This document shows, piece by piece, positions 1-64,000 of a stretch of DNA of 64,000 nucleotides. Numbering within the stretch: position 1 is the stretch's first letter; every line of letters starts with the position of its first letter. The notes beneath the pieces were generated by a model. It made no database searches and was not told where the DNA came from. It worked only from the letters and a program-made list of their open reading frames with translations. Origin of the DNA: a virus; IMG/VR virus record IMGVR_UViG_3300039008_000175, positions 1 through 64,000 of that record; one strand, written 5' to 3'. Both the position numbers and the translations under genes were made by a program.

Positions 1-114
1 ATCAACCAGATGTCCGAAGGGGTAGCTGTGGCCGCAGTTGGCGAACAGCGTATCATATGTTCCGGCCGGGGGCGAGATGAGATATGTCGGCAGACGTTCG
101 GCAGGATTACTCAT
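1..114 (-). CDS. hypothetical protein, 5' end only (gene runs off the left edge)
   Basis: ATG at 114-112 with GGAGG about 9 nt upstream (rc of 124-128). Frame is open to position 1 (MSNPAERLPTYLISPPAGTYDTLFANCGHSYPFGHLVD...). Confidence 0.4.
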   Translation of the reverse strand, partial: MSNPAERLPTYLISPPAGTYDTLFANCGHSYPFGHLVD

Positions 115-129
115 ATCAGTAAACCTCCC

Positions 130-390
130 TTAATCCAGATACTCGTCGTCTTCGAAGTCTTCGAGATCCTCGTCTTCCTCAGAGTCTTCCTCTTCGGAAT
201 TCTCGTCATCATCTTCGTCGGATGATTCCATTTCGGAGTCATCGGATCCCAGGGAACCGTCGTCGAAATCGAGGTCTTCCAGATCAGTCATGGAATCTTC
301 GAGTTCGGCGTTGTCTACAAATGCAGACTCTTCGCCGAAAATGGATTCCATTTCGTCGACTTCATTTACATCGATATCATCAAAGTTCAT
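130..390 (-). CDS. small polyacidic protein (86 aa, about half D/E, no K/R/H)
   Basis: ORF track gives 130..417. I prefer the internal ATG at 390 because AAGGAG lies 6 nt upstream. Translation MNFDDIDVNEVDEME...EDFEDDEYLD. Confidence 0.6.
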   Translation of the reverse strand: MNFDDIDVNEVDEMESIFGEESAFVDNAELEDSMTDLEDLDFDDGSLGSDDSEMESSDEDDDENSEEEDSEEDEDLEDFEDDEYLD

Positions 391-450
391 ATGTATCTCC
401 TTATTCTTTTTGTTCATGTCACTATATCATAGCGTTATTGTTCGCTATAA

Positions 451-1941
451 TTAACCTAAGAATTGCAAGCGGTCTTCTTCCCGCTTCAGTGCCGCCATTA
501 CAAAGGGAATGAGCTGGGTATACAGCGACTGATCCATCAGCTCATACATTACATTTTCAAGATCTTCAATACGTCTCTGATTGAGAACAGGTTTCCAATC
601 CTGAATATCACCAGCAAGTGATAAATACGAATCCACTATGAGTGAATACAGTTCTCTCTTGGCATCGCCAGGACGACCCAGGGCATTCAGCTCACCGTCA
701 CTATATGCCTCTTTAGATCTCATTTTAATGAGAATACTATCAGGAAGCTGCTGGTGATAAGGTAACCCAGTGAGTTCATACACATGTGCCTGATCAGGAG
801 GAACAGGGTTAACTACGTTGATAGCTCCCTTGAGGTATGTAGCAAGTCTCCCGGTGAAGTTATCTCTGGGAGGTAATGAAAGACCCATCTTGTGATCTCT
901 CATCACATCTACCTTGCCGGATTCAAATGCAGAGAATGCTGTTTTACGATATTCCGATTTGAATAGGAACTTATCATCTACCATGTAGATAGTTGCTCCT
1001 GTCGACGGGAAGTCGGATCCTTCAAGGAGATCATTCTCAGCAATGAAGTACGTCATATACTTATCATATACATAACGTCCATCAGGGAGCTTATATATGA
1101 AAGTATTGATAGGTCCTTTGTATGCCATATCAAAGAACAACTCGATCTGCTGCTCTCTGAGTTTTCTAATCTTGGAGAGCAGAGCAACATTGTGCTTACT
1201 CATAATTGTAGCTTTGTTGGTGCCGATGTTGCCGAGAATACAGTACTTGACGTCTTCAACACTAAGCTTGAGGCTGGCTGATTCATCTTCGGTGTATTCA
1301 GCAATTGAAATCATTTCGATCTGATAGATCTTCTTGACTCCACGACTTGACTCTCTACTTGCTATCTTAAAGATGAGTCTCTTATCACCCACCCTAGCAA
1401 CAACCAGATCATCAATACCGGGAAGGATCATATCAGGAGCGATATACCCTCTGGCACTATATAGGTAACTGGGAGTGGATGAATCACTCTCTTCTCTCTC
1501 AACCTCATATCCGAAGATAGGGAAGTTTCCTATATGGGTGTATTTACGGGGCGAGTTCTCTCCGTACAATGCTACCTGCTCACCGGCTTCACTCATAGAA
1601 TCGGACCGATTCAGCTGGTAGTAGTCACATGTGCGATATCCACCAGAGATAAACTTACTGAAGTCTTTGGTATTATTCTGAGAAAGTTCTATAGCATTAT
1701 CTACAGCATCCTGTATTGCTTTGTCGTTTCCTTCGATAAATGACTCAACGTCTTCATCTACGATGAGTGAAGTATCACCGGTTTCTACAATAGGAGCCGA
1801 CTTTTCTTCTACGGTTTCTTTATCTTCTCCGATGTTGATAACTTTAGAGCTACCATCACCGCCTGATTTCACAATCTTCAAAATGGCCTCCTTATTTTTA
1901 TGACTGTTTTTGGAAAAAAAAGAGACGGCGAACTTAATCAC
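451..1941 (-). CDS. hypothetical protein (496 aa)
   Basis: Long ORF with a GTG start overlapping the stop of the upstream gene (GTGA at 1938-1941), in a co-directional operon. No motif recognised. Confidence 0.65.
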   Translation of the reverse strand: MIKFAVSFFSKNSHKNKEAILKIVKSGGDGSSKVINIGEDKETVEEKSAPIVETGDTSLIVDEDVESFIEGNDKAIQDAVDNAIELSQNNTKDFSKFISGGYRTCDYYQLNRSDSMSEAGEQVALYGENSPRKYTHIGNFPIFGYEVEREESDSSTPSYLYSARGYIAPDMILPGIDDLVVARVGDKRLIFKIASRESSRGVKKIYQIEMISIAEYTEDESASLKLSVEDVKYCILGNIGTNKATIMSKHNVALLSKIRKLREQQIELFFDMAYKGPINTFIYKLPDGRYVYDKYMTYFIAENDLLEGSDFPSTGATIYMVDDKFLFKSEYRKTAFSAFESGKVDVMRDHKMGLSLPPRDNFTGRLATYLKGAINVVNPVPPDQAHVYELTGLPYHQQLPDSILIKMRSKEAYSDGELNALGRPGDAKRELYSLIVDSYLSLAGDIQDWKPVLNQRRIEDLENVMYELMDQSLYTQLIPFVMAALKREEDRLQFLG

Positions 1942-3002
1942 CGTCTCTTTTTATAGCGTCGTCTGTGTTTCCTCAGATCAACATACTTATACTCAAACAC
2001 AGGTGGACCATCTTTCACAGGGTCACCAGTGTCTTTAGCTTTAGTATTCACAACCAAATGGAAGTGATCGATCGGAAGTTGTTTCATACGATTTATTATC
2101 TTACCATCAGGAACCTCAGCATCCTTGAATACATAAACATTCAGTGGACGGATCTCCCCGTTGTCGATAATACGTTCTAATGCACTATGATATCTGATTC
2201 CTGATACTCCAAGGAACTCTTTGTCATTGGTAGTGAACTCACTTGGGTTACGACTCATATAGATATATAAGCCGAGTATATCAAGTTGTCCTTCTGCCAT
2301 CATGACATCAAGCACCGGTGAAGTACCACGGTTCTCACTTACTCGATACAGCTTATCCGCATCTTTAGTGTGAGACATCTGCGCACTACCATACTTACCA
2401 TTCTCCTTCGTAGTTTTACCTATATTCCGGAATATAACATGGGATTCATCGTCAGATAGAAATCCTATACTATATGGAGCCCAAGACATACATGCCTCAT
2501 ATGCTTCTTGTGAAAAGAATCTGGAATCCTTATTCACTTCAGCGAACTCTCTCAGGTTGAGTATGATATTGAACTTATTGGCAATCATAGATGTGATATT
2601 TATTCCCATACGGTTCTTGAGGTAATCAAGTTGAGTCCTTGAAGCCTTCGTAGGGTATATCAATCCACTTCGCCGTCTATCTCTTCTACTATATGAGAAA
2701 TCAAAACCAATATCCTTTCGGCTCTTGGCTATGTCTCTCATCATATCTCTCGAGTCGCTCTTACTTGCCCCAAGTTTCTGGAGTAGGTAGGAGTCGAGGT
2801 ACCCCTGTCGACCACATTTGAAACAGATGTAAGGGTATGCTCCAGATTCAGTTCCAACATAGAACCGACCATTCATGGATCCTTTAGAATGGTCATCACA
2901 TGACCCATCTGCTACATATGGACAAAGAAAGTTAACCTCTCCTCCTATATCCCTACCGCCTAGAGAGACAAGAATACTGGATATATCCTGCCCCTGGTCC
3001 AT
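1938..3002 (-). CDS. putative DNA primase (zinc-finger plus TOPRIM-like blocks)
   Basis: Cys/His cluster FLCPYVADGSCDDH...YICFKCGRQG resembles primase zinc fingers. Later acidic blocks MMAEGQLD and VFKDAEVPDG resemble TOPRIM E / DxD motifs. Motif-level only. Confidence 0.5.
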   Translation of the reverse strand: MDQGQDISSILVSLGGRDIGGEVNFLCPYVADGSCDDHSKGSMNGRFYVGTESGAYPYICFKCGRQGYLDSYLLQKLGASKSDSRDMMRDIAKSRKDIGFDFSYSRRDRRRSGLIYPTKASRTQLDYLKNRMGINITSMIANKFNIILNLREFAEVNKDSRFFSQEAYEACMSWAPYSIGFLSDDESHVIFRNIGKTTKENGKYGSAQMSHTKDADKLYRVSENRGTSPVLDVMMAEGQLDILGLYIYMSRNPSEFTTNDKEFLGVSGIRYHSALERIIDNGEIRPLNVYVFKDAEVPDGKIINRMKQLPIDHFHLVVNTKAKDTGDPVKDGPPVFEYKYVDLRKHRRRYKKRR

Positions 3003-4502
3003 TTAGATGAACTCGATAAACTTATAGATCTCCGTATAGAGCTGATCCAGACTTACGCTGAAGTTCGCCTTCTCGGGATCTTCTTCGAAAGGATCATGCC
3101 ACTGAGAACCTACAATATCTTTTACGTTTCTGTACAGAGTAGCAGACTCATCGATGAAGCTAAAGCGTTTCCGTAGGAGTTCGCCAAACTTCTTCTTACC
3201 ATCGAAATAGTTCTCAACTTCGACAGTCTTGATTCTGATATTTCTATCCAGCCGATGGGTACAAAGAATCAGCTTCGGAAGTAGCTTAAAGCCTTCCGCT
3301 TCCAGCATAATCTTAAACAGCAACGCCAATCTAAGGAAGTTCTCACGACTTCCAGAGTTGTGCACACCTTTTGTATTACCACGAAAATGTTTAGTGAAGA
3401 GAGTGACCATAAGAAAGTTATGGACGTTTGACGGATAGATCGGCTTGACTGCCGGATCATCGTCTTTCTTCCCAGGATCCCCATATTCATTTCTGATTTT
3501 GAGGAACAGATCTTCATAGTACTTTTCCTTCTTGGTGTTTGTTACATAGTTCGTCCACAGACGATCCAAGATCACCTGTTTGGCATGTAGTCGCTGAAAG
3601 ATAATGAGTTCTTCATCATAGAGGCTTACAACCTTTCGACTGATGGAGCTTTGCTCCGTTAGTCCTCCTACAATGTAGTACTCTGCCATGAATTTACTTC
3701 TGGCTCTGACGCTGGCCTGATTATCAATAACCGTAAAGATAAACGCAACGATGTCTTTGTGATATTCACCACGGTGGATGATATCGACGATGATACGTTT
3801 GATGGTTTCTACTGATGCTGTTGTGGTAGTCGTTCCCTCATACAGGAGACGATCCCACATTTTCATATTCTGACATCCAGAACCTCGGAATATATTGTGA
3901 GCATACATCTTCAGCTTACCATAGAGATCTCCAGAAGAGAACTTCTTAAAGAGAATCTTATAGCACTGAAAAAGGAACTCTGACTTATCCTCAATCCCGT
4001 TCGACACAATATAGTGAGTAGCAAGTGGTAAGATCAGCTTTATGCCGGTTGAGATACGGAACAGCTCGCGATAATGCTTATCCGCAAATCCCATGTAGCT
4101 AGCAGAACTCTTTCTCTTACTACCTCGTCGTTCGATCTTCGCATCTGCATAGCGTTGATCAGAGACACGAGTGATCAGATCAACGGTATATCGATCCATG
4201 ATCTTTTCACTCAGGAACTTAACAAAGTCTGACCGTTCTACTTTACGTGAATCGATCAAGATCTTCAAGTGGAAAATATTCTTCAGAATATGACCACGTT
4301 CTACGTCATGAGAGAGAAGCAGTGAGTTTTCACTTGCGATCAAGTCACCTTTCTCGACGTAACATCGTTTCCTGAAAAGGAGATAGAACTTGCTGGCTTC
4401 TTCCAAGCCAGGCATGCCTAAGATATTAGAGAAGGGAATCTGAAAATAGTAAATCTTCTTCCCTTTCTCATTGGCTCCTTTTATGAAACTCATTAGTTCC
4501 AT
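3003..4502 (-). CDS. hypothetical protein (499 aa)
   Basis: ATG at 4502 with GGAGG 6 nt upstream (rc of 4509-4513). Its stop abuts the start of the primase-like gene. Confidence 0.7.
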   Translation of the reverse strand: MELMSFIKGANEKGKKIYYFQIPFSNILGMPGLEEASKFYLLFRKRCYVEKGDLIASENSLLLSHDVERGHILKNIFHLKILIDSRKVERSDFVKFLSEKIMDRYTVDLITRVSDQRYADAKIERRGSKRKSSASYMGFADKHYRELFRISTGIKLILPLATHYIVSNGIEDKSEFLFQCYKILFKKFSSGDLYGKLKMYAHNIFRGSGCQNMKMWDRLLYEGTTTTTASVETIKRIIVDIIHRGEYHKDIVAFIFTVIDNQASVRARSKFMAEYYIVGGLTEQSSISRKVVSLYDEELIIFQRLHAKQVILDRLWTNYVTNTKKEKYYEDLFLKIRNEYGDPGKKDDDPAVKPIYPSNVHNFLMVTLFTKHFRGNTKGVHNSGSRENFLRLALLFKIMLEAEGFKLLPKLILCTHRLDRNIRIKTVEVENYFDGKKKFGELLRKRFSFIDESATLYRNVKDIVGSQWHDPFEEDPEKANFSVSLDQLYTEIYKFIEFI

Positions 4503-4536
4503 AGATTTCCTCCAGTGTTAGATTAATCCGAATCCG

Positions 4537-4556
4537 GATCATATAATTAATATATA
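4537..4556 (-). promoter_or_regulatory. class-1 promoter-like motif (minus strand) TATATATTAATT-at-ATGATC
   Basis: Lies 42 nt upstream of the ATG at 4502. Confidence 0.45.
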
Positions 4557-4580
4557 AATCAACAGCATCTTTGATTTATA

Positions 4581-5480
4581 TTATCTACTACTAGTGCGTC
4601 TGCCTTTCGGCATAACTTTCTTTTTGGTTTTCTTCTTCAGTTTCTTTTCTTTAACTACAGTACCAAACTTGGGAGAAGTTTTAACCTTAACAGTTTTACC
4701 ACTATTGAGGACTGACTTCTCTCTAATATCTGAAGCGATCTTACCGGACTTCTTATGAACAAGACCACTCTTGTAGTCCGTTCTCTTAACTGCACCTTCA
4801 GTAGGCGAAACAAGATAAGATGAATATACATTCTGCTGGACCATACCATGAGCATTCTTTTTATCCATCTCTCTCATTATTGCCATTTCATCTTGTGTGG
4901 AAACAAGCATTTCAAGAGATTCAAAATCAGTCATCACAGTGTAAAACTCTTTCTTCTTAAGTAGCTTATCGAAGGTGAGTTCACCATAGGTATCACTCAG
5001 AAATTTGGCTGTACTGTAAAGAGATTTATCAACTCCAATATCCATGTTTGGATTATTTCTTCTCGGAGGAAGTCTGAGAGCTTTGCTACTACACTTGTGC
5101 TTCAGCTCTTTTATGATCATACCCTTCTTGTTCAGAGGATATGTATAGAAGTAAGTGAACGAAGGCATATTACTATATACTCCCTTCACCGGAACATAGT
5201 CAATTCCCCTAGCCCTATATCTACTACTGGTATCAAACTCAAGACAACAATCGTAGATCGAAACTCCGTCAGTGAGCATCTGCATTACAAGAATAAGACG
5301 ATGTTGTACTTTATCCTCAACTACAGCAATAATACGAAGATTATCTTCAACGTTCTTTTCGAGATACCACTTCTCAATAGAAGCAATACGATCTCTAAAC
5401 TCACTTCGCATTTTACGAGACGGATTACCGGGATTAGGTTCAGACATAATAGTCGAAAGCTTATAGTTCTTCAAACCCAT
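4581..5480 (-). CDS. hypothetical protein with lysine-rich C-terminus (299 aa)
   Basis: Long ORF with a GAGGA-type RBS upstream. C-terminus reads KVKTSPKFGTVVKEKKLKKKTKKKVMPKGRR. Confidence 0.65.
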   Translation of the reverse strand: MGLKNYKLSTIMSEPNPGNPSRKMRSEFRDRIASIEKWYLEKNVEDNLRIIAVVEDKVQHRLILVMQMLTDGVSIYDCCLEFDTSSRYRARGIDYVPVKGVYSNMPSFTYFYTYPLNKKGMIIKELKHKCSSKALRLPPRRNNPNMDIGVDKSLYSTAKFLSDTYGELTFDKLLKKKEFYTVMTDFESLEMLVSTQDEMAIMREMDKKNAHGMVQQNVYSSYLVSPTEGAVKRTDYKSGLVHKKSGKIASDIREKSVLNSGKTVKVKTSPKFGTVVKEKKLKKKTKKKVMPKGRRTSSR

Positions 5481-5557
5481 AGTTATATCCTCACTCAGAA
5501 CCCATGTGATTCATTTAAAAGATTTCAGCTCTATATTAATCTATGTTATACATACGT

Positions 5558-5577
5558 TATATATTAATAGAGTGAAT
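5558..5577 (+). promoter_or_regulatory. class-1 promoter-like motif TATATATTAATA-NN-GTGAAT
   Basis: The 12-mer ends 32 nt before the ATG at 5601. The same 20-nt pattern recurs upstream of at least 8 other genes. Confidence 0.5.
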
Positions 5578-5600
5578 AGAATATCTTAAGGAGAACAATC

Positions 5601-6305
5601 ATGTATAATTCCAATCTTTCAAACGAACTACCAGATATACATATCATCAGAAACTATCTTCCCAAAATAAAAGAGTTTCTAGATAGTAATTTCAAATTCG
5701 AATATGCTATATCAGATTCCATCTTACCAAAAAATCTTTCAATGTATCCAAGCAACGACCTATTATCATCTTACATGTATGCGATAGATAGATTTGAATC
5801 AAATTATTCTGGAGAGTTTGACAACGAAGAAGACTTCAAGTACAAAGTTGAGGTCTTCCGGTCGTACGGTGTCGATTTCAGGTGTTATACTCCTCTTGCA
5901 ATAAATCGTGATGAGAAGGATTCACTTACCTTTCTTCCTGGGACTAGGCTATCGTTTTTAGTCTCAGAGGAAGGAATCTACGAATCGGATTTCAGAATTA
6001 TCACTCTCAGCTATGATACATTTCACAATGTAGTTCTAGCTCATGAGTATAAATCCGGATTAGATACAGTCTATGATGTTTTAACATTGGCAAGAACTTT
6101 ATCAAATCCAGTATTCGTAACAGCAGAGTTATATTCATTTCATCAAGCTCACAAAGTAGATCATAGATTAAGCAAAGTCTGTTTACATGTGAATTACTCA
6201 AGGATTAATCCTAGTGAACTATATGATGATAGAAGAGCTCTTTACGATAGTAATATAGATAGAGTAACTTTGAACTTGAGGAAAATATTCCTTGAGGAAA
6301 ACTGA
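5601..6305 (+). CDS. hypothetical protein (234 aa)
   Basis: ATG preceded by TAAGGAG. A TATATATTAATA promoter-like motif ends 32 nt upstream. Confidence 0.7.
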   Translation: MYNSNLSNELPDIHIIRNYLPKIKEFLDSNFKFEYAISDSILPKNLSMYPSNDLLSSYMYAIDRFESNYSGEFDNEEDFKYKVEVFRSYGVDFRCYTPLAINRDEKDSLTFLPGTRLSFLVSEEGIYESDFRIITLSYDTFHNVVLAHEYKSGLDTVYDVLTLARTLSNPVFVTAELYSFHQAHKVDHRLSKVCLHVNYSRINPSELYDDRRALYDSNIDRVTLNLRKIFLEEN

Positions 6306-6469
6306 ACCACTTCAACCAGGTTCATCTCCTTCAGTTCTGTTCAACTTTATGTATCAAAAAAAGTGTTTTTAAAAAACCCGGAATCGAAAAATGACTTTTA
6401 TGAAAATCGTGTTATTTAATAAAATCTAATGAAAAGATTTAAAAGAAATTTTTGAAGGATATAGATAGT

Positions 6470-6751
6470 CGCATACTAGGGAATGATAACAGAAACCTGT
6501 GGAATGGAACCAACGTAAGATATGACGCTTGGCGACCAGATGGCATAACATAGTCAACTCCATTGGGGATATAAGATCTTAATCTTGAGAAGCCTGTACC
6601 GGAGAAGTATCAAAGGGAAGGGATGAAGGTTAAGGTAAGTTCTGTCTGGGGACAGAGCACGGTAAGTAAAGTAAGATTTCACGCAGTGAAATCCCTATAC
6701 TATACCATATGATAGGATAAATAGGTATGGGGCGGAGCCCCATACCTATTT
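6470..6751. ncRNA. candidate structured non-coding RNA or DNA element (unclassified), core of a 600-nt gene-free region
   Basis: GC-richer than the A-tract flanks. Hairpins: aagat/atctt (6573-6586), tctgtc/gacaga (6641-6656), gatttcac/gtgaaatc (6675-6693). A perfect ~15-bp hairpin aaataggtatgggg-cgga-ccccatacctattt lies at 6718-6751. No ORF longer than 12 codons. Confidence 0.35.
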
Positions 6752-6904
6752 ATCTATATGAAGCATGAAGCCTTCTGAAATAAGAAAAAGTTCTAGACAT
6801 TCCGAAATTACGATTTTCGAAATTTTCTGACAAAATAACAAAAATGCGTGGGTCCCCCCAGGTGCAAAACACGTTAATTTTTAAGCAAGGAGAAAAATGA
6901 AAAA

Positions 6905-7606
6905 ATGATGAAAACTTCTTCCGAACTACTCGCAGAGCTCGTAAAACTCCTTACAATTGACCATTTACTTTTTGGATTGGAGCCTCTTGTAAATCAAAAA
7001 TATGAAAATCCTGAAGTCCAAAAACGGCTCTCATATAGCACTATTTTGGAAAATGGGCATTTTTCGTACAAGGATGTACACAACTATCTCATGGACCAGT
7101 ATGACGAGTCAAATCGAACTTACACAAAGGGGATTACACGCAGTAACACTGCACATATTTACAAGTGGATGCTTGACATAATGTTGAATCACTACAATCC
7201 AATGTGTAGATGTGACATCGATTTGACTATAGAAGAGAGCCTGGCTGCCTATAGAGGATTTATTGGTAGTAATATCACAAATCTTCATAGTGTAATCAAT
7301 CGGTTTGTAAGTAGAACGAGTGATGATATTAAGACGTATGATACCAATGTACTTGAGTGTATTGTAACTCCGTCTGGTGTTGTAACTGATCCGTTTGCTG
7401 AACTGGATAATACTCTTCATGAAATAGTTGGAACGATGACTGGAAAGTATCCTCTGGCTGTGTTCAAGTTTGCTACTGAGTATATGATAGAGTATCATAT
7501 CAAAGAGAAGAGACTTCTTCAGTTCTATATCAAGAATATAAAAGTTAATGGATATTATTGTGATAGTAGTATAATCACAAATGAGCATGATATGTATGGG
7601 AGGTGA
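6905..7606 (+). CDS. hypothetical protein (233 aa)
   Basis: First gene of a co-directional block of small genes. AAGGAG at 6888-6893. A 3-codon mini-ORF (6897-6908, MKK*) overlaps the start. Confidence 0.6.
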   Translation: MMKTSSELLAELVKLLTIDHLLFGLEPLVNQKYENPEVQKRLSYSTILENGHFSYKDVHNYLMDQYDESNRTYTKGITRSNTAHIYKWMLDIMLNHYNPMCRCDIDLTIEESLAAYRGFIGSNITNLHSVINRFVSRTSDDIKTYDTNVLECIVTPSGVVTDPFAELDNTLHEIVGTMTGKYPLAVFKFATEYMIEYHIKEKRLLQFYIKNIKVNGYYCDSSIITNEHDMYGR

Positions 7607-7611
7607 TGTGC

Positions 7612-8178
7612 ATGAATCTAGGGTTTCATATAAACAATGTGTTGTATGCAATATCTCTCCTTAGTGAGCATATCATATTTAGTGTGATGATGGATCTTCT
7701 TGATGAAGATAGGAATGGTGAGTTGAATGATGACTTCCCTCATAGGTATGTGGTATCTGAAGGAGAGCTTCATCATATAATGGAGGAGGTCACTCAGCTA
7801 TTAGATATGGAGCACTATAATATGAAAGAAGAAAAGATGCTCCATCTCTACTCAACGAAACCAAAGTGGATGTTTGATATCATCAGACAATGTTATGATG
7901 TTGAACCTGTATCTATACTAATAGAAGAAGGTAATCAGCAGGACTACCATCAGTTCAATGCTATGACGACAGCAGCTGAGTATATCTTCGGATCCAGGGT
8001 AAAGAAGTTTAACTTCAGAGAAGACGATCAGGATGTACCTCTATCCCTGATAGTCCCAAGCGTTGGTCACTGGGTATATAAGAAAGGTGCGTTGGGGTAC
8101 GTCAACGCAAATATAAATAGCAATGAGTATATATCCTTTAATATATCGGATATAGGCATTAAGATTATACGAAAGTAA
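7612..8178 (+). CDS. hypothetical protein (188 aa)
   Basis: ORF track gives 7603..8178. The ATG at 7612 has GGGAGG (7598-7603) 8 nt upstream and avoids overlap with the previous gene. Confidence 0.6.
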   Translation: MNLGFHINNVLYAISLLSEHIIFSVMMDLLDEDRNGELNDDFPHRYVVSEGELHHIMEEVTQLLDMEHYNMKEEKMLHLYSTKPKWMFDIIRQCYDVEPVSILIEEGNQQDYHQFNAMTTAAEYIFGSRVKKFNFREDDQDVPLSLIVPSVGHWVYKKGALGYVNANINSNEYISFNISDIGIKIIRK

Positions 8179-8193
8179 ACAAAGGAGGTAGAT

Positions 8194-8625
8194 GTGTTAT
8201 TTATGAGCAGTGATCATATGAAAGCGATTGTATATACTATATGTAGAATCGATCATGTGATCATCCCTATACTTACAGGTGAGATATCAAATATGGATAC
8301 CAATAAAGAGATATTTGATCTTGATCATCTATCTCCAACTTGGCTGGATCCTTGTTTCAAGATGGTTGACTTGAGTTATATACGTATACTAATGATGGAT
8401 GAAGAAGTCCCTCATGGTTATCTTATGTACGCAAAGGCTCAGAAGATAGTCGACTTGGCATCTCTGTTTAACACAAAGCAGATAAATGATACCACTTACC
8501 AGATAACATTCCGCAACTATGGTAATCCAGAGCTTGATGATAATCATCCGAAGTATGAGTTCGATACTGTATACAATATTGAAACGTCTAAAATACATGT
8601 AAAAGAAATTCGTTACTATAAATAA
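8194..8625 (+). CDS. hypothetical protein (143 aa)
   Basis: GTG start after AAGGAGG. An alternative ATG lies at 8203. Confidence 0.6.
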   Translation: MLFMSSDHMKAIVYTICRIDHVIIPILTGEISNMDTNKEIFDLDHLSPTWLDPCFKMVDLSYIRILMMDEEVPHGYLMYAKAQKIVDLASLFNTKQINDTTYQITFRNYGNPELDDNHPKYEFDTVYNIETSKIHVKEIRYYK

Positions 8626-8641
8626 ATGTGGAGGTGTATTT

Positions 8642-9247
8642 ATGGTATTCAGACCGCTTGATAGGGTGAAGTTGAGCTATAGCTCAGCTATTACTACTAT
8701 ACTAGATAGTCTCAGTTCAGAGTTGTTCTCCGAAGAGGCAATAACTCATTATATTGCAAGTAAGCCAAATACTCCGGGTGAGATGACTATCCCCCGAGAG
8801 ATGGCAATGCCCAGACATCAGTCATACTATGATATGATGGTTAATCATTTGCTTTTGGTGAATGAAGGTAACGTTCCCGTGAACTTTAATATGGTATATG
8901 GAGATACCATAGAGTTCATAGTTAAATATGCTCCTTGGAGAGAGTTAAAGACTCTTAAGTTAGTATCTAATGCTATTGAGAGTGAAATCTTTGAGATACT
9001 ACCAACTGATCGTAAAGATGTGTATACGATGAAATCGTTCTCTATATATCACCTTACAACGGACTACTCATTCTCAATGCAATTCAAAGGACCCAACTAT
9101 GTGAAGAGTGCCAGTAATGGTCTTAATCGTATGATGCATAACACTGGGAACTTTGTAGTGTACGTGGAGACTCTTGGTAGATACTATCATGAGTTTGAGA
9201 GTATTGGTATTGATAAGATGCTTATCAAGATAGGATTTGTAGTATAA
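8642..9247 (+). CDS. hypothetical protein (201 aa)
   Basis: ATG preceded by GGAGGTG. Co-directional block. Confidence 0.65.
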   Translation: MVFRPLDRVKLSYSSAITTILDSLSSELFSEEAITHYIASKPNTPGEMTIPREMAMPRHQSYYDMMVNHLLLVNEGNVPVNFNMVYGDTIEFIVKYAPWRELKTLKLVSNAIESEIFEILPTDRKDVYTMKSFSIYHLTTDYSFSMQFKGPNYVKSASNGLNRMMHNTGNFVVYVETLGRYYHEFESIGIDKMLIKIGFVV

Positions 9248-9378
9248 TGAGCACAGAAGAAGAAACTCCTGAGATCGATTTTAATGATCTCGAAGAGGTC
9301 TTATACGAAGGCGGAGATACCACTTTACCCGATGATTTCGCAGACGAGTTTATGGATGCTGTCCTTAGTGATATATAG
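9247..9378 (+). CDS. possible small acidic protein (43 aa)
   Basis: Not in the ORF track (<60 aa). ATG overlaps the TAA of the previous gene (TAATG). Translation MSTEEETPEIDFNDLEEVLYEGGDTTLPDDFADEFMDAVLSDI. Confidence 0.4.
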   Translation: MSTEEETPEIDFNDLEEVLYEGGDTTLPDDFADEFMDAVLSDI

Positions 9379-9405
9379 ATGTTGATTGTATTGTAAAATA
9401 TTTAA

Positions 9406-9428
9406 TAAACATCATAAAAAATAAGGAG
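9406..9428 (+). promoter_or_regulatory. class-2 upstream motif TAAACAT-N-AAAAAA-TAAGGAG
   Basis: AACA begins 31 nt before the ATG at 9439. Found only ahead of codon-biased genes. Confidence 0.35.
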
Positions 9429-9438
9429 ATCTGTACAC

Positions 9439-10044
9439 ATGTTTGATGAATTCGATATGGAAGACCTCGATGACGAGCTCGAGCTGGAAGGCCAGGAAGA
9501 ACTCGAAGACCTGGAAGATGATCATGCCGATATGGAAGAGTTCGACGATTGGGATATGGAAGACCAGTCCCTGATGTTCTCTCTGTTCGCCCGTGATCTG
9601 ATTTCCGAAGGTGAGCTGGAAGCCGCCGATCTGGAAGACCTGAGGGAAGACGGCGTTCTGGATGACGACCAGTACCATGCGGTAATGGAAGACACCAGGA
9701 ACATCGTTCGTCTGAATAAGTCCGCCAAGAAGGCTGCCCTGACCGAGAAGGCTATCCTGGTTATGGCCAAGCAGGCCCGGGATCCCGAGTACAAGAAGTA
9801 CCAGAAGTTCCGGAAGCTGATGCTGAAGTCCAGAGCCAAGCTTCAGAAGAAGTACGGTTCCAGAGCCAAGGGTATGGCCATGAAGATGGCTGCCAACGGC
9901 AAGAGACGCCGTCAGAAGAAGGGCACCAAGAAGGTTGCATCTGCCATCCAGACCAACCTGAAGAATCCCACGCTGCGCGGTGGTTCCACCAAGCAGTTCA
10001 CCAAGAAATCCGGCTTCAAACCCAAGGGTGTAAGTCGGGCGTAA
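9439..10044 (+). CDS. bipartite protein: polyacidic N-terminal third, strongly basic C-terminal half (201 aa)
   Basis: TAAGGAG RBS, C-ending codon bias and a strong terminator directly downstream. N-terminus MFDEFDMEDLDDELELEGQEELEDLEDD; C-terminus KRRRQKKGTKK...KKSGFKPKG. Confidence 0.75.
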   Translation: MFDEFDMEDLDDELELEGQEELEDLEDDHADMEEFDDWDMEDQSLMFSLFARDLISEGELEAADLEDLREDGVLDDDQYHAVMEDTRNIVRLNKSAKKAALTEKAILVMAKQARDPEYKKYQKFRKLMLKSRAKLQKKYGSRAKGMAMKMAANGKRRRQKKGTKKVASAIQTNLKNPTLRGGSTKQFTKKSGFKPKGVSRA

Positions 10045-10069
10045 GTTCACACGTAAAGTGAATATATTA

Positions 10070-10097
10070 GCAGGGGCATAGTTGCCCCTGCTTTTTT
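10070..10097 (+). terminator. intrinsic terminator
   Basis: gcaggggc-atagtt-gcccctgc followed by TTTTTT. Confidence 0.8.
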
Positions 10098-10128
10098 GTA
10101 TCTCAAAAAGTGAAACCGTGTACATATC

Positions 10129-10148
10129 TATATATTATATACTTGATC
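10129..10148 (+). promoter_or_regulatory. class-1 promoter-like motif TATATATTATAT-ac-TTGATC
   Basis: After the terminator at 10070-10097, upstream of the RNAP beta-prime C gene. Confidence 0.4.
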
Positions 10149-10187
10149 ATCTAATTATGAATATATCTTTTATGGAGGAATAATACG

Positions 10188-12203
10188 TTGAGTACTATAA
10201 GTGAAAAGGATGCTATCCTCATACCTGAAGAACTTCTTCAATGGGATGGTAAGAACCGAAAACCTGTAATGGTTCTCGATATCAAAGAATGGTATGATGA
10301 AAAGCGTCGATATGAACTCATCGAAAAGCTACATCAAGAGAATCTGCAATTTCCGAAATCAAGTGCAAATAGAATTGATGTTATCCTGAACAACAAACGA
10401 TTCATATTCAGTCAGGGACAGGCTGTTATCAATCTCATGGTGTGGTATCCTCTGTTTGCAGAGAACTATATTATCACCGAAGACTTCATTGTCCCGAAGA
10501 AAATCAAGGATGGATCCATCGCAGACGTTTGTTATCTGATTGATGATGAGCTGATGTATCGTGGAAAACTACCTGCCGCAAAGCTATCCGAGCACTATTC
10601 GGTTGCAGTAGGCGGACGTGGTCTATCCAGGATCTGTTATGAATATGGTCCGATCAGAGGAAACTCATTCGGGTTCTATGATCTGGCCAAGTTCATGAAG
10701 CGATGTCCTGAAGCAAGAGATCTGATGAATACCTCTTATGAAGGTAAGGGTATGACCAGTGGAGCCATTGAGAAGGATACCATCATGAGATGGGAAAGAC
10801 TCAAGCAGCTTCTGATTGAAGATGGTAATGCTCTGGGTCAGTGGCTTAGTGTCGGAGGTTGTATCTCTGATAGTCAGGCTGCACAGGTGTTTATCAACAT
10901 CGGATTCGTATCTGATATGAGTTCGACGATTGAAGATATCTGTATTGATACATCATATCTGAATGGTATTAAGCTGCCGTCTCATTATTATCTGGAATCC
11001 TATAAGGGACGTAAAGCGGCTCTTAACAACAAGGACAAACTACCCGGCTCGGGATATCTGGATAAGAAACTGATGTTCTCTTCGCAATATGATATTGATC
11101 ATAGCTGCGAGGATTGTGGTACCACCAATTTCCTGAGAGTCAAAGTCAAGTCGATGAAGATGCTCAGGAAATTGAGATGGAGGTATCTCAAAGATGGAAC
11201 TGTTATCGATAAGCTTGATAAGAAGCTCATCGGTAAGTGGATTGAGATCAGATCGCCTGCTACATGTGCTCATGGTGATGGGTGTTGTCTGAAGTGTTAT
11301 GGTCTGAGTGCTATTGTGCAGGAAGGCTTTATGGGTGGTAAGGTTGGATCCAAGGGATTCTCTGCATCTACCAGTCAGAAGTTCCTGTCGACCAAGCACT
11401 TTGCTGTTACCAAGACAATGGCAATCGACACGAAGATCTATGAGAAGTATCAGGATTTCGTTACTCTGACGAAGACCAATCTTCTCTATAATCCGAAAGT
11501 CAAATGTAAACGAATCGGGTTTGTTGAGTATGAGATCGAAGGAGTTGAAGAGATATCTATGGCTACCGACTCTGGCGGCTCTGATAGTTATTCTACTCTC
11601 AGACCTACAATGCTCTATCTCGAAGATAGCAAGGGAAATATCCAGGAACTTGAGCTGGTTATAGAAGGTGGATTCTTTGAGCTTTCCAATGAGCTCCGGG
11701 ATCATATCATCCGTAACTCTACAGCATCGTCCACTGAGGATGGGGTCCTATGGTATCCTCTTAACAAGATGAAGAAAGGTACATCGTTGATGGCTCTTAA
11801 TCCTGTTAACTCCGAGATCAACAAGCACTTCAATGACCTTCTTAAGAAGATCGACCAGAATAGAAACTACATCACGGCTGTAAATAGTATTGATGAACTC
11901 TTTGAGCTGTTCTCTGACTTCGTCGAGAATGTTTCCATTGATATTATGCTTGTTCATGTGGAGATGATTATCGCCAACCTCATCAGAGATAAGGCGAATA
12001 ACAGCATGCCGCTGGATAAGAGTAAGCCTATTAAGGAAGGAGAATACGCAATGCTGGGAGTCAGTAACTCAATTAGAACCTCTCCGAGTGCAGCGACTAT
12101 GTTGCTGTTTGAGAATCAGAGAGCCCAGATGATTAAGTCATCATCCTATATCAAGAAGTCTCCTGGACCCAACGACGGATTGTTGATCCATGAGCATACT
12201 TAA
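10188..12203 (+). CDS. multisubunit RNA polymerase beta-prime-like C-terminal half
   Basis: Bridge-helix-like GRKAALNNKDKLPGSGYLDKKL. Zinc motif RSPATCAHGDGCCLKCYG (C-x6-C-x2-C...CYG, as in bacterial beta-prime). Trigger-loop-like SQKFLSTKHF. Region-H-like LGVSNSIRTSPSAATMLLFENQRA. TTG start after GGAGG. Confidence 0.8.
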   Translation: MSTISEKDAILIPEELLQWDGKNRKPVMVLDIKEWYDEKRRYELIEKLHQENLQFPKSSANRIDVILNNKRFIFSQGQAVINLMVWYPLFAENYIITEDFIVPKKIKDGSIADVCYLIDDELMYRGKLPAAKLSEHYSVAVGGRGLSRICYEYGPIRGNSFGFYDLAKFMKRCPEARDLMNTSYEGKGMTSGAIEKDTIMRWERLKQLLIEDGNALGQWLSVGGCISDSQAAQVFINIGFVSDMSSTIEDICIDTSYLNGIKLPSHYYLESYKGRKAALNNKDKLPGSGYLDKKLMFSSQYDIDHSCEDCGTTNFLRVKVKSMKMLRKLRWRYLKDGTVIDKLDKKLIGKWIEIRSPATCAHGDGCCLKCYGLSAIVQEGFMGGKVGSKGFSASTSQKFLSTKHFAVTKTMAIDTKIYEKYQDFVTLTKTNLLYNPKVKCKRIGFVEYEIEGVEEISMATDSGGSDSYSTLRPTMLYLEDSKGNIQELELVIEGGFFELSNELRDHIIRNSTASSTEDGVLWYPLNKMKKGTSLMALNPVNSEINKHFNDLLKKIDQNRNYITAVNSIDELFELFSDFVENVSIDIMLVHVEMIIANLIRDKANNSMPLDKSKPIKEGEYAMLGVSNSIRTSPSAATMLLFENQRAQMIKSSSYIKKSPGPNDGLLIHEHT

Positions 12204-13680
12204 GATATACATAAGAGCCAGTGACTTTGTCCTCACTCCGTACAAGAGAGGGCAGAGTCGTGCTCTTGAAAGACTATTAACAAGCTTTGAAGAAATCATG
12301 CCGAATGAGAAACTCAAGGAAGCATCCAAGAAAGAGTTCTTTCGGTATGATGGATCAAAGAATACAATGCATATTCCCCAGTGTACTGGACTGGGGATGA
12401 TCATAAAGTGCCTTAATGATGATAGAATAGATCATACAGTCGTAAGTGGTCGCTTGGGTCTTATAGAACCAAAGGCTGCTCATCGTCTCACCATGAAAGA
12501 AGGATTTGCCCCCAGAGATGAAACTCAAAGGGATGGTATTGACTTCATTCTATCTAGAGGTAAGTTTGCAAATGATAAAATCAAAGGACAGAAACTTGTA
12601 GAGATGGCTACCGGTAAAGGTAAGACGTTTACTGCAATTGCTGTAGCATGCGAATTACAAGAGCGTGTTATAGTAGTCTGCCCATTTGGTAAAGTATCTA
12701 AACAGTGGTACGACTCATTTCTCGACTTCACCGATTTACCCAAGAAGAGAATCAAGTATATAGAAGGAACTCAGAACCTCATGTACTACGGTCTCAAGAA
12801 GAAAGGGAAGATTGATGTAATGATTATATCTATGGCTACGATCAGTAAGATGGCAAAGGAGAATCCTGAGCTGTTGAAGCAGATCATGGAAAACGTAGGC
12901 CCTGGTATGATTGTAAGAGACGAGGTACATCGCAATATCATGGGAGTAGTTGCCCTCGAAACGGTTCTCACTAGTAGACTCAATGTTTACATGAGTGCAA
13001 CTGCATTCAGAGATTCCAGTTTTGAAAATAAAGTATTTGAAATCATCTTTGGTAAGATGCCTCGGTTTGGAATAGAGACTCATTTTGATTCTCCGTTCTT
13101 AAACGTACTTGCTCTGATGCGTGAGATCAAACTCACTAAGAAGGAAGAGAAGAAGACTCTCTCCTTTGGTAAGTTCTTTCGGAAGGATGGGTACAGTGCT
13201 ATTCTGAGAACCGAGAAGAGAATCGAAGCATACAAAGAGCTGGTGTTTGGTATCATTGATCCTATTATGAAGATTCTGCCGGATGACCGAAAGGTTAGTA
13301 TGTTCTTAGCTAGACAGGATGAGATTGACGATATGCTGGAGCTTATGAAGGATAGATATCCTGGTAAGACAGTAGGTCGATATCATTCCAAAGTCAAGGA
13401 TGACGAGAAAGCTAGAACACTTGATGGTAATCTGATAATAACAACAGCTGGTTCACTTGGAACTGGTAGTGACGTGAAAGGATTAAAGTACCAGATAGAC
13501 TTCTATCCTTCAAAGGGTAAAGGTGAAATGATCCAGAGAGCTGGTAGAACACGAGAGATCAAAGGCGAAGAAGTCTATATGATTCTTGTGTATAACACAG
13601 CCATTAAGTATTACGAGAAAGCAATCGGAATGAATCAGGAGGCCTTATTCGGCCGTATTAAAACTTACACTGAGAAGTAG
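12190..13680 (+). CDS. SF2 DExH-box helicase
   Basis: Walker A MATGKGKTFTAIA, DExH box VRDEVHRN, SAT motif YMSATAF, motif VI QRAGRTRE. Confidence 0.85.
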   Translation: MSILKIYIRASDFVLTPYKRGQSRALERLLTSFEEIMPNEKLKEASKKEFFRYDGSKNTMHIPQCTGLGMIIKCLNDDRIDHTVVSGRLGLIEPKAAHRLTMKEGFAPRDETQRDGIDFILSRGKFANDKIKGQKLVEMATGKGKTFTAIAVACELQERVIVVCPFGKVSKQWYDSFLDFTDLPKKRIKYIEGTQNLMYYGLKKKGKIDVMIISMATISKMAKENPELLKQIMENVGPGMIVRDEVHRNIMGVVALETVLTSRLNVYMSATAFRDSSFENKVFEIIFGKMPRFGIETHFDSPFLNVLALMREIKLTKKEEKKTLSFGKFFRKDGYSAILRTEKRIEAYKELVFGIIDPIMKILPDDRKVSMFLARQDEIDDMLELMKDRYPGKTVGRYHSKVKDDEKARTLDGNLIITTAGSLGTGSDVKGLKYQIDFYPSKGKGEMIQRAGRTREIKGEEVYMILVYNTAIKYYEKAIGMNQEALFGRIKTYTEK

Positions 13681-13692
13681 GAGGAATTGTGT

Positions 13693-14340
13693 ATGAGTGA
13701 TATCACTACTAAATATAAAGTGGGGCTGAATCTTCTTTCTTTCTATAAAGAGAGACTGAAGATGAACATGACCCTTGATCTCCAAAAGGCGCAGGGAAAA
13801 TCTCTCTTCTTTGATTATGCAACCGATCCCAACAAGAATGAATCAGGGACTCAAACGTTTGGTACGTTTGTAAGTATGCCCTGGTCCATTCAGCTTTCTC
13901 ACACTCCCTTGGTTGAGGGCAGTGAGAACAGCAGAGGGGTGAAGTTCCATATCAACAAACAAGACGTGAGTTGGTTATCCGCATCAATCATGGACGTGTG
14001 CCGTGCGTTTATGGCTGGTAGAATCTTTGACGGTGATGAAACCGGTCTGAAGGTTAAGCCTGAGTATATTGATGATGAAGGAAAGCTGAAATGCGTGATT
14101 CATGCAACTGATCACTTCAAGAATGTATTGCGGATTTATCCCAATACGATAGTTGATCTTGATGGTAAACATCACGGAAACTTCGTTGCTTCCATCGGTA
14201 ATGCATCGTTCACTATCTCATATGAAGCGTTGGTAGATATTGGTAGATATCTTGAGTCGATCCCGGCATTGGATAACATCGCCCTGGCTCTCTATAAGGT
14301 ATATACCGATCACAAAGAAAAGTTAATCAAGGGGGAGTAA
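13693..14340 (+). CDS. hypothetical protein (215 aa)
   Basis: ORF track gives 13687. The ATG at 13693 sits 8 nt after AGGAGG. Confidence 0.6.
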   Translation: MSDITTKYKVGLNLLSFYKERLKMNMTLDLQKAQGKSLFFDYATDPNKNESGTQTFGTFVSMPWSIQLSHTPLVEGSENSRGVKFHINKQDVSWLSASIMDVCRAFMAGRIFDGDETGLKVKPEYIDDEGKLKCVIHATDHFKNVLRIYPNTIVDLDGKHHGNFVASIGNASFTISYEALVDIGRYLESIPALDNIALALYKVYTDHKEKLIKGE

Positions 14341-14343
14341 TAA

Positions 14344-15228
14344 ATGATTTGCTTACCCGATGGTAAACTGAGTAAGCAGGATCTGGATAGATATGTGATC
14401 TCTGGAGATATTGTCAATGACACCGTCTACACAATGAAATGGGACGGTGAACTCTTCATTGGAGAGTATTGCGGTACTCTCCAGGAACATATCGAACGTA
14501 CAGGGATCTACTATGATGAGCAGGAAGAACGTCTTCGTGTAGTCATGGGGAAGGATGATCCTCTGTCTCAGATTCTGAAGAATACACCCAAGGATAAGAT
14601 CGGTAAAACGATTGTGCCTTGGAATCTGAAAATCAAAGAGTTCATGTATAAAGATATCGGATTCAATGATCTGCGTAAACAGTACAGTGACGATGATAAC
14701 GTGTTAACGTTCATTGTTAAGTGGTTGATGAATGCAGCTGACCAGGATATTGATTTCTGGAGAGAATACTTCGAGTCCTCGCTTGACTTTAATAATGAGA
14801 GAAGAACCCTTGAAGAGAAGGGTAATATCTCGATTGAGAAGTTTGAGAGTTGGATGAAGATCTTTATGCTTAATTTCAATCTGAGTATTGTAAAGGGCCC
14901 ATTTGATGGAACCGCCAATGAAGAGAATGATGATGTTCCGTTCGAAGTTGAACTTCGGGACGACATGAATCTCTTCAGTAGAAGCATTGTTAACTATATC
15001 CACGAGCTTGGATACGGGACGGCTTACGTACGTTCTTTGTTTGATGCGATGCCTAACAAGAGAAATAACTATATCACCTCGTTAAAGGGCGGTAAGACCC
15101 GCTTTGAGTCCTTTCTGAAGTGGAAGAAGCTTCTGGGATTTGAATATATCATTCCTATCATTGAGAATGAAACGGTTCTATGTTATTACTCGTCGAAACA
15201 TGATACAATGAAGCTACCGATACGGTAG
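14344..15228 (+). CDS. hypothetical protein (294 aa)
   Basis: ATG 3 nt after the previous stop. Followed by an intrinsic terminator. Confidence 0.65.
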   Translation: MICLPDGKLSKQDLDRYVISGDIVNDTVYTMKWDGELFIGEYCGTLQEHIERTGIYYDEQEERLRVVMGKDDPLSQILKNTPKDKIGKTIVPWNLKIKEFMYKDIGFNDLRKQYSDDDNVLTFIVKWLMNAADQDIDFWREYFESSLDFNNERRTLEEKGNISIEKFESWMKIFMLNFNLSIVKGPFDGTANEENDDVPFEVELRDDMNLFSRSIVNYIHELGYGTAYVRSLFDAMPNKRNNYITSLKGGKTRFESFLKWKKLLGFEYIIPIIENETVLCYYSSKHDTMKLPIR

Positions 15229-15231
15229 AAT

Positions 15232-15267
15232 GTAGCCCCACCCGAAAATGGGTGGGGTACTTTTTTT
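15232..15267 (+). terminator. intrinsic terminator
   Basis: ccccaccc-gaaaat-gggtgggg followed by a T7 run. Confidence 0.8.
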
Positions 15268-15286
15268 ATATATTAATACTATGAAT
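15267..15286 (+). promoter_or_regulatory. class-1 promoter-like motif TATATATTAATA-ct-ATGAAT
   Basis: The 12-mer ends 32 nt before the ATG at 15310, directly after a terminator. Confidence 0.5.
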
Positions 15287-15309
15287 AATAATGGTTAATA
15301 GGAGTTAAT

Positions 15310-17889
15310 ATGAAACTTAAGTATGCACACATCGAGAACTCTATAGGTATATACATAAGCATGGGTCTGAAATCAATAGACCTGGACTTTACCACTGGAG
15401 ATACTCTTTTCAATATCATAAAGGGACCATCTGGTTCTGGTAAATCAACTATTCAATCTCTTCTCACTGTATTCCCATTCCCTGTACGCAGTAGAATGGA
15501 TAAGAATAAGGGACTCAACGTTCCTGGTCAGAAGATGGTTAAAGAGCTCACATATGATACACATAAAGTGAGATCTGTATATACCGATAAAGCATCCTCT
15601 CATTACTTTGCGGAGTGGGTTCCCAGAGTCAATAAGTATGTAGAGAGGAACTCAAGTGGTACTCTATCTGGATACAGAGATTGTCTTAAGACATACCTTG
15701 GTATAACAGAAGATTACCGTCCTATCATTGAGATGAGTACAGAGACGGTGACGTTTATCGATAGCACACCTCAGGATAGAAAGAAACTCATATCCCAGAT
15801 ACTTCCCAGTGTTGATGGATATACTGGTCCTCATGAAGAAGCAAACAGACAGCTTCAGGTTATGAGAAAAGAGAAGAGAAGATTGGCTGCTAATGCTGCC
15901 GCTATAGGTGATAAGAAAGTTCTGGAATCCCGTAGAGAGATACTCCAGAAAGATCTGAGTTTATCTGAGGTTGCGCTGGCCGAGGGTCATCAGCAGCTTG
16001 GTCGAGTAGAGGGGATTATCGAATCTCTACCTGGCAATATCAAGGATATCAATATCATACAGATCCAACGAGAACACGATACTCTGATGAATGAGATCAT
16101 GGGAACGCTGAAAATCTACGGATATGATAACATTCAGCAGCTCAGTAAGGAAGATATACTCAAACAGAAGAGTGATCTGGAGCCTGCGTATAATGAAGCA
16201 AAGGATAATCATATATCAGCATCATCTGCTCTGAGAGGAGCAATGAATCAGAAGTCTATCACTGAACAGGAGATCCAAAATCTACAGCGAGAGCTGAATG
16301 GACTCACTAGTATCGACAACAAAGAACTCATGAGTAAACTGGATAATGCTCGTAATACCGCATTACAGTGTAAGGGAATCGTTGGTGGTAGAGTAGTTAC
16401 TGACCCAAAGGGTGATTTGGAGAAAGCTAGAGCTAAGCAGAGCAAATATCAATCAATGGAATCACAATATGGAGCACTAAGCTATGGCTATGAGTTCCTT
16501 CCCAGTGGTGAAACATTTGATTCATTCCGTCTGAAACTCATTGATGAAGGGAAGAGTATGAATGCTCAGCTGGAGGATATCTCTGGAAAGATAAGCGAGT
16601 ATGAGAGAGCTGCTAAGTCAATTGATGGTGATCTTAATTCGTTTAACAAGGAACCCATCTGTGATACCTGTCCGATGTTTGCATCTTTTAAAGGAGCACT
16701 TGCGCATAAAGGCAGAATCATGGAGTATCGTAACGAGAAAATCGAGCTCACTAAGAAACTCGATGCAGCTCGTGAGTTAATATCAAATGTGATTCAGCCT
16801 GCCATAAAGGCAGCCGAGATATATGATCAAACTATTGGTCTGGGCGCATATACTGATCACAAGAAAACACTTGCTATGATCACTGATGAGATTGAGTTCT
16901 TAATTGCGTATAACAGGATGATTGAAGCAGAGGCAGAGGCAAAGTATCTAGAGAGTACTCTCGATAAAGATGCCGTGGCTGCTAGTCTTAATGCAAAAAT
17001 ATCCACATTGACAAAGGAGGTTGCTAGTAGCACCCAACGTATAGAAGAACTGAGAGGAACCAGTCAGTCTGCAACTGAGAGATTTAATACTCTCAATGAG
17101 CAGAATAGAAAACTTGATACACTTCATGGACTATTTGCAACTCTTGATCGTATCGATGAGTTGGATAAGAAGATCGAAGCATGTGAGAGTTTCAAGACTG
17201 TAATGGTTACTTTAAGTGAAGCCAAGGAGAATATCGAGAAAGTAGGCAGAGATGTTAACTCTATTAAGAATGAGATATCAACTCTGGATTACAAGATAGT
17301 TCAACTTGGTGAAGTATCATTGTCATTGGATAAGATCAACTATGCTATGGCAAAGTATGATGAAATCAAAATGGCTGCATCTCCTATTACCGGAGTTCCA
17401 TCTATTGCAATAGATGGGTTCCTGGATCAATCAATCAAAGATGATATCAACACATTCCTCGGTCATTTCTTTGACGGAGCTCTAAGGTTGGTTAAATTTG
17501 AGGTTGGTGATAATACATTTGATATCGTTGTTACTGGTGGAGAGAAACCGATGGAACGGGATATCTCTAGATGCTCTAAGAGTGAACGCCGTACAACGGG
17601 ACTTGCATTGTCGTTAGCATTGCTTAAACGTTCGTTTACGACCGATGTGAAGTATAATATTGTATCTATGGATGAGATGGATGACGGATTAGACGTAATG
17701 AAGAAGCAAATCTTCTTCTCTATCCTCCAGAATTATTTCATGGAAAACAATTCTATTAGTCAGGTTTTCATGTCAACTCACAACCCTGCGGTTGAGAATA
17801 CAGACTCCTCATTTGTACTATTGAAGAACTCTGGCGTGGAAACACAAAACATCAGACCAAACCGTATTATCTTTAACTATTCAGCCTGA
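15310..17889 (+). CDS. Rad50/SbcC-like (T4 gp46-like) recombination ATPase
   Basis: Walker A GPSGSGKST. Several hundred residues of coiled-coil-like sequence with a central CxxC (PICDTCPMF, zinc-hook-like). Signature-like SERRTTGLALSLAL and Walker B IVSMDEMDDGLD. Confidence 0.85.
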   Translation: MKLKYAHIENSIGIYISMGLKSIDLDFTTGDTLFNIIKGPSGSGKSTIQSLLTVFPFPVRSRMDKNKGLNVPGQKMVKELTYDTHKVRSVYTDKASSHYFAEWVPRVNKYVERNSSGTLSGYRDCLKTYLGITEDYRPIIEMSTETVTFIDSTPQDRKKLISQILPSVDGYTGPHEEANRQLQVMRKEKRRLAANAAAIGDKKVLESRREILQKDLSLSEVALAEGHQQLGRVEGIIESLPGNIKDINIIQIQREHDTLMNEIMGTLKIYGYDNIQQLSKEDILKQKSDLEPAYNEAKDNHISASSALRGAMNQKSITEQEIQNLQRELNGLTSIDNKELMSKLDNARNTALQCKGIVGGRVVTDPKGDLEKARAKQSKYQSMESQYGALSYGYEFLPSGETFDSFRLKLIDEGKSMNAQLEDISGKISEYERAAKSIDGDLNSFNKEPICDTCPMFASFKGALAHKGRIMEYRNEKIELTKKLDAARELISNVIQPAIKAAEIYDQTIGLGAYTDHKKTLAMITDEIEFLIAYNRMIEAEAEAKYLESTLDKDAVAASLNAKISTLTKEVASSTQRIEELRGTSQSATERFNTLNEQNRKLDTLHGLFATLDRIDELDKKIEACESFKTVMVTLSEAKENIEKVGRDVNSIKNEISTLDYKIVQLGEVSLSLDKINYAMAKYDEIKMAASPITGVPSIAIDGFLDQSIKDDINTFLGHFFDGALRLVKFEVGDNTFDIVVTGGEKPMERDISRCSKSERRTTGLALSLALLKRSFTTDVKYNIVSMDEMDDGLDVMKKQIFFSILQNYFMENNSISQVFMSTHNPAVENTDSSFVLLKNSGVETQNIRPNRIIFNYSA

Positions 17890-17910
17890 AACTCCTAAAA
17901 GGAATCTGTT

Positions 17911-18639
17911 ATGGCCGAAGACATTAAAGAAGATATTAGCATGCTAGATGAAGCCGAATACAATCGGCTTGTTGCTGGGTATGCAGAATCTGATGATATA
18001 GAACAAGAGTTGGATAAAGCCCTGACCGAGATAGGTGAGTTGAGCGATGATCTTAAAAGTGAATACCAACGCATCAATAATGATTTCGCAGGGTTTACCA
18101 AAACCAAGTTTGATATAAGGGAGCATCTGCTTCGTACAATCGAACTGCGTATTAAGGTTCTTGGCGATAAGGGTAAGAGACGGAAAGAAGTTTCTGAAGC
18201 TGCTCTTAAGTATAAGAAAGATATACTTGCCAGGAAGATCGAAGAAGATTCGGCTGATGGAGTTAGCCCCAGCGAAGCGGCTGCTATCATCAATAGTCTC
18301 AGCGATGCTATGCTCCAAGCAGAGAGTGGTGGAACTGATGATGAAACCTTCAATGCTCTGGAAGAGGAGCTCAAGAAGAAGGAAGAGTCAGGAGAAATTG
18401 AGTTTACTGATGGTGAACGTCATATGATGGTTGCAGAGCGCAACTACGAGTTCTTATATAACAAAGATGAAGACTCATTCACATGTGTGGATAAAGATAC
18501 ATCTGAAGTTATTGATATCTTCCCCGATTCCTATCTGCCTGATGCAGCCAAGTATAAGGTAGAAGGAGTGCCCAATATCGAAGACGGTTATATCATAAAC
18601 CCTGATGATGTAACCGACAAACATCGTATAGCCGGATAG
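17911..18639 (+). CDS. hypothetical acidic protein (242 aa)
   Basis: Long ORF directly after the Rad50-like gene. E/D-rich, helical-looking N-half. Confidence 0.6.
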   Translation: MAEDIKEDISMLDEAEYNRLVAGYAESDDIEQELDKALTEIGELSDDLKSEYQRINNDFAGFTKTKFDIREHLLRTIELRIKVLGDKGKRRKEVSEAALKYKKDILARKIEEDSADGVSPSEAAAIINSLSDAMLQAESGGTDDETFNALEEELKKKEESGEIEFTDGERHMMVAERNYEFLYNKDEDSFTCVDKDTSEVIDIFPDSYLPDAAKYKVEGVPNIEDGYIINPDDVTDKHRIAG

Positions 18640-18641
18640 GT

Positions 18642-18661
18642 TATATATTATTAAAATGAAT
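18642..18661 (+). promoter_or_regulatory. class-1 promoter-like motif TATATATTATTA-aa-ATGAAT
   Basis: The 12-mer ends 36 nt upstream of the ATG at 18689. Confidence 0.45.
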
Positions 18662-18688
18662 CTATATCTTTTAAAGGAGTAAGTATCT

Positions 18689-19081
18689 ATGAGAGTTATC
18701 GAATCTGATGTACCCATTCCTGTGAAGCTGAAAGATGGTACTGAAAAGACTATCACCCTTGATCGGAATGCTGCTACATTTCTGTTCTGGTACTGGGCAA
18801 CATCACCCGGTTCCAATATCATCTACCTTGATAAACCCAAGAATACGCTGACTATGAATCAGCAGAAGTATCCCGAAGATAAGATCTTCGTAATCTTTAA
18901 ACAGCCTAAGACACAGGTTAAGTGCATTGCCAGTCGCCGTGAAACAATAGCTGCGGTTATCGACAGAAAAGACTTTGCGGGTGCTATTGATCTATTCGGC
19001 ACTAGCGGCGAATGCATCGCCGAGAATATCCAGAAACGACAATCTATACTAAATAAATTACTGGGGGAAGCGGTTGAGTAA
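18689..19081 (+). CDS. hypothetical protein (130 aa)
   Basis: AAGGAG RBS. A TATATATTATTA motif lies 36 nt upstream. Confidence 0.6.
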   Translation: MRVIESDVPIPVKLKDGTEKTITLDRNAATFLFWYWATSPGSNIIYLDKPKNTLTMNQQKYPEDKIFVIFKQPKTQVKCIASRRETIAAVIDRKDFAGAIDLFGTSGECIAENIQKRQSILNKLLGEAVE

Positions 19082-20678
19082 ACGTAAGAAGGATAGGATT
19101 GATAATATTGATCAGGTACCTAAGATATTCTCTAAGATACTTGATCATAACAGTGAGCATGAGGATGGTCTTAATCATCTGCTCGAAGGTCGTGAGCGGG
19201 AGAAGAAGATCATTGATCGACTTGATCTCTACTTCAGAAGTTATTGTACTGGACCTCTTGGTGAGTATGTGACTTATGAGGGATATGAGAAAGAGCCCAT
19301 TGCTCCGAAGCTCAACATTCGTGTTGTGTCAACCAAGGAAACCTTGAGTGAGAAGTTCATCTTCAAGTTCAAGACGAAGTGGTATGATCCGAAGAAGGAT
19401 GAGACTATCTATAAGGACGAAGAGATCGTTCTGGATATTCCTCTTCCTTACAAGAAGCACTTCATGAAGATCAACGGTCATATGTATCTGGCCATCTATC
19501 AGCTCAGTGATATCATCTACAAAACCAAATCATCCTGCGTTATCAAGACGCTACTCACGCCGGTTAAGCTCACTCGTAGTGACAACCCCAAACGTCCCTA
19601 TACATCCTGTGATACAAAGAGAGTTGAGTTTGTCGCTCCCTTTTATACTCTGGATATGTTTCGGAAGTCGACTCCTTTCCTGGCATATTTCTTTGCCAAG
19701 ATGGGAGTTCGTAAGACGTTTGAGTATTTCGGCGTAGAAGGTATGATTGGATTTGTATCTGTAGCCGCTATCCCCAATAACCCCAACATCGTTTCGTTCA
19801 AGATGAACAAGAACGTGGCGGTGTGTGTAAACAAGACAGCTATGAACAATACCCTGTTCAGAAGCTATATTGCAACTCTTCTTAAGATGGGTAAGCGGAA
19901 TATGACCATCTATGATGCGTATGATGATGTGTACTGGAAATGTTATATTGGCGACATGTTTGCCAGAGTACAGACCCAGTCTACCGATCCGGAAATCATA
20001 GCCGCTGAAACAGCAGTCAAGATCAAGAAGTGTGATGATACTTTGAGGAATCTTGAGAAGACTATTGATGATGAGGATACATCCTTTCATCTTGGTTACT
20101 ATGCCGGATCACTCACCGAGACAGAAGATGTGTATGCATGTATGCGTTGGCTCTATATGAACTTCTCGAAGCTCATCCATAATGACAACCTCCATGTGCA
20201 GAACAAGAGACTTCGTCTTAATGAATATATTACTATTCCTCTCTTGAAAAGGATTCAGGATAAGAAGAACTCATTCCTCCGAAATCCCGATCACATGAGA
20301 CTTGGTGATATCTTCAAGGTACCTCAGAACATCATCCTCAAAGAGGGTGTTGAGAACAACGGTGTGTCACGATATGTAGGTCTTGTCAATGACAATATCA
20401 TGTTGAATGTACTCACTGTTACGAAGTCTGGACCTTCTGCTCATGGTGGAAGTAACAACAATGAGCGTATGAGTAATAAACATACGATTCCTTCTGACAA
20501 CCTGTTTGTCAACCCGTCGGAGCTCGGAGTCTTTGATCCGAACTATGCTCCCCCTTCTTCAGTTGGTATAAATAGTATCCTCACTCCCGGTGTAAGAATC
20601 ACCGAGTTCGGAACTATTGAATCAATGATAGGAGATGAGAATCCATCTTCTCCTATTGATAAGATAGAAGACGAATAA
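19074..20678 (+). CDS. multisubunit RNA polymerase beta-like N-terminal half
   Basis: C-terminal block GPSAHGGSNNNERM...VNPSELGVFDPNYAPPSSVGINSILTP parallels the bacterial beta block GPGGL..RERA...VHP.HYGR.CP.ETPEG.N.GL.NSL. The ORF stops soon after it. Confidence 0.7.
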   Translation: MSKRKKDRIDNIDQVPKIFSKILDHNSEHEDGLNHLLEGREREKKIIDRLDLYFRSYCTGPLGEYVTYEGYEKEPIAPKLNIRVVSTKETLSEKFIFKFKTKWYDPKKDETIYKDEEIVLDIPLPYKKHFMKINGHMYLAIYQLSDIIYKTKSSCVIKTLLTPVKLTRSDNPKRPYTSCDTKRVEFVAPFYTLDMFRKSTPFLAYFFAKMGVRKTFEYFGVEGMIGFVSVAAIPNNPNIVSFKMNKNVAVCVNKTAMNNTLFRSYIATLLKMGKRNMTIYDAYDDVYWKCYIGDMFARVQTQSTDPEIIAAETAVKIKKCDDTLRNLEKTIDDEDTSFHLGYYAGSLTETEDVYACMRWLYMNFSKLIHNDNLHVQNKRLRLNEYITIPLLKRIQDKKNSFLRNPDHMRLGDIFKVPQNIILKEGVENNGVSRYVGLVNDNIMLNVLTVTKSGPSAHGGSNNNERMSNKHTIPSDNLFVNPSELGVFDPNYAPPSSVGINSILTPGVRITEFGTIESMIGDENPSSPIDKIEDE

Positions 20679-20682
20679 GAGA

Positions 20683-20715
20683 GGAGAGGCCCAAATGGGC
20701 CTCTCCTTTTTTTTT
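20683..20715 (+). terminator. intrinsic terminator between convergent genes
   Basis: ggagaggccc-aaat-gggcctctcc followed by a T9 run. Confidence 0.85.
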
Positions 20716-20830
20716 ACATTTTTACATACCCTGTTGTCATCACAGTTTGTGTATCGCGGCACCCACTGTAATAAATGAATCTAAATCTAACAAAGGAGTA
20801 TCTAATGATCGGACACGCACCCAACGGAGG

Positions 20831-21634
20831 CTAGCCCTTAAATACTTTAACTCTTTTAGCGTGGTACATTCTATCCCGATTCATCTTCTGAATCATCTCA
20901 TCGTACCTACCAGCTGTTTCGCTGATCTGAGAGATATGATTGGAGTTATACTGACCTACTTCGGTCATCATACCATCCAATCTGGTAAAGATATTCTTAA
21001 CAATAAACCGGCATACTATGATTCCAGCGAAGTCTTTGAATGCTTCGATGTAGTCAGGGCCGATTGTTGAGAAATCCAAAGCATGAGCCAGCTTCAACCG
21101 TAGGTCAATCGTCTCACCTGTCTCATTGATCCAATGAGCAGGATCGAACTTAACCCCGGTGAAGTAAGCTTGACCTTCAGGCCATCCTACCGCAGTGAGC
21201 GGTACAGTTGATTGCCCGAGATTCTTCATTGCTTTTTGAGCCTTATCCATGACTCCGGAGTTCCAAGTAGATTTCCTATTTGGAACGTTCATGAATGTAC
21301 CAGGCTGGTCATATCCGGGATATACCTTTTCAACACCTATGAGGATTTCTCCTTCAGGTAGACCGTGATAATACACGCCTTTCTGACTAGGTATAATACG
21401 GTTGTCTTCCCGGATTGTAATTTTATGGTCAAGATACAGTGGAAACCGACTTGACCATGCCATAAGGGCATCGCGCTGAATGATATGAATAATATCCTGT
21501 TCGCTCATACCCCATGTAACTCCCCCATGCCACCCTATCTCTCCTTTTACGTGATCAACGATAGTTGTGGGGGAAATGAGTCTGGGATCATGGCTCATGT
21601 GACCCATCATCCCCATTACCAGTGAGCCACTCAT
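20831..21634 (-). CDS. hypothetical protein (267 aa), co-transcribed with the prohead protease
   Basis: ATG with GGAGGG upstream, 9 nt after the protease stop. Confidence 0.65.
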   Translation of the reverse strand: MSGSLVMGMMGHMSHDPRLISPTTIVDHVKGEIGWHGGVTWGMSEQDIIHIIQRDALMAWSSRFPLYLDHKITIREDNRIIPSQKGVYYHGLPEGEILIGVEKVYPGYDQPGTFMNVPNRKSTWNSGVMDKAQKAMKNLGQSTVPLTAVGWPEGQAYFTGVKFDPAHWINETGETIDLRLKLAHALDFSTIGPDYIEAFKDFAGIIVCRFIVKNIFTRLDGMMTEVGQYNSNHISQISETAGRYDEMIQKMNRDRMYHAKRVKVFKG

Positions 21635-21643
21635 AATCCCTCC

Positions 21644-22555
21644 TTAAAGGAACTTACATCCAGCTCTCAGTGCATTCTGAGTAGCGTTCCGAAGAACATC
21701 ATCGACTTTCATGAAAGCTCTGGCGTATTCACCATCTTTGAAGATAGCGTTCTCACCATCGAAACCTTCCAGCTCCAGGCCAAGGTACTCAGTAGCGAAG
21801 CGTACGTCGTCAGACCCTTCAAAGAGCATATCGTTGGCGATCTCTATGATGGATTCCATCTCACCCTGTATAACAGCAGCGGGTGTATCGACAGCGATTT
21901 TCTTACCGATCATTGCCATCAGCGCTTCGGTATTACCAAGCCCGTTGGCTGCGTCGGCTGTCTCATTGGAGGGAGACATTACATTATCGGTAGTGATGTA
22001 CCGATAAGGACCCATAGACATCCTGACACCTCTGGCTCTATCCACAACTTTTCTGGATGAGCTAAAGAGTCTGATGCTACAGGCAGGAACTTCTCCATTG
22101 AGTAAGATGTCCCTGGCAACGGTAGGTCCATAAGGACCAGACGTGGAGAACAGTCCGTACGCTGCTTTGTTCCGGAAATCGATCCGGTGAATGGTATGAC
22201 AAGCACGAGACCTGTCGACCGTTCCGATTCTCTCTTTGCCGGAGTTCCGGGGAGGATGATCGTATTCGCCTTTGAGTCTGTTTTTTCTCATTGTATCTGA
22301 TACAATGAGATGACCTACGGTGGCGTCGTAAAACGGTTTCTCCTGAAATACTTTCAGGTTCCTGGATGCTTTACTGACGTCGTCGAAGTCACACATCTTG
22401 GTGCTGTATCTGACGAACGGATCGGCATTGGAAGGTGTTCCTCCCATACCCGGCATCCTTGCTTCTTCCAGCTCAAACTCGATGGTTTCACAGGGTACAC
22501 CCATGTACATTTCCATCTCGAGAGCTTTCGGTTTAATATATGCAGGACCAGTCAT
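21644..22555 (-). CDS. prohead maturation protease, T4 gp21-like
   Basis: ORF track gives 21644..22657. The ATG at 22555 has AAGGAG upstream. Blocks LKGEYDHPPRNSG, SGPYGPTVARDILLNG and VPACSIRLFSS parallel, from memory, the T4 gp21 blocks GELNHPPR / HGPGDKLAANIRAG / IPGVSSRGLGS, which carry the catalytic His and Ser. Confidence 0.75.
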   Translation of the reverse strand: MTGPAYIKPKALEMEMYMGVPCETIEFELEEARMPGMGGTPSNADPFVRYSTKMCDFDDVSKASRNLKVFQEKPFYDATVGHLIVSDTMRKNRLKGEYDHPPRNSGKERIGTVDRSRACHTIHRIDFRNKAAYGLFSTSGPYGPTVARDILLNGEVPACSIRLFSSSRKVVDRARGVRMSMGPYRYITTDNVMSPSNETADAANGLGNTEALMAMIGKKIAVDTPAAVIQGEMESIIEIANDMLFEGSDDVRFATEYLGLELEGFDGENAIFKDGEYARAFMKVDDVLRNATQNALRAGCKFL

Positions 22556-22635
22556 ATTTTTACTCTCCTTATTTAATATTGTTGCAGTAACTTTTACTAT
22601 TGTTAAACGACACCCAGAAAAGCGAGGTTTTGCTA

Positions 22636-24366
22636 ATGGAAGATTGTGATAGATCATTCGCAGAAGAGCTTAACGATATGCTTAAAGAAGGATGTGCCAT
22701 CGATCATTTTGAGATAGCTAAGCTCAATGCTCAGTTAGCTGAACGATTGGCAACTCTGCTTTACTATATTAATGAAAATGATATAGATGGAGCAAGCGGC
22801 GTATTAGTGCAGCTGCAACGACTGGCCTATGAGGGAGTAGAGTATATTTATACTAAAACCTTGTCGACCAAGAAAAACCGTCACTATGATGTGACTAAGA
22901 CAAAGGTGCAGGTTCTTATATTCAGTTTGTATATCGGACTGCTGTACAAAGAGCTTGCTGAGCTTGATCATGAAGAGATTAAGAATCCCGGTCTTCATAT
23001 CGGTATGAAGAGACTTTTCAAGATGCTCAGAGAATACGACGATATTGTATATCCGGGTGATCTCTCTGGCGGCATTGGTCATGGATTTAAGGTTCAGATC
23101 AGATCCACCAGAACAAGGCTCATTGGTGATAGCTTCCATGAGATCATTGATGAACTACTTGATCAGCTTGTAAAGGAAGAAGAGCGCGAAGATGAGTGTG
23201 TCGGTGTTGCTATTATGGAAGACGTAACACCTGAGGATGCTGTAAAGCGCCTTATGCACAACCTGGGAGTTAATGATGGGTATGAGATTCAGGAGAGGGT
23301 TGCTAGATATCGATCGGCGATATATAGTATCTCTGTAATATCTACACTCATCCCTCTCTATACGGATACCAGCGAACCACTTGAGATGATAGTGGGTGAA
23401 GCTGCTGTTCGTCTTGCATATTTCTCCAGTGTACTCCATAAGGGATTCCCTTGGGATGACTACACTAACCGCGAGTCAAATGTAATGAATGAGTTGAATC
23501 ACATTATGTGTAACAATAACAGAACCATGGAGAATGTATTCCTTGCGGATCAGTTCTCCAATGTGACTGATCATTTTAGATTCGTAGAATCCAATAATGC
23601 ACTGGCAGCTCTGCTGTTTTGCTCGTATTACACTCCTGAACTGGAGACTCATGTTAAACCTGATCCCGCCGACTTTCCTTATTTTGATAAGGGAGTCATC
23701 AAAGAGTTTTACAAGCAGTATGGCATGGGTGATACCGCGATTGCTGGCTATAACCCTCATCCGAATATGTATCGGCTGTATAGTAGTATTTACTACTATG
23801 AGGCAGAACGTCGGTTTAAGGAGACTGGTAAGCGTAGCGATTATGATCTTGAAGATGTAAGATCATCCGCCAGAAAAGCAACAACAACTGCCACCAAGGT
23901 TAAGAAACAGGTTGATACAAAGCTTGAAAGAGTTAAGAAACCTATATTCACAAACGTTGATGATATTGTCGATGGTATTGTTACAAACGAAGCCAAGGAT
24001 GATGAAGAGCAGAAAGAGCTCCGTGAAGCCATCCAGAAAGGTCATTACAAGCCCAGCTTCGTACTCAAGAAGATACTCGGTGGTGTTAGTAAGGTCACTA
24101 TGGGTACAATGCTGGCAGGTCCCGTAGGTGGTGCACTTGGTGCATTCCTTGCGTATGTGGACTTCTGGAAGACCATGAAGAGAACAAGAGCAGAGCGGGT
24201 TAAGCTTGAAAACGATCTGGATGATTGTATTGAGATAACCAATAAGAAGATTGAAGAAGCTGAAAGTAAATCAGCTAAAACAAGACTCATTAAAGTAAGA
24301 CAGAAGCTCGAAAGGACCAAGACCAAAGTGTCTACTGGTGCTGAAAAGAGCAAGAAAAAAGACTAG
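22636..24366 (+). CDS. hypothetical protein with C-terminal hydrophobic segment and K/E-rich helix (576 aa)
   Basis: ORF track gives 22600 (TTG). The ATG at 22636 has GAGG about 9 nt upstream. Hydrophobic segment ILGGVSKVTMGTMLAGPVGGALGAFLAYVDFW. First gene of the head block, divergent from the protease operon. Confidence 0.6.
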   Translation: MEDCDRSFAEELNDMLKEGCAIDHFEIAKLNAQLAERLATLLYYINENDIDGASGVLVQLQRLAYEGVEYIYTKTLSTKKNRHYDVTKTKVQVLIFSLYIGLLYKELAELDHEEIKNPGLHIGMKRLFKMLREYDDIVYPGDLSGGIGHGFKVQIRSTRTRLIGDSFHEIIDELLDQLVKEEEREDECVGVAIMEDVTPEDAVKRLMHNLGVNDGYEIQERVARYRSAIYSISVISTLIPLYTDTSEPLEMIVGEAAVRLAYFSSVLHKGFPWDDYTNRESNVMNELNHIMCNNNRTMENVFLADQFSNVTDHFRFVESNNALAALLFCSYYTPELETHVKPDPADFPYFDKGVIKEFYKQYGMGDTAIAGYNPHPNMYRLYSSIYYYEAERRFKETGKRSDYDLEDVRSSARKATTTATKVKKQVDTKLERVKKPIFTNVDDIVDGIVTNEAKDDEEQKELREAIQKGHYKPSFVLKKILGGVSKVTMGTMLAGPVGGALGAFLAYVDFWKTMKRTRAERVKLENDLDDCIEITNKKIEEAESKSAKTRLIKVRQKLERTKTKVSTGAEKSKKKD

Positions 24367-24378
24367 GAGGTGTGAATA

Positions 24379-25449
24379 ATGTATGATGAATTCGACGAAT
24401 TAGAAGATATCGAAATCGGTATAATTGATAATTCAAGTATGGATCTTATTCTCCCCGAAACCGAGGAGGTAGATGATACCGGCAACGAGCCCCCTGAAGA
24501 TGATTCGGATGCTGATAAAGTAGAGCTTGAGAAAAAGCTTTCTACCAAAGAGAGAAAAGAACTCCCGGATAAAGCATTTGGTCTTCCGAGTCAGAGGAAG
24601 TATCCTCTTTACGACAAGGACATGAATCCTGATGCTCAGCATATCCACAGTGCCGAATCCTATTTCAAGAAATGCCCTGATGAGGATAAGACCGAACTGG
24701 CCAATAACATCCTCAAAGCATGTAAGAAGGGCAAAATCAAATATAACAAAAACTCTGATTGGTATAAACATACCAGTGAGTATAAGAAAAAGAAACCAGC
24801 AAAGAAAGATCTTGAGTCTATGAGTCCTTTAGAGCGTCTTCGTTATATGCATACCGATATGGAAGCAGATGATGATGAAGACGGTGAAGAGGATAAAGAC
24901 AAAGACAACAACGGCATGGATGACGACTTAGAGACTCCAGGCACGGAAGATGATACGTCGACAGAAGATGACACCGATGAAAAGGACTCCGATGACGACA
25001 CAGGCGATGATGATTCTTCTTCTGATGATAGCAACGATGATGATACTACTGATGACGATTCATCTTCTGATGAAAGTGATTCTGACTCTGATAGTGGAGA
25101 TGATGATAGCTCTAGTGAAGAAGGCGGTGAAGAAGAAACCGAGCCGGAAGAAGATCCGGAAAATCCCACCCCCTTAAAGAGCAGATCTTTAGCAAGAGTC
25201 AATGCTCTCAATACTCATCTGAAAGAACTCTATGATTCATTGGTTGAGAAAGCGGCAGTAGATACTGACGATAGCAACTATGAAGACATCATGGGATTTA
25301 AAAGTACCATCGAACAGTATATCGATGTTGGGGTGACTCTCTTCTCATCCTGGAAAACTATCTCGGCCAGAGATTTTGCTGACCGCGTAGAAGAACTTAG
25401 GGTCCTTGTAGACGAATTGGTTGCGTCTATTAACGGACTTATCGAGTAA
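24379..25449 (+). CDS. acidic D/S/T-rich protein, scaffold-like by position (356 aa)
   Basis: AGGAGG RBS, immediately upstream of the capsid-candidate gene. About 100 aa of DDTSTEDDTDEKDSDDDTGDDDSSSDDSNDDDTTDDDSSSDESDSDSDSGDDDSSSEE. Confidence 0.55.
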   Translation: MYDEFDELEDIEIGIIDNSSMDLILPETEEVDDTGNEPPEDDSDADKVELEKKLSTKERKELPDKAFGLPSQRKYPLYDKDMNPDAQHIHSAESYFKKCPDEDKTELANNILKACKKGKIKYNKNSDWYKHTSEYKKKKPAKKDLESMSPLERLRYMHTDMEADDDEDGEEDKDKDNNGMDDDLETPGTEDDTSTEDDTDEKDSDDDTGDDDSSSDDSNDDDTTDDDSSSDESDSDSDSGDDDSSSEEGGEEETEPEEDPENPTPLKSRSLARVNALNTHLKELYDSLVEKAAVDTDDSNYEDIMGFKSTIEQYIDVGVTLFSSWKTISARDFADRVEELRVLVDELVASINGLIE

Positions 25450-25475
25450 CCAACCCCAATTTATTTGGGTAATAA

Positions 25476-25499
25476 TAACATTAGTAAAAAAATAAGGAG
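25476..25499 (+). promoter_or_regulatory. class-2 upstream motif TAACAT-tagt-AAAAAAA-TAAGGAG
   Basis: AACA begins 31 nt before the ATG of the capsid candidate. Confidence 0.35.
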
Positions 25500-25507
25500 A
25501 ATATACA

Positions 25508-27529
25508 ATGAATGTGAAACGTACACAGACTGTATCTGTGGGCGGAACCGAAACCGCCTCCGCCATTGTTTCTTCCATTCTTCATTCCGTAGAGGACTTC
25601 GCCAGAGGTGTAAGAGCCGGAAATCTTCAGAAGCCCAGAGCATTTGCCGACGCCGTTCTCGGGGGCAACGATGTAAGTGACCTCGAAGGTTACGCTGACG
25701 CATGTATCGCTCCCTACGAAGACATGGAAGGCATGGCTGCCGAACACGGTGCAGTAGATGCTGCCAGAGGTGTTATCGTTAACACCCTGAAGAGGATGAG
25801 TGGCCTCAGGGACAGAGGTGGAGCTTCTCCCGCTGTCATGGCTGACTATCTGGGTGTAGAGCCCGGAGAGATGGACCTTGAAAGTGCCGGTTACGGCTTC
25901 GGATGGGGTTCTGTTTCCAACATGAGCCACGTCACCGGTCCCGTCATCGCAGCTACCCTTCCCACGTCCTTCGCTTCCCAGATTTACCCCGTTGTAAATA
26001 TGGATCAGCCCAGGACCACCTTCGAAATCACCATCAACACTGTTCACCACGCCAACGGTATGGTTATCCGTGCTGAAGACCTGGGTTACTATGATGGTAA
26101 TCTCGGTGCCTTCGGTGAGAACGAAGAAGTTGCCATTACCAAGGTTTCCTCTCTGAACGGAGAGGAAGTCGTCGAAGTTGAAGCCGCTGCCGCTGCCGCA
26201 GGTGCCAAGTTCACCTACATCAAGGCCAACCAGAAATTCAACCTGGTTACCGCCGCTGGTCAGGCCCTCAACACCATCCCCCGGATGACTGTTGACCCCG
26301 CCACCCTGATGGTTGGTGGAATCGTCTACAAAGACACCGACGACAAGATCACCATGAAGCCCGTTAACATCCGCTCTTCCGTTGATTTCAGCGATTCCAG
26401 AGCCGTTAACCATACCGGTAACGTGGAGATCAAGCTGAAGAACGGTGAGACGATTACCGTTATGGTTACCCTGAACGTATCCGACATCGACCTCGGCGAC
26501 GCTGTCTGTGCTCTGGTTCCCCTGGGAACTTCCCTGAGTTGGGACAGCGGTGCTAAGACCTGTGAACTCCTCGGAGTTGTTCCCAAGTATACCTTCCGGA
26601 ACAACAACAACAAGGATACCATGACCAGAATGAAGCGGTACGAGACCAAGGAAGAACTCCGCATCCGGTCCGCTCCCCTGGTTAACATCCCCTACGACCC
26701 CCAGGTCGATGAGGATTCCAAGGCTATGGGTTACGACCCCGTCGCCAGTATGATCGATCAGGCCAAGAAGCACTTCAGCCAGGCCCTGGAAAGAAGAAGT
26801 ATCGAGTTCATCCAGAAGGTTGTCGCCGCCGGTCCCGGTAGCGGTATCTTCTCCGAAGGTAAAGGTGTCGGTGGGTCCAAGGACTTCGTCTACACTGATG
26901 TTATCGATCTGACTCCTCCCGCCAACTCCCTGGCTACCGGAGACTCCCTGCCCCAGTGGGCACGGAACTACTTCAACGACTCCATGAAGATGGTTCACGC
27001 CAGAGCTCAGGAAACCACCCGCGCACGCGATGTGACCTGGTTCTACGTGACCGACATCGTTACCACGGCCATGCTGCCCGGTGACAGAGCCGAAGTCGTT
27101 TCCGGTCCCCGTCTGAAGGGAGAGAAGGTTTCCGTTGAGAAACAGGGAATCAAGCTGTGGAAGAGCGCCAGTGGTCAGGATGCCTACTACCTGGTAGGTT
27201 CCGACTTCCTGAGCAACAACGTCAACCTGCACGCCCAGGATATCAAGAATACCCTGCGTGGTGATAAGGATGCGGCTGAGTTCCACGACATGAACAACGG
27301 TGTTCTGTTCGGTGTTGCCGTTCCCAACAGCAAGGTTGGAGACGCTGAGAAGACCATGGAATACATTACCTACGCCGTCAACATGGTTGAAGGTGTGGTT
27401 AACCCCATGGACGGTATGAACCAGGCGATCAACATCTACAACAGAGATATGTTCGTCAACTTCAGACCCATCGTTTCCCGTATCCTGGTTAAGGGCATCG
27501 ACGCCAAGACCAGATACAACGCCAAGTAA
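25508..27529 (+). CDS. major capsid protein candidate (673 aa)
   Basis: Strongest C-ending codon bias in the window, TAAGGAG RBS and a strong terminator at 27555-27585. It sits after a scaffold-like gene and before the portal candidate and terminase. The N-terminal 75 aa carries two [D][LM]EG motifs (propeptide-like). No direct homology recognised by eye. Confidence 0.6.
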   Translation: MNVKRTQTVSVGGTETASAIVSSILHSVEDFARGVRAGNLQKPRAFADAVLGGNDVSDLEGYADACIAPYEDMEGMAAEHGAVDAARGVIVNTLKRMSGLRDRGGASPAVMADYLGVEPGEMDLESAGYGFGWGSVSNMSHVTGPVIAATLPTSFASQIYPVVNMDQPRTTFEITINTVHHANGMVIRAEDLGYYDGNLGAFGENEEVAITKVSSLNGEEVVEVEAAAAAAGAKFTYIKANQKFNLVTAAGQALNTIPRMTVDPATLMVGGIVYKDTDDKITMKPVNIRSSVDFSDSRAVNHTGNVEIKLKNGETITVMVTLNVSDIDLGDAVCALVPLGTSLSWDSGAKTCELLGVVPKYTFRNNNNKDTMTRMKRYETKEELRIRSAPLVNIPYDPQVDEDSKAMGYDPVASMIDQAKKHFSQALERRSIEFIQKVVAAGPGSGIFSEGKGVGGSKDFVYTDVIDLTPPANSLATGDSLPQWARNYFNDSMKMVHARAQETTRARDVTWFYVTDIVTTAMLPGDRAEVVSGPRLKGEKVSVEKQGIKLWKSASGQDAYYLVGSDFLSNNVNLHAQDIKNTLRGDKDAAEFHDMNNGVLFGVAVPNSKVGDAEKTMEYITYAVNMVEGVVNPMDGMNQAINIYNRDMFVNFRPIVSRILVKGIDAKTRYNAK

Positions 27530-27554
27530 TCCCTTTTCGGGTTATAAAGCTAAG

Positions 27555-27585
27555 AGGCAGGTCCTTCGGGGCCTGTCTTTTTATT
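27555..27585 (+). terminator. intrinsic terminator after the capsid-candidate gene
   Basis: aggcaggtcc-ttcg-ggggcctgtct stem with a UUCG-type loop, then TTTTT. Confidence 0.8.
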
Positions 27586-27634
27586 GCCGTTTGTCATAAT
27601 AAGACAACACACCAAAAAGCAAGGAGGACACAAT

Positions 27635-30208
27635 ATGAAGTCACTTCAGTATAGTACTCATAGTCTGAAAGAGCACGCTCCTAAGCGTAAGCTTGTTAAG
27701 ACAGAAGGGGTACTCACGGCGAAGGACTATGAAAAGCGCCTCGATATTCTTGATATAATGCAGTTTGCTCAGGGTCAGGATATCATTGATGGTTCAGCTG
27801 TAGGTAGAGCCCACGAAGCTCTTCTTGGAGCTCTTAAATCCGCTTCTCTTGAGATGAATGAAGACTATGTCTCATATCTTATAGAGAGTGGTGCAGTGAA
27901 CACTGGACCTGATGTGCGCAACACACTGTACAGATCGATATTGAAAACATACACCAACGCCCTGAATAAGGTGAAGATTGGTTGTGAGTATTTCAATACT
28001 TTCGGTCTGAAAGATGACTCTATCGCCGATAATCTTAAATTGAAAGATATCACCAAGAAAGTCAAGAAGTTCTGTCCTGATCTTTTCACTCGGGATACAC
28101 ATGATCTGGATGAAGGAATTGTAAGTTCATTCAGAGCATACAGTGAGCTTCTGTTCTCGAACAAGCTGAATCTTCAGGCTCCTGATGATGTACTCACCTC
28201 TCTGGTGAATGACATTCTCATTCAGGGTGGTAAGGTTAAGCCCGGAACAGAAGCAGGACCTCTTAATGATGATAAGATGAAGCTTCCCATCAGAGTTGTA
28301 ACAGTTCCTGTGAACGATATCGCAGAGCTGACTACTGGCGATAGTCACTTCTTCTCATCTTACTTCGGAGAGTCGATTAAGGGGATGTGTGATGCCAACA
28401 AGTACCTCAGTTCCATGATCGATGCACTCCCCTTGAAGGGAACAACTCCTATCACTGGCGGTGAGTCTCATAGAGCGGGTATCGTTGCTCGTCCTATGAT
28501 CAACCCCAATTATCTGTCTGAGAAGAATGCTACCATGCTGGTAGACTATATCTCGGATAGAGTTCTGAGTACGCATACTCACAGGGAAGAAGATTTCTTC
28601 GATCAGTATATCATGAACCGGGATACATTCCCTGTAACACTCATGATCTACGTACCTGTACCTGCTGAGAATGATGATAACGACAATGAGTTCTTCGTCG
28701 CTCAGATTCTCCATCTCATTGCCCTGGTTGATGAGATCGTTGAAGGTGCTTCAATGTTCAGAGCCAGCAGCGCTAAGTCGTCTGTTCGCTCTCTCAATCC
28801 CAATACCGTTATCAACGAAGTGGATATCATGGAATATCTTCTTCAAGCGGTAATTGGTGAGCTTCGTCATGATGTCAATATGGCAGGCTCTGACCTGAGT
28901 ACAACCGATGCCAACGAGTACGGTAAAGCAAAGATGCTCTTTGAGATTCTTCTCAGTGGCGGTATACCCAGTACTGATAGTAGTAATCCGTATGATGCTG
29001 ATAGATATGGAAATACATTTCAGTCTCGTGCTGATATTATATCCTATCTTGTATCTGGTCTGGGTACCATCATTACAGGCGGCGGCCACAAAGATGCACT
29101 GTATTACCCCAGATCGGTGATTCAGAATCAGTATAAAGGTGGAGGCATTGGTCTCTCCTTTAAGATGAGTCAGCTCTTCGGAGGACTGGCTACTCTGAAT
29201 CTGGCTCTTATGCAGAGTAGGTTCCTTAACCATGAAGGTGAGGATAATGCACCCAGTGAAGTCCCCGGAAGTTTCGTGGATGGTAGCAGTAGAGTGTATA
29301 ACCATGCCAGCTCCAGTGTTGTTCTGAAGGCATTGAACTTCAATCTGTTCAATACAGAGCCCAATGCAGAGAGCTTCCTGAGAGGGAAGATCGTTGAGCA
29401 TTTCCAGTATAACGAGAATCATCACAACCAGTATGGTGTAGATGGTCTCCTTAGGCGTCTCATGCCCAACTCATATTACATGAGGAAAGACGAGTATGAT
29501 ATCAAGTACGATAAGAGAGGAACGCAGTTTGCTTTCGTTCTCTCACTCATTGATATGGTATGTGGCATATCTCCTATATCCACCATTATGTGTGGTAAGG
29601 GACCCAACAATCATCTGGAGCTCTTCGCTGAAAAGGGACGGCTTGATCCTGCGATCATCAGCCCCTTCCAGACAAGAAGAATAGACTCCATGTACACGAA
29701 CAGTGAAGAGACCCAAGCCGTTATCATGTACCTGTACAAGAAGCTCATTGTGAGCAGCGTTGTGTCTATCAACGAACTGGTACATGCCAATAGAAGATCT
29801 ATTGGTGGAATGGAAACTCTTGAGCTGGAGAGTGTAAGAGGGTACTACAAAGAACTCTACAGTGAGTACGAAGCAGAATCCCTTCAGTCTCTCAGAGATG
29901 TGAAGAAGCTCGGCTATTCTCATGAAGAGATCGATGTATGTGCTTTCACATATCACACTCTCATCAACGATGAAGACCGTTGGATGCTGATGAGTCGTAT
30001 CTCCAGAAATGTAGATAGAGCTCAGAAGGTCCTTAGAAGTAATCCTCCTGAAGAGGAGAAGGTTATGATTCAGGACTTCATCGAACACATGCAGGAACTG
30101 CGGGAGAAGACACGCGGTAAGAAGATAGCTAAAGCCTCCGAGGCTCCTCTGGTATCATTTGGTTTTGAAGCCAATGAAGACATCCAGGAGATCTTTGAAA
30201 AGGTCTAA
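27635..30208 (+). CDS. portal protein candidate (857 aa; positional call only)
   Basis: ORF track gives 27584. The ATG at 27635 follows AAGGAGG. Large protein between the capsid candidate and the terminase. Confidence 0.4.
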   Translation: MKSLQYSTHSLKEHAPKRKLVKTEGVLTAKDYEKRLDILDIMQFAQGQDIIDGSAVGRAHEALLGALKSASLEMNEDYVSYLIESGAVNTGPDVRNTLYRSILKTYTNALNKVKIGCEYFNTFGLKDDSIADNLKLKDITKKVKKFCPDLFTRDTHDLDEGIVSSFRAYSELLFSNKLNLQAPDDVLTSLVNDILIQGGKVKPGTEAGPLNDDKMKLPIRVVTVPVNDIAELTTGDSHFFSSYFGESIKGMCDANKYLSSMIDALPLKGTTPITGGESHRAGIVARPMINPNYLSEKNATMLVDYISDRVLSTHTHREEDFFDQYIMNRDTFPVTLMIYVPVPAENDDNDNEFFVAQILHLIALVDEIVEGASMFRASSAKSSVRSLNPNTVINEVDIMEYLLQAVIGELRHDVNMAGSDLSTTDANEYGKAKMLFEILLSGGIPSTDSSNPYDADRYGNTFQSRADIISYLVSGLGTIITGGGHKDALYYPRSVIQNQYKGGGIGLSFKMSQLFGGLATLNLALMQSRFLNHEGEDNAPSEVPGSFVDGSSRVYNHASSSVVLKALNFNLFNTEPNAESFLRGKIVEHFQYNENHHNQYGVDGLLRRLMPNSYYMRKDEYDIKYDKRGTQFAFVLSLIDMVCGISPISTIMCGKGPNNHLELFAEKGRLDPAIISPFQTRRIDSMYTNSEETQAVIMYLYKKLIVSSVVSINELVHANRRSIGGMETLELESVRGYYKELYSEYEAESLQSLRDVKKLGYSHEEIDVCAFTYHTLINDEDRWMLMSRISRNVDRAQKVLRSNPPEEEKVMIQDFIEHMQELREKTRGKKIAKASEAPLVSFGFEANEDIQEIFEKV

Positions 30209-30219
30209 CCTTTAACTGT

Positions 30220-32394
30220 ATGGTTGATACAAAAAGTAGCAGCGCCGAGACATTTGTCTCGGTTGCTGATACTCTCAGGAGTGAAGATAGTAAAATAAAG
30301 AAGATAGACCTAGAAGAGTTATCGCCACAGCTTAAACTATGCGTAAGAGGTGGTAATTATATCCACTATAATACAAAGAATAAAGACTTCATAAAGATGC
30401 ATATGATCCTTAAAGCCAAAGGCATTAAGCGAAATGATTTCTTTATTCGAGTATATGATAAGGGTCTTATCGATATAGATCCGTTTGATCCGAATCTCTC
30501 TAGAGAGATGCAGAAGAGAGTAATCAAAGAATGTCAAGTTAACTTCTTCTATTTCATTAGAGAGTGTGTACGATTCCGTGCACCAGGTCGAAGTATTCCT
30601 TGTCAGCTTAACTTGGGTAACTTATCCTTCTACTATTGCAAGCTCATGTGTCTTGATACGGCTATTGAGTTACCTCGTCAGTTTGGAAAGACAGGTGGTG
30701 AGCTCCTCATAAATATATGGGCTTCTTTCTTCTGTCTGGCTAATACTGAGTTGGGCATGTGTAACAAAGCAGAAGGTAACCTTTCTAAAGACCTGAGTGA
30801 CATGAAAGCAATCATCAGAGAGCTTCCCGCGTACCTCAAGGTGTATGACCCTGAGAATGCGAATACTGGTACTAACAACACCAGAGAGATATTTATCAAA
30901 TCCAAGAATGTGAGAATCCGCACATTTGTATCTGGATCATCAGATGCATCTGCGGATGCCAAAGGTCGTGGATTTAGTATCCCGTTCACAACGATGGACG
31001 AGGCACCCTTTATTCCACACTTTAAAGCATTCTACCTAGGCTTCCGTCCTGCCATGAGTAGACAAGTTGAGCTTGCAAAAGCAAACCGTGTAATCTATGG
31101 TTGTACACTGTCGACTACATCTGGAACTCTACTTGATCCAGACCAGGCTTTCTTCAAGCAGAAGATCCTTGATAGTGCTGCTAGATTTATTCCTAACGTA
31201 TTTAACTTTGATACCCGTAGAAAGGTGCTGGAGTATATGGCCAGGAACGCTAGTGGTGTGAAAGAAGGAGAAGATGTGAACGTATATATGTATATACGGT
31301 ACAACTATCGCGAGCTCGGTAAAGGTGAAGAGTACTTCGCTAAGATGTGTAGTGAGCTTCAGCATGACGAAGACAACATCAACAAAGACGTCCTTTTAAG
31401 ATGGGTTGACTATTCTAAGTCATCTCCCTATCGTAGAGACCATATTGAAAGATTGGATAACTACGAGAAGGATCCTCTATACACAATCATGCTTGATGAG
31501 TTTTATCCACTTGATTTCTATACCACTGTGTCTGACTTTGACTTCACATATGTACTTAGCGTGGACGTTTCAGCTGGTAAAGGTGGTGAAGGTGACTCAT
31601 CTGCTATAATGATTCATGACCCCAGAACACTTGAGGTTGTGGCATTGTATAAATCAAATATAATCGATATCCCCCAGCTTACATTCCTTGTGAGAGAGAT
31701 TGCAACCAAGATATTCACAGGATGTGTAGTTGTAATCGAAGTCAACGGGGTAGGTCACGGTATAGTACAGTCACTTGCATATGATGATGCAATCGCCCCC
31801 AGACTCTATCATGAGAAGATGGATACAAAGAAGAATACCCCGAAACAACATAAAGATCTGAGGTCTACGGACTTTGGGTTCTTATCCACCACAAAGGGGG
31901 GTAAAATGCAGATCATGTATAGAGATATCGTCGCCGATGCTATCGCTAATGATTATACATTACTCAGAGACCACACGCTTATTGAGCAGATTGGTGGACT
32001 TGAGAAAGATGTTAAAACAGGGAAGATTAAAGCAGCTGCTGGTAAGCATAAGGACATCGTATCTGCGTTCGTTATTGGACGCTATGCTATACTATTCTCT
32101 CCCACTATTCACAATTGGATTAATCCCAAGCACATCAGATCAGTTGTACTTGATTCAGGTACAATCATTGAGAGTGCTGAGAAGGTACAAGAGAAACTTA
32201 ATGATACAGCTAAGAAGAGTATTCTAAAAGGTCTAAGTGGAAACAATCCCCAAGAACGAACCAAAGTACGGAATAATCTTTTTGCTATACGATCCGAGAC
32301 AAACGATAACAAGTCACGTATTGATATGCGTGGATATATGAAGCGTACCCATAGACAACATGCTTCTAGTGGTATAGGTCATATGTTAAGATAA
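30220..32394 (+). CDS. terL: terminase large subunit
   Basis: Walker A-like ELPRQFGKTGGE and Walker B/catalytic TTMDEAPF. C-terminal nuclease-domain start LSVDVSAGKGGEGDSSAIMIHD. Size is typical of TerL. Confidence 0.85.
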   Translation: MVDTKSSSAETFVSVADTLRSEDSKIKKIDLEELSPQLKLCVRGGNYIHYNTKNKDFIKMHMILKAKGIKRNDFFIRVYDKGLIDIDPFDPNLSREMQKRVIKECQVNFFYFIRECVRFRAPGRSIPCQLNLGNLSFYYCKLMCLDTAIELPRQFGKTGGELLINIWASFFCLANTELGMCNKAEGNLSKDLSDMKAIIRELPAYLKVYDPENANTGTNNTREIFIKSKNVRIRTFVSGSSDASADAKGRGFSIPFTTMDEAPFIPHFKAFYLGFRPAMSRQVELAKANRVIYGCTLSTTSGTLLDPDQAFFKQKILDSAARFIPNVFNFDTRRKVLEYMARNASGVKEGEDVNVYMYIRYNYRELGKGEEYFAKMCSELQHDEDNINKDVLLRWVDYSKSSPYRRDHIERLDNYEKDPLYTIMLDEFYPLDFYTTVSDFDFTYVLSVDVSAGKGGEGDSSAIMIHDPRTLEVVALYKSNIIDIPQLTFLVREIATKIFTGCVVVIEVNGVGHGIVQSLAYDDAIAPRLYHEKMDTKKNTPKQHKDLRSTDFGFLSTTKGGKMQIMYRDIVADAIANDYTLLRDHTLIEQIGGLEKDVKTGKIKAAAGKHKDIVSAFVIGRYAILFSPTIHNWINPKHIRSVVLDSGTIIESAEKVQEKLNDTAKKSILKGLSGNNPQERTKVRNNLFAIRSETNDNKSRIDMRGYMKRTHRQHASSGIGHMLR

Positions 32395-32402
32395 ACTTAA
32401 AT

Positions 32403-32430
32403 AAGCCGGGCGATAGTGCCCGGCTTTTAT
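32403..32430 (+). terminator. intrinsic terminator after terL
   Basis: aagccggg-cgatagtg-cccggctt followed by TTAT. Confidence 0.7.
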
Positions 32431-32518
32431 ATTCATCTACTATATTTAATTATATATTATTCATGTGCTATATAGTTATTGTAAGTTTGATAATATAAAT
32501 TCAAATAGCATATACTAT

Positions 32519-32538
32519 TATATATTAATAATGCGATA
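32519..32538 (+). promoter_or_regulatory. class-1 promoter-like motif TATATATTAATA-at-GCGATA
   Basis: Intergenic region after the terL terminator, upstream of the uORF and the gene at 32612. A weaker copy (TATATATTATTC) lies at 32451-32462. Confidence 0.45.
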
Positions 32539-32611
32539 TACTACTATTAAAACTCTGGAGGTATTATGAAAAAATTTACTGTACAATTTGAAAAACTGAG
32601 GAGGGAATAAA

Positions 32612-34306
32612 TTGGATTATGGTAAAAACAAAATACCAGATGACGGACCACGTCAGATCAGTCCAATGAATCCGACTCGTCAGGAATATGGAAAAGACCG
32701 TATCCCTGAGTTTGCTGAACATGTCGTTCCGTCTATGATGCCGCCGGGAGTAGCCGATGAAGGTGACCTATATGCCTTCGGTAATGGTGGCTTCAACTTC
32801 GATGATATTGATTTCGATAACATCGATGATCTGTATGAAGATGGAATCATTGAGGATAGTAATACGGTGCAGCGTGAGCTGGCGTATCAGAATATGGAAT
32901 CTGCCTTGAACTCCTATAAGGCAAGAGAGGTTCATAATCTCAACATCGATACGATGGCTAAGTTGACTGAACAGATTGTCAAGATACTGGCTATGCACGG
33001 TGTTCCATATGGTGAAGCTGAAGAAGAGATCACGACACTGATGACTGATCTGTATACAGCTTATATCCTCGAGTCGAGTCACGTAGGTCCTGAATCGAAT
33101 ATGGGCCAGGTCGGTGTATCTTTTCTGACACAGATGCTGGAGACATCGACATATTGTGACAACCCTCTTGGTCAGTTGTTGGCTAATAACTACAAGCTGA
33201 GAGTTGATCTCATGAACATGTATAGTGGTGAGATCAGGCAGAAAGCAAATCGCTTGACGCTTGAACTACCCGACAAGTTCAGAATCAGTGTGGCTAATAC
33301 AAAAGTTGGTCAGGTCATCAATGATTATGATTTGGATCATCTTATTCCCGGAGCAGTTCGGAATAACAATATCAACCTTCTTGTAGGTGAGTCGCCTGCA
33401 AACGATCCTACACTTGGAGCCAAGATCAGGAGCCAGGTACTAGGAACGTACTTCGGAGTATCCTCTAGTGGGATGCCTACATTCGGAAGGAATGGAAGTA
33501 TGGTTGACTCGTTCTTTCAGAGACTGTTAAGTCCTGAAACATCTGCAATAAACAGAAATCTCTCAGACGTGGCAAGTATGATCACGCAAGGAGTAGCGAT
33601 GAGTAGACATCAGAATAATGGTGGATTCTTACCACCCGTTCCACAGCGTGGAATGAACCCTGGTAATCCCCAGGGTGGACAGTTGCCTATGGTTGGGCAG
33701 CAGCAAATGCCTATGAATGCGCCCAGGCCTGGACGAGACTTTCATAGTGTCGTTGGAGCTGGTGGAGTATACATGGAAGAGGCATCTTTTGACATCTCCA
33801 AAGAAGGAGTGCAGGTCCATTACAATCATATGGGCATGACTCCTGACGGACGGGTTACTGGTGGCGCCATGAAGTTTGGTGCAGGTCAGCAGGCCGTAGC
33901 TGGAGCTCAGCAGATGCTTGGTATGCAGGGGCAGCCGATGCTTCCGCCTCAGGGTGGAGAACAGCGGCATACCCGTGCTTTAACAGTCGATGAAATCCGC
34001 GAACGTAACAGTGGATTCTACGACGATGAGGACGACCGGGCTAACTCTGGAATTGTTTTCGAGACATCCGAGTTTGATACCCAGTCTAATAAATTTGAAG
34101 CCTTCGATGATGAGGATGACCTGTGGGTAGGAACGCCCTTGGATGAACCGGAGAAGGATAAAGTATCTGAAAGGGCCTCAGCTGAGCCTAAGATCAGCGT
34201 ATCTAACGAGAAGGAAGCGATCGAACCGACTCGTGGCGAAGAGAAAGGAAAAATCAACAAGAACGATAGTGATATCGTAGATGCTGATTTCTCTGTCGTC
34301 GAATAA
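32612..34306 (+). CDS. hypothetical protein with Q/G/P/M low-complexity segments and acidic C-terminus (564 aa)
   Basis: TTG start 7 nt after GGAGG. Segments QNNGGFLPPVPQRGMNPGNPQGGQLPMVGQQQMPMNAPRPG and GAGQQAVAGAQQMLGMQGQPMLPPQGGEQ. Confidence 0.65.
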   Translation: MDYGKNKIPDDGPRQISPMNPTRQEYGKDRIPEFAEHVVPSMMPPGVADEGDLYAFGNGGFNFDDIDFDNIDDLYEDGIIEDSNTVQRELAYQNMESALNSYKAREVHNLNIDTMAKLTEQIVKILAMHGVPYGEAEEEITTLMTDLYTAYILESSHVGPESNMGQVGVSFLTQMLETSTYCDNPLGQLLANNYKLRVDLMNMYSGEIRQKANRLTLELPDKFRISVANTKVGQVINDYDLDHLIPGAVRNNNINLLVGESPANDPTLGAKIRSQVLGTYFGVSSSGMPTFGRNGSMVDSFFQRLLSPETSAINRNLSDVASMITQGVAMSRHQNNGGFLPPVPQRGMNPGNPQGGQLPMVGQQQMPMNAPRPGRDFHSVVGAGGVYMEEASFDISKEGVQVHYNHMGMTPDGRVTGGAMKFGAGQQAVAGAQQMLGMQGQPMLPPQGGEQRHTRALTVDEIRERNSGFYDDEDDRANSGIVFETSEFDTQSNKFEAFDDEDDLWVGTPLDEPEKDKVSERASAEPKISVSNEKEAIEPTRGEEKGKINKNDSDIVDADFSVVE

Positions 34307-34359
34307 GTTTCTTTTATATGCCATATATCATTTAGAATTATTTAACAGGAGAATCATTA

Positions 34360-35772
34360 ATGAATTCATTGAACGCAACCCTATCATCCAACGCCTCCGT
34401 AGCCGTAGTCGGTCTGGGAGGAATGCCCGGAAAAGTAAGTGCTCATCTCATCAACGAAAAAGCCGATGACCTGATCACCCCCATCGTAGCCCTGACCTAT
34501 GCATTCGACGTCGCCAAAGACGCCACCATCCTCCGCAGAGACGGAAGCACCGGTCCCTTCAATCCCAAGGACCAGAATCCCTCCCATTACGTGGGAGACA
34601 TCCTCACCACTCCCGGTATCATGGAGCTGGTAAAAGGCCGTGTGCAGGAGCACATGAAGATGATCGGAACTGAAGTCGCTCCCGACCTGGTGGCGGTTAT
34701 CCCCACTGCGAAGCTGACCTACTTCGATTCCGAGGGTAAGAAGAGAGGTATCACTACCTGTCCCGACATCCACTTCATCTCCAGAAACCCCATCGTGGAT
34801 ACCTACCTCCAGATCAACGATCGCGGAGTCCCCGGTATTCCCATGGATCCCAACGCCATCTTCGGCAACTGTCAGCAGATCGCCCAGGCCATGCCCAGCA
34901 TCCTGAGCAAGAACATCTCCGGTAAGTCCTTCTTCCGGGCCCTGATGCACTTCTATGGTGCGAACACCGCAGAGTTCGTGACCCGCTGTCACAACAACCT
35001 CTTCGATATGTTCGAAGCCATCGGTGCCATCAACGAGCTGGTTGCCCACGAAGATTCCGGATTCTCTACTCTTCGGAGTAAGGTCATCCGGGATGAATCA
35101 GGTAACCTGAAGCGGAAGGCCGGTACCACCAAGGTGCCCCGGTTCTTCCTGCATGAGCTCATGCGTCCCACCGACATGAGAGTCGTGAATATCATGGAAC
35201 GTGATCAGGGTCTGAGAACCATGGTCACCAACAATGAGATTCCCCACGGCATGGGTAAGACCACCTTCTCCACTCCCTTCCCCGATGACGATGTCATGGA
35301 CGTGATGGGCGGATACTCCACCACTGCTCTGGTCGGTAACGACTGGAGAGAGGAGAGAGTCGCTCACCTCGAACTGCATCAGGTTCAGCAGCAGGCCGCT
35401 GCCGCTGCCGCATACGGTGCCGGTAGTAGAGCTCGCGGTGCTTCCGCAGCTGCCGGAAGACGTGGAAGACGTGGCGCCGCCGCTCAGCAGGAGCAGCCCG
35501 TAGCAACCGCCCCCAGAGGTGCTGTACAGCAGCAGGCAGCAGCTCCCGCTCCCACCGCTATGAGAGGCGCTCCCCAGCAGGGACAGCAGGCCGCTCCCGC
35601 CGGTGGTGGTAGAAGAGGAAGGGGTCGCCGTAACGCTCCCCAGCAGCAGCAGGCCAACGTACGTGGCGCCGCTGTACCCGCAGTCGTAGATGTGATCGAG
35701 TTCGAGTCCGTCGGACAGGTCTCCTACGTCAGCTATCCCCGTCTGGGTAGAACCGCTCCCCGTGTAGACTGA
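34360..35772 (+). CDS. abundant-looking protein with RGG/Q/A-rich C-terminal tail (470 aa)
   Basis: C-ending codon bias, CAGGAG RBS and a strong terminator. Tail reads QQQAAAAAAYGAGSRARGASAAAGRRGRRGAAAQQEQ...GGGRRGRGRRNAPQQQQANVRG. Confidence 0.7.
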   Translation: MNSLNATLSSNASVAVVGLGGMPGKVSAHLINEKADDLITPIVALTYAFDVAKDATILRRDGSTGPFNPKDQNPSHYVGDILTTPGIMELVKGRVQEHMKMIGTEVAPDLVAVIPTAKLTYFDSEGKKRGITTCPDIHFISRNPIVDTYLQINDRGVPGIPMDPNAIFGNCQQIAQAMPSILSKNISGKSFFRALMHFYGANTAEFVTRCHNNLFDMFEAIGAINELVAHEDSGFSTLRSKVIRDESGNLKRKAGTTKVPRFFLHELMRPTDMRVVNIMERDQGLRTMVTNNEIPHGMGKTTFSTPFPDDDVMDVMGGYSTTALVGNDWREERVAHLELHQVQQQAAAAAAYGAGSRARGASAAAGRRGRRGAAAQQEQPVATAPRGAVQQQAAAPAPTAMRGAPQQGQQAAPAGGGRRGRGRRNAPQQQQANVRGAAVPAVVDVIEFESVGQVSYVSYPRLGRTAPRVD

Positions 35773-35807
35773 GGAGTAGTAGTTACTCAGTAACCTGTTA
35801 CAATTAT

Positions 35808-35839
35808 GAGAGGACCCCTTAATGGGGGTCCTCTCTTTT
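35808..35839 (+). terminator. intrinsic terminator
   Basis: gagaggacccc-ttaatg-ggggtcctctc followed by TTTT. Confidence 0.8.
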
Positions 35840-35871
35840 GTATCTATAACAATATTTTTTAAGGATTGAAA

Positions 35872-36519
35872 ATGCACTACTTTATTATACGAGCTAAAGC
35901 AAATCAGACCAAGATAAGTACCAGCGTAGTTTTCAAAGCTAAAGTAAGAATAGAAGATATTGTCGTAGATACAGATGACTATATCTTAAAAGATAAGACC
36001 CATAGAATGGTAGAAGATGAGAAAGGCTTTGAAGTGTATCTCATCTCAACTACTACCGGGGTATACTTCCTATCATCAAAAGGATCTTATATAGTGGGAA
36101 TGCCTCCTATGTTTAAAGACGAGTCTCACCCGCTATTGCATATGCTGTACATGTTCTGTCATAGGAACTATCAATTGATCGTATCTACTTCAACTAATTC
36201 TCATAATGATCTGTATCGTAAGCTTACAAGATTGTATCGTAAATACCTCAATGCAGATTACACATACTATGTGCCTTGTATGGCTAGGTTTGGATCACTA
36301 CTTGAGCTGGAGAGACCCAATGGTGATACACTGGTGATAGGTCAGATACATGGAGTAGAGTATACTCTTGAGAATATAAGATTGGTGTATGATGATGTAT
36401 GTAGTAAGTACGTAGCCAATCATCGAGGTAATTATGAAAGGATCATAATGCCATTTGCCAGAACCATACTTACTGGTGTAAATAAGATAAATAAGAAACT
36501 GAGAGGGGTAAAGAAATGA
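35872..36519 (+). CDS. hypothetical protein (215 aa)
   Basis: ORF track gives 35866 (TTG). The ATG at 35872 is 6 nt after AAGGA. Confidence 0.6.
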   Translation: MHYFIIRAKANQTKISTSVVFKAKVRIEDIVVDTDDYILKDKTHRMVEDEKGFEVYLISTTTGVYFLSSKGSYIVGMPPMFKDESHPLLHMLYMFCHRNYQLIVSTSTNSHNDLYRKLTRLYRKYLNADYTYYVPCMARFGSLLELERPNGDTLVIGQIHGVEYTLENIRLVYDDVCSKYVANHRGNYERIIMPFARTILTGVNKINKKLRGVKK

Positions 36520-37685
36520 GTGATCTAGAACGTGACTTTGAACGTGATACTATCCTAGAAAGAACTATGCCAGTAAGTGTTGCACGGCGGATGCTCTTTA
36601 GCTATAGTGAACTGAATAATCTTCTGAATAAAGAGAGTGGGATCTTTGCTAAGATGAGACTCACTGGAAATATCATCAATGTTATGATCGATGTAGATCC
36701 GATCATTAGAGTATGTTGCTCTGATAAATATGCACAAGAATACATCCTACTGGGAGATAAAGACAAAGATCTCCCGATTATATATGCTATCATGAAAGTG
36801 GTTGCACACTATAAAAGGTATCTAAGTAAACAGAATCTACAGAGCAGAGTATTCTGCTATCACTCCATCAATCCTTCTCCTTATGCAGAAGAGGTCATGG
36901 GTAGACCCGTAGGTAATCTCAGAGTATTCAATTTCAAGAATACACCATACTATATGGAATCAATCGAAAAGGATATGTATAAAGCACTTTCCAAGTTTGA
37001 GACCATATGTCAGCATACAGTAGGTGTATATTCTCTGAATACCCATAAAATCTTCCAAGCATCAATGCCTCACATGATGCTAAATGCCCAAGAAAACAAC
37101 TCTAACCTATCAGTTGGAGGAACTATCATCATATCCAGTGATATTATGAGTTATCAATATGCTTCTGATGAATATGATGCTTATCATAAGAACGTAGTGA
37201 CTCTGATGCCCAGAGGTAGAATTGTTCTCGATCCGAAGAAGATTGTTGAAACCTATATTGAGAAGTTTGCGAAGACGGCTCTTCCGTTCGTGAAGCCTCA
37301 TTCAGATATACTCAATCCTTACCTCAGAGAGATCATGGCTATATTGGGTAATACTCAGTATGGTATGCTCTCATGTAATAGAGGTAAGTATGAAAGACTC
37401 TTTAATTTCATCGTGGATGATGTTGCTATTCCTATGGTTGAAGATCCAAGTGCAACTATATGTGACTTTATTAAAACGGATGAAAGAAAAGAGCAGTTCA
37501 TGAAGAATATTCAGCTCTGTAACGCTCCTCTTATGGCAACCAAGTGTACTGCCGAAGACAGAGCATTACTCAACTCTCAGTTAGCCGACTATACCAATGT
37601 AGACGTACTGGGTGAGCTTACTCTTCTCTTTGATCGTCATTTCGAATCTACTGCTTTTGTAGTAGGTAACTTCCTAAGGAGTTAA
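36516..37685 (+). CDS. hypothetical protein (389 aa)
   Basis: ATGA start/stop overlap with the previous gene. Confidence 0.65.
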   Translation: MSDLERDFERDTILERTMPVSVARRMLFSYSELNNLLNKESGIFAKMRLTGNIINVMIDVDPIIRVCCSDKYAQEYILLGDKDKDLPIIYAIMKVVAHYKRYLSKQNLQSRVFCYHSINPSPYAEEVMGRPVGNLRVFNFKNTPYYMESIEKDMYKALSKFETICQHTVGVYSLNTHKIFQASMPHMMLNAQENNSNLSVGGTIIISSDIMSYQYASDEYDAYHKNVVTLMPRGRIVLDPKKIVETYIEKFAKTALPFVKPHSDILNPYLREIMAILGNTQYGMLSCNRGKYERLFNFIVDDVAIPMVEDPSATICDFIKTDERKEQFMKNIQLCNAPLMATKCTAEDRALLNSQLADYTNVDVLGELTLLFDRHFESTAFVVGNFLRS

Positions 37686-37687
37686 TC

Positions 37688-38995
37688 ATGATAAAAGATT
37701 ATGATGAGGATAAGTTAGTACAAGCCCGGTTCAAAGTAGCCGGTGTGATTGAGTTTGAAAACAATCTTCATGAAGATATAGAGATTACTGAGAACGATGT
37801 GATCTCTATGATACTGACCAATAATTATCACCGTGACTTTACCCCTATATTCTTTGTTCAGATGATGATGGATAAGACAACTCTTCGTCAGTTGGCAAAG
37901 TATAGAGGGTACTACAAGTTTAAGATGGGAATCCAATCCTATTATATAAACACAGAAGACCCTGATGACTTGGGTGAAGGGAATGTGTTGTTCTCCAATG
38001 TGTTCCGAGCTGAGATGTCAAATCCCCCTCCTATCGATGACAAGTTCGTTGATGAAGATGGAGTTGACGAATGGGAAGAACAGGAAGGTAAACAATACAC
38101 AAGCATGTGGTTTGCTCTTTCTGATTCTTCTGTTACAGAGAGTAATAAATCAAGAGAGGATAACTCTGCTCCATATGGTAAGTGTACTGTTGCTGATGTA
38201 TGTGGTATGATGCTCTCATCAGGAGGAGTGAATCTTCCTATACAGTTCGACCAGCCTGATAATGCTACTGAATACGAGCAGATTACTATCACCACCAAGA
38301 ACCTCAGAAACTCAATCATAGAGACTCTACAGAAAGGAGCATATGGTATATACTCAAAAGGTATTATCCTCTATGCTGCTTTTAATAGGTTCTACTTAAT
38401 GAGCCGGTATGGCAAGAATGGTAAGACTCCTGATGAGCCCAGTATGGTTCATATTAACGTCAATTCAAACGATACCAATACCCCTATATCAATGGAATTA
38501 ACCAACGAGAAGGAACCTATCCTTCTTGCAAGCACGAACAAGTACGCATTCGAAAGAATGTCTATGATAGATGATTTACAGGCTACTACTACAAGACACT
38601 TCTCATCTGAGACGTTTAACAAACGCACTGTGTTTAACAACGACGCTGAGAAGTGGGAGAGTGAACTCATTTATGATGAAGAGAAGACAGATCGTCTCTT
38701 TACCGCCAAGAACCAATTAGACAGAAAGGAATATATCTTCTCCGATGATGGTAATCCTTTCGCTGTTAAGTCTAATCACGAAGAAGCAGCTCATAGAACT
38801 CTTGTTACTATGAGGTTCGTTGATATAGATCCTATCTTCTTCCATCCCAACCTAGACTTCAACTTCCATTTCTATAATACGAATGAAGCTGAGCTATATG
38901 ATGGAGAGTACAAGATCTTTAAGAGTCAACTACACTTCACCAAGAGTGAAGACAAGAATGGTTTAAGATGCGCCACGTTATGCTTCTTTAAATAA
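37688..38995 (+). CDS. hypothetical protein (435 aa)
   Basis: Starts 2 nt after the previous stop, after AAGGAG. Followed by a bidirectional terminator. Confidence 0.65.
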   Translation: MIKDYDEDKLVQARFKVAGVIEFENNLHEDIEITENDVISMILTNNYHRDFTPIFFVQMMMDKTTLRQLAKYRGYYKFKMGIQSYYINTEDPDDLGEGNVLFSNVFRAEMSNPPPIDDKFVDEDGVDEWEEQEGKQYTSMWFALSDSSVTESNKSREDNSAPYGKCTVADVCGMMLSSGGVNLPIQFDQPDNATEYEQITITTKNLRNSIIETLQKGAYGIYSKGIILYAAFNRFYLMSRYGKNGKTPDEPSMVHINVNSNDTNTPISMELTNEKEPILLASTNKYAFERMSMIDDLQATTTRHFSSETFNKRTVFNNDAEKWESELIYDEEKTDRLFTAKNQLDRKEYIFSDDGNPFAVKSNHEEAAHRTLVTMRFVDIDPIFFHPNLDFNFHFYNTNEAELYDGEYKIFKSQLHFTKSEDKNGLRCATLCFFK

Positions 38996-39058
38996 AAAAA
39001 AACAAAGAGGATCCCTCCCCCGTATTGGGGGAGGGATGCCTTCTCTTTTTTGTTTTTT
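38993..39058. terminator. bidirectional terminator between convergent blocks
   Basis: A9 run, atccctccccc-gtatt-gggggagggat hairpin, then a T-rich run (ctcttttttgtttttt). Confidence 0.8.
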
Positions 39059-39246
39059 CTCCGATACTAGGCGGGCCTAAACTCTTGGCTTAGACTGACC
39101 TGCTCAGAGTAATCTACATTAAGCAGACTATAAAAGGTTGGGACCTGGACCCTGTTATACAATCAACAGGGGTGATCCTCACAATGGTGGAAGGGCTCAT
39201 CACGAACCCATGTTGATAAAGATCATAAACTGATCACATAATGTGA

Positions 39247-40197
39247 TTAGTCTTTGTTCTTTTCATCGCGCTCTTTCTTTGCGGAATGAGCGGCCAGTTT
39301 GGCAACGGCGGACTTGATGTTCCGTCTTCTCTGCATGATCAGACCGGCGCCCTTTCTGGTGTACTCAAGAGCCTTATTCAGGTTCTTCTTGAGGGTTCCC
39401 AGGCCGCTGCGAGCAGCGTCGTCGAAGTTGGAGGTCTTCATCTTCTGAACGGTCTTTTCCATCTTCTTCAGCTCGTCGTTGGCGGTGGTCAGGAACTTGC
39501 GGTCGGCTCTGGCTTCTACGAACAGTTCGTGAAGCTTGTTCTCGTTCAGATCGGAGAGTCTGACCTTGACGGTCTTGTTGATCTTTCCGCCCTTCAGGAA
39601 GAGCTTGGCCAGCTGATCATCAACCTTGCCACCTTCGGTGCTGGTATCGCCAGCTACGCTACCCTTCTTGTCCTTGTCGCCTTCAGCCTTATCAAAGGCA
39701 TCGACGGCGGCCTGGAACTTGTCGGTATAGGCTTTCATCTCGCCTTCCAGCTTGGAACCGCTGGAAGCGTCCCAGTTCCAGGACAGCATTTCCATGGTAT
39801 CCTTACAGGAGGAGGCGTGTTCGAAAGCCTTGGAGGCTCTCTTGTCCCACCAGGAGGAGTCGGCTTTGGTGAACTGCTTGTCCAGAGCGTCCCGGATCCA
39901 GGCCATGATGGACTTGATCTTGGCGGACACAGCGTCGGCCCACTTATTGATGGTGTCCATGAATGCACCTTCCATATCGGCTTCACTGGGGTCTGCAGCC
40001 CAGCCTTCCAGGTCACTGAAGTAGTTTTCCTTGTCCTTCACCGCTTCCATAGCGGTGCACATGAAGCGTACCTCTTCCCAGGCTTCACGGCATACATCTT
40101 CACATTCGGAGATGATGCCTTCAACAGCGTAGGCGTTCATACCGCCAACGTTGTAGTCGCTCGTAAGGTCCTTACGAATATCACTAACACTAATCAT
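39247..40197 (-). CDS. paralog family member 1 (316 aa), candidate internal head / ejected protein
   Basis: AAGGAG RBS and C-ending codon bias. N-terminal ...SDLEGWAADPSEADMEGAF then helical KIKSIMAWIRDALDK, alignable to members 2-5. K-rich C-terminus. Confidence 0.75.
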   Translation of the reverse strand: MISVSDIRKDLTSDYNVGGMNAYAVEGIISECEDVCREAWEEVRFMCTAMEAVKDKENYFSDLEGWAADPSEADMEGAFMDTINKWADAVSAKIKSIMAWIRDALDKQFTKADSSWWDKRASKAFEHASSCKDTMEMLSWNWDASSGSKLEGEMKAYTDKFQAAVDAFDKAEGDKDKKGSVAGDTSTEGGKVDDQLAKLFLKGGKINKTVKVRLSDLNENKLHELFVEARADRKFLTTANDELKKMEKTVQKMKTSNFDDAARSGLGTLKKNLNKALEYTRKGAGLIMQRRRNIKSAVAKLAAHSAKKERDEKNKD

Positions 40198-40205
40198 TAC
40201 TGATT

Positions 40206-40229
40206 CTCCTTATTTCTTTTGTATTTGTT
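40206..40229 (-). promoter_or_regulatory. class-2-like upstream motif (minus strand) AACAAAT-ac-AAAAGAAA-TAAGGAG
   Basis: AACA begins 32 nt before the ATG at 40197 (paralog 1). Confidence 0.3.
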
Positions 40230-40251
40230 CTGTTGCGATGAACGAAGAATA

Positions 40252-41301
40252 TTATTTCTTCTTTCCCTTCTTGTTGGTCTGAGCAGCCTTAACGGCAGCC
40301 TTGAAACCCTTCTTGAGGTCGCTTCTGCGGCTCATGATGGCCTTCATACCAGCTTTACACACAGCGATCTCTACATCGTAGAAGACCTTGATGGCACCGA
40401 TGGTATCGTTGATAACCTTACCGGCGCTTGCCTGTGCTCCGCCAACCTTGGCGTTGTCGGGGAGAGAGATCTTGTCCAGAGCGGCTTTCTCTTTCTTGAG
40501 AGCCTTTCTCATGTTATCCAGAGCCCGTCTATCTTCAACGGCCTTGGATACGAAGTTCATACCCTTCTCGTTACAGAACTCACTGAAAGAAACTTCGGAT
40601 TTGGTGCCCAGTCCGGTTTCACTTCCGGTCATGACACGTCCGACGAACTTCTTGGCGATTTCCGAGGGAACGGGTGCGTCGGGAGCGTTACCGCCTACCA
40701 GACCCTGGTAGATCTTGTTCTTGAGAGACTTAGCTCTGGACTTTTCAACCGCTTCAGCACCTCTGAAGATACCGTCATCGACCGTATCGATCTTGTCGAT
40801 ATATCCATCCAGCGCTTTTTTGGCGTCCTTGGAGCTTGCCTCGAACTGTTCTACGATATCCTTACCTTCACCGAAGGACCACTTGGCACTCATGGTTACT
40901 TTACCGCTGAGTTTGGCAGCGACGCCAATGAGTTCGGATCTTCCCTTGATGAATTTCTCATCACGGTTTGCCTTGAGCTTATCCAGCATCTTGTTGATGT
41001 AGGAAAGCATCTTATCGATGAGTTCCTTGATCTTGTCGATTACCTTCTTAGCTCCGCCCTTGATACTATCAAGAGCCCCTTCCAGTTCTGCGGTGGTGAG
41101 CACGTCTTCGAGTTCCAGTTCCCGACATTCAATGCCGACCCCGACCGTAATGGCCTCGAGGTCAGCCATGGCGTCAGACACTTCTTCCATAGCCTCGTTA
41201 ACGATGCCTTCCTGTTCGATCAGCTGAACCTGATCGAAAGCCATCGGCGTAGGCAGGACGTCTCTCGTGGACTGCTCCCGCAGATTCTCTAATACTGACA
41301 T
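40252..41301 (-). CDS. paralog family member 2 (349 aa)
   Basis: AAGGAG RBS. ...SDAMADLEAITVGV...TTAELEGALDSIKGGAKKVIDKIKELIDKMLSYINKMLDK. C-terminus QTNKKGKKK. Confidence 0.75.
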   Translation of the reverse strand: MSVLENLREQSTRDVLPTPMAFDQVQLIEQEGIVNEAMEEVSDAMADLEAITVGVGIECRELELEDVLTTAELEGALDSIKGGAKKVIDKIKELIDKMLSYINKMLDKLKANRDEKFIKGRSELIGVAAKLSGKVTMSAKWSFGEGKDIVEQFEASSKDAKKALDGYIDKIDTVDDGIFRGAEAVEKSRAKSLKNKIYQGLVGGNAPDAPVPSEIAKKFVGRVMTGSETGLGTKSEVSFSEFCNEKGMNFVSKAVEDRRALDNMRKALKKEKAALDKISLPDNAKVGGAQASAGKVINDTIGAIKVFYDVEIAVCKAGMKAIMSRRSDLKKGFKAAVKAAQTNKKGKKK

Positions 41302-41308
41302 AAAGAAT

Positions 41309-41337
41309 CTCCTTGCTTATTATTTTATGTATGTTTA
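41309..41337 (-). promoter_or_regulatory. class-2 upstream motif (minus strand) TAAACAT-acat-AAAATAATAAGC-AAGGAG
   Basis: AACA begins 34 nt before the ATG at 41301 (paralog 2), just downstream of the internal terminator. Confidence 0.35.
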
Positions 41338-41360
41338 ATACCTTAGTAAATATCGACAAT

Positions 41361-41388
41361 AAAAATCCCCGGGAATTAACCCGGGGAC
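41361..41388 (-). terminator. intrinsic terminator inside the paralog array (after member 3)
   Basis: On the minus strand: ccccggg-ttaatt-cccgggg followed by ATTTTT. Confidence 0.7.
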
Positions 41389-41408
41389 GAAATTGAAAGT
41401 TGATGGAC

Positions 41409-42371
41409 TTAGTCCTTCTTCTTATCTTCTCTTTCCTGCTTCTTCACCTCGGTAATGATCTTACCGAAGATACCCTTCAGGGAAGAACGGCGCTCTTTAC
41501 AGAGAGCCAGAGCGGTGCGGTTCAGGTTGATGGACAGGTTTACTGACTTCTTAATCTGACCCAGACCGGTCTTATAGATCTTGGCTTTGGCGTCTCCGCC
41601 TTCACTCTTTCTGTCGAAGGAAGCGGAGGACTTATCCAGAGTCTTCTTCAGCTTCTGGAGAGCAGCGATGGCCTTATTCAGCTCATCTTTCTCCTTGCGG
41701 CCGTCTCTCCAGATCTCAATGTACTTGAGATTGGCGAAGGTCTTCAGGGGATACTCTTTGTCCTTCTCGGTGTAGAAGTACTTCTTGATGACTTCCAGCT
41801 CGCCTTTCTTGTCATCAACGTTACCCATCAGAGAACGGGTTGCGCCGCCAGTGTCACTGGAGCTTCCACTTTCCAGACCGCTGATGACCTTATCCAGATC
41901 GTCGACGATCTTGTCGGTAGTCTCGGCGGCACCGATCTTGGTGTTGGTGGTCCACATCTTGGTCTTGACTTTGACCTTGTCAGCCAGTTTGGCACCGTCC
42001 AGGATGGTGGCTTCGTTCTTCTTCAGGAAGCTGTCATCCATCTTATCCAGAACCTTGTTGATGTACTCGTTGATCTTGGCGATGATCTTATCGATCACGG
42101 CCTTAACCTTGGCAATTGCGGCGCTGGCACCGTCTTTGACGCTGGACATGATACCTTCCATTTCCATGGAGTTGGCGTTTTCCATATCGACATCAGCGGT
42201 GACGGCCACTGCGACGCACATTGCTTCGAGGTCGGCGAAGTCATCACTGATCTCGTCCAGAGATGCTTCCAGGTCTGTATTGAACAGAGTGGGAATCAGA
42301 GTAGCGGAGGAAGTACCTTCAGCACCACCCATACCCATACGGGATGCAAGAGCACTGGGAATATTATGCAT
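41409..42371 (-). CDS. paralog family member 3 (320 aa)
   Basis: TAAGGAG RBS. ...SDDFADLEAMCVAV...NSMEMEGIMSSVKDGASAAIAKVKAVIDKIIAKINEYINKVLDK. C-terminus KKQEREDKKKD. Terminator downstream. Confidence 0.75.
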   Translation of the reverse strand: MHNIPSALASRMGMGGAEGTSSATLIPTLFNTDLEASLDEISDDFADLEAMCVAVAVTADVDMENANSMEMEGIMSSVKDGASAAIAKVKAVIDKIIAKINEYINKVLDKMDDSFLKKNEATILDGAKLADKVKVKTKMWTTNTKIGAAETTDKIVDDLDKVISGLESGSSSDTGGATRSLMGNVDDKKGELEVIKKYFYTEKDKEYPLKTFANLKYIEIWRDGRKEKDELNKAIAALQKLKKTLDKSSASFDRKSEGGDAKAKIYKTGLGQIKKSVNLSINLNRTALALCKERRSSLKGIFGKIITEVKKQEREDKKKD

Positions 42372-42378
42372 AATATAT

Positions 42379-42404
42379 CTCCTTATTCTTTTTTCTTATG
42401 TTTA
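42379..42404 (-). promoter_or_regulatory. class-2 upstream motif (minus strand) TAAACAT-aag-AAAAAAGAA-TAAGGAG
   Basis: AACA begins 31 nt before the ATG at 42371 (paralog 3). Confidence 0.35.
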
Positions 42405-42420
42405 TCATGATAAGCAAGAA

Positions 42421-43458
42421 TTACTTCTTTTTCTTATCATCCTTCTTGTTCTTCTTGTCATCAGCGGCGATAGCAGCGAATGCCGACTTGAGTTCTCTCT
42501 TCCGAGTACCGATAAGAGAGATGAGTCTCTTGGTCTGGCTACTACATGCCATTACAGCACTGCGGTTGGCACTGATAAGATCAGTCACTGCCTTGTAAGC
42601 AGTCTTCTTGTCCTTCAGATGATCGAAGTTTGAGATAGTCAGAGACTTCTCGGCCTTCTCAATGGTCTTTTGAAGGTTCTTCAGAGCAGCGATCTCTTTC
42701 CTGGTGTTGGTGAAGAGGTCCATGTACTTGGGACTGGCAAACGTACCAGCGGGTCTGGGCTTCGCCTCGCCGTCAGCCATCAGGAGCTTATCCAGGTGTT
42801 CGACGTAGTTGGCTTTGTTCAGATCACTATTGGCTACTTTGAGCTGCTTCCTTACATCTCCCAGATCACCACTACCTGATACTTTGGTGAAAGAACCAAG
42901 TATGCCTTTGATGAATCCGATAACACGAGAAGTGGCTTTCTTAACCTCTTCCTCCTTGGCTGCCTCAGGCTGCTCTTCTTTGATATTTGCAACATCAGAG
43001 AGCTCATCGGCTACTTTGGGGACGAGGTTGCAGACAGCTTCGACTTTCTTGGTATACTCATCGATTTTGTCGTTCTCGAGCCAGTTATGAGCAGTGATAG
43101 TAGTCTTACACTTGCTCCCATTAGCGATAGCGTCCTTACGCTTTTCAACCCACTTGGAGTCATACTTGTTAAGGATGCCAGTGATGAAGTCTCCGATGTA
43201 CTTGCGGATCTTCGCAAGTACTTCTTTGATCTTCTCGATCACTTTCTTGATCGCATCGGTGACGACTTCCATACCTTCCATCTCGATGTTTTCACCGGCC
43301 AGGTTGGCTGCCACGGTGATACTTTCCATATCACAGGCTGCTTCGGAGAGCGCATCCTGAGCACTCTCTAAGTCCATAACACTGAGTCCCAGAGGAGTGT
43401 AGGACTGAGCATCATTTACAGACTTGAGATCCAAGTCAAATGTATCCATTAAACCCAT
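42421..43458 (-). CDS. paralog family member 4 (345 aa)
   Basis: ...ACDMESITVAANLAGENIEMEGMEVVTDAIKKVIEKIKEVLAKIRKYIGDF. C-terminus DDKKNKKDDKKKK. Confidence 0.75.
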   Translation of the reverse strand: MGLMDTFDLDLKSVNDAQSYTPLGLSVMDLESAQDALSEAACDMESITVAANLAGENIEMEGMEVVTDAIKKVIEKIKEVLAKIRKYIGDFITGILNKYDSKWVEKRKDAIANGSKCKTTITAHNWLENDKIDEYTKKVEAVCNLVPKVADELSDVANIKEEQPEAAKEEEVKKATSRVIGFIKGILGSFTKVSGSGDLGDVRKQLKVANSDLNKANYVEHLDKLLMADGEAKPRPAGTFASPKYMDLFTNTRKEIAALKNLQKTIEKAEKSLTISNFDHLKDKKTAYKAVTDLISANRSAVMACSSQTKRLISLIGTRKRELKSAFAAIAADDKKNKKDDKKKK

Positions 43459-43472
43459 TATTGTACCTTCCT

Positions 43473-44675
43473 TTATTTAATGTATTTTACAGCCAGATGT
43501 AGAGCCTTGAACAGGTCATCACTACGCTGCTTATTTATGCTTTGGTTTACTACGGGAATCTTCATTGCAACCTGGTATACTTTCGCTAGTTCTTTGAACC
43601 CACGTATAGCCATGTTGATAGTGGGATCTATCCTCTGACCAGTTGCTGTATTTGCTTTGGTGACGATAGTGTAATCCACTTTAGTCCTCAGCTTTTCGAT
43701 ATCGCCTATTGTTCTATCAATGAGTCTCATCTCATCTTTGAGCTGCCTGACCGTATCCTTGATATATGCATCTTCTTCAGCACTCCATCCTGCCTGGATA
43801 ATCAACGACGTATAATCGTTAATTATATCCCGGACGGGTATCTTCCTAGGCTTAACCTTAGGGGGGTCCATGTAAAGAATAGCACCCTCATCGATTATAT
43901 TTTGGACTTTTTTGGGGACGTACTTACCACTCTTCTGAGCGGGGAGTACATAAGCATGAAGAAGCTTATCCCGGAGATCCATTGGATTCTTCAGAGCTTC
44001 AGCAATCTTTTTACCATCTGAACCGCCAAACCCTTTTACATTACCACCACCTCGCATCAAACTGTGTTCGATATCTGAGTAGTCTTTGATGTTCCCGAGT
44101 TTCACGTCCAGGTTACTCGATAGAGTATTTGCTCTGTTACCCTTGGATCCTTCATAATCCCTGAGAGTATCGCTTTTCTCATCCAGAATAAACTCAAGAT
44201 TTTGAGTCATTCCTATTCTCCCAACAGAAAGACATTTATTTATCCGTTCACTGAGTTGAGAGATTGATGTATACATAAATGCTACAGGTGTCCCATCCTT
44301 AAACCCTAAGAACCAATCATACGTGTTGACTGTTACGTCCTTGGGTATATTCTGGATAGCATTAAGATTATTCGATATGCGCTCTTGGATGGTTTGCATA
44401 TTTCTTATTTGGCGTTTATGAGTAAGATTATGGAACCAGGCAACTAGTTCCATAATCTTATCTTTAATGAACCTGAATACGTTGAGAGCCATCTCTATCA
44501 GTTTCCTGGCAATATCGCCAATAATCTGACCAACTCCCTCCGCATCATAGCCCATTTCCTCTTCTGTAAGCGAGAGGTTCGCTGATACAACCATTGCCTC
44601 CAAATCTGAAGCTGAGTCATAAATATGATCCAGATCTTCAAACTCAGAGAACAATGATGTTGCATATTCAATCAT
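43473..44675 (-). CDS. paralog family member 5, divergent (400 aa)
   Basis: ATGA overlap with the upstream gene and AT-rich codon usage, unlike members 1-4. ...SASDLEAMVVSANLSLTEEEMGYDAEGVGQIIGDIARKLIEMALNVFRFIKDKI. Lacks the K-rich tail. Confidence 0.7.
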   Translation of the reverse strand: MIEYATSLFSEFEDLDHIYDSASDLEAMVVSANLSLTEEEMGYDAEGVGQIIGDIARKLIEMALNVFRFIKDKIMELVAWFHNLTHKRQIRNMQTIQERISNNLNAIQNIPKDVTVNTYDWFLGFKDGTPVAFMYTSISQLSERINKCLSVGRIGMTQNLEFILDEKSDTLRDYEGSKGNRANTLSSNLDVKLGNIKDYSDIEHSLMRGGGNVKGFGGSDGKKIAEALKNPMDLRDKLLHAYVLPAQKSGKYVPKKVQNIIDEGAILYMDPPKVKPRKIPVRDIINDYTSLIIQAGWSAEEDAYIKDTVRQLKDEMRLIDRTIGDIEKLRTKVDYTIVTKANTATGQRIDPTINMAIRGFKELAKVYQVAMKIPVVNQSINKQRSDDLFKALHLAVKYIK

Positions 44676-45868
44676 CAGAAGAGATCCATGTCGTCATCGT
44701 CTTCATCTACTGCTTCAGGCTGAGAGGTTTTTACATCATCGTAATTATCTCTCTCATCCTTTACAGTTTTGGACTTCTTGACGGCTTTTTTGACGTTCTT
44801 GTCGACGGTCTTGGTTGCCTTACTGTAGACCTCTTCATGTTCGTCGATGTCGATCTTCACATACGCTTTACGCAGGTTCTCGATTCTCTTCTTCTTACGC
44901 TCAGGATCCATGTCATCTTCTGATTCGATCTCTTTGATGAGCTCGTTCAGCATGATGGCTATTCTACCTCTAATGAAGTAGACGTAAAAAACACAGAACT
45001 GAATACTGATCAAAAGAAAGCTTGTTACCAGTGTAATGATAACACCACCGGCCAGGATTCCTCCAACCGCTTCCATATCAGCTTTACCTGTTTCTTCCCC
45101 AACTCCGCTGGAGATTCTACCATACTGCTCAAAGCTGTTGATGCAGGACTTAACGTACTGGTGATAAATACCCTTGTTAACATATCCTACGAACTGGTCG
45201 AGCTGTTCGGTAAAGGGGATGAAAGGACGGTGTACGCCATTACGTGACCTGAACAGTCTCCAGAGTCCTCTACCTTCATCTACGTTCTTAGCCAACAGGC
45301 CAAGCTTGACACAGTTTGCGATGTTGTAGGTAAGCGCAATAACCGTCATAACGTAGGGATTGAAGGCGATAAACTCATCTTCGGCTACTTTGCCGTAGAG
45401 AGACCGGTAGTACATCATATTATATGCGTTTACCGTTTTATGCATCTCGAGAAGATCGAACGCTTTAATAGTGAGTTTGAACTCTTCAGCGTATCCTTTC
45501 CCGAGCTTCTTTTCGATTGTTTTGGAGTCAAGCTTCCGGAGATAATCCGTGAGCTGCTTGAGCTCCCCGTAGTACTTATACCGTCTGAAGACACCCTGAG
45601 ATGCATTAATCTCTTTGATGACCTGTGAGTCATGAAGCTTGTCTCCGGTCTTGATACCAGATTTGAGCTTATAGACTCTGGACAGATACGTCAGGCGAAA
45701 CCTGATGTTCTTCATACCGGCTACTAACACCAGTGCTGTTGCAGAGAAGAACCCTCCGATCGTAGCGCCGATCTTCTTGAGGAACTGTCTCTGTGTTGCA
45801 GGTACTCTGGCTGCTTCCATCTCAGTCAAGAGACAGACGCCATCATCATATACTTTCTTGTCAAACAT
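44675..45868 (-). CDS. membrane protein with acidic C-terminus (397 aa)
   Basis: Hydrophobic segments IGATIGGFFSATALVLVAGM and VGGILAGGVIITLVTSFLLISIQFCVFYVYFI. C-terminus SQPEAVDEDDDDMDLF. Confidence 0.7.
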   Translation of the reverse strand: MFDKKVYDDGVCLLTEMEAARVPATQRQFLKKIGATIGGFFSATALVLVAGMKNIRFRLTYLSRVYKLKSGIKTGDKLHDSQVIKEINASQGVFRRYKYYGELKQLTDYLRKLDSKTIEKKLGKGYAEEFKLTIKAFDLLEMHKTVNAYNMMYYRSLYGKVAEDEFIAFNPYVMTVIALTYNIANCVKLGLLAKNVDEGRGLWRLFRSRNGVHRPFIPFTEQLDQFVGYVNKGIYHQYVKSCINSFEQYGRISSGVGEETGKADMEAVGGILAGGVIITLVTSFLLISIQFCVFYVYFIRGRIAIMLNELIKEIESEDDMDPERKKKRIENLRKAYVKIDIDEHEEVYSKATKTVDKNVKKAVKKSKTVKDERDNYDDVKTSQPEAVDEDDDDMDLF

Positions 45869-45876
45869 AGCTTACG

Positions 45877-46980
45877 TTACACTCCCGCCATCTTGATAAT
45901 TTCACGAACGTCCCGTGTAGACATCTTACCGTTCTTCTCAGCCAGATCACCCAGGTCGTTAACTTCCCAGGACTTCTGACCATCTTTGATTGTGAAGACT
46001 TCTTCTCTCACACCGTCGATGATTGCTACGGTTAAAAGCATGAGCTTATCCATAGTATTCCTGACGGATCTGAGACCTGATTCTTTGACGATATCAACAC
46101 CTTCATTTCTGCGGATGTTGTTATAGTCAGCTACGTCCATAAGGACGTTGAACCAGGGAAGCTTCTTCTTGTCGGAGAGAACGGCTTTCCTGAAGTAGTT
46201 CTCAACCAGAGCCTTGTTCATAGCAAATGCCCAGCCTTCGCCTTCCTGGTGAGACTTCTTTTCGATCTTGGCCATCGTCTTCATCTTCTCAAAGGCAAAG
46301 ATGATGTCATTGAAGAAGTTCACCTTTCCAGTCACCAGTCTCCTGAGCTGTACAATCAGTGCAGGCTTCAGGTTCATAGCGAACAGAGAAGTGAGAGTCT
46401 TGGCATTGACGTGGATGATCCGAACTTTAACTCCGAAGTCAAAGCTGATCTCCTGGGTCTTGGTATGGAATGTGTAGGTGAGAATACTGGGAGACTTGTT
46501 GTTGAACTTCTTGACGATGTTCTTACCATCGTTGGAGCTCATAGTGACATCAGCCCGGTTGTGAACCCTGTCAGGCTTATCACCGCCACCGCCTTTATTA
46601 GTAGACGGATGACCGCCTTTCTGAGGCCAGTTTCCAGCACCACGAGGAGCTGCTTCCATCTCGGCAGCTTCGGCGTTGTAGATCATTTTCATCATATCAG
46701 AGCCGGTTCCCTGCCTATCGATGATCGAGCTGATAGCCAGCTTGGTCATGATAACAAGTTCATTTTCCAGACTCTGAGCATACAGAGAAACGTCTTCTGC
46801 ATCACAATTGGATGATACCAGAAGATCGTAGTAGCACATTGATGCGTTCGCTTTCCTGGCAAGAGAGTCTCTTTTCAGATAACCCGATAGAGACTTCTTG
46901 AGAGCTTTGAGTTCATCAAATGCGCCCTCTGTCGTTCCGTCACCAATCATGATGTCGGAGATATCGGTAATTAACGACAT
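45877..46980 (-). CDS. hypothetical protein (367 aa), first gene of the minus-strand block
   Basis: ATG at 46980 preceded by AGGAGG. No motif recognised. Confidence 0.7.
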   Translation of the reverse strand: MSLITDISDIMIGDGTTEGAFDELKALKKSLSGYLKRDSLARKANASMCYYDLLVSSNCDAEDVSLYAQSLENELVIMTKLAISSIIDRQGTGSDMMKMIYNAEAAEMEAAPRGAGNWPQKGGHPSTNKGGGGDKPDRVHNRADVTMSSNDGKNIVKKFNNKSPSILTYTFHTKTQEISFDFGVKVRIIHVNAKTLTSLFAMNLKPALIVQLRRLVTGKVNFFNDIIFAFEKMKTMAKIEKKSHQEGEGWAFAMNKALVENYFRKAVLSDKKKLPWFNVLMDVADYNNIRRNEGVDIVKESGLRSVRNTMDKLMLLTVAIIDGVREEVFTIKDGQKSWEVNDLGDLAEKNGKMSTRDVREIIKMAGV

Positions 46981-47039
46981 AATAGTCCTCCTATGTCAAG
47001 TATTTACTTGGTTTTCTAATTGTCTCCCAGTGATCTTTG

Positions 47040-47570
47040 GAAAAAACCAAATCGTGCCCAGGTAGATCATCCGTACAATACTAACTACTCACCTTCCCGT
47101 TCCATGGTTTTCTCGGGATGGGGTTAACCTTAAGTAGTCGATTGAATTGGATTGATCTCCTGTAGCGGACACGATTTGGCCGGAATCATTATTCCTTATA
47201 GAAACTGTATGCTGCTTCACAGAGAAGACAGGTTCGCAATGACCTATCGAAGGGGCATACCTTCACCAGGCGAGGTCTTACGTCGCGGGTGGCGCACATA
47301 AACATATATCAGCAGTAAACGCACATAATATCAGACACTCGCCCCGCTGTCAGCGCGTCTGTTTTTATTGGAGACATATAACATATTAACCGGAATTGCA
47401 CCTACATCCGTGTTCCCCACCGGTATTTCACTTAGGGAAGCGGGCACGCTCATCCAGCTTAAGAGTCTGCTGGGCTCGGACAGGAATTGTCATATATTAC
47501 CTAGACACCTGTCGTGTCCTCGGCTTCATGTGGGTTGACAGATAAAGCATATAGAGCCACATGAAATTTT
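47040..47570. ncRNA. candidate large structured non-coding RNA (unclassified, strand undetermined)
   Basis: About 595 nt with no ORF, visibly GC-richer than its neighbours. Long-range pairing ccaaatcgtg (47047-47056) with cacgatttgg (47171-47180). Many local hairpins (gacac/gtgtc, ccagc/gctgg, accgg/ccggt, catgtgg/ccacatg). A terminator-like hairpin plus TTTTTATT lies at 47333-47368 on the plus strand. Confidence 0.4.
47293..47337. repeat. imperfect direct repeat CGCACATAA(ac)ATAT(at)CAG x2
   Basis: Copies cgcacataaacatatatcagca (47293-47314) and cgcacataatatcagaca (47320-47337), inside the large non-coding region. Confidence 0.6.
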
Positions 47571-47575
47571 TATTA

Positions 47576-48028
47576 TTAAGCAAAAGATAATTCAGATTCG
47601 TTAGAGGTTCGTCCCATGGTATTATTTTTCTTAGGATCTATCTCAAAGAGCACATCAATAATATCACATGCAACATCCGATACCAGACCAATGATTGATT
47701 TCAGTTTCACTGCACTGTGTCTGGTGAAACCTTTAGTAGTCACACGACACTTGTTCCCATACTCAAAGATCGCGTCTTCGCAGAACTTCGAAGTTCCAGA
47801 TACGAGGCCATGTGTTGCAATGCGACTACCCAATGATACAATAGAGTTGTTTGTTGTACTTCTAATACTACTCCTCCAGTTGAATGCTTGAAGATTCATA
47901 GACGGGGTTATCCTGCGGAAAGAATTGCTGCATGGATTTATCCCGATAGGATTCTTCAGGTTAGGGTGAATTGCTTTAAGCAAACCGGCTGATGATGATG
48001 AAAGAAACGAATTGTTATGAAACATCAT
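47576..48028 (-). CDS. orphan small basic protein (150 aa), isolated between two non-coding stretches
   Basis: ORF track gives 47576..48088. The ATG at 48028 has GGAG about 8 nt upstream. S/N/T-rich with several Cys. No motif recognised. Confidence 0.45.
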   Translation of the reverse strand: MMFHNNSFLSSSSAGLLKAIHPNLKNPIGINPCSNSFRRITPSMNLQAFNWRSSIRSTTNNSIVSLGSRIATHGLVSGTSKFCEDAIFEYGNKCRVTTKGFTRHSAVKLKSIIGLVSDVACDIIDVLFEIDPKKNNTMGRTSNESELSFA

Positions 48029-48138
48029 AGTTTCACTCCGTAGTTTAACGTCGTCGAGACATTGTAGGGAACAGCGTGTATTGATCAAATGAACCTATCC
48101 GTGGATTACATGAGAACTAGTCTCACTACTCCGTAGTG

Positions 48139-48178
48139 TTTGAATAGTAAAGTGTTCATTCGATCGACACTATTCAAA
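48139..48178. promoter_or_regulatory. 10-bp inverted repeat in the divergent control region
   Basis: tttgaatagt (48139-48148) pairs with actattcaaa (48169-48178). The nearby direct repeat CACT(AC)CCGTAGT lies at 48034-48044 and 48124-48138. Confidence 0.4.
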
Positions 48179-48229
48179 GATATAATATATAATCAATCGA
48201 GTAAATTGATTATTTTTAAAGGAGATTTT

Positions 48230-49429
48230 ATGAGCGATGAACAAGATCGGCTTATAGAAATGATGGCCACCCTCCCAGAGCCAACGTTGCCTTATTGGGA
48301 CTCTCGTAGTGACCTGTCTCCCGCAGAAATGGAGCATGTCCATAAGAACTACGACAACGTCTCCCTTACCTGGAATGCTGATAACTTCAAGAAGCTTTTC
48401 GATGGTGCAAGAGGAGATAACATCAATACATTGATGGATGGTCTGGGGGATACAGTTGTACGTCAGTATAACGGTCTCAGAGAAGCCGGATTAAACGAAA
48501 CACAGAGTGCAATCAGCAGGTTCGATCCTCTTAAGTTCAGATTGAATGAAGAGCCTGCTCATACTGGTAAGGGAGCTTCTTATATCTTTATCACTCGTCC
48601 TCCTCTTAATCTCCTTGGTATAGGACACGAGGATGCGCTTACTGATAAGGATAAGTTTCCTGATGGAACAGTGAACCTTCATCACCTGCCTATGTCGAAC
48701 TTCTATCTATATAGTGCCAGATATAAAGAAGTATACTTAGCGCTTGCCAGTATGATGGATAGATTCGGTAGCGCACCGAATAAATTCATGCCTGTACTCA
48801 GTAACTTCGCTGAAGATTTCAATGGTATACCTGAACTTACCATAGAAACAGAAGAAACAACTGGAACCTTTGAAGGAAGGACTCAAGTCTTTGCCAAAAC
48901 TATGGAGCAGAGCTATGGTAACAGTGGCTCACTTAATGTAACTTACTTTGAGAACTCCAGGTACTTCGTTATGCTTACTCACCTTATGTGGGTATCATAT
49001 ATAGGTGCAGTAGCAAGAGGTAAACTCAGACCTTCTTACGATTACAACTATAGTAATATAATGGACTATACAAGCTCTCTATTCTTTGTCAGGACGTGTG
49101 AGAACATGGTCGACATAGACTTCATTGCTAAGTTCATTATATTCCCTACAAACGCTCAGCAGAACCTTATGGATGGATTAACTGGCGGTGATTTCGTTAA
49201 ACCAAATATAAACTACCGGTATCTTCATGTTGAACACAATATCATGAATATCATCGGTGAGTTCAATGATGCAGGTGGAGGCGATATAGCTTCTGATGCT
49301 GATATCTGGGGACTTACTTCCGTTGGAGGTAATCCTACCATCAAGTACGATGGTGATAGTATATACAAAAGAATATGTACCAGGCCCTATATTACCAGCG
49401 ATGGTAAGCTTCTGTGGGTCAGATCTTAA
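48230..49429 (+). CDS. hypothetical protein (399 aa)
   Basis: ORF track gives 48140. The ATG at 48230 follows AAAGGAG by 6 nt. Confidence 0.65.
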   Translation: MSDEQDRLIEMMATLPEPTLPYWDSRSDLSPAEMEHVHKNYDNVSLTWNADNFKKLFDGARGDNINTLMDGLGDTVVRQYNGLREAGLNETQSAISRFDPLKFRLNEEPAHTGKGASYIFITRPPLNLLGIGHEDALTDKDKFPDGTVNLHHLPMSNFYLYSARYKEVYLALASMMDRFGSAPNKFMPVLSNFAEDFNGIPELTIETEETTGTFEGRTQVFAKTMEQSYGNSGSLNVTYFENSRYFVMLTHLMWVSYIGAVARGKLRPSYDYNYSNIMDYTSSLFFVRTCENMVDIDFIAKFIIFPTNAQQNLMDGLTGGDFVKPNINYRYLHVEHNIMNIIGEFNDAGGGDIASDADIWGLTSVGGNPTIKYDGDSIYKRICTRPYITSDGKLLWVRS

Positions 49430-49446
49430 AATAAAAGGAGAGGAAG

Positions 49447-52323
49447 ATGTCACAGGCGAATCAGAATATACTGATTGATATTCTCAAGAAGAATACATTA
49501 ACGTCTGAAGAGCAGAAAGCCAATGTTGATATATCTCATGCTGGTACTCTTGGATTCACTTTGAATGCAATTGCTGACCGTATGGATGATATCGACTTTG
49601 AAATCAGACGGAAATTTAACCAGGTATTTCCTGAAGAAACAGATATACCTGAGTATATCTATAAGCATGTATTTAGGCACGGCATGTCCGATATATTCGG
49701 TAAGTGTGCACAGGCTAGTATGATGCTTACATTCGATATAAAGGAGTTCGATAGGTATGCTCCTGTACACAATGGGTATAAGAGAGCTGTATTTCCCCAG
49801 GGTACTACCATTAAAGCAGGGGATACAGAGTTCTCCTTATATCACCCGATCGTTGTTAATCTCCAGGAATATGGAGAGAAGATAATCACTGCTTCATATG
49901 ATATAGATACGATGTGTTCTATATCACCAGTGAAAGCAGAGCCTATCAACGTATCCCGTGGTGCAGGGTCGAAAGTCACTCTTATTGTACCCATGGGTCA
50001 GTTCAAAAGAAGCTCCTATAGCTTTCTAGTTGATACACTTGATCTGGGCAATACCATGTCATTTAAAGCACCTGCCGGTGGTGATGTGTGTGGTTTCGAT
50101 GTTTTCATCACTAAGCCCGATGGTACTGTACAGGTACTTGCCAAATACTACAGCTCAGAAGTTGCTCCGAGAACTGCACCTCCTTTTGTATATTGGAAGT
50201 ACAATGGTTCTGAGATAGAAGCCACTTTCAGTATGGACTACCGTCATTACAAACCTTCTATTGGAGATACGATGAATATCGTCGTGTATGAAACAGAAGG
50301 AGTTAAAGGTAATATTAAATACTTTGGCAATGACTACTCGATTGTATATCCTTCTGAAGTAGAAGGCCAGAGTCAGTATCTTGGTAATATCTTCATCGAG
50401 TCTAAACTCTCTGGTGATATTGCAACTGGTGGTACAAATGAGAAAACATTCGAAGAGCTCAAAGAGTATTCCACCCGGATAAATACAACCAAGGGTATTA
50501 TCAACTCTGAAGCTGAGATCAATCAGCACTTTAAGGATAAAGGTGTAGACTTCGAGGAGATCAGAAAGGATAACCTCAGAGCGGTATACCGTGGTAATGT
50601 TATAGCTAAAACAGATAAAGGAATCATTCCTACTCGTACGGTTGATATGGTGGTTGATCCCGAAGTATCTGGCCCGTTCAAAGATAAGCTCCTTACACTA
50701 AGAGAAGCATCTTGTTATAGTCCATTATCTGAGGATCCTCATGGTATCGACAAGACGTATAAGCATAACCAGGAGATGAGTACTCAGTTCTTTGACTGGG
50801 AGAATAATCTTGGTGAAGTATTCGATATGGATGAGGCTGGTACTCTTATGTCTTGCCCATTTAATATCAGAATCCTTGAGAACGGTCCTGGTGTTGCACT
50901 GACTACTTTCTTCACCGATGAAGTAGTTAGCATGAGAGGAACTCATAGCGTGGATAGAAGTATCCATCAGACTCCTATATTCTATACAAACGTAAAGCGT
51001 AATCCTATACTCGATGATGGGTGGCTTATTGATATCCCTGTGATGCTTGATCCGATTACTCTGGAAGAGTTTAAGGCTGATCCTACTGTATTGACAATAG
51101 GTATTGGTATCAGAGGAAAAGAAACATATGAAGTTGCTACATTAGCAGATGGGTTCTATGTGGACTCTGAACTACCTGATGTATACCACTTCACCAAGAC
51201 TCTCAGAACAGATAACGCTACTGATATATTTGGTAATATCAGAATCCTCACAGATGCAAATATGGCCAATGGTAGAACTGGTAGTAAGATCGTAAATGAG
51301 TTCTTCTATATCTCACCTGAGATCGAGATTGATGTTGTTACCTTCTATAAGGATGGAGTTAATCCATTTGTAGATGAGGGCCATCCTCTTGTCGTGAATG
51401 GTATATTCAGTAATATCCTCAATGAATTATATAAGATGTTTAGCGCATATGGAATGGAAAGGAAGATCACTCTTGGTGATGACTTCACTGATTTCTTTAT
51501 GCCTTATATAGAACCTATCTTTGGACCCAAGGAATATCATGTCTTTGAAGAAGATAAGCCCAGGAGATATCTAACTGATAAATATGACGTAGGATATAAC
51601 GAAGGTGAGCTTGTTACAACTCTTGTTAAGAAGGCAGGGGAACTTGTCTATGATGCACAGGGGAATGTGGAGTATGAGCACCGGAAAGGTGATCCTGATC
51701 TCTCCAGACCCAGAGTCAGAAGCGTTGTATATAAACTCGAGAACATCCCTCTTGTTAAATCAGTTTATCTGTTGGATGATAAAAGGTCTAGTGCCTTCTA
51801 TCAGTCAATCAGAGATATGAGAGCTGAGATGAAGTCGGATACCTTTGTTAGAGGATCCAATATCACCTTCATGTTCCGGTATATGAACTGTTTTGGACCA
51901 TCATCTGAGTATTTCGCTTACAAGGGCGATGACTATAAACAGTTATCTCGTGTGGATACCCAGCTCACCTTCAGAGCCAAGATGGCAGCCAGTGTTGACG
52001 TGACACAGAGACCTATCATCCTGAGTGAGATGAAGACTATTATCAAAGATATGGTCAGTACAACAAACAGTGCAGGTGGATTTAATATCAATGATATTAT
52101 CACCCGGCTTACTAATACATATAAGACCCAGCTTGAAAAGCTTGAGTTTGTATCAATCAACAATCTACCCACAGAGTTTCAGAGTATTGGACGAGTTGCC
52201 TCTAATGATGTGAATACAGCTGCTGACTATATCACGATTCGTGAGAAGTTAAACAGAGCTGCATTCATGCAGAAGAGTCTTGTGTTCGATGTTGATATCG
52301 ATATTGCTCTGATAACACAATAG
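49447..52323 (+). CDS. large hypothetical protein (958 aa), possibly structural
   Basis: AAGGAGAGG RBS. No RNAP or enzyme motif seen. Confidence 0.65.
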   Translation: MSQANQNILIDILKKNTLTSEEQKANVDISHAGTLGFTLNAIADRMDDIDFEIRRKFNQVFPEETDIPEYIYKHVFRHGMSDIFGKCAQASMMLTFDIKEFDRYAPVHNGYKRAVFPQGTTIKAGDTEFSLYHPIVVNLQEYGEKIITASYDIDTMCSISPVKAEPINVSRGAGSKVTLIVPMGQFKRSSYSFLVDTLDLGNTMSFKAPAGGDVCGFDVFITKPDGTVQVLAKYYSSEVAPRTAPPFVYWKYNGSEIEATFSMDYRHYKPSIGDTMNIVVYETEGVKGNIKYFGNDYSIVYPSEVEGQSQYLGNIFIESKLSGDIATGGTNEKTFEELKEYSTRINTTKGIINSEAEINQHFKDKGVDFEEIRKDNLRAVYRGNVIAKTDKGIIPTRTVDMVVDPEVSGPFKDKLLTLREASCYSPLSEDPHGIDKTYKHNQEMSTQFFDWENNLGEVFDMDEAGTLMSCPFNIRILENGPGVALTTFFTDEVVSMRGTHSVDRSIHQTPIFYTNVKRNPILDDGWLIDIPVMLDPITLEEFKADPTVLTIGIGIRGKETYEVATLADGFYVDSELPDVYHFTKTLRTDNATDIFGNIRILTDANMANGRTGSKIVNEFFYISPEIEIDVVTFYKDGVNPFVDEGHPLVVNGIFSNILNELYKMFSAYGMERKITLGDDFTDFFMPYIEPIFGPKEYHVFEEDKPRRYLTDKYDVGYNEGELVTTLVKKAGELVYDAQGNVEYEHRKGDPDLSRPRVRSVVYKLENIPLVKSVYLLDDKRSSAFYQSIRDMRAEMKSDTFVRGSNITFMFRYMNCFGPSSEYFAYKGDDYKQLSRVDTQLTFRAKMAASVDVTQRPIILSEMKTIIKDMVSTTNSAGGFNINDIITRLTNTYKTQLEKLEFVSINNLPTEFQSIGRVASNDVNTAADYITIREKLNRAAFMQKSLVFDVDIDIALITQ

Positions 52324-52333
52324 GAGTATCGCT

Positions 52334-53533
52334 ATGAGAAAACCAAGACCGGTTACACCGGAGGAACATGAATATCTGATGAGTCTTACTGTGGATGACT
52401 ACGGAGTTAAGCTATTGGCATCGTTGTTTGCAACGACGAATAAGAAGCCCGCTAAGTTCATCCCTAAGGATACGATGACTCTACCTGCTGGTAAGATAAA
52501 TAATAAAACAACTGTGAAGACAACTGTTGGTCGGTATATCCACAACATGGGGCTTCTGTATAAAGTATTTGGTAATACAATTGAGTATACCAACTATGCC
52601 TGGGATAATAAGGGCTATGGTAAGCTTGAAGGTGAACTTGAGACTCTTCTTATGGAAGACAAGATCACTGGCCGTCAGATCGCGCAGTTCATCAATGAAT
52701 GGCGAGTCTGTACATCTGCTGCTGAGTTCATGAATCCTTCTGCAAACGTTGATGTAATGGCAACCTCTCCTGAAGTTGATGCGTATAAGAAGAAACTATT
52801 CAAACAGTACGACGATGAACTCAACAACGGCAATATCGAAGTAATGAACAAAGTAGATAAGTTAATCACCGCTAAGGTTATCGAAGTCTACAGTAAGAAC
52901 CCTGCATTCTCTCTTTATGAGACAGGTGGTAAGCCTAAGGCATCTGAGCAGTTGAAGCAGGGCATTGCATGCATTGGATACGTTCGTGTTGACGGTAAGG
53001 ATATTTACATCAGAGAATGCTTTGCTGATGGTGTAAGTATCGAAGGAAATATCCTTGAAGGTAAGAAAGCAACAGATGGTGTTGTAGACCGTAACAAATC
53101 AACTCAGGATGGTGGATACCAGACTAAGTTGGTAATCGGTGCTCTTACTACTTACACTGTCGACAGGAATCCGAAGTCTGACTGTAAGTCAACTACCTAC
53201 TATAAAGTTAAACTCACCAAAGACAACAAGAAAGACTGGCTCTATACATTCGTTAGGACCAGTAAGAGTAATCATAACCTTGTTGAGCTTACATCTGAGA
53301 ATATAGATAACTTTTTGGATAAAGATATTGAGGTCCGGGCGCCTCTCTTCTGTAAGTCTAAGACGATCTGTTCTAAATGTATTGGAACACGTCCTTATAG
53401 AATGGAGATATACGATATTGGTCTTATTTATCCATCAAATACATCAGGACTCTTACAGAAAGCTTTGAAAGCTATGCACTCTACAAAAGTAGACCTTGTG
53501 AAGCTTGATTTCTATGGAGCGTTTAAATTGTAA
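52334..53533 (+). CDS. multisubunit RNA polymerase beta-prime-like middle fragment (second copy of the bridge-helix/zinc region)
   Basis: TTVGRYIHN (cf. beta-prime TTVGR). ETGGKPKASEQLKQGIACIGYV and DGVVDRNKSTQDGGYQTKLV are bridge-helix-like. Zinc motif RAPLFCKSKTICSKCIG. It ends at LLQKALKAMHSTK..., which resembles the start of the trigger loop. Confidence 0.7.
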   Translation: MRKPRPVTPEEHEYLMSLTVDDYGVKLLASLFATTNKKPAKFIPKDTMTLPAGKINNKTTVKTTVGRYIHNMGLLYKVFGNTIEYTNYAWDNKGYGKLEGELETLLMEDKITGRQIAQFINEWRVCTSAAEFMNPSANVDVMATSPEVDAYKKKLFKQYDDELNNGNIEVMNKVDKLITAKVIEVYSKNPAFSLYETGGKPKASEQLKQGIACIGYVRVDGKDIYIRECFADGVSIEGNILEGKKATDGVVDRNKSTQDGGYQTKLVIGALTTYTVDRNPKSDCKSTTYYKVKLTKDNKKDWLYTFVRTSKSNHNLVELTSENIDNFLDKDIEVRAPLFCKSKTICSKCIGTRPYRMEIYDIGLIYPSNTSGLLQKALKAMHSTKVDLVKLDFYGAFKL

Positions 53534-53539
53534 TAAAAG

Positions 53540-53570
53540 CCAGGGCCCATAACGGGCCCTGGTCTATTTA
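53540..53570. terminator. bidirectional terminator between convergent genes
   Basis: ccagggccc-ataac-gggccctgg. T-rich on the minus-strand side (cttttatta), weaker on the plus side. Confidence 0.7.
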
Positions 53571-56500
53571 TCTTACTTTGTCTGCGGCGTCTCTGATGAA
53601 CTTCTCCAGCTTAGCAATCTTAGTATCATAACCAAGATGCTTACCGAACTTCTTCCATCCCTCTACAGGTAGAGAGTTGAAGAACCCGGTGATCGCTGAA
53701 TCAACTTCAATACGACCGTCATCGTCGAATAGCTTGTCAGCTCCAATATTCATAAAGTTGCCTTTTCTCTTCTTGAGATCTTTGTAGACCTTCAGAACAT
53801 CTTCTGCAACTGACTTATTGGTGGCTTTCTTACGACGTTTCTTCTTCTTTGTCTTCACATCGTTATCGATGATCATCCCAAGAGGAGCTGCCTGCTCAGC
53901 GTAGTGATCTCTGATCTTTTTGGCTTCAGCAGGGATAGGGGCACCTATATACTGAAGATAAGGATTCATATACCCATTGAGTTTCTTAATCCTTTCCAGC
54001 TCAGCAATATCAGCATCAAGCTTGGCTTCGATATCCGGAGTGAGTTTCGCATCACCCTTCATTCTAGTGAGTCTATCGATGGTTGCATCAATACGCTTGT
54101 TTACACCAGGATGACTCGCACCGCCCTGGATGAGCATAGTGATCACATTGTATACATCATTTGAGAACTGGAACAGGATGTTGATGATAGGAACACTGGT
54201 CATGATCTTCTGGATCATATTGTACTGGTCGTACTTCTGCCCTCTCATCTTAACAAGTGCCATCTGCACATCTGCACCATACCCATATGCCGTAGCCATA
54301 GAATCTGACTCATACTCCTTCTGACGATGAAGTTTACCCGAGAGTCTACCATGCCAGAAGTCAGATGCTTTATAGGGAGTAATGAACTGAGTGATCATAT
54401 TTCCCCAAGAGATCAGAGGCGACTTGATGAAAAGGAAGAGGTACTCCACACCTATAAGAAAGGTGAATACAACCCAAACTACTCTACCGAATGCAACTGC
54501 ACCGGCAAGTTCGTTCTCTTGATCATATAGTTCTCTGGCTTTCTTCTCGTACTCTTCTCGTACCTTCCGAAGCTCTTTGATAACCTTGTCAGGATTCTTC
54601 ATATCAATCATATTGAGCTGAAGAGCTAATAGATTAATATATGATGCCATGATATCACCCAGCGAGATCATAGCGAATGGGATAAGCCCAGGTACCATCA
54701 GAGGGTTGATAACATAAGCCATCAATGCAGGTGCCAGACAGATGGTTGCATGCCAGAACGCAAGCTTGTTGGCAAGCTTATAGCGCTTTCTGGTTTCATC
54801 ATACATACCCCAGTCAGAGTAGAACTCAAACTGGTGACCTATCTCATGAAGAAGAATACCCACACATTCCCTATCGGTGATGAGTGAGTTAACCAGAAGA
54901 CCACGATTCAAGAGGATATAAGCAGGAAGCTTACCCTTCTTAAACCGGATCCCTTTCTTATCAATCGACCATACACCTGCTTTAATCTCTTCAGGAGTGT
55001 AGTAGTCGTTTTCAATAAACATTGCAAATGCAATGGTGGCAGCATTGAGATCTGCCTGGGTCATATCGATGTCTGTGTTCTTGAAGTTGAAGATCTTTGT
55101 GATAAGCTTCTCCAGCTTCTTACGGATAGTAATTTGACCATCACTCAGGCTCACAGCCGATGCTTTAACACCATTAGACGAAAGCCACTCTTCTCTGAGA
55201 TCATGGATAAGTTTCACCATATCCAGATCAACTCTGCTATCATTTACGATATTAAGTTTAGAGAAGATAGATACAGCCGGAGCATCCTTATTAAGGAGAG
55301 TGTACGTCGCTTCGAGATCGGAATTCTCTCCACTGATAATCTCGTAGCACTCCAGCTCTGCTTCTGTGAGTTCTGCGGTGGCCATCGATAATAGGTCATA
55401 CCCCAGTACATCCTCCATCATAGGAACAGACGGAGGAGTCTTCGATTCGGGGTTCTTGAAGTTCAGATCTGTACCCTTCGTTGCTAATGCATAGAAGAAG
55501 GATACAAGAGTCTTCGGCTGAAGCGTCTGGAACTGCTTATTAACCCATCTTATATCAGAGAAGGGAAACAGCTGCCTCTCGACGTTCTGCATGAGAAGCT
55601 TGTTCTCTTTAGAGAGTTTACTATATAGGTTATTGAATCTATGAGTTGCCATAGACTTAAATGTCTCAGTAGTAAGATTGAAGAACTCTTCACTCTCTTC
55701 ATTGGGCATCCTGTTCTTTGCTGCAACAATGAAAGGAACTTCGAATGCACTATAGATATCTCTTCCATAGAAGAGAGATTCGATATAGGCATCTTCCAGT
55801 TTGAAGTCGGTATCGAAACTGTACTTAGCACACTCCTGATCCTTCACAATAACATCAGTACCGTTTACTGCTTCTTTGATTGTATTATTTGAACTGATGA
55901 TCTCATCCTTATAGGTAGAGATCATTCTAGCGTAGTTGGGACCAACAACTTCTTTGACATATGCAATGAAGCCGTCTTTTACCGCCAGGACATAGTCTTC
56001 GGGTGATTCAGGATTGAAGGTCTGTCTGGCCATGAATCCGTTTACTCCGAAGAAGAATAGATAGAAGGTTCTCATGGGATCAAAAGCATCCCTGCCGAAC
56101 TGGTTGTTGTATTTCATTGCATTTGCAACATTGCGGTTATCGCCGATCCAGTCAGGGGAGAGCATACCGGCAATATAGCGCAAGTGGTTAACGATACACA
56201 TCCTGAATAAAGACTGTACACTGGAGTTACCCACCTTAACATGCACAGGGCTAAATACATTGGTTGATCTAGCCGCATTGAAAGACTCAGTGGCAACGAG
56301 CTGCATGAACTCTTTACCATCTTCTTTCTTCGAGTATATGTTGAGCATATACCCTCTTTTGTCTGACCGATCTATAAACTGATGGACGTTGGGTGTCACA
56401 TCTGTGATATTGATCTGCTCACCCAGGAACCTGGTAATGAGCCAATACCCTAACTCCCTTTCAGTAGATACCTCAGTCAGAATAAAGCTCCTTCTCGACT

Positions 56501-56717
56501 CAGGCTCAATCCAGTTCACAGCCAGGTACTCTACTCCGTAGCGAAGAAAAACATACCGAAGATGAGAGTCTATCAGGGTATCGCTAATATACTTGGTGTA
56601 GTCATATTTGAATACCTTTCTGATAGCGGAAGTAACCAAACTTTTAGGTACTCCCATTATCTTATCATCATCTGTTTCCTTCAAGGAGTCTTTATACCAA
56701 TTCATAAGTATATTCAT
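53568..56717 (-). CDS. large membrane-associated M48-type zinc metalloprotease domain protein (1049 aa)
   Basis: HExxH at ILLHEIGHQFEF, followed by hydrophobic segments, then RQKEYESDSMATAYGYGADVQMALVKM. This resembles the E...(A)D third-ligand helix of HtpX/Ste24-type peptidases. Confidence 0.7.
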   Translation of the reverse strand: MNILMNWYKDSLKETDDDKIMGVPKSLVTSAIRKVFKYDYTKYISDTLIDSHLRYVFLRYGVEYLAVNWIEPESRRSFILTEVSTERELGYWLITRFLGEQINITDVTPNVHQFIDRSDKRGYMLNIYSKKEDGKEFMQLVATESFNAARSTNVFSPVHVKVGNSSVQSLFRMCIVNHLRYIAGMLSPDWIGDNRNVANAMKYNNQFGRDAFDPMRTFYLFFFGVNGFMARQTFNPESPEDYVLAVKDGFIAYVKEVVGPNYARMISTYKDEIISSNNTIKEAVNGTDVIVKDQECAKYSFDTDFKLEDAYIESLFYGRDIYSAFEVPFIVAAKNRMPNEESEEFFNLTTETFKSMATHRFNNLYSKLSKENKLLMQNVERQLFPFSDIRWVNKQFQTLQPKTLVSFFYALATKGTDLNFKNPESKTPPSVPMMEDVLGYDLLSMATAELTEAELECYEIISGENSDLEATYTLLNKDAPAVSIFSKLNIVNDSRVDLDMVKLIHDLREEWLSSNGVKASAVSLSDGQITIRKKLEKLITKIFNFKNTDIDMTQADLNAATIAFAMFIENDYYTPEEIKAGVWSIDKKGIRFKKGKLPAYILLNRGLLVNSLITDRECVGILLHEIGHQFEFYSDWGMYDETRKRYKLANKLAFWHATICLAPALMAYVINPLMVPGLIPFAMISLGDIMASYINLLALQLNMIDMKNPDKVIKELRKVREEYEKKARELYDQENELAGAVAFGRVVWVVFTFLIGVEYLFLFIKSPLISWGNMITQFITPYKASDFWHGRLSGKLHRQKEYESDSMATAYGYGADVQMALVKMRGQKYDQYNMIQKIMTSVPIINILFQFSNDVYNVITMLIQGGASHPGVNKRIDATIDRLTRMKGDAKLTPDIEAKLDADIAELERIKKLNGYMNPYLQYIGAPIPAEAKKIRDHYAEQAAPLGMIIDNDVKTKKKKRRKKATNKSVAEDVLKVYKDLKKRKGNFMNIGADKLFDDDGRIEVDSAITGFFNSLPVEGWKKFGKHLGYDTKIAKLEKFIRDAADKVR

Positions 56718-56822
56718 ATTATTACTCCGATTGTGATTTTAAAGTTGTCTAGTGCCCACCTATATAATATACAAATATACCGGCAATATATTTAAAAGAA
56801 ATAATCGAACGAGTGTTATACT

Positions 56823-56842
56823 TATATATTAATAACGTGAAT
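56823..56842 (+). promoter_or_regulatory. class-1 promoter-like motif TATATATTAATA-ac-GTGAAT
   Basis: Upstream of the gene starting at 56859. It shares TGTTATAC upstream and GTGAATAG downstream with the 5558 copy. Confidence 0.5.
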
Positions 56843-56858
56843 AGGAGGTTTGATTAGC

Positions 56859-58511
56859 ATGCAATCATACAATTCTAGAAAGGTCTCGACCATGCACCAG
56901 ATTATCAAAGGCCAGTGGGGATTCTATCCTTACGACAATGCTAATTTTGGTATGCAGGTTAACGGTAAAAGACTTGGCTTCAATGAAGATGTCAATACCA
57001 GAGACGAACTCAACAGACCCGTACAGTTCACCGTGAAATGTCTTAACTGTAACAAATCGTTCAGTGAGACTTTCGAGGGACTGAAATCTTCACGGGAACA
57101 ATCTGGTGTCTACTGTCCGCATTGCTACGGAACGTACGATCCCAGTCGCCTTATCAAGTTGATGTCTCCCACGCCGGTGAGGCCGCTTGAGGAAACCATT
57201 CTCAAGAAGAGAATGAATGATCATAACTATGATCTTGTTGCGGTTAGCCAGAACAAAGGCAACGGCACAGATGGTCTTATTACTGTAGCATGTAAGGCAT
57301 GTGGTGGTAAGATCATAGGTCATTACAATATGATCGAACAGCAGGAAGAGTGCCCTCACTGCAAGATTCTCAAAGAGGATCCTGACATGAACGGCAATCC
57401 CCCTGCATTTGTTGCATATGCGAGAATCCTTGAACGCTGCGGCTTCAAGAATCGTGTACGCTTCAAATACACCAAGGCTCAGATTGAGACGTTCAAGTCT
57501 CTTCATGCGCCTGCTGAGCACATGTGCCGTCATACGGCAGGTCATACGGTGCTGGTTAGCCCCATTGACATCATCAACTCTCTGGCTGAGAGATTTGACG
57601 GATTTGCATTCGATGATCGTGAGATCTATGTCGGATGTACATGTGAGAAGCCCGCATCCAAGAACCTCATCAATACTCTCAGTAAAGAAGAGATTATTAG
57701 CGATGCAGTAGTCGACGTGGTGGACGAGGATAATCCCGAAGAGTTCGCAGATGATCTGGACGTCATCTACGAGGATAAACTCCCCGAGACTACAGAAGAA
57801 GAACCCATGGGAGAACCCGTGGAAACTTCTGACCCGGAACCTGAAGTAGCTGAAACTGTAGAAACAGAGGAGGTAACGGAAGATGATGACTCACGAGATG
57901 AGACCGGAGGTGACACCGGTATCGATGCTGATAGCTCAGAACGGGTGGACGCACCGATCGAAGAGGAAGGGGAGGACGAAGCAAGGTCCATCCTTGATAT
58001 CGAAGATGATGATGAAGATTTCGATTCTGATGAAGAATCAGAAGATCTATCAGACCTCGTCGACGATCTCGACTCCGAAGAAGAAGAGAATGAGGATGAC
58101 GAATCCTCTGATCTTGACGTTCCTGATTCTGACGATGAAGTACGGGACGAAACTGAAACTGTCGACGATGAGCTTCCGGTTGAAGAACTGGATGAACTCG
58201 GAGGAGACAATCCCTCTGACATCGAGCCTGATGCCAGAGAACAAAGCGTTAGCGATTCTGATCTCGTATCAGATGATGATGGATCCGACGACGATGGATG
58301 GGATTGGGACGAGTGTGTTGACACAGTTGCCGACCCTGTCGATGTTGTTAATGAGCCTGAGAGCTCTGAAGAAGGACAGGTTCAGGATGAGCCTGTAGAC
58401 GACGATTCGTTTGTCGATGAATCCACTATCAACGAGACTCCTCCTACCGAGGACAAGGCAGCGGCTGAAGAAGAAATCATTGAAGATGATGATTTCGATT
58501 TCCCCTGCTGA
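56859..58511 (+). CDS. zinc-ribbon protein with ~265-aa polyacidic C-terminal tail
   Basis: ORF track gives 56850. The ATG at 56859 follows AGGAGG. CxxC pairs CLNCNKSF...CPHCYG and CKACGGK...CPHCK. The tail from DEDNPEEFADD to the end is dominated by D/E/S. Confidence 0.7.
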   Translation: MQSYNSRKVSTMHQIIKGQWGFYPYDNANFGMQVNGKRLGFNEDVNTRDELNRPVQFTVKCLNCNKSFSETFEGLKSSREQSGVYCPHCYGTYDPSRLIKLMSPTPVRPLEETILKKRMNDHNYDLVAVSQNKGNGTDGLITVACKACGGKIIGHYNMIEQQEECPHCKILKEDPDMNGNPPAFVAYARILERCGFKNRVRFKYTKAQIETFKSLHAPAEHMCRHTAGHTVLVSPIDIINSLAERFDGFAFDDREIYVGCTCEKPASKNLINTLSKEEIISDAVVDVVDEDNPEEFADDLDVIYEDKLPETTEEEPMGEPVETSDPEPEVAETVETEEVTEDDDSRDETGGDTGIDADSSERVDAPIEEEGEDEARSILDIEDDDEDFDSDEESEDLSDLVDDLDSEEEENEDDESSDLDVPDSDDEVRDETETVDDELPVEELDELGGDNPSDIEPDAREQSVSDSDLVSDDDGSDDDGWDWDECVDTVADPVDVVNEPESSEEGQVQDEPVDDDSFVDESTINETPPTEDKAAAEEEIIEDDDFDFPC

Positions 58512-58549
58512 TCTTAACCTGTAATAAATAATCAACTTGACTGTTTGAT

Positions 58550-58569
58550 TATATATTATTATCGTGACA
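58550..58569 (+). promoter_or_regulatory. class-1 promoter-like motif TATATATTATTA-tc-GTGACA
   Basis: About 150 nt upstream of the gene at 58709, implying a long leader. Confidence 0.4.
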
Positions 58570-58602
58570 AGTAATAAAATATTATTACTGGGTCGAATAC
58601 TA

Positions 58603-58630
58603 TATGTTATATGTTATATGTTATTATGTG
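58603..58630 (+). repeat. heptamer tandem repeat (TATGTTA x3 plus one degenerate unit) in the 5' leader
   Basis: tatgtta tatgtta tatgtta ttatgtg. Preceded by the hairpin gtaataa-aata-ttattac at 58571-58588. Confidence 0.7.
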
Positions 58631-58708
58631 CGTATCTCTTTAATAAAGCTTGGGGTAAGCTAACACGAGAGAACAAGAAAATTCACGACAAAGAAATAGG
58701 AGTAATTA

Positions 58709-60436
58709 ATGTACAACAATTACGCACAGAACGGAATGAACGGCGGCTACAACAACGGGGGAATGAACTATGCTCCTCAGGGTGGAATGATGGGTGGAAA
58801 CAATCCCTATCAGCCCGGTATGCAGCAGGGTAATCCCGGCATGATGCAGGGCGGTGCCTATATGCAGCAGCAGCCCATGGCTCCCGCAGTCAGAACATTC
58901 CGCGAGCTGGATGAAGAGATTCGTCTGGCATATTCCGATATCAGCGCTATCGTTGACAAAGTCAGCAAGCAGTATGATATCCCCATGAGAGTGGAACTGG
59001 ATCCTCTCTGTGGCCTGCACTATGTGCTGGTGGAAACCGAAGGTAACGACAGGCTGACCATCCCCGCTGAGTTCGCTATGAGACAGCAGATGGCTCCCGC
59101 CAACGATCCCGACTTCTTCTATGAGGCCAGGATCTATCTCGTGACCAAAGACATCTACTCGAAGACCATCCAGACCGGCGTCAACGCCATCTCCATCTTC
59201 GACCAGATCATCCGCGAACGGCAGGGCCGGGCAATGTTCATCACGCCCGGTATGATGGCCGGAAGCAACACCGCACTCGCTATCTCTCTGATCAGAGCCC
59301 TGAAGGTTCTGTATCCCGATCTTTTCGAATACTTCAACGTGATGGATATTCCCCATTACGTCGTCAACGCCAGCTACGGCGGTGAAGGCGGAGTAGAGGC
59401 AAACGGAGATGAAATCCGTGCCGACTTCGAAGCATTCGCAGAATCCAACTACGTCGGTATGGACATCGCTCCCGTTGCCGACCGCGTCTTCCTCCTGAGA
59501 GGAAACGTAAACGGTCAGAACAATGGCTGGTATCAGCAGGGAGGTGTTAACACCGAAGAGACCCTGGCCGCCATGACTATCTCCGTGAAGAGCGAGGACA
59601 TCGAACAGGCTGGCCGGACCATTCCCAAGTACGACATCATCGTGACGTCCTACATGGAGTGTATCTCCGCCAACTTCCCCGATGCCTTCGAGATTCTCCT
59701 CCTGGAGATGACCAGAACCATGGCCGCTGAAGGAGCTATTATCGGTACCATTCACGTTGCCGTTAACTCCTGTATCCCCCATGAGTCACAGTTCATGTAT
59801 GACCCCACCTACCTCCTGAACAACGGTATGGGCGGTCAGGCACCCTGTGCTCTGGATGCTCGTTTCACCTACAACAACAACGAGTATTACTACATCCCCT
59901 CCCTGGATCAGGCATTCTCCGTCGACAGCCTTCTCGGTAAGGACACCCTCAAGGTGATCTTCACCAGCAAGAAGGACAAAGCCGACATCGAGAACCTCGC
60001 TTCCAAAGCCGATCTGGATGCCTTCCTGGTAGCCAGAAAGTGTCGGAAGTTCCAGGGACCCCCCAGTGTCGTGGCAGCGGTTAACCCCGCCTTCATCGGC
60101 ATGGCTCTCAACATTCAGATCGCTGGCGGACAGATGGGAATGAATCCCTACGCCATGGGTCAGAATACCATCGGTTACGGCCAGCCCCAGATGGGAGGCT
60201 ACGGTGGCCAGCAGCCCATGGGCGGTGCATATGGCGGGCAGCAGCCCGGCTACGGAGCACAGCCCCAGATGGGTTATGGTCAGCAGCAGCAGCCCATGAT
60301 GGGACAGGCTCAGCCCATGGGTGGTCAGTATATGCAGCAGCCCGGTATGGGCGGAAGCTACTACAACAACGGTCAGCAGATGGCCGGTGGTGCTTACGCT
60401 ATGCCCGGTCAGCAGCCCATGCAGTACCAGTATTAA
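58709..60436 (+). CDS. abundant-looking protein with prion-like Q/G/M/P/Y/N tails at both ends (575 aa); nuclear-shell (chimallin) candidate by position only
   Basis: C-ending codon bias, TAGGAG RBS and a strong terminator. N-tail ~58 aa MYNNYAQNGMNGGYNNGGMNYAPQGG...; C-tail ~105 aa ...GGYGGQQPMGGAYGGQQPGYGAQPQMGYGQQQQP...QPMQYQY. Immediately upstream of the beta-prime N fragment. Confidence 0.7.
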   Translation: MYNNYAQNGMNGGYNNGGMNYAPQGGMMGGNNPYQPGMQQGNPGMMQGGAYMQQQPMAPAVRTFRELDEEIRLAYSDISAIVDKVSKQYDIPMRVELDPLCGLHYVLVETEGNDRLTIPAEFAMRQQMAPANDPDFFYEARIYLVTKDIYSKTIQTGVNAISIFDQIIRERQGRAMFITPGMMAGSNTALAISLIRALKVLYPDLFEYFNVMDIPHYVVNASYGGEGGVEANGDEIRADFEAFAESNYVGMDIAPVADRVFLLRGNVNGQNNGWYQQGGVNTEETLAAMTISVKSEDIEQAGRTIPKYDIIVTSYMECISANFPDAFEILLLEMTRTMAAEGAIIGTIHVAVNSCIPHESQFMYDPTYLLNNGMGGQAPCALDARFTYNNNEYYYIPSLDQAFSVDSLLGKDTLKVIFTSKKDKADIENLASKADLDAFLVARKCRKFQGPPSVVAAVNPAFIGMALNIQIAGGQMGMNPYAMGQNTIGYGQPQMGGYGGQQPMGGAYGGQQPGYGAQPQMGYGQQQQPMMGQAQPMGGQYMQQPGMGGSYYNNGQQMAGGAYAMPGQQPMQYQY

Positions 60437-60505
60437 ATCTTACGGGCCCGCCGCGATGCTTGTCGGTGGGTTCGTGAGTAGGGGCATTGCCTCTTCAAGT
60501 TTAGT

Positions 60506-60540
60506 CGCCCGGAGTTAATTCTCCGGGCGGTTTTTATTTT
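60506..60540 (+). terminator. intrinsic terminator
   Basis: cgcccggag-ttaatt-ctccgggcg followed by GTTTTTATTTT. Confidence 0.85.
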
Positions 60541-60560
60541 TCCCAAAAGGACGGTCACTA

Positions 60561-62141
60561 GTGTCAAAAGCACCAAACAAGATCCATCCCGGTCAAGTTG
60601 ATCGGCTTAACCGCAAGACTGTAGTAATTGACCATGAGAATTGGGATCACCTGTTTGCATTGGAAAAGAATCCAATCATCATTGATAACATTAAGCCTCT
60701 GGAGAAGAAGAGTAAGACTGAAGTGGTCAGAACTCGTGGTGGTATCCTATCGCCCAGCTTCGGAGTAGATATCAAGGAGAATGAAGACTCCTCGACTGTC
60801 TATAAATGTGAATGTGGTGAGCTGGGTACCATTGCAAACGACGGGGTGATATGTGAGACTTGTGGTAAACCTGTTCGCTTAGGCGACGGGCTTATTACAA
60901 CTCGTGGTTGGATACAGGTAGCTGGTCCGAACAAGATTCTCACACCCAATGCTTGGGCTATGTGTAAAGACTTCTTCAAGCGTCACTTCTTGAAGATAAT
61001 CGATCTTGATATGAGTACTCATGTTAATATCGATGGTGAGTTTATTCCACCTGAAGTCACACCTGCCAACAAGTATTATGGTATTGGTTATTGGGCGTTG
61101 CATGAGAACTTCAAAGAGATCCTGGAGTTCTATTTCAACTTCATCTACTGTAAGAAAGGATCACCCAGAGAGCAGGATGTAACAACCTACAATCTCCTGC
61201 GCTATTTCTATGATAGTGGAAAGCTGTATGCCAGTAACATCAGTGTGATAACTCCTCTGCTTAGAGAGGCGGTGATCATTCCCAGTAACAGAGAGCCCAG
61301 TCTGAAATACGATAAGAAGTCCAAGACTTATATCATTGAAGATCAGAAGCCGACTCTGAAGCTGGAAGCTCTAAATGGTGTATATGCTAAATTGGTTGCA
61401 AATGTAAATGAGTATAACAAGCTCCTGAATGAAGGACCTGCGTTTGCTTATGATGTGTTTGCAAGTGTCCAAACTACCCTTACTGAGATCCCTGCCTACA
61501 TCTTTAAGGATGGAGTGGTTGGGGGTAAAGAAGGGTATATTAACTCAGCCATCCATGGTGGTATGATGAACTTCACAGGCCGTGCAGTAATCGTACCTAT
61601 GGATAGACCTCATGAATGTGATGAGGTTGAATTGCCCTGGAGAGTCTTCCTCAGATTGATGAAGTATGAACTCGTCAGAGCAATCAGTCTTATTACAGGT
61701 GAAGATATTCTCGGTTCTCAGAGTATATGGGAAGAAGCTTATGAAACCGGCAGTACGGATATTCTCGAACAGGCCATCTCGAAGGTCAAAAGTGAAAGTC
61801 ACGATGGAGAACTATACTGTCTGATTAACCGACCCCCAACTCTTTTAATCGGATCTATCCTTTTCATGAGGATAACATCAATCAATCGTTCATTGGACGA
61901 GAAGTGTATGAGAGTTTCTCATATGGTTCTCGGTATCATGAACGGGGATCATGATGGTGACTCGCTCATCATTATGCAACCGAAAACCGCCTCACAACTT
62001 GAAGCCTTCAAGAAGATCTCTCCCAAGAGATTGATTGTGGATAAAGTTACTGGCAGGTTCAACTCATCGTACGCCCCAGCGGGGCCATTACAGGCACTGA
62101 TCGGTCTCTATTCCGATCCTGACTCTGTATCACATCTTTAA
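60561..62141 (+). CDS. multisubunit RNA polymerase beta-prime-like N-terminal half (catalytic DxDGD)
   Basis: Zinc finger YKCECGELG-x9-CETCG. INRPPTLLIGS (cf. NRAPTLHR). IMNGDHDGDSLII (cf. NADFDGD). GTG start. Confidence 0.85.
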   Translation: MSKAPNKIHPGQVDRLNRKTVVIDHENWDHLFALEKNPIIIDNIKPLEKKSKTEVVRTRGGILSPSFGVDIKENEDSSTVYKCECGELGTIANDGVICETCGKPVRLGDGLITTRGWIQVAGPNKILTPNAWAMCKDFFKRHFLKIIDLDMSTHVNIDGEFIPPEVTPANKYYGIGYWALHENFKEILEFYFNFIYCKKGSPREQDVTTYNLLRYFYDSGKLYASNISVITPLLREAVIIPSNREPSLKYDKKSKTYIIEDQKPTLKLEALNGVYAKLVANVNEYNKLLNEGPAFAYDVFASVQTTLTEIPAYIFKDGVVGGKEGYINSAIHGGMMNFTGRAVIVPMDRPHECDEVELPWRVFLRLMKYELVRAISLITGEDILGSQSIWEEAYETGSTDILEQAISKVKSESHDGELYCLINRPPTLLIGSILFMRITSINRSLDEKCMRVSHMVLGIMNGDHDGDSLIIMQPKTASQLEAFKKISPKRLIVDKVTGRFNSSYAPAGPLQALIGLYSDPDSVSHL

Positions 62142-62177
62142 ATCATAGGGCACTTATGTGCCCGGAGGAATGAAGCA

Positions 62178-63434
62178 ATGAAACGTATCAATACCTTGAA
62201 ATTCGCTACCGGTCTCACCCTGGAATCCAAAGGATTCGGATGCCCCAACTTTATCGAAGCCCTCGGCGGGGAAGAAAACATCCTGGAGATGGACGCCGCC
62301 GGTCTGTATCCCAAAGTTCACAGCCTTGATCTGGTCAAGAAGAAGATGCTGAAGAAAGCCAACATCACAATCACCAAGTCCAAGGGAGTCGCCACGCTGG
62401 CCTTCGGAGATGACCCCGGTTTCGGGTTCACCCTTCCCTTCACCAAGATCTACAACGGATATTCGGTAAGAGCTCTCTCCACCGGAGCATCTGCTACCCT
62501 CAAGGGTACCACCTCTGTATGTGAGCTGGAAATGATCGGATTCAGCCCCATGGGCCTTCCCTTGGTGAACATCCGCTGGTGGCACATCGGCCGGGATCAG
62601 AAAGGTAAGATCCAGACAAGAGTGAGAGTTGACAGAAACGTTCCCCTGAGCAACGGCGCGGAAGCAATCGACGTTATCCGCAGCGCCTCCAGGGTTGAAG
62701 GTGAAGGATTCTGGGTACTTCCCGTTCATGGCGTTGAGATCGCCAAGGGCCGGAAGAAGAGAAGCGCAAAGCGTTGGGACGTGGTCGCGGCATGTAAAGA
62801 TCCCGCAGCTTTCGAGAGATTCTATCCCGACAGCGTAGACGGTATCATGAGCCTGCTGCCCATCCTCCAGAGAAAGGTAGATCAGCTTCTGGATAAGGTC
62901 TGGAAGATGGACAAGTCCTCCAACGCTATCCTGGTTCGGTTACAGACTCAGAGTTTCAAGACTCGCTGGGCGGATGATGTTCCTCCCATGTACAATGATA
63001 AAGGAATGACCATCTTCCCCCTCGGAGATGAAACAGTCCCCGTTGAAGACCTGACTCCCACAACCGCCGCCGTGGACGAAGCTCCCTTTGAGGGAGAAGA
63101 AGGAAACGCAACCATCGGAGAGATGGTAGGCGAAGAAGGATTCGAAGGCGACATCGTTGAAGATGCTGGCGTCCCGGATGAGATGGAGCACATGGAAGAG
63201 GAAGAGCGTGATGCCGAACTCGACCTGGAAGTAGGCCCCGAAGAAGAAGAAGGAGAAGCGGATGCTGAAACCGTTGAAGAAGAAGTACCCACTGCGGATC
63301 CCGCTGCGGTATCTACTGTCGACCTGGAAGAGCACATCGCGGAAGCCCAGGAAGCCGACGGAAACGCCGAAGCTGGAACGGAAGACGTGTGCCCTGCTCT
63401 GGACGAAATCGCAGCGATCGGAAACGAAGCGTAA
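62178..63434 (+). CDS. hypothetical protein with acidic C-terminal third (418 aa)
   Basis: GGAGG RBS and C-ending codon bias. C-terminal ~130 aa rich in E/D/A/G. Confidence 0.7.
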   Translation: MKRINTLKFATGLTLESKGFGCPNFIEALGGEENILEMDAAGLYPKVHSLDLVKKKMLKKANITITKSKGVATLAFGDDPGFGFTLPFTKIYNGYSVRALSTGASATLKGTTSVCELEMIGFSPMGLPLVNIRWWHIGRDQKGKIQTRVRVDRNVPLSNGAEAIDVIRSASRVEGEGFWVLPVHGVEIAKGRKKRSAKRWDVVAACKDPAAFERFYPDSVDGIMSLLPILQRKVDQLLDKVWKMDKSSNAILVRLQTQSFKTRWADDVPPMYNDKGMTIFPLGDETVPVEDLTPTTAAVDEAPFEGEEGNATIGEMVGEEGFEGDIVEDAGVPDEMEHMEEEERDAELDLEVGPEEEEGEADAETVEEEVPTADPAAVSTVDLEEHIAEAQEADGNAEAGTEDVCPALDEIAAIGNEA

Positions 63435-63494
63435 GAATCGACTCAGAGATATACTTCAGTAGAAGTTGAGACACCAAAGAAACAGGAGTAGATC

Positions 63495-63650
63495 ATGTTC
63501 TATATTGGATTTCATCGTAAGCACACTAAGAATGTGCTGAATCATCGTAAACTCAGTTGGGAGACCATCGAGGAACGTCACAAGGCCATTCAGAAGGCTA
63601 AGCAGACTCTCCATGCTGTTAAGCCCAAGAAGAAGTCTGCTAACAAGTAG
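63495..63650 (+). CDS. possible small basic protein (51 aa)
   Basis: Not in the ORF track. ATG 6 nt after CAGGAG; MFYIGFHRKHTKNVLNHRKLSWETIEERHKAIQKAKQTLHAVKPKKKSANK. A strong terminator follows. Preferred over the antisense 68-aa ORF. Confidence 0.45.
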   Translation: MFYIGFHRKHTKNVLNHRKLSWETIEERHKAIQKAKQTLHAVKPKKKSANK

Positions 63651-63677
63651 ACTCGGTATCATTTAATTAAGCATAAG

Positions 63678-63708
63678 AGGGAGCCCAATTCGGGCTCCCT
63701 TCTTTTTT
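63678..63708 (+). terminator. intrinsic terminator
   Basis: agggagccc-aattc-gggctccct followed by TCTTTTTT. Confidence 0.85.
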
Positions 63709-63733
63709 CGATCATATATAAAAGGAGTTTATC

Positions 63734-64000
63734 ATGGCAGAGATACTACTCAGAGTACCTGGGAAGGATGACTATGATGCACTGGTCGGAATGGTTAAAA
63801 GACAGATTCGTCATCAGTTGGCATTAGAGCGCGATATGGTTGGTAGAACTCATGATCACATGTTCAGTGAGAACTATGATATCAAACGAGATATCATTCG
63901 TAATAAAGATTACTACCGGTTAATTCTTGATAAGAAGACTGAGAAGATTGTCGGGTATATCTGGTATGATATCAGAAAGTATTCACAGCCTGTTCTGTAT
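63734..64000 (+). CDS. hypothetical protein, N-terminal 89 codons (runs off the right edge)
   Basis: ATG 6 nt after AAAGGAG, open to the window end. ...YYRLILDKKTEKIVGYIWYD is vaguely GNAT-like but not callable. Confidence 0.5.
   Translation, partial: MAEILLRVPGKDDYDALVGMVKRQIRHQLALERDMVGRTHDHMFSENYDIKRDIIRNKDYYRLILDKKTEKIVGYIWYDIRKYSQPVLY

Follow-up and report, generated by a model that had tools for sequence, protein, structure and literature searches.

A divergent prohead protease in a phiKZ-like giant phage and an acidic [DE][LM]E motif as its most likely cleavage site in head proteins

Genomic context and the protease gene

The window analysed here is a stretch of 64,000 nucleotides of viral DNA (IMG/VR record IMGVR_UViG_3300039008_000175, positions 1 to 64,000). 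It is part of a deep-branching phiKZ-like giant phage, the contig of which is about 255 kb long: the capsid candidate of the window is located on a contig of 255,143 bp, and the proteins at 10188, 52334, 60561 and 19074 match the RNA polymerase subunit families PHROG 3015, 2962, 2987 and 2943, respectively. Several separate beta/beta'-like RNA polymerase genes in a genome above 200 kb, as expected of a phiKZ-like phage, are therefore present. For comparisons, the window was considered together with three related metagenomic lineages, named B, C and D (39-51% identity). The features of the protease gene are as follows, with residues numbered on the 303-aa protein.

21644..22555, minus strand: prohead (head-maturation) serine protease, 303 aa, assigned from its triad, predicted fold and family searches
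22256..22258, minus strand: codon of catalytic His100, in GEYDHPPR, equivalent to H77 of SPN3US gp245
22076..22078, minus strand: codon of catalytic Ser160, in PACSIRLFS, equivalent to S153 of gp245
21986..21988, minus strand: codon of catalytic Asp190, equivalent to D178 of gp245

The longest open reading frame at this locus extends from 21644 to 22657 on the minus strand. However, the ATG at 22555 is preceded, 8 nt upstream, by AAGGAG as a ribosome binding site, and all orthologues start at the equivalent position. For these two reasons 22555, the gene end already chosen in the preliminary description, is a better start than that of the longest frame. The protein is predicted to consist of a catalytic domain (about aa 28-200), a disordered linker (about 201-230) and a folded C-terminal domain (231-303). 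The gp21-like His and Ser blocks noted in the preliminary description are both found, GEYDHPPR at 22247-22270 and CSIRLFS further along the protein. His100, Ser160 and Asp190 are invariant in an alignment of 75 family members and follow one another in the family order His/Ser/Asp, as also seen in the alignment to gp245, the triad of which is H77/S153/D178 (PMC5694885).

Family and fold of the protease

Sequence searches place the protein among head maturation proteases. It matches PHROG 3014, head maturation protease, with E=1e-8, and scores 22.0-22.4 bits (E about 1e-4) against Pfam PF20034 (Peptidase_S80), that is, just under the gathering cut-off of 23.4 of this curated family. A profile built on the protease clade retrieves 101 proteins; among 49 of them that were sampled, 38 match S77 and 27 match S80. 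A search of PDB sequences with the protease profile gave nothing meaningful. An AF2 model calculated from the 75-sequence alignment has a pLDDT of 83.5, with values above 90 over aa 40-200. When this model was submitted to Foldseek, the top three hits were the T4 gp21 chains of 5JBL (E=3e-7, probability 1.00, TM 0.68), followed in the ranking by herpesvirus proteases. The predicted fold is assemblin-like.

The gene also lies within a head-morphogenesis module, the synteny of which is kept in the three related lineages. Besides the capsid candidate and an acidic scaffold-like protein, its neighbours code for a virion structural protein (PHROG 18911) and for the large terminase (PHROG 32359, E=9e-40). 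Triad, fold and family searches together give good support to the view that the frame at 21644-22555 on the minus strand encodes a prohead serine protease of herpesvirus assemblin fold, belonging to the group of T4 gp21 (S77) and phiKZ gp175 (S80). We regard it as a divergent representative of an established protease family, for which a variant specificity is plausible.

A recurrent motif with position-specific enrichment

The preliminary description had listed nine occurrences of the tetrapeptide [DE][LM]EG. All are present: ELEG 15-18 in an acidic/basic protein encoded at 9439, DLEG 58-61 and DMEG 72-75 in the capsid candidate, ELEG 261-264 within LGLELEGFDGE near the C-terminus of the protease, and DLEG62, DMEG74, ELEG72, EMEG70 and EMEG59 in paralogues 1-4 of a tandem family. 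Compared with the expectation from composition, a comparison that the description had proposed for the full genome, nine sites stand against 1.5 expected in the 46 called proteins of the window (19,684 aa). Such a count was reached in none of 500 shuffles of whole proteins and in none of 1000 shuffles within blocks of 12, 20 or 40 aa; with 12-aa blocks the mean was 1.6 and the maximum 7. The nine sites correspond to four independent protein families, four of the carrier proteins being mutually paralogous, and raw motif counts are to that extent inflated by paralogy.

The initial wording of the motif holds as regards enrichment but is too narrow as regards its last position, since Gly is only one of the residues found after the Glu: Ala occurs 10 times, Gly 9, Ser 8 and Asp 11, each about 6-fold enriched. 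The broader motif is thus [DE]-[LM]-E-[G/A/S, sometimes D], of which [DE][LM]EG is a subset. With G, A or S in last position, 27 sites are counted against about 5 expected, whereas 12-aa block shuffles give 5.1 on average and 14 at most. If the bond after the Glu is taken as the one cut, preferences are seen at each position. At P3, both Asp (33 vs 12 expected) and Glu (31 vs 11.5) are enriched, and the enriched sites carry one or the other without exception. At P2, Leu (44 vs 16) and Met (20 vs 7.4) are enriched while Ile and Val are flat (27 vs 27). At P1, Glu is found 64 times against 23.6 expected and Asp, with 34 against 24.7, is not enriched. Closely similar control motifs remain flat: 4 vs 4.8 for [DE][LM]D[GAS], 7 vs 5.3 for [DE][IV]E[GAS] and 3 vs 3.9 for [KR][LM]E[GAS]. 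The motifs of known proteases are not enriched either, with 47 vs 53.5 expected for the phiKZ-type [SAG]-x-E-[GAS] and 42 vs 40.7 for the T4-type [LI]-x-E-[GAS]; these are loose motifs, for which little enrichment is expected even if they are used.

Distribution and conservation of the sites

All but one of the 27 [DE][LM]E[GAS] sites are found in head-module or virion candidates, and 20 of them lie within the first 130 aa of putative head proteins (p=3e-6). Polymerase, helicase and terminase proteins, 5116 aa altogether, are devoid of sites, and so are the held-out tail-fibre-like proteins (about 2800 aa). The motif is also enriched in relatives (7 vs 1.0 expected and 6 vs 0.9 expected), the enrichment being weak in lineage B (3 vs 1.6). 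Across the four lineages, the motif Glu is invariant in 6 cases out of 11, as compared with 19 out of 204 for other Glu residues in poorly conserved neighbourhoods (p=4e-4). Sites shift position within the putative propeptides from one lineage to another. In the 9439 protein, the 45877 protein and the capsid candidate, the detectable domains begin past the last motif site. As a point against cleavage, conserved [DE][LI]E is also found at the N-terminus of the terminase and at E30 in the catalytic domain of the protease, where cleavage is unlikely.

The capsid candidate

25508..27529, plus strand: major capsid protein candidate, 673 aa
25679..25690, plus strand: DLEG, aa 58-61, not conserved (VLND, NKND and DLED in relatives)
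25721..25732, plus strand: DMEG, aa 72-75, with E74 and G75 among the 12 invariant columns of aa 1-125
25874..25885, plus strand: DLES, aa 123-126, a conserved [DE][LM]E and candidate cut E125/S126

The protein encoded at 25508..27529 is a candidate for the major capsid protein by virtue of its size, its position, its GC-rich codon usage and its propeptide-like N-terminus. Its gene lies in a GC-rich island, between the protease and acidic-protein genes on one side and the terminase gene on the other. Searches of Pfam, PHROG and PDB sequences and by tblastn gave no match, so that homology to the HK97 fold was not detected, and scans of IMG/VR and JGI metagenome contigs with the capsid alignment returned no relatives. 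Comparison with the SPN3US capsid protein gp75 by hhalign showed no similarity.

Invariant columns represent 9.6% of aa 1-125 but 50.7% of aa 126-200. This sharp boundary suggests that the poorly conserved N-terminus of about 125 aa may be a propeptide. In the four lineages, the site at the boundary reads DLES, DMEA, ELEG and DMED, directly ahead of a conserved core, GWGxVSN. The maturation cut would most likely occur at E125/S126, a position likelier than DLEG58 in view of the conservation pattern. The two capsid sites first proposed as examples of a cleavage consensus thus fare differently: DLEG58 is unconserved, DMEG72 keeps only E-G, its P2 residue being M, A, I or L depending on the lineage, and the third site, DLE125/S126, had been overlooked. 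The SPN3US capsid protein loses a propeptide of 130 residues (PMC5694885), a length close to the position of DLE125/S126. Because hhalign detects no similarity to gp75 or to the portal protein gp81, the predicted maturation site is not mappable onto the experimentally known one.

Other proteins carrying the motif

9439..10044, plus strand: 201-aa acidic/basic protein, PHROG 26909 virion structural protein (E=6e-10)
24379..25449, plus strand: 356-aa highly acidic scaffold-like protein, with DLE/S at 144 and DME/A at 160
27584..30208, plus strand: 874-aa protein encoded between capsid candidate and terminase, a candidate portal protein from its position only
29822-29833, plus strand: ELE/S, aa 747-750 of the 874-aa protein (ELES, ELED, DMEA and DLEA in the four lineages)
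39247..44675, minus strand: five tandem paralogues of 316, 349, 320, 345 and 400 aa, candidate internal head proteins
39247-40197, minus strand: paralogue gene with DLEG62 and DMEG74
40252-41301, minus strand: paralogue gene with ELEG72
41409-42371, minus strand: paralogue gene with EMEG70
42421-43458, minus strand: paralogue gene with EMEG59
43473-44675, minus strand: fifth paralogue gene
44675..45868, minus strand: 397-aa protein with EME/A at aa 16-19 and DME/A at aa 264-267
45877..46980, minus strand: 367-aa virion structural protein (PHROG 23804, E=3e-8) with EME/A at aa 107-110
130..417, minus strand: 95-aa frame of uncertain gene status, 48% acidic, with two EME/S and three [DE]LE/D

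Each of the five paralogues has an acidic N-terminal segment that ends with x-E-G, and a basic C-terminal tail. Their alignment (13-28% identity) retains 6 invariant columns, two of which are the E-G of [DE][LMA]EG, read as DAEG in the fifth paralogue; an upstream D[LM]E[AS] is aligned in four of the five. A profile of this family retrieved only proteins of the window itself. The 9439 protein is built along similar lines, with nine [DE][LM]E in its acidic N-terminal half (including ELEG 15-18 and ELEA 59-62) and a basic C-terminal half; PHROG 26909 matches aa 87-159, past the last site. PHROG 23804 matches aa 148-343 of the 45877 protein, and the EME/A site lies upstream of the match and is followed by a Gly-rich linker. 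In the 397-aa protein, DME/A is found directly ahead of a hydrophobic, transmembrane-like segment. The gene of the scaffold-like protein separates the protease block from the capsid candidate; opposite its DMEA160, the orthologue of lineage C has ELEA. As for the 874-aa protein, E749 is invariant while 0% of the flanking columns are; no family or PDB match was obtained, and hhalign against the SPN3US portal protein gp81 revealed no similarity. Apart from these proteins, a 1049-aa protein at 53568-56717 carries HEIGH at aa 624, matches Pfam Peptidase_M48 with 22.4 bits (cut-off 20.3) and contains one motif site.

Candidate sites in the protease itself

21851..21862, minus strand: EMES, aa 232-235, candidate autocleavage site E234/S235 at the junction of linker and C-terminal domain, by analogy with gp245
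21764..21775, minus strand: ELEG, aa 261-264, in the C-terminal domain (ELE[GS] in all four lineages)

The ELEG near the C-terminus had been the only site noticed in the protease. It is present and conserved, and about a third of distant family members show x-x-E-[SG] at this column. However, the AF2 model places it in a confidently predicted beta-strand of the folded C-terminal domain and, as the block around it is generally conserved, its conservation is not site-specific evidence. In SPN3US gp245, autocleavage has been mapped to E203, at a distance of 25 aa from the catalytic Asp on its C-terminal side (PMC5694885). As gp245 and the window protease do not align reliably past this Asp, only a distance argument was used; by this analogy, EME234/S235 in the linker region suggests itself as a better counterpart of gp245 autocleavage than ELEG 261-264. 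The same disordered linker contains DLE/A (224) in lineage C and DME/G (215) in lineage D. E30 (FELE/E), considered as an N-terminal autocleavage site, was ruled out: it is about 90% conserved family-wide and belongs to a core beta-strand.

Proposed cleavage by the protease and alternative explanations

Several observations indirectly support a role of the motif in cleavage: its enrichment is position-specific, its sites cluster at the N-termini of head-module proteins, its Glu is conserved across lineages and paralogues, and the small residue that follows corresponds to the P1' preference of relatives. The motif is most likely the cleavage site of the protease in head proteins, with a preference differing from that of the studied relatives. 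As far as the earlier proposal of a cleavage consensus is concerned, enrichment, location at the N-termini of head-module proteins and conservation of the Glu lend it indirect support, whereas the consensus itself and the key sites need revision. One argument against cleavage at such sites is that characterised relatives select at P3 and leave P2 free, so that a requirement for Leu or Met at P2 is without precedent. Recurrence of the motif as a by-product of an acidic, Leu-rich composition and of paralogue ancestry might have been envisaged, acidity being common to several carriers and paralogy to four of the proteins initially listed. This account is effectively refuted by the shuffles, the control motifs and conservation, and its probability is negligible: 12-aa block shuffles never reach 9 or 27, near-identical motifs stay flat, and the enrichment is repeated in independent lineages and in non-paralogous proteins.

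The motif could also be selected without being cut, as a binding or assembly element of the acidic N-terminal segments, involved for instance in prohead targeting. It would contact the scaffold, the capsid interior or the C-terminal domain of the protease, and would either stay in the mature proteins or be lost through cuts elsewhere. In line with this, sites cluster in acidic, probably helical segments, the ELEG of the protease lies in a folded strand, conserved [DE][LI]E recurs at the start of the terminase and within the catalytic core of the protease, and N-terminal propeptides of T4 are known capsid-targeting sequences (PMC5694885). We consider this unlikely, because a strict Glu followed by a small residue, with Asp, Ile and Val rejected, resembles a pattern of protease subsites, the turnover of sites within propeptides is more readily explained by redundant cuts than by a fixed interface, and unconserved sequence gives way to conserved sequence at the sites; moreover, targeting and cleavage are mutually compatible. 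A similarly low probability is given to processing of these proteins by the same protease with another recognition. Either Glu at P1 would suffice, the [DE][LM] bias reflecting the local structure of propeptides, or the bond cut would be one residue further on, after G, A or S. The second capsid site, which keeps only E-G with M, A, I or L at P2, and the DAEG of the fifth paralogue plead for another recognition, as do the sites of 201phi2-1, described as having 'extremely few other cleavage determinants' besides Glu (PMC9026906). Yet Leu/Met at P2 and Asp/Glu at P3 are each about 2.7-fold enriched, Ile/Val are not, and the same holds in relatives. The shifted bond would bring Leu/Met to P3, where a hydrophobic residue would match T4 (L/I) and also herpesvirus assemblin, the consensus of which is (V/L/I)-X-A/S. 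On the other hand, the fourth residue of the third capsid site is S, A, G or D while [LM]-E is fixed, as would be expected of a tolerant P1' position but would be surprising for a P1 pocket, and characterised S77 and S80 enzymes all require Glu at P1. Cleavage of the motif by another enzyme, either the M48-like zinc metalloprotease domain of 53568-56717 or a host protease, appears very improbable. HEIGH, a Pfam Peptidase_M48 score above cut-off and a motif site of its own designate the 1049-aa protein. Against it stand a serine protease in the head module, from a family that cuts after Glu, with motif sites in its own linker and C-terminal domain, and we know of no M48 enzyme with a precedent in head maturation or with Glu specificity.

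In the preferred reading, cleavage by the head-module serine protease, to which we attribute a probability of roughly 0.6, a gp21/gp175-type enzyme would cut after Glu at [A/S]-[D/E]-[L/M]-E/[G/A/S(D)] and thereby trim head proteins, scaffold and itself. Enclosed in the prohead, the protease would act after Glu like all its characterised relatives, preferring an acidic P3, Leu or Met at P2 and a small P1' residue, sometimes Asp. The acidic N-terminal propeptide of the capsid candidate would be removed and diced, with internal cuts at E74/G75 and perhaps E60/G61 and a final cut probably at E125/S126. In the five paralogous candidates for internal head proteins the final cut would fall at the invariant E/G (about aa 60-77); likewise, acidic N-terminal propeptides would be lost from several further virion proteins. 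The scaffold-like acidic protein would be fragmented. Finally, the protease would trim its own C-terminal part at the linker site E234/S235 and possibly at E263/G264.

A broader proposal, to which we would give even odds, is that an entire clade of uncultivated giant phages has re-tuned its protease, away from motifs governed by P3 as in T4, phiKZ and SPN3US and towards recognition at two subsites, an acidic P3 and Leu/Met at P2, ahead of the obligatory Glu, more than 20 sites in at least nine protein families having co-evolved. These would include an autocleavage position in the C-terminal domain of the protease, common to the wider S77/S80 family, where P3 and P2 would track the specificity of each lineage ([A/S/T]-x-E-S elsewhere, E-L-E-G here).

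That a prohead protease cuts after Glu at a short motif is a well-established principle, and the gain is in this respect incremental. Nevertheless, knowledge of the mature N-termini of giant-phage head proteins normally has no other source than proteomics on purified virions, a route that is closed to uncultivated phages. Should the motif be the cleavage signal, the mature ends of the capsid protein and of about a dozen internal head proteins would become predictable from sequence, and propeptides could be told apart from functional domains. The motif also defines a peptide substrate on which a very divergent member of the family can be assayed.

Comparison with known systems

The herpesvirus assemblins (HCMV, pseudorabies virus) share the fold class, a role in capsid maturation and the release of scaffold. 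Structural scores are weak (E about 0.02, TM about 0.3). Assemblins have a Ser-His-His triad and Ala/Ser specificity. When GenBank was searched by tblastn with the window protease, g079, the head maturation protease of Yersinia phage phiR1-37, was the sole phage protein retrieved (E=9e-7, 29% identity with 43% of the query covered). The 40-kb region of phiR1-37 around g079 has no synteny with the window and shows no clear [DE][LM]E[GAS] enrichment (5 vs 2.3 expected).

T4 gp21 (MEROPS S77, PF03420, 5JBL) is the best structural match, with TM 0.68 over the T4 chain. It is likewise a serine protease, its cuts fall after the Glu of a three-residue motif, and it processes the capsid protein, internal proteins, the scaffold and itself. 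It differs by L/I at P3 and by a sequence identity of about 20% to the window protease; in addition, targeting propeptides of T4 measure 10-20 aa and its capsid propeptide 65 aa, whereas the candidates of the window measure about 60-125 aa.

phiKZ gp175 and SPN3US gp245 (MEROPS S80, PF20034) have the His/Ser/Asp triad in common with the window protease. Likenesses extend to a giant phage genome in which the multisubunit RNA polymerase genes are split, an extension on the C-terminal side of the catalytic domain with candidate autocleavage sites, a capsid propeptide of about 125-130 aa (a candidate in the window), and cuts that would occur after Glu with a small P1' residue. In the characterised systems, cleavage follows Glu throughout (L/I-X-E in T4, S/A-X-E in phiKZ, A-X-E in SPN3US), with a preference for Ser at P1' in SPN3US; propeptides of relatives contain several sites each, and the protease also cleaves itself in its C-terminal part (PMC9026906, PMC5694885, PMC10052503). 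The window protease is nevertheless only about 17-25% identical to these enzymes, and its C-terminal part is longer (113 aa past the catalytic Asp vs 89 in gp245) and predicted to be folded. Its proposed preference for an acidic P3 and Leu/Met at P2 contrasts with S/A/G (phiKZ) or A (SPN3US) at P3 and a free P2. If this preference is confirmed, the specificity of the gp21/gp175 group would have drifted from an aliphatic through a small to an acidic P3 combined with Leu/Met at P2, the Glu at P1 staying fixed throughout.

Genome setting and gene order

The window comes from a deep-branching phiKZ-like giant phage. It encodes four split RNA-polymerase beta/beta'-like genes together with a helicase, a primase, an SbcC-like gene and a large terminase, and several 'virion structural protein' PHROG families are matched in it. 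The capsid candidate, identified by context, is recorded on a 255-kb contig. The genes considered here are as follows.

9439-10044, plus strand: 9439 protein
21644-22555, minus strand: protease, 303 aa
25508-27529, plus strand: capsid candidate, 673 aa
27584-30208, plus strand: 874-aa protein
30220-32394, plus strand: large terminase
39247-44675, minus strand: five tandem paralogues, candidate internal head proteins
44675-45868, minus strand: 397-aa (44675) protein
45877-46980, minus strand: 45877 protein
48140-49429, plus strand: 429-aa protein
53568-56717, minus strand: 1049-aa protein

The head module is ordered as virion protein and protease (minus strand), 588-aa protein, acidic 356-aa protein, capsid candidate, 874-aa protein and terminase. 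This order is syntenic across three related metagenomic lineages: B comprises sequences L001-L003; C is L004, recovered from the crustacean metagenome ERZ922590; D comprises the contigs L005 and L006 of GCA_024449855.1, an NCBI assembly whose contigs number in the millions. L004, L005 and L006 are the nearest relatives, and their sources hint that the hosts of the clade are associated with aquatic invertebrates.

Three GC-rich islands (26001-28000, 34001-36000 and 58001-60000; 0.50-0.53 versus 0.36-0.45 elsewhere in the window) carry the genes of the capsid candidate, of a 470-aa protein (34360-35772) and of a 575-aa protein (58709-60436) with an N-terminus rich in Gly, Asn, Gln and Met. Pfam and PHROG give no match for any of the three; these are probably structural genes that are strongly expressed and differ in codon usage. 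The tail module begins at the 48140-49429 gene, adjoining the paralogue cluster. Its 429-aa product matches PHROG 21400 (virion structural, E=7e-16) and scores 25.8 bits against Pfam PF23971, 'putative phage tail tube protein' (cut-off 27). The real genes 9439-10044 (plus) and 40252-41301 (minus) are each overlapped by a long stop-free antisense ORF, 9412-10125 (minus, 237 aa) and 40219-41292 (plus, 357 aa) respectively; both ORFs are at least as long as these genes and mislead longest-ORF gene calling.

A divergent prohead protease

The longest ORF at the protease locus is 21644-22657 on the minus strand. ATG 22555, which the preliminary description had used, is the correct start because an AAGGAG lies 8 nt upstream, orthologues begin at the same start, and a 44-bp divergent intergenic gap is left to the gene beginning at 22600.

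The product scores 22 bits against Pfam Peptidase_S80, the phiKZ gp175 family, slightly below the 23.4-bit cut-off, and matches PHROG 3014, 'head maturation protease' (E=1e-8). Its sole GenBank phage match is the phiR1-37 head maturation protease (29% identity). The lineage is rare, with only four homologues among 5.8 billion proteins. A profile search of 1.84 billion cluster representatives gave 101 distant homologues; among 49 sampled, 38 match Pfam S77 (T4 gp21) and 27 match S80. In a 75-sequence alignment, E97, H100, P101, S160, R162 and D190 are invariant, among them the histidine in GEYDHPPR and the serine in CSIRLFS, the blocks initially described as gp21-like. When SPN3US gp245 is added, its published catalytic triad H77/S153/D178 (PMC5694885) falls on H100/S160/D190. 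An AF2 model from this alignment (pLDDT 83.5) comprises a catalytic domain (aa ~28-200), a disordered linker (aa ~201-230) and a C-terminal domain folded with confidence (aa 231-303). Its top Foldseek match in the PDB is T4 gp21 (5JBL; prob 1.00, E=3e-7; TM 0.68, normalised to gp21), with herpesvirus assemblins ranking after it. Family matches, invariant triad and predicted fold thus make the original identification as a prohead protease secure. Within this well-known family the protein is highly divergent.

The 1049-aa protein is a second peptidase candidate, unrelated to the prohead protease: it carries a HEIGH zinc-binding motif (aa 624-628), then hydrophobic segments, and matches Pfam Peptidase_M48 (22.4 bits, cut-off 20.3, aa 791-878). 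It holds one DLE/A site at aa 467 (the slash marks the proposed cut).

Definition of the motif

The preliminary description had proposed [DE][LM]EG as the cleavage consensus of this protease. All nine tetrapeptides that it listed are present, whereas 1.5 are expected from composition. None of 500 whole-protein shuffles reaches nine, nor does any of 1000 shuffles within 12-, 20- or 40-aa blocks; local acidity therefore does not explain the count. In an unbiased tripeptide scan, DLE (23 vs 8.3 expected) and ELE (21 vs 7.9) are the most enriched common tripeptides. The motif was then defined by changing one position at a time.

Table. Observed versus expected counts for each motif position and for control motifs
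P3: D, 33 vs 12.1; E, 31 vs 11.5
P2: L, 44 vs 16.2; M, 20 vs 7.4; I/V, 27 vs 27.3
P1: E, 64 vs 23.6; D, 34 vs 24.7
P1': A, 10; D, 11; G, 9; S, 8; each vs ~1.6
Control [DE][LM]D[GAS]: 4 vs 4.8
Control [DE][IV]E[GAS]: 7 vs 5.3
Control [KR][LM]E[GAS]: 3 vs 3.9
Control, phiKZ-type [SAG]xE[GAS]: 47 vs 53.5
Control, T4-type [LI]xE[GAS]: 42 vs 40.7

No I, F or Q occurs at P1' of motif sites, and all five controls are flat. From these counts and controls, the motif is therefore [DE]-[LM]-E-[G/A/S(/D)], of which the Gly-only form, itself enriched, is a subset. The window holds 27 [DE]-[LM]-E-[G/A/S] sites against ~5 expected, a number lowered by paralogy to ~20 independent sites against <5 once aligned paralogue sites are collapsed. 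Neighbouring residues are biased toward A/S at P4 and A/I/M at P2'.

Distribution and conservation of the sites

Twenty of the 27 G/A/S sites fall among the first 130 residues of their proteins, a region that accounts for 30% of residues overall (p=3e-6). All but one (26/27) belong to a set of 13 proteins assigned to the head module or regarded as virion candidates, namely the protease, the capsid candidate, the 874-aa protein, the acidic 356-aa protein, the five tandem paralogues, the 44675, 45877 and 9439 proteins and a 95-aa acidic ORF. Sites are absent both from the polymerase, helicase, primase, SbcC, terminase and HNH proteins (5116 aa) and from three tail-fibre-like proteins (~2800 aa) encoded in a held-out stretch of 9.7 kb beyond the right end of the window. 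The latter are the products of three tandem paralogous genes (980, 908 and 913 aa) at 4447-12892 of sequence L008, ~1-9.5 kb past the right window end; their N-termini are alike, they are tail-fibre-like by appearance only, and a GNAT acetyltransferase gene lies upstream. PHROG-detectable domains, where present, start downstream of the last site: in the 9439 protein the sites end at aa 62 and the domain spans 87-159, and in the 45877 protein the site is at 107 and the domain spans 148-343. In the 397-aa protein, DME/A (aa 264-267) directly precedes a long hydrophobic, transmembrane-like segment, and the C-terminal tail is very acidic; this protein may be a membrane-active ejection protein freed by cleavage.

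Among the five paralogues, identity is 13-28% and no more than six columns are invariant. The motif E-G accounts for two of these columns; the fifth paralogue reads DAEG at this position. An upstream D[LM]E[AS] is aligned in four of the five. In the capsid candidate, aligned across four lineages (39-45% identity), both sites initially listed are present. DLEG58 is not kept (VLND, NKND and DLED in relatives), and around DMEG72 only Y70, E74 and G75 are invariant, with M/A/I/L at P2. Better kept is DLES123, absent from the initial list, which is [DE][LM]E in all four lineages (DLES, DMEA, ELEG, DMED) and directly precedes the conserved core: 9.6% of columns are invariant over aa 1-125, against 50.7% over aa 126-200. 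Other conserved instances are DMEA/ELEA in the acidic 356-aa protein, D[LI]ED in the 588-aa protein and, at aa ~747 of the 874-aa protein (29822-29833), ELES, ELED, DMEA and DLEA across the four lineages within flanks of 0% invariance. This last site lies shortly before the best-conserved C-terminal block; C-terminal processing would be unusual for the family, whose known substrates lose N-terminal propeptides.

Over all alignable orthologue sets, the [DE][LM]E Glu is invariant in 7/13 cases versus 44/306 for other Glu (p=0.0014) and, in poorly conserved neighbourhoods, in 6/11 versus 19/204 (p=4e-4). [DE][LM]E[GAS] is also enriched in lineages C (7 vs 1.0 expected) and D (6 vs 0.9), and weakly in B (3 vs 1.6). 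The conserved [DE][LI]E at E30 in the protease core and at the terminase N-terminus (aa 30-33, D[LI]E[EL]: DLEE, DIEE, ELEL) are clearly structural, and it is likely that not every conserved instance in this phage is a protease site.

A proposed cleavage specificity

All characterised relatives cut after Glu, at L/I-X-E in T4, at S/A-X-E in phiKZ and at A-X-E in SPN3US, where Ser is preferred at P1' (PMC9026906, PMC10052503). The strict Glu followed by a small residue fits P1 and P1'; the protease would thus cut after the motif Glu. We consider cleavage the best explanation of the motif, with a probability of about 0.6, so that the consensus first proposed would hold in a broader form and at partly different sites. 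The variant specificity suggested at the outset appears plausible. The alternative register, in which G/A/S would precede the cut and Leu/Met would occupy P3, is less probable, since conserved sites accept Asp as their fourth residue. It is also possible that the motif is an uncleaved targeting or interaction element, which would be compatible with cleavage.

If cleavage follows the Glu, the best candidate for the maturation cut of the capsid candidate would be E125/S126, by comparison with the 130 residues removed from the SPN3US capsid protein (PMC5694885). The sites upstream of E125 would serve for internal dicing, in the manner reported for the propeptides of phiKZ and SPN3US (PMC9026906, PMC5694885). 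For neither the capsid candidate nor the 874-aa 'portal-position' protein could homology to known capsid or portal proteins be detected, and no family was detected for the 874-aa protein. The main value of the motif would be that mature termini of head proteins of an uncultivated giant phage become predictable and directly testable.

Sites within the protease

The C-terminal domain carries ELE[GS] in all four lineages. In the window protease, the ELEG at aa 261-264 belongs to a predicted beta-strand inside a block conserved as a whole, so its conservation alone is weak evidence. In the wider family, this column is Glu in 24 of 75 sequences, with Ser at the next column in 17 of 75, and many read [A/S/T]-x-E-S, the phiKZ-type motif. 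We infer that this would be consistent with a shared autocleavage position, P3 and P2 tracking lineage specificity. Further sites occur in the disordered linker: EME/S at aa 232 in the window protease, DLE/A at 224 in lineage C and DME/G at 215 in lineage D. They correspond in position to the autocleavage site of SPN3US gp245, mapped experimentally at E203, 25 residues past the catalytic Asp (PMC5694885).

Follow-up and report, generated by a model that had tools for sequence, protein, structure and literature searches.

Five tandem paralogous genes from an uncultivated jumbo phage of the phiKZ type as a likely, very divergent internal head protein operon related to PF12699

The PF12699 (phiKZ_IP) proteins are encoded in operons whose products occur at high copy number, are processed by the head protease and are injected into the host (PMC5694885, PMC11297242, 10.64898/2026.04.21.720040, 10.1101/2024.03.24.586471). 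For comparison, gp92-97, gp162 and gp163 of phiKZ, gp53-58 of Goslar and gp53/gp54 of SPN3US were considered. In these phiKZ-like jumbo phages, the genes form a tandem operon of 2-8 diverged paralogs (PMC5694885; 10.64898/2026.04.21.720040) beside gp87-like and virion RNAP genes. The acidic N-terminal part of the proteins ends in a conserved x-x-E↓ site (the arrow marks the cut), immediately behind which lies an amphipathic, K-rich helix that is also conserved; the body is mostly a helical bundle of ~27-32 kDa, and mature gp53/54 of SPN3US have 31 kDa. In T4, IPI, IPII, IPIII and Alt are small, basic proteins packaged via an N-terminal targeting peptide, which the gp21-family prohead protease removes after Glu; the proteins stay with the DNA and are injected (PMC5694885). 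The published specificities of the prohead proteases are S/A/G-x-E for phiKZ, A-x-E for SPN3US and L/I-x-E for T4.

The window analyzed here is the whole stretch of 64,000 nucleotides of the record IMGVR_UViG_3300039008_000175. It is of the phiKZ-like jumbo phage type and encodes a multisubunit RNAP in split genes, a large terminase and an S80-type protease. The layout described above for PF12699 recurs in five co-oriented ORFs, m1-m5, on the minus strand. We regard it as likely that these five genes, probably together with the two genes upstream, n6 and n7, constitute an internal head protein operon of an uncultivated phage of this type, forming a very divergent sister group of PF12699. Such an array is a known and expected type of module, here in a new and very divergent form.

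The leader of m1 (39247..40197, 316 aa) comprises residues 1-76 (nt 39970-40197) with the sites DLE↓G at 62-65 and ADME↓G at 73-77, and its body has 240 aa (26.8 kDa, pI 9.5). In m2 (40252..41301, 349 aa), residues 1-74 (nt 41080-41301) carry ADLE↓A at 46-50 and AELE↓G, followed by a body of 275 aa with a net charge of +21 and the tail NKKGKKK. An antisense ORF at 40219-41292 on the plus strand, longer than m2, was rejected as a shadow ORF. The protein used for the structure model, m3 (41409..42371, 320 aa), has three sites in residues 1-72 (nt 42156-42371), which are DLE↓A at 33 and 47 and EME↓G at 70, and a body of 248 aa. Three sites, DLE↓S, DME↓S and IEME↓G, are also found in the leader of m4 (42421..43458, 345 aa; residues 1-61, nt 43276-43458), whose body of 284 aa ends in KKNKKDDKKKK. 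The divergent member m5 (43473..44675, 400 aa) has the shortest leader (residues 1-46, nt 44538-44675), with SDLE↓A and YDAE↓G, and a body of 354 aa (pI 9.5) that lacks the Lys tail.

All five leaders are acidic (46-76 aa, net charge −12 to −16) and contain one to three copies of [DE]-[LM]-E↓[GAS] each, and the bodies are basic and mostly helical (27-40 kDa, net +12 to +21, pI ~9.5); the full precursors, combining the two, are near-neutral. The Lys-rich C-termini, which m1-m4 share with most of the 21 family members, are of mixed charge (the last 20 residues sum to a net +2 to +9), and that they bind DNA is a guess. The GC3 values of m1, m2, m3 and m4 are 0.70 (the window maximum), 0.62, 0.67 and 0.57, respectively, and that of m5 is 0.42, against a window median of 0.45. 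The preliminary description of this locus was accurate in the coordinates and lengths of the five consecutive paralogs, in the ADLEA at residues 46-50 of both m2 and m3, in the Lys-rich tails and codon bias that set m1-m4 apart from m5, and in the boundary motifs ADMEG, AELEG, MEMEG and IEMEG; its reading of the m5 boundary as degenerate did not stand, since the YDAE↓G type recurs in the relatives P0007, P0010 and P0018.

The formal alignment proposed at that time bears out the paralogy. By BLASTP, m1-m4 share 26-30% identity, in most cases along the entire protein, with E-values of 1e-19 (m2-m3), 3e-16 (m3-m4), 9e-12 (m1-m3), 3e-8 (m2-m4) and 5e-7 (m1-m4), and the m1-m2 pair is weak by itself (0.02). 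For m5, neither BLASTP (best 5e-4 against m4, over the N-terminus only) nor phmmer gave a significant pairwise match, and its membership is seen only via the family HMM, which picks it up with E = 3.7e-6 among 231 ORFs, and via its ortholog. The family has ~18 relatives among 1.84 billion proteins. The related phage L001 contains one-to-one orthologs in the order of the array, each closer than any within-phage paralog: L001_10001 for m2 (E = 1e-41), L001_8905 for m3 (1e-43), L001_7858 for m4 (2e-15) and, by position, L001_6786 for m5 (3e-7), and for m1 there are two (2e-55 and 2e-52). The conserved gene order and the closer similarity of orthologs than of paralogs indicate that the array is ancient, and five ancient paralogs in a fixed order suggest non-redundant roles.

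Across the 21 aligned family members, the boundary Glu at P1 is invariant, P3 is D/E in 18, P2 is M/L in 15 and P1' is G in 13, and the charge split between acidic leader and basic body is found in all 21. There are 23 copies of the motif [DE][LM]E[GAS] in the window, compared with 4.5 ± 2.1 in shuffled sequences (maximum of 14 in 2000 shuffles), and 11 in the five leaders, compared with 0.41 when shuffling is confined to the leaders (none of 5000 shuffles has as many as 11). In the remaining 17 family members, 18 copies stand against 0.99 expected, and a related 265-kb phage contains 19 against 1.9 expected, in the corresponding orthologs. The motif is limited to 12 of the 48 window proteins, a head-protein-like set that includes the protease C-terminus, n7 and a 673-aa capsid candidate; there are no sites in the window's genes for terminase, RNAP, helicase and primase. 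The 673-aa protein (25508..27529, plus strand), with strong codon bias (GC3 0.65), is a candidate for the major capsid protein; its N-terminal ~125 aa are poorly conserved, except that the Glu of two sites (E74-G75 and E125) is invariant, and E125 lies directly before the highly conserved body.

The presumed processing enzyme is an S80-type prohead maturation protease candidate of 337 aa at 21644..22657 on the minus strand, in line with the gp21-like protease named in the preliminary description. It matches phrog_3014 'head maturation protease' with E = 1.1e-8 and Peptidase_S80 with E = 1e-4 at 22.0 bits, just under the 23.4-bit Pfam cut-off. Its own C-terminus has motif sites at residues 266 and 295; the LELE↓[GS]F site at 295 aligns with site 261 of the ortholog, which has a second C-terminal site at 224. 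Because the acidic P3 differs from the published specificities, cleavage at the array sites is an extrapolation.

None of m1-m5 matches PF12699 even at E ≤ 0.1, and, unlike the PF12699 proteins, they lie under every Pfam threshold. The sequence links are weak but reciprocal. The protein P0013, to which m1 is 38% identical (E = 4e-67), scores 25.4 bits (E = 1e-5) against PF12699, whose cut-off is 27 bits; P0019 exceeds this cut-off at 29.3 bits and matches the family alignment A3 with an hhalign probability of 83%; and P0005 matches PF12699 colinearly over residues 67-346 (E = 0.012). Compared directly, profile to profile, the family and phiKZ gp92-96 match weakly (hhalign probability 14%, E = 0.002, 52 columns). 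With local HMMs, phiKZ gp86, phiKZ gp96 and Phabio gp140 stand above background, as does the window family in the reverse search. The helix start reads ISxE↓DIKExxKK... in phiKZ and xEME↓GxMxxIxDxxKKVIxKIK... in the window family. The differences are that the leaders are shorter here (46-76 aa) than in phiKZ (65-260 aa) and SPN3US (~125 aa), that P3 of the motif is acidic and P2 is M/L, in contrast to S/A/G-x-E, that the bodies carry +3 to +21 in all 21 members compared with −7 to +14 in phiKZ gp92-96, and that the phiKZ proteins have no Lys-rich C-terminal tails. In the window proteins, there is no sign of the capsid-binding 'S-shaped' N-terminal segments. It is these bridging sequences, together with the Foldseek matches, the gp87/gp80 synteny and the common layout of cleavage site plus helix, that tie the family to PF12699.

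The synteny is as follows. A 958-aa homolog of phiKZ gp87 (49447-52323, plus strand; two colinear matches, E = 2e-5 and 0.003) and a 399-aa homolog of gp80, the virion RNAP beta-type subunit (52334-53533, plus strand; E = 1.6e-13), are both supported by PHROGs (3248 and 2962 for 49447..53533), and the array adjoins them with divergent transcription in a phiKZ-like arrangement. The membrane protein and further gene noted earlier at 44675-46980 were both found. The former, n6 (44675..45868, minus strand, 397 aa), has TM-like segments at about residues 33-51 and 271-301; near its N-terminus, residues 15-19 form a conserved TEME↓A site, which is matched at residue 13 in the 38.5% identical ortholog of n6. 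The protein is probably part of the same processed head/ejection module as m1-m5. The first gene of the co-oriented block, n7 (45877..46980, minus strand, 367 aa), is a virion structural protein by PHROG (phrog_23804, E = 3.4e-8), with AEME↓A at residue 107 and a basic, Gly-rich stretch behind it, and its ortholog has sites at 116 and 152.

The AlphaFold2 model of m3 (pLDDT 77, pTM 0.73) places a predicted helix, H68-108, directly after the boundary, where a helical block had been expected. In a Foldseek search against BFVD, nearly all matches are phiKZ-like virion proteins, with a best TM-score of 0.67/0.72; the lengths fit the SL2 gp258 'internal head protein' and Phabio gp139, and one match has the length of the SL2 gp93 ortholog. 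Most of the TM-scores lie at 0.35-0.5, and matches between long helical bundles arise easily. Against the PDB, there is no significant match. The list is mostly ClyA-family toxins (PaxB, XaxB, SmhA/B, AhlB, MakA, HblL1, NheA, ClyA and Cry6Aa), with PaxB at the top (E = 5.7e-3, probability 0.77), and, as PF12699 proteins enter the lipid vesicle in phiKZ and Goslar, the proteins might be ClyA-type alpha-pore-forming proteins that after ejection line or reshape a membrane derived from the host, for example that of the early infection vesicle. This is highly improbable: no TM-score exceeds 0.29, the presence of designed helical bundles and ABC-transporter helices among the matches indicates generic helical similarity, m1-m5 have no hydrophobic segment (maximum Kyte-Doolittle 19-aa mean of 0.56-1.26 against a threshold of ~1.6), and the two predicted strands of m3 are charged. 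It is extremely improbable that the five are non-virion proteins, for example nucleoid-associated or early ones, with a coincidental motif and array; basic, Lys-rich proteins could bind DNA anywhere and packaging is deduced, but the motif enrichment is repeated in orthologs and common to the protease and other head-like proteins, the structural neighbors are virion proteins, and the synteny with the phiKZ head-gene region and the assignment of n7 point the same way.

A place inside the head can be understood in other ways. Some or all of the five could be 'cement' or vertex-binding minor capsid proteins, cleaved and fixed to the inner capsid surface instead of being ejected, after the model of phiKZ gp86 and the N-terminal segments of gp93 and gp162. 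The best single phiKZ match of the family HMM is gp86 (E = 6e-6 among 231 ORFs), at the helix directly behind the gp86 cleavage site. This single-copy, capsid-bound protein (PDB 8Y6V chain G), a cleaved helical bundle in the inner vertex-binding complex (PMC11297242), itself scores against a phiKZ/Phabio internal-protein HMM (E = 2.4e-4), and unassigned helical density resembling PF12699 was observed on the capsid wall by the Goslar authors. Some members could therefore be capsid-bound, and this would be compatible with an internal head protein operon because phiKZ gp93 has both roles. We nevertheless consider it unlikely, as the gp86 match spans only ~35 residues, chain G is a poor match of the m3 model (rank 41, TM 0.18), separate virion structural genes (48140-52323) occupy the gp86/gp87 position in the window, and the five uniformly basic bodies, Lys-tailed in m1-m4, better suit DNA-associated internal proteins. 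Scaffolding or core proteins such as T4 gp22, gp67 and gp68, which build the prohead core and are then degraded and expelled, so that mature virions lack them, resemble the array proteins as acidic helical head-assembly proteins that a protease of the same class cuts; the N-termini here are acidic and helical with several protease-type sites, the genes sit among head genes, and one distant member weakly matches Phage_GPO (Pfam, E = 0.027). However, the T4 proteins are cut throughout, whereas 28 of 30 motif sites here lie within the first 100 residues and the 240-354-aa bodies contain none, which argues for leader removal, not degradation. Scaffolds are typically acidic and these bodies basic, and homology and fold point to PF12699 proteins, which virions retain; a scaffolding role is thus very improbable.

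The earlier proposal of a removable acidic leader and a likeness to phiKZ inner-body or internal head proteins is supported by the genome type, the PF12699 links, the structure, the synteny and the motif, while its comparison with the T4 IPs holds as a functional analogy, not as homology. There is no sequence or fold relationship between the T4 IPs and the window family; the T4 targeting sequence has 10-20 aa and an L/I-x-E site, in contrast to the longer acidic leaders with several sites here, and the T4 IPs are not an ancient five-member paralog family.

In such an internal head protein operon, m1-m5 are, as their sequences show, made as near-neutral precursors, whose leader would direct or retain them in the assembling prohead. 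The S80-type protease would then cut after Glu at the motif sites, with the last cut at the ...ME↓G or ...LE↓G boundary, and the one or two upstream sites would yield small leader peptides able to exit the capsid. Most likely, the removal of the leaders would leave the basic helical bodies inside the capsid with the DNA, where m1-m3 may be the abundant species, judging by codon bias, and, by analogy with phiKZ and Goslar, at least some bodies would probably be ejected into the host with the genome.

Two hairpins were located by consensus scan only. A GC-rich palindrome at 39011..39037 (12-bp stem, T-runs flanking on both strands) forms a putative bidirectional terminator-like site between m1 and a convergent plus-strand gene. 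On the minus strand, a terminator-like hairpin at 41365..41388 (9 pairs, 7 GC, then TTTTATTG), ~20 nt past the m3 stop codon, may split the array into the transcription units m5-m4-m3 and m2-m1.

The five minus-strand ORFs of the array, m1 to m5, are located at 39247-40197 (m1, 316 aa), 40252-41301 (m2, 349 aa), 41409-42371 (m3, 320 aa), 42421-43458 (m4, 345 aa), and 43473-44675 (m5, 400 aa), exactly at the coordinates and with the lengths given in the preliminary description. The paralogy proposed there by eye is borne out for m1-m4, for which the pairwise alignments are significant (BLASTP E = 5e-7 to 1e-19). These four proteins are 26-30% identical, mostly over the full length, with E values of 1e-19 for m2-m3, 3e-16 for m3-m4, 9e-12 for m1-m3, 3e-8 for m2-m4, and 5e-7 for m1-m4. 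The string ADLEA at residues 46-50 of m2 as well as m3, the boundary strings ADMEG, AELEG, MEMEG, and IEMEG, and the Lys-rich tails on m1-m4 are all present as described. The five proteins are likely protease-processed internal head proteins, and the locus represents a known module in divergent form rather than a new type of system.

Each of the five proteins is divided at a conserved E|G boundary into an acidic N-terminal leader and a basic helical body. The leaders are 46-76 aa long with a net charge of −12 to −16 and a pI of about 4, and the bodies have a net charge of +12 to +21 and a pI of about 9.5; the bodies of m1-m4 comprise 240-284 aa (27-32 kDa) and that of m5 354 aa (40 kDa). Across the 21 aligned members of the family, all bodies are basic (+3 to +21, pI 8.6-9.8), and the mean charges of leader and body, −13.4 and +13.5, nearly cancel. 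A Lys-rich mixed-charge C-terminal tail is found on most family members.

The boundary strings reduce to one motif, [DE]-[LM]-E|[GAS], which is present in one to three copies per leader. The 48 proteins of the window contain 23 motif sites, against 4.5 ± 2.1 expected and a maximum of 14 in 2000 whole-protein shuffles. In the seven co-oriented genes, consisting of m1-m5 and the two upstream genes n6 and n7, 14 sites were found where shuffles give 0.68. The five leaders contain 11 sites against 0.41 in leader-only shuffles, none of 5000 of which reached 11, and the first 95 aa of the other 17 family members contain 18 against 0.99 expected. Within the family, 28 of the 30 sites lie in the first 100 residues. 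At the aligned boundary of the 21 members, Glu occupies P1 in all 21, Asp or Glu occupies P3 in 18, Met or Leu occupies P2 in 15, and Gly occupies P1' in 13. A reversed-motif control was dropped because strings of the type x-E-M-E match it, so that the control is not independent.

The distribution of the sites says more than their number, as the motif is carried by only 12 of the 48 proteins in the window. In addition to m1-m5, n6, and n7, these are the protease candidate (C-terminal residues 266 and 295), a 356-aa protein at 24379-25449 (+) (residues 144 and 160; ortholog 155), the N-terminus of a 673-aa protein at 25508-27529 (+) (residues 58, 72, and 123), the C-terminus of an 874-aa protein at 27584-30208 (+) (residue 747; ortholog 715), and a 1049-aa protein at 53568-56717. 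No motif site was found in the terminase, RNAP, helicase, primase, or remaining window genes. In a related phage (L001 and L010, with orthologs 23-57% identical), 19 sites were found against 1.9 expected, and they occur in the same orthologs as in the window and are missing from the same others. Removal of the N-terminal part after Glu is supported in silico by the invariant P1 Glu, the enrichment, and the repeat in a second phage, and the motif would be the recognition site of the prohead protease, with the leaders removed and fragmented and the bodies spared. The sites of related proteases are S/A/G-x-E in phiKZ, A-x-E in SPN3US, and L/I-x-E in T4 (PMC5694885). Since the published P3 residues differ from those of the motif, the acidic P3 would be a lineage-specific preference.

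The gp21-like protease mentioned in the preliminary description has a candidate in the ORF at 21644-22657 (−), which matches phrog_3014, 'head maturation protease', at E = 1.1e-8 and Peptidase_S80 (PF20034) at E = 1e-4 with 22.0 bits, just below the cut-off of 23.4; it has no match among PDB sequences. The two C-terminal sites of this ORF are EME|S at residue 266 and LELE|G at residue 295. A 51% identical ortholog has C-terminal sites at residues 224 and 261, the latter of which (LELE|SF) corresponds to residue 295 of the window protein. These sites suggest that the candidate processes its own C-terminus, which has been described for the T4 gp21 and phiKZ gp175-type proteases.

The two genes upstream of the array also carry the motif. 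The n6 gene (44675-45868, −) encodes a 397-aa membrane protein whose TM-like segments span residues ~33-51 and ~271-301. The TEME|A site of n6 at residues 15-19 is kept in a 38.5%-identical ortholog (residue 13), so that a short leader of the length of a T4 CTS is indicated. A second candidate, a cleavage site just before a TM segment (ADME|A, 263-267) on the model of SPN3US gp47, was rejected because the ortholog does not have it at a matching position. The n6 protein brings to mind SPN3US gp47, a processed TM-bearing ejection protein. The n7 gene (45877-46980, −) encodes a 367-aa protein matching phrog_23804, 'virion structural protein', at 3.4e-8, in which a basic, Gly-rich stretch comes after an AEME|A site at residue 107. 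The L001 ortholog has 485 aa, with an insertion between an N-terminal part of 109 aa (45% identical) and a C-terminal part of 223 aa (57% identical).

The 673-aa protein has a very strong codon bias, with a GC3 of 0.65. Its first 125 or so residues are poorly conserved among three orthologs, in which E74-G75 and E125 are invariant, and E125 immediately precedes a highly conserved body. The N-terminus has the look expected of a propeptide of about 125 aa. The protein is probably the major capsid protein. The sole capsid hint by homology is a match of one ortholog to the PHROG 'major head protein' at E = 0.16; no similarity of the 673-aa protein itself was found in the PDB (phmmer and profile), PHROGs, Pfam, or 50,697 phage records. 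Just two orthologs were found among 5.8 billion clusters, and the AlphaFold2 model from the three sequences has a pLDDT of 39. The 874-aa protein, whose gene adjoins the terminase gene, and the 356-aa protein have no annotation and no match in the phage databases. On the basis of their motif sites, both are candidates for further processed head proteins, the 874-aa protein possibly being the portal.

The preliminary description likened the array to the inner-body or internal head proteins of phiKZ-like phages, and this resemblance is supported by four independent lines, namely bridging sequences, reciprocal HMM searches, fold, and synteny. The Pfam family of internal head proteins, PF12699 (phiKZ_IP), includes phiKZ gp92-97, gp162, and gp163, Goslar gp53-58, and SPN3US gp53/54, which are mostly encoded in one operon and occur in tens to thousands of copies per virion; the head protease cleaves them, and many are injected along with the DNA (PMC5694885, PMC11297242, 10.64898/2026.04.21.720040, 10.1101/2024.03.24.586471). 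No match of m1-m5 to the PF12699 HMM (gathering cut-off 27 bits) was obtained even at E ≤ 0.1. Among the family relatives, P0013, which is 38% identical to m1 over the full length (E = 4e-67), scores 25.4 bits (E = 1e-5) against PF12699, below the cut-off of 27. A second relative, P0019, passes the cut-off with 29.3 bits; it matches the window profile at 7e-6 in a search of the whole library and the family profile with an hhalign probability of 83%. A third, P0005, matches PF12699 at E = 0.012, its residues 67-346 being colinear with profile positions 80-339. As only relatives reach PF12699, the relationship is transitive, being that of a superfamily or sister family.

Reciprocal local HMM searches were run among 231 ORFs, for which the background begins at about 0.3. 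The family HMM recovered phiKZ gp86 (6e-6), the Phabio 'internal head protein' gp140 (0.006), and phiKZ gp96 (0.0075) above background. An HMM of the phiKZ and Phabio internal proteins gave the top ranks among the ORFs to gp86, a protein of Bacillus phage BpSp, and the window family, in that order. In hhalign, the family matched phiKZ gp92-96 weakly (E = 0.002, probability 14%), the aligned part being the helix after the cleavage site; phiKZ gp92-96 have an invariant S-x-E at residues 154-156 of gp93. These results and the bridging sequences, together with fold and synteny, support a sister family of PF12699 that is not a member by the Pfam definition.

The window family differs from the phiKZ family in several respects. 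The window leaders have 46-76 aa; in phiKZ, 65-260 aa precede the aligned site, and the SPN3US leaders have about 125 aa. The site has an acidic P3 and Met or Leu at P2, unlike that of the phiKZ family. The bodies of the 21 window-family members have charges of +3 to +21, compared with −7 to +14 for phiKZ gp92-96, and the Lys-rich mixed-charge tail carried by most of them is lacking in the phiKZ proteins. The T4 IP families, to which the preliminary description also pointed, gave no Pfam or PHROG match to the window proteins. T4 IPI-III have a targeting sequence of 10-20 aa ending in L/I-x-E, in contrast to the leaders of 46-76 aa and the [DE]-[LM]-E site of the window proteins.

The fold was examined with an AlphaFold2 model of m3, calculated on the 21-sequence alignment (pLDDT 77, pTM 0.73). 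In this model, residues 1-30 are disordered and are followed by a leader helix; a low-confidence break at residues 62-67 lies immediately N-terminal of the boundary, and a long helix at 68-108 opens a helical bundle with two short strands. In agreement with the helical block of the preliminary description and its comparison with phiKZ-like phages, the bundle matches virion proteins of such phages in BFVD: Foldseek gave nine matches at E ≤ 1e-3, with E values down to 4e-5, probability 1.00, and TM-scores mostly of 0.35-0.5 (best 0.67/0.72). Nearly all the named matches are virion or head proteins of phiKZ-like phages, their sources being AR9, 201phi2-1 (consecutive accessions), SL2, Phabio, Noxifer, Psa21, RP12/RP31, pTD1, and PhiEaH1. 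The SL2 match has the length of gp258, a gp93 ortholog annotated 'internal head protein', and the Phabio match has the length of gp139, which lies within the Phabio internal-protein operon. An extended α-helical-bundle fold is shared with PF12699 on the evidence of these matches, which have modest TM-scores and were identified by length and organism, and helical bundles readily cross-match.

The window is part of a 255,143-bp JGI metagenome contig, whose source is a phiKZ-like jumbo phage. Its genes include several split multisubunit RNAP β/β'-type genes, a large terminase, an SbcC-like protein, a helicase, a primase, and several PHROG 'virion structural proteins'. The phage is distant from all isolates, and its terminase shares no more than 31% identity with the terminases of jumbo phages of Bacillus and Staphylococcus. 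The closest terminase (31%) is that of Bacillus phage BpSp, with which synteny is not conserved. Chimallin was not found in the window, which contains a 575-aa highly codon-biased ORF without a PDB sequence match; the phage is therefore not called a chimallivirus. Divergently from the array lie genes for a 958-aa protein similar to phiKZ gp87 (two colinear matches) and a 399-aa protein similar to the phiKZ virion RNAP subunit gp80 (1.6e-13), and in phiKZ, gp87 and gp80 are both located next to the gp89-97 operon. The tandem paralog operon thus adjoins gp87-like and virion RNAP genes, as does that of PF12699, and L001 has the same layout.

The locus, m3, and the 673-aa and 874-aa proteins matched none of 50,697 phage records in nucleotide and tblastn searches. 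In the phage records, phiKZ gp93 finds Pseudomonas phages only, so the silence of these searches carries little information. A word-indexed protein search returned the window's own proteins only. HMMER, run exhaustively with a profile against 1.84 billion representatives, gave 22 matches, about 18 of which do not belong to the phage of the window; these proteins have 308-393 aa, save one repetitive protein of 1216 aa, none is named, and the relatives have the whole architecture in common with the window proteins. The family alignment contains no block of sufficient conservation for a search of related loci, and a search of viral contigs with one relative, P0007, found nothing.

Copy number, proposed earlier as a point for survey, varies among the related loci. 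The L001 locus, on a 265.5-kb contig, has the same neighbourhood, with terminase-side genes on one flank, and six array genes in the order of the window array: m5-like, m4-like, m3-like, m2-like, and two m1-like. At least four tandem family copies occur in L005 (7616-13430), beside a large tail-tube-domain gene, and a single copy occurs in L006 (1801-2790), where a few genes separate it from a T4-type portal (PF07230), so that phiKZ-like phages may not be the sole carriers of the family. Each window protein is nearer to its L001 counterpart than to any paralog (E = 2e-55 and 2e-52 for m1, 1e-41 for m2, and 1e-43 for m3). The least clear case is m4, with an ortholog at E = 2e-15 and its best overall match in an m3-type gene of L004. 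As orthologs are closer than paralogs, the duplications predate the split of these phages. The array is a set kept in order, and not recent amplification or copy-number noise, which argues against simple dosage amplification.

Other explanations of the array were weighed against internal head proteins. It is rather unlikely that m1-m5 are capsid-wall or vertex proteins like phiKZ gp86, which is cleaved, forms a helical bundle, and belongs to the inner vertex-binding complex (PDB 8Y6V chain G; PMC11297242), and such a role would be compatible with the main reading, as phiKZ gp93 has both. Scaffold proteins that are degraded during maturation, in the manner of T4 gp22, would have sites throughout and an acidic body; with sites mostly confined to the leaders and bodies of pI 8.6-9.8, this explanation is very improbable.

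The PDB Foldseek list of the m3 model is dominated by ClyA-family α-pore-forming toxins (PaxB, XaxB, SmhA/B, AhlB, MakA, HblL1, NheA, ClyA, and Cry6Aa), which would make the proteins membrane-active. However, these matches are non-significant (best E = 5.7e-3, TM-scores ≤ 0.29), and no hydrophobic segment was found in m1-m5, whose maximum 19-aa hydropathy is 0.56-1.26. The pore-former lead was rejected on TM-scores and hydropathy and is given hardly any weight; because the proteins are without a hydrophobic element, the matches probably reflect generic helical-bundle similarity. That m1-m5 are not virion proteins at all is the least probable explanation.

If m1-m5 are processed internal head proteins, the leader would carry the precursor into the prohead, where an S80-type protease would cut at the motif sites, on the C-terminal side of Glu. 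The basic bodies would remain with the packaged DNA, and some would probably be ejected into the host. The match between leader and body charges suggests that the leader may mask the basic body until cleavage. In an extended and rather doubtful form of this idea, the leader would be, beyond a targeting tag, an intramolecular mask by which five distinct Lys-tailed DNA-condensing proteins stay inert while in the cytoplasm, and the protease would activate them like zymogens within the capsid to give a mature chromatin-like coat. Such a coat, ordered and non-redundant, may organise the packaged genome and travel with the DNA into the host; five paralogs in a fixed order since before phage divergence would fit distinct roles. 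Apart from the shell proteins, those of the PF12699 type are the most abundant in chimallivirus heads; they are injected together with the DNA, and their role has been termed 'a key unsolved mystery' (10.64898/2026.04.21.720040). This extended idea, if true, would give these enigmatic proteins a concrete biochemical role.

Internal head proteins in such a phage would not surprise a specialist; what is new and useful for the question of their role is a subfamily of five ancient paralogs in fixed order, uniformly basic in the body and balanced in charge. The PF12699-type family is thereby widened, as the module extends to an uncultivated lineage of jumbo phages that branches deeply, where its form escapes sequence models. 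Over that distance, the tandem operon, the acidic leader, the Glu-specific cleavage boundary followed by a K-rich helix, and the helical body have been kept, and leader length, P3/P2 site specificity, body charge, and C-terminal tails have been free to vary. The candidate motif is usable for predicting the processed head proteome of the clade from sequence alone. In practice, metagenomic jumbo phages can be better annotated, and the compact (~27 kDa), uniformly basic subfamily suits biochemistry.

In phiKZ itself, gp86 (L009, 9677-10945) scores on the HMM of the phiKZ and Phabio internal proteins (2.4e-4) as well as on that of the window family, and may be an unrecognised distant relative of PF12699.

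Codon use in the array is graded. The GC3 values are 0.70 (m1), 0.62 (m2), 0.67 (m3), 0.57 (m4), and 0.42 (m5) against a window median of 0.45, consistent with the codon bias reported earlier for m1-m4 and not m5. The values of m1-m3 are similar to those of the most codon-biased genes of the window; with this bias as a proxy for copy number, m1-m3 would be the abundant species. The GC3 climbs along the direction of transcription from m5 to m1, m2 being the one exception, which may point to a gradient in abundance and to one or two species that dominate, a pattern reported for Goslar gp58.

Opposite the most GC3-rich genes, m1-m3 among them, lie very long antisense shadow ORFs of 282-601 aa at 39286-40203 (+), 40219-41292 (+; 357 aa, opposite m2 and longer than it), 41785-42633 (+), 25481-27286 (−), and 58706-59782 (−). 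Their translations are Leu/Ser-rich and of low complexity, and the homologs of the array are all on the minus strand; the shadow ORFs opposite m1-m3 arise from the GC3-rich coding strand. A 553-aa ORF at 56850-58511 (+), amid structural and RNAP genes, matches an HNH-endonuclease PHROG (4.7e-10) and may be a homing endonuclease. Where the array ends 3', a GC-rich palindrome of 12 bp bordered by T-runs on either side (39011-39037) separates the convergent genes, and a second strong hairpin with a T-run lies at 41365-41388 (−) between m3 and m2. Both are possible transcription boundaries, in a stretch where 20 terminator-like sites were found against 8.1 expected.

Follow-up and report, generated by a model that had tools for sequence, protein, structure and literature searches.

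The gene at positions 58709..60436 (plus strand; 575 aa, ATG start) lies directly upstream of an RNA polymerase (RNAP) gene in a 64,000-nucleotide stretch of a phage genome of about 255 kb (hereafter, the window), and its product carries long, uncharged tails on both termini. This locus raises the question of whether a phage can encode a counterpart of chimallin, the protein that forms the phage nuclear shell, that sequence comparison does not recognize. A preliminary description of the DNA had hypothesized a divergent chimallin-like shell protein, and both the predicted fold and the gene order support that hypothesis. We consider it reasonably probable that the protein (hereafter, the target) is a highly divergent, sequence-unrecognizable member of the chimallin (ChmA/PhuN) lineage and the positional counterpart of the nuclear-shell protein.

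Composition confirmed the Q/G/M/P/Y/N-rich tails of ~58 and ~105 aa that had been described for this ORF, the coordinates of which proved exact. The N-terminal tail (aa 1-58; 58709..58882, plus strand) starts with a conserved MYN, has zero charge and is built from G/M/N/Q/Y/P (G 24%, M 17%, N 17%, Q 16%, Y 10%, P 9%, with 7% A). The C-terminal tail (aa 471-575; 60119..60436 including the stop codon, plus strand) is built from G/Q/M/Y/P (G 27%, Q 24%, M 13%, Y 11%, P 10%, with 8% A), contains four GYG and five QQP motifs, and ends in QPMQYQY. In 20-aa windows, Q/G/M/P/Y/N made up a fraction of 0.85-0.95 in the tails and 0.05-0.65 (mostly <0.45) in the core. D, E, K and R are absent from the alignment-defined tails (59 + 112 = 171 aa), which would occur by chance with a probability of ~6e-19 given the 21.8% charged residues in the core. 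We call these tails "prion-like" by composition alone. The coding region of the target contains no tandem repeats at the DNA level, and recent repeat expansion was thus rejected as the source of the tails; because tail character is also kept in three homologs, the tails are not a repeat artifact. An ORF nested within the target on the opposite strand (58706..59782, 358 aa) was rejected as a gene and arises incidentally from the GC3-rich codons of the target.

Only three homologs of the target were found among ~1.8 billion representative proteins, at 33-37% identity. The family thus defined consists of the target (P0001) and P0002-P0004, the homologs being encoded at loci L006, L007/L009 and L010. 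A word-indexed search of 5.8 billion proteins, run with the single sequence and with a profile, returned the query and P0004 alone. Tails of the same character were present on both termini in 4/4 orthologs despite the 33-37% identity of the cores, with N-tails of 45-60 aa and C-tails of 85-110 aa that combine Q/N/G/P with Y, F or M. Individual tails contained 28-52% Q+N and 0-3 charged residues, with an entropy of 2.5-3.1 bits. Aromatic residues were spaced every 6-10 residues on average in 6/8 ortholog tails, P0003 using Met instead, and the C-terminal residue was Y in 3/4 orthologs. FG dipeptides occurred four times in P0004 (within GFG, PGFG, MGFG and PFG; its C-tail adds three GF dipeptides, in LGF and QGF) and not at all in the target, P0002 or P0003.

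Sequence comparison did not connect this family to any other. Pfam, PHROGs and NCBIfam contain no family for the target; all of P0001-P0004 were unmatched in PHROGs, where chimallin (PHROG 4795) was matched by phiKZ gp54 at 1e-230 and by the Eowyn protein at 1.5e-87. Neither the full protein nor its core nor the family consensus had a tblastn match among 50,697 GenBank phages; megablast of the 8-kb neighborhood and pattern scans of IMG/VR and JGI metagenomes likewise found nothing. An HMM built from seven chimallins scored the target at E = 1, hhalign of the target family against seven chimallins gave probabilities of 0.1-0.3%, and PDB sequences searched with the family profile yielded no match and no relation to chimallin. 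Neither a canonical chimallin nor a paralog of the family was seen in the 64-kb window or at the homolog loci.

Gene order nevertheless places the target where chimallin is encoded in other phages. The adjoining gene (60561..62141, plus strand) encodes the N-terminal fragment of a non-virion-type RNAP beta-prime subunit (phrog_2987, 8.6e-51; Pfam RNA_pol_Rpb1_2), and its best tblastn matches were phiR1-37 g274, AR9 gp269 (a non-virion RNAP subunit by annotation) and 201phi2-1 gp107. The target gene lies directly upstream of beta-prime-N in the same orientation in 4/4 lineages of the clade (the window and L006-L010), i.e., the arrangement is kept in every related contig. Chimallin occupies the equivalent position in phiKZ, 201phi2-1, Eowyn, FLC9, SA002, Xoo-sp14 and pEa_SNUABM_54, which belong to different genera, with one small gene between chimallin and beta-prime-N in 201phi2-1. 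The premise that phiKZ gp54 and gp55 are neighbors, from which the shell hypothesis had started, thus holds in phiKZ and in six further chimalliviruses. HMM and BLAST comparisons of the flanks found no match to a gp52-like gene or to other chimallivirus flanking genes, and synteny beyond beta-prime-N was rejected because the flanking genes differ. The gene after beta-prime-N (62178..63434) gave a weak SSB_1 match, which the target did not. Separately, conserved genes neighboring the target bear hyper-acidic tails.

We modeled the globular core (aa 59-470, 412 aa; 58883..60118, plus strand) with AlphaFold2 from the four-sequence alignment and searched the model with Foldseek. The model had a pLDDT of 67.7 and a pTM of 0.68, with pLDDT <50 at 89/404 residues. 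Every PDB match with E <= 1e-3 (8/8) was a chimallin/PhuN structure, from three phages (7sqv, 7squ, 7sqt, 7sqs, 7sqr, 7sqq, 8fne and 8igg; E 2.2e-7 to 9.3e-5, probability 1.00, TMq 0.42-0.48, RMSD ~10 Å). A poor model of the target (single-sequence AF2, pLDDT 32) served as a negative control and gave no match below E = 0.37. The alphafold2_ptm weights are older than the 2022 chimallin structures, so the predicted fold was not memorized. A second tier of PDB matches consisted of the GNAT toxins AtaT and KacT (TMq ~0.2), followed by E. faecalis 2hv2; the toxins aligned to ~150 residues in the C-terminal half of the core model (E 1.7e-3 to 5e-2). The same proteins, AtaT/KacT and 2hv2, have been reported as the structural neighbors of the two domains of chimallin (Laughlin et al. 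2022). Comparison with chimallin structures, the check that had been proposed for this core, thus returned a chimallin-like fold: the model predicts a two-domain, chimallin-type core with a nuclease-like alpha/beta N-domain, tentatively placed at ~aa 59-225 with an approximate boundary, and a GNAT-like C-domain. Neither an unrelated core fold nor a loss of synteny in related contigs, two outcomes that the preliminary description had listed as counting against its hypothesis, was observed. An invariant F-x-G-P leads into the hydrophobic beta segment with which the core ends (aa 448-470) and which may be the counterpart of chimallin CTS1. At ~404-412 aa, the core is about 110 aa shorter than the canonical chimallin core (~520 aa).

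Matches to the BFVD database were broader. They included the proteins annotated as shell proteins in Noxifer and Eowyn, as well as uncharacterized 620-690-aa proteins of Ralstonia phages RP12 and RSF1 and Aeromonas phage D3, which we take to be the shell proteins of those phages. The best BFVD matches were not chimallins and instead were phage proteins annotated as endonuclease-like (E 4.6e-9 to 1.9e-7, TMq 0.38-0.46). G4KKB0, A0A915VHB2 and A0A3Q9R5T0 were further matches in this group. Endonuclease-like or Hef-type proteins (A0A8S5LPH4 and Campylobacter phage CP21_071, I7KLM9), similar in size at ~400-560 aa, were the best BFVD fold matches, but CP21_071 has no sequence relation to the target family and no adjoining RNAP gene. 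It lies among the fragments of a split tail-sheath gene in a phage without multisubunit RNAP (msRNAP), and looks like a sporadic mobile element. A chimallin-like fold alone therefore does not imply a shell.

The signals around the gene point to early and strong expression. A promoter box of the early class, TATATATTA-ttatc-GTGA-caagt, is located at 58550..58572 (plus strand), 159 nt upstream of the ATG. The motif TATATATTA has 10 copies in the window, each facing a downstream gene and located 43-160 nt before its start; it is also found upstream of every homolog (L006, L007/L009 and L010), and the promoters annotated as early in AR9, AAATATATATTAT and ATAATATATATTT, match its core. Within the window, promoters of this type precede recognizable DNA/RNA-metabolism genes and no structural-looking gene with high GC3. 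A long 5' leader of ~140-160 nt follows (58573..58708, plus strand), with (TATATGT)x4 at 58601-58629 and the Shine-Dalgarno sequence AGGAG at 58698-58702. Leaders of 100-226 nt are present at all homolog loci, and what they conserve is a promoter-proximal element and an A-rich stretch ahead of the Shine-Dalgarno sequence, nothing more. Folding of the leader was no stronger than that of shuffled sequence (z = -0.22), and neither an Rfam match nor a conserved structure was found; we thus rejected a structured or regulatory leader RNA.

Downstream, the gap between the target and beta-prime-N contains a strong intrinsic terminator (60503..60542, plus strand) with a 12-bp stem (60503-60532) that includes eight GC pairs, followed by a T-run. 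A strong hairpin also separates the two genes at L006, L007 and L010, and one separates chimallin from beta-prime-N in phiKZ, Eowyn, SA002, Xoo-sp14, pEa54 and FLC9. No copy of the promoter motif was found in 60437-60560, ahead of beta-prime-N, and this gene therefore probably depends on terminator read-through for its transcription. The GC3 of the target (0.70) is the maximum in the window and is gene-wide (0.704 in the core, 0.67-0.71 in the tails). The target is the sole gene with an early promoter that has this high class of codon usage, which it shares with structural-looking genes at 9439..10044 (matching a virion-protein PHROG), 25508.., 34360.. and 39247... The class-1, early-looking promoter with its ~150-nt leader, the biased codon set and the strong terminator that had been read from the sequence alone were thus all verified. 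By analogy to AR9, the target is likely expressed early, and codon bias suggests a highly abundant protein. Chimallin itself ranks among the first phage proteins to appear and among the most abundant ones (review PMC13282480).

The window encodes msRNAP fragments and several phiKZ-type PHROGs, and the large terminase subunit (TerL) of the phage is closest to those of Takahashivirus and S6-like phages (27-31%), with chimalliviruses at 23-25%. Chimalliviridae are a monophyletic group that shares ~68-72 core genes arranged in conserved blocks, two msRNAPs among them. The best reading is that the host of this gene belongs to a previously undescribed jumbo-phage clade with a multisubunit RNAP, whose TerL is nearest the "chimallin-less" AR9/PBS1/S6 group. 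Jumbo phages without a recognizable chimallin homolog are presumed to be nucleus-less (review PMC13282480; Prichard 2023). Neither PhuZ nor another nucleus-specific gene was seen in the window, i.e., in 64 of the ~255 kb of the genome.

Set beside chimallin (phiKZ gp54, 201phi2-1 gp105, Goslar gp189, phiPA3 gp53; 7SQQ-7SQV, 8FNE, 8IGG), the target has the same predicted two-domain fold, charge-poor extensions at both termini and an aromatic end (...PSSFY or ...PGTWY in canonical proteins, ...QYQY in the target). Its gene is likewise directly upstream of non-virion RNAP beta-prime-N with a strong terminator between them, combines a promoter of the early type with indications of very high expression, and evolves faster than the adjoining RNAP gene. 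In contrast to this likeness, the target has no sequence similarity to chimallin detectable by PHROG, HMM or hhalign, its phage has a TerL nearer to the AR9/PBS1/S6 group, and the gp52-like flank is absent. The tails also differ. Those of canonical chimallins have a mixed S/T/A/Q/G composition, a mild low-charge Q/G/N/S/M/Y bias and the docking peptides NTS, CTS1 and CTS2, whereas those of the target family are 1-2x as long, almost pure Q/N/G/M/P/Y(F) and without charge; no equivalents of NTS, CTS1 or CTS2 could be aligned in the target tails. Because canonical tails are mildly similar in composition, the tails of the target exaggerate a family trait and are not wholly foreign to it.

The tails also resemble low-complexity domains of eukaryotic proteins. 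As in FUS-type domains and the Sup35 N-domain (PQGGYQQYN repeats), they consist of uncharged Q/N/G/P with tyrosines every 8-10 residues and contain GYG and QQP. However, Met reaches 13-28% in the target family, Ser is much scarcer than in FUS and the sticker varies (Y, M or F); moreover, these tails flank a folded, probably lattice-forming core and belong to a phage. The likeness is compositional. GLFG-type FG-nucleoporins (Nup100/116/49/57) similarly place stickers in uncharged, Q/N-rich spacers, as the target does at the predicted border of a compartment, but the target has no FG and uses Y and M, and this resemblance is compositional and partial.

A chimallin fold need not mean a closed shell. 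The protein could instead build an open, condensate-type factory for replication or transcription, in which the tails phase-separate and the core only adds valency or recruits RNAP and DNA. Its tails are well suited to this, with a Q/G/M/P/Y/N fraction >0.9 (0.3-0.55 in canonical chimallins), 1-2x the canonical length and Y, F or M set in uncharged Q/N/G/P. Such sticker-and-spacer patterns are the grammar of phase-separating prion-like domains (FUS, hnRNPA1, Sup35) and have been linked to amyloid too. The nearest lineages of the phage, thought to be nucleus-less, and the hyper-acidic tails on conserved neighboring genes also fit a condensate. However, position and fold both correspond to a lattice-forming protein, and both the F-x-G-P beta segment and the aromatic residue conserved at the C-terminus resemble retained docking elements. 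We thus regard an open factory as unlikely, albeit a serious contender. More radically, the fold match itself could mislead, the target being an unrelated abundant early DNA- or RNA-binding or SSB-like factor with disordered tails; E. coli SSB, for example, has a Q/G/P-rich disordered linker. The alignment behind the model is shallow (n = 4), pLDDT is <50 at 89/404 residues, and sequence lends the chimallin assignment zero support. Yet the pTM is 0.68, the strong PDB matches are exclusively chimallin, the poor-model control was clean, the weaker PDB matches are published structural neighbors of chimallin, and the independent positional evidence agrees. Pfam, PHROGs, NCBIfam, PDB sequences and Foldseek gave no OB-fold or SSB match for the target, which also lacks an acidic C-terminal tip. 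The unrelated condensate-forming or SSB-like factor that the preliminary description had offered as an equal alternative is therefore disfavored, and we consider a misleading fold match improbable.

Two further explanations take up the codon usage and the fold matches. The high-GC3 class that the target shares with structural-looking genes could mark a late virion protein (a fiber, decoration or internal protein), and single-sequence phmmer gave a weak match to the "tail fiber protein" 9rpt_C (E = 0.03). The same region of the query weakly matched a Dhillonvirus hypothetical protein (E 4-7). Both matches vanished under the family profile and were thus rejected as noise; furthermore, the target has an early-type promoter, which the structural-looking high-GC3 genes lack, its predicted fold is unlike that of a fiber or capsid protein, and its neighborhood is one of RNAP and replication genes. 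A virion protein is accordingly quite improbable. The nuclease-plus-GNAT architecture could also belong to an active enzyme or mobile element, for example an acetyltransferase toxin or a homing endonuclease of the CP21 "Hef" kind. The top BFVD matches are annotated as endonuclease-like or homing endonucleases, and the toxins AtaT, KacT and TacT match the C-terminal half of the model, as they do the C-domain of chimallin (Laughlin 2022). In contrast to these toxins, the target has an extra domain and tails and no antitoxin partner, and a Pfam nuclease or GNAT signature is absent. hhalign detected no similarity between the target family and CP21_071, and by our reading of the alignment the N-domain strand (VLVETEGN / VEVDGVKE / IKVESNGA / VEVDSKGE) has no conserved D...(D/E)xK lysine. 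The gene also has a fixed syntenic position in four lineages at 33-37% identity and a strong promoter and a terminator of its own, and its codon usage is maximally adapted, features contrary to those of a mobile gene that occurs sporadically and is weakly expressed. We thus give an enzyme or mobile element very little credence.

Under the favored reading, i.e., a divergent shell protein of the chimallin lineage, the target would be transcribed just after infection from an early promoter of the virion-RNAP type, yielding a very abundant message. The strong terminator would let only a fraction of these transcripts continue into the gene for non-virion beta-prime-N. By analogy to chimallin, the two-domain core, which is probably catalytically dead, would self-assemble around the replicating phage DNA to form a lattice or a compartment. 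Canonical chimallin builds a tetramer-based 2D lattice or closed shell that encloses phage DNA and is tied together by short, flexible terminal segments (NTS, CTS1 and CTS2) docking onto adjacent protomers; deletion of the NTS or CTS abolishes assembly (Laughlin 2022). In the target, docking tails would have been elaborated into charge-free Q/N/G/P spacers with Y, F or M "stickers". These tails probably link protomers by multivalent, cohesive low-complexity contacts, perhaps of the condensate- or amyloid-like kind that the preliminary description had hypothesized, the dock for a terminal tyrosine possibly being retained, and they may form a gel-like layer within the shell or on it. A bolder version of this model is a nucleus-like compartment in which a chimallin-fold lattice is lined or plugged by a hydrogel-like phase of ~160 tail residues per protomer. 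We put it forward tentatively and think it rather unlikely. If true, it would be a bacterial-virus analog of the FG-nucleoporin permeability barrier, in which low-complexity partitioning sets entry and exit, replacing or adding to import proteins. It would also mean that the chimallin shell is older than the recognized Chimalliviridae, and that relatives of the "nucleus-less" AR9/PBS1-type msRNAP phages may have, or may once have had, compartments.

At present, chimallin serves as the sequence-detectable, defining marker of one family, the Chimalliviridae (review PMC13282480; Prichard 2023). The largest survey to date pre-filtered its candidates by chimallin HMMs (Sun 2025), a kind of model also employed in Prichard 2023, so the target family was invisible to it. 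If the shell reading is true, the shell architecture is older and more widespread than the recognized family, and the target family provides a concrete outgroup for the evolution of the shell from a nuclease-GNAT ancestor. The family is a rare case in a bacterial virus of conserved, bilateral prion-like domains on a putatively abundant structural protein. It would also be an experiment of nature, with prion-like domains in place of the peptide "ties" of a lattice, that relates tail chemistry to cohesion, flexibility and permeability, and its tails suggest a different way to build or gate a compartment.

The tailed protein (P0001) is encoded at 58709..60436 (+ strand), where the preliminary description had placed it, as an ORF of 575 aa with an ATG start. 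As also claimed there, tails rich in Q, G, M, P, Y and N surround an ordinary core: these residues make up 0.85-0.95 of 20-aa windows in the tails versus 0.05-0.65 in the core, where most windows lie below 0.45. The N-tail (residues 1-58) consists of G 24%, M 17%, N 17%, Q 16%, Y 10% and P 9%, and the C-tail (residues 471-575) of G 27%, Q 24%, M 13%, Y 11% and P 10%, with GYG (four copies) and QQP (five copies) motifs. The alignment-defined tails, which are slightly wider segments (59 + 112 = 171 aa), contain no charged residue; since D/E/K/R account for 21.8% of the core, the probability of such tails is ~6e-19. A repeat check of the coding DNA found no tandem repeats that encode them. The biased codon set was likewise confirmed: GC3 is 0.70, the top value in the window, and is high throughout (core 0.704, tails 0.67-0.71), and codon choice agrees with the window's high-bias class (CCC 32/34 Pro, CAG 49/49 Gln, AAC 31/37 Asn). 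An antisense ORF wholly within the gene (58706-59782, - strand, 358 aa) is a by-product of GC3-rich codons rather than a gene. The same codon set, with no early promoter, occurs at 25508-27529 (+), 34360-35772 (+), 39247-40197 (-) and 41409-42371 (-). These genes presumably encode major virion proteins diverged past recognition; the first three have no match in Pfam or PHROG, and the last has marginal PHROG tail-protein matches alone (E = 0.002-0.006).

The preliminary description proposed that this protein is a divergent counterpart of chimallin (ChmA/PhuN), the phage-nucleus shell protein of Chimalliviridae (phiKZ gp54). AlphaFold2, whose network weights are older than the 2022 chimallin structures, gave a core model from a four-sequence alignment with mean pLDDT 67.7 and pTM 0.68. 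The suggested fold comparison supported the proposal, as all eight Foldseek matches in the PDB at E <= 1e-3 were chimallin/PhuN (Goslar 7sqv/7squ/7sqt, 201phi2-1 7sqs/7sqr/7sqq/8igg and phiPA3 8fne; E 2.2e-7 to 9.3e-5, probability 1.00, TMq 0.42-0.48). A second tier comprised GNAT acetyltransferases headed by KacT and AtaT (TMq ~0.2), and 2hv2, a functionally uncharacterised protein from E. faecalis, matched lower down. These weaker tiers are the published structural neighbours of chimallin itself, whose C-domain is nearest AtaT and whose N-domain resembles only an uncharacterised E. faecalis protein (Laughlin et al. 2022). As a negative control, a junk single-sequence AlphaFold2 model of the same protein (pLDDT 32) matched no chimallin and reached at best E = 0.37 in the PDB, so the match of the core model stems from the predicted fold and not from residue composition. 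In BFVD, the core model (m1432d43f29e0) matched the Noxifer and Eowyn shell proteins and uncharacterised 620-690-aa proteins of Ralstonia RP12, RSF1 and Aeromonas D3, which we take to be the shell proteins of those phages.

The top BFVD scores (E 4.6e-9 to 1.9e-7) belonged to proteins annotated "endonuclease-like" or "homing endonuclease". One of these, Campylobacter phage CP21_071 (43264-44463 (-) of the CP21 locus, 399 aa), carries no Pfam domain and is not similar to the tailed-protein family by hhalign; placed amid the pieces of a split tail-sheath gene, it looks like a sporadic mobile element. The two-domain chimallin-type fold has non-shell cousins, and assignment as a shell protein must therefore also rest on context. 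Several 'endonuclease-like' Myoviridae proteins and the unnamed BFVD entries G4KKB0 (561 aa), A0A915VHB2 (538 aa) and A0A3Q9R5T0 (534 aa) score on a par with true chimallins against the model.

Sequence comparison did not detect chimallin. None of the four family members scored against PHROG 4795 ("nuclear shell protein"), for which phiKZ gp54 and Eowyn gave 1e-230 and 1.5e-87. An HMM trained on seven diverse chimallin shell proteins gave E = 1 for the tailed protein and at best E = 0.45 among all ORFs of the window and homolog loci, hhalign of the family against chimallin alignments gave probabilities of 0.1-0.3%, and the family profile retrieved nothing from PDB sequences even at E <= 10. 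By sequence, the protein falls outside the chimallin family.

The position of the gene is that of chimallin. The next gene (60561..62141, +) was identified by PHROGs and Pfam as a phage msRNAP beta-prime N-terminal fragment (beta-prime-N; phrog_2987, 8.6e-51; RNA_pol_Rpb1_2), as the preliminary description held, with AR9 gp269 (an annotated non-virion RNAP subunit) and 201phi2-1 gp107 (the phiKZ gp55 homolog) among its best matches. The synteny premise also stood: among the annotated chimalliviruses compared, the shell gene lies immediately upstream of beta-prime-N in the same orientation in phiKZ. This adjacency recurs in Eowyn, FLC9, SA002, Xoo-sp14 and pEa_SNUABM_54, with one small gene intervening in 201phi2-1; phiR1-37 and AR9 have no such gene ahead of their beta-prime-N. 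In each of these chimalliviruses, as in the four lineages of the new clade, a strong GC-rich hairpin separates the shell or tailed gene from beta-prime-N. However, beta-prime-N is the sole gene common to the two blocks, and the gp52-like gene of chimalliviruses is absent at this one. The block found in every homolog contig consists of a large gene on the reverse strand, the gene for an acidic-tailed zinc-ribbon protein, those for the tailed protein and beta-prime-N, and a further gene of 340-455 aa. Within the clade, beta-prime-N is 47-57% identical versus 33-37% for the tailed protein, which evolves faster.

Several neighbours have features of their own. The zinc-ribbon gene (56859-58511, +) encodes an N-terminal domain of ~280 aa that contains CxxC zinc ribbons and, behind it, a hyper-acidic tail (60 aa with 62% D/E), both conserved in homolog contigs L006, L007 and L010, and has weak PHROG 'HNH endonuclease' and NCBIfam zinc-ribbon matches; the JGI call starts at 57162, and the ATG at 56859 after AGGAGG looks better. 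The gene after beta-prime-N (62178-63434, +) is only weakly conserved in L006 and may encode the phage SSB (Pfam SSB_1, E = 0.23, aa 112-179; acidic C-terminal tail, 48% D/E; GC3 raised to 0.60). Three separate msRNAP fragments are spread across 50 kb (10188-12203, 52334-53533 and 60561-62141; phrog_3015, phrog_2962 and phrog_2987), which is the split-subunit arrangement typical of phiKZ- and AR9-type phages.

Relatives of the protein are rare. It has no family in Pfam, PHROGs or NCBIfam, tblastn with the full protein, core or family consensus found nothing meaningful in 50,697 GenBank phage records, and a word-indexed search of 5.8 billion proteins recovered the protein on a 255-kb contig and nothing else. 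When 1.84 billion representatives were scanned exhaustively with HMMER, three homologs emerged, with core identity of 33-37%: P0002 (557 aa), P0003 (529 aa) and P0004 (552 aa). All three have tails at both ends (N-tails 43-55 aa, counted in P0002 from the conserved MYN start; C-tails 83-102 aa) with 34-52% Q+N and 0-3 charged residues per tail. The MYN start is invariant in 4/4 family members and a C-terminal Y is present in 3/4. The hydrophobic sticker residue varies: P0001 and P0002 use Y, P0003 uses M (23-28%), and P0004 uses F (as GFG, PGFG and PFG). The uncharged Q/N/G/P spacer is constant across all orthologs, indicating selection on tail composition and not sequence. Because the MYN start is internal to the annotated P0002 ORF (L006 5186-6859), that start probably lies 21 codons too far upstream. 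In contig L009, beta-prime-N (5901-7271) is called in two pieces (87 + 348 aa); L007 and L008, whose shell-like protein is identical to that of L009, have a single 528-aa gene, and the split could be a frameshift, insertion or assembly error.

In chimallin, the NTS (residues 48-61), CTS1 (590-611) and CTS2 (622-631) dock on neighbouring protomers, and NTS/CTS deletion abolishes assembly (Laughlin et al. 2022). Across seven canonical chimallins, we found tails of 50-124 aa with a Q/G/M/P/Y/N fraction of 0.22-0.56, mostly charge-poor (2-24% of residues; Xoo-sp14, at 34-40%, is the exception), and an aromatic C-terminal residue in 5/7 (e.g., ...PSSFY, ...PGTWY). The new family takes these properties to an extreme: the same residues make up >0.9 of its tails, charge is nearly absent, and the C-tail is about twice the length. 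An invariant F-x-G-P after the core precedes a hydrophobic beta segment (aa 448-470), packed in cis in the monomer model, that may be the CTS1 counterpart. Elsewhere, a 564-aa protein without a family match (32612-34306, +), preceded by two tandem early-type promoters (32451 and 32519), has internal Q/G/M/P-rich stretches resembling these tails (aa 335-375 and ~440-470) and an acidic C-terminus, and could be a partner for them.

The expression signals described for the gene were all recovered. The motif TATATATTA-WTA-N3-4-TGA occurs 10 times in the window (+ strand: 5558, 10129, 15267, 18642, 32451, 32519, 56823, 58550; - strand: 4548, 48183), 10/10 directed at a downstream gene and 43-160 nt before its start. 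Motif-preceded genes of recognisable function act in DNA or RNA metabolism (RNAP beta fragment, SbcC-like gene); other copies stand ahead of the zinc-ribbon gene (56823) and the tailed-protein gene (58550), and no copy precedes a high-GC3 structural-looking gene. The tailed-protein gene alone in the window combines early-type promoter and high-bias codons. Each homolog has this box upstream as well, followed by GTGA-N0-3-ACAAGT in 3/4 loci, and its core agrees with the annotated AR9 early promoters AAATATATATTAT and ATAATATATATTT. This agreement suggests that virion-RNAP promoter specificity is conserved between very distant msRNAP phages. The leader is 159 nt long (100-226 nt in homologs), with AGGAG 6 nt ahead of the ATG; the leaders have no conserved structure, Rfam match or excess folding energy. 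A (TATATGT)x4 repeat at 58601-58629 in this leader is not conserved in the homologs. The strong terminator lies at 60503-60542 (12-bp stem with 8 GC pairs, plus T-run), and the window has no promoter box ahead of beta-prime-N. Ahead of this terminator, the stop codon is immediately followed by a long GC-rich hairpin lacking a T-run (60439-60478), which may lend stability to the 3' end of the mRNA or serve as a second attenuator. We infer early timing and high abundance for the product; chimallin is described as an early, very abundant product (PMC13282480).

TerL (30220..32394) is nearest that of Bacillus phage BpSp, a Takahashivirus of the PBS1/AR9 group (31%), followed by Staphylococcus S6-like (27%) and AR9-like phages (28%), with chimalliviruses at 23-25%. 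PBS1, PALS_2 and phiR1-37 are cited as msRNAP phages without chimallin (Prichard et al.), and a June 2026 review still limits chimallin to Chimalliviridae (PMC13282480). In the literature searched, chimallin-like proteins were not reported outside Chimalliviridae, nor were low-complexity tails reported on any shell protein. The screen of 16 million viral genomes by Sun et al. 2025 admitted only candidates that passed an HMM pre-filter (E <= 1e-5), which the new family would fail.

The most economical reading is that the tailed protein is a sequence-unrecognisable chimallin-type shell protein of a new jumbo-phage clade, since it shares with chimallin the fold (as predicted), the locus, the expression logic (indirectly) and tails at both ends. 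We are fairly confident that it is a member of the chimallin structural lineage as well as chimallin's positional counterpart, and we lean towards its building a nucleus-like shell; any specific mechanism for the tails is distinctly tentative. Under this shell-protein reading, lattice ties would have been elaborated into prion-like low-complexity domains. If any of the unnamed BFVD proteins or the 'endonuclease-like' Myoviridae proteins come from cultured 'nucleus-less' msRNAP phages, those phages may also encode unrecognised chimallin-fold proteins.
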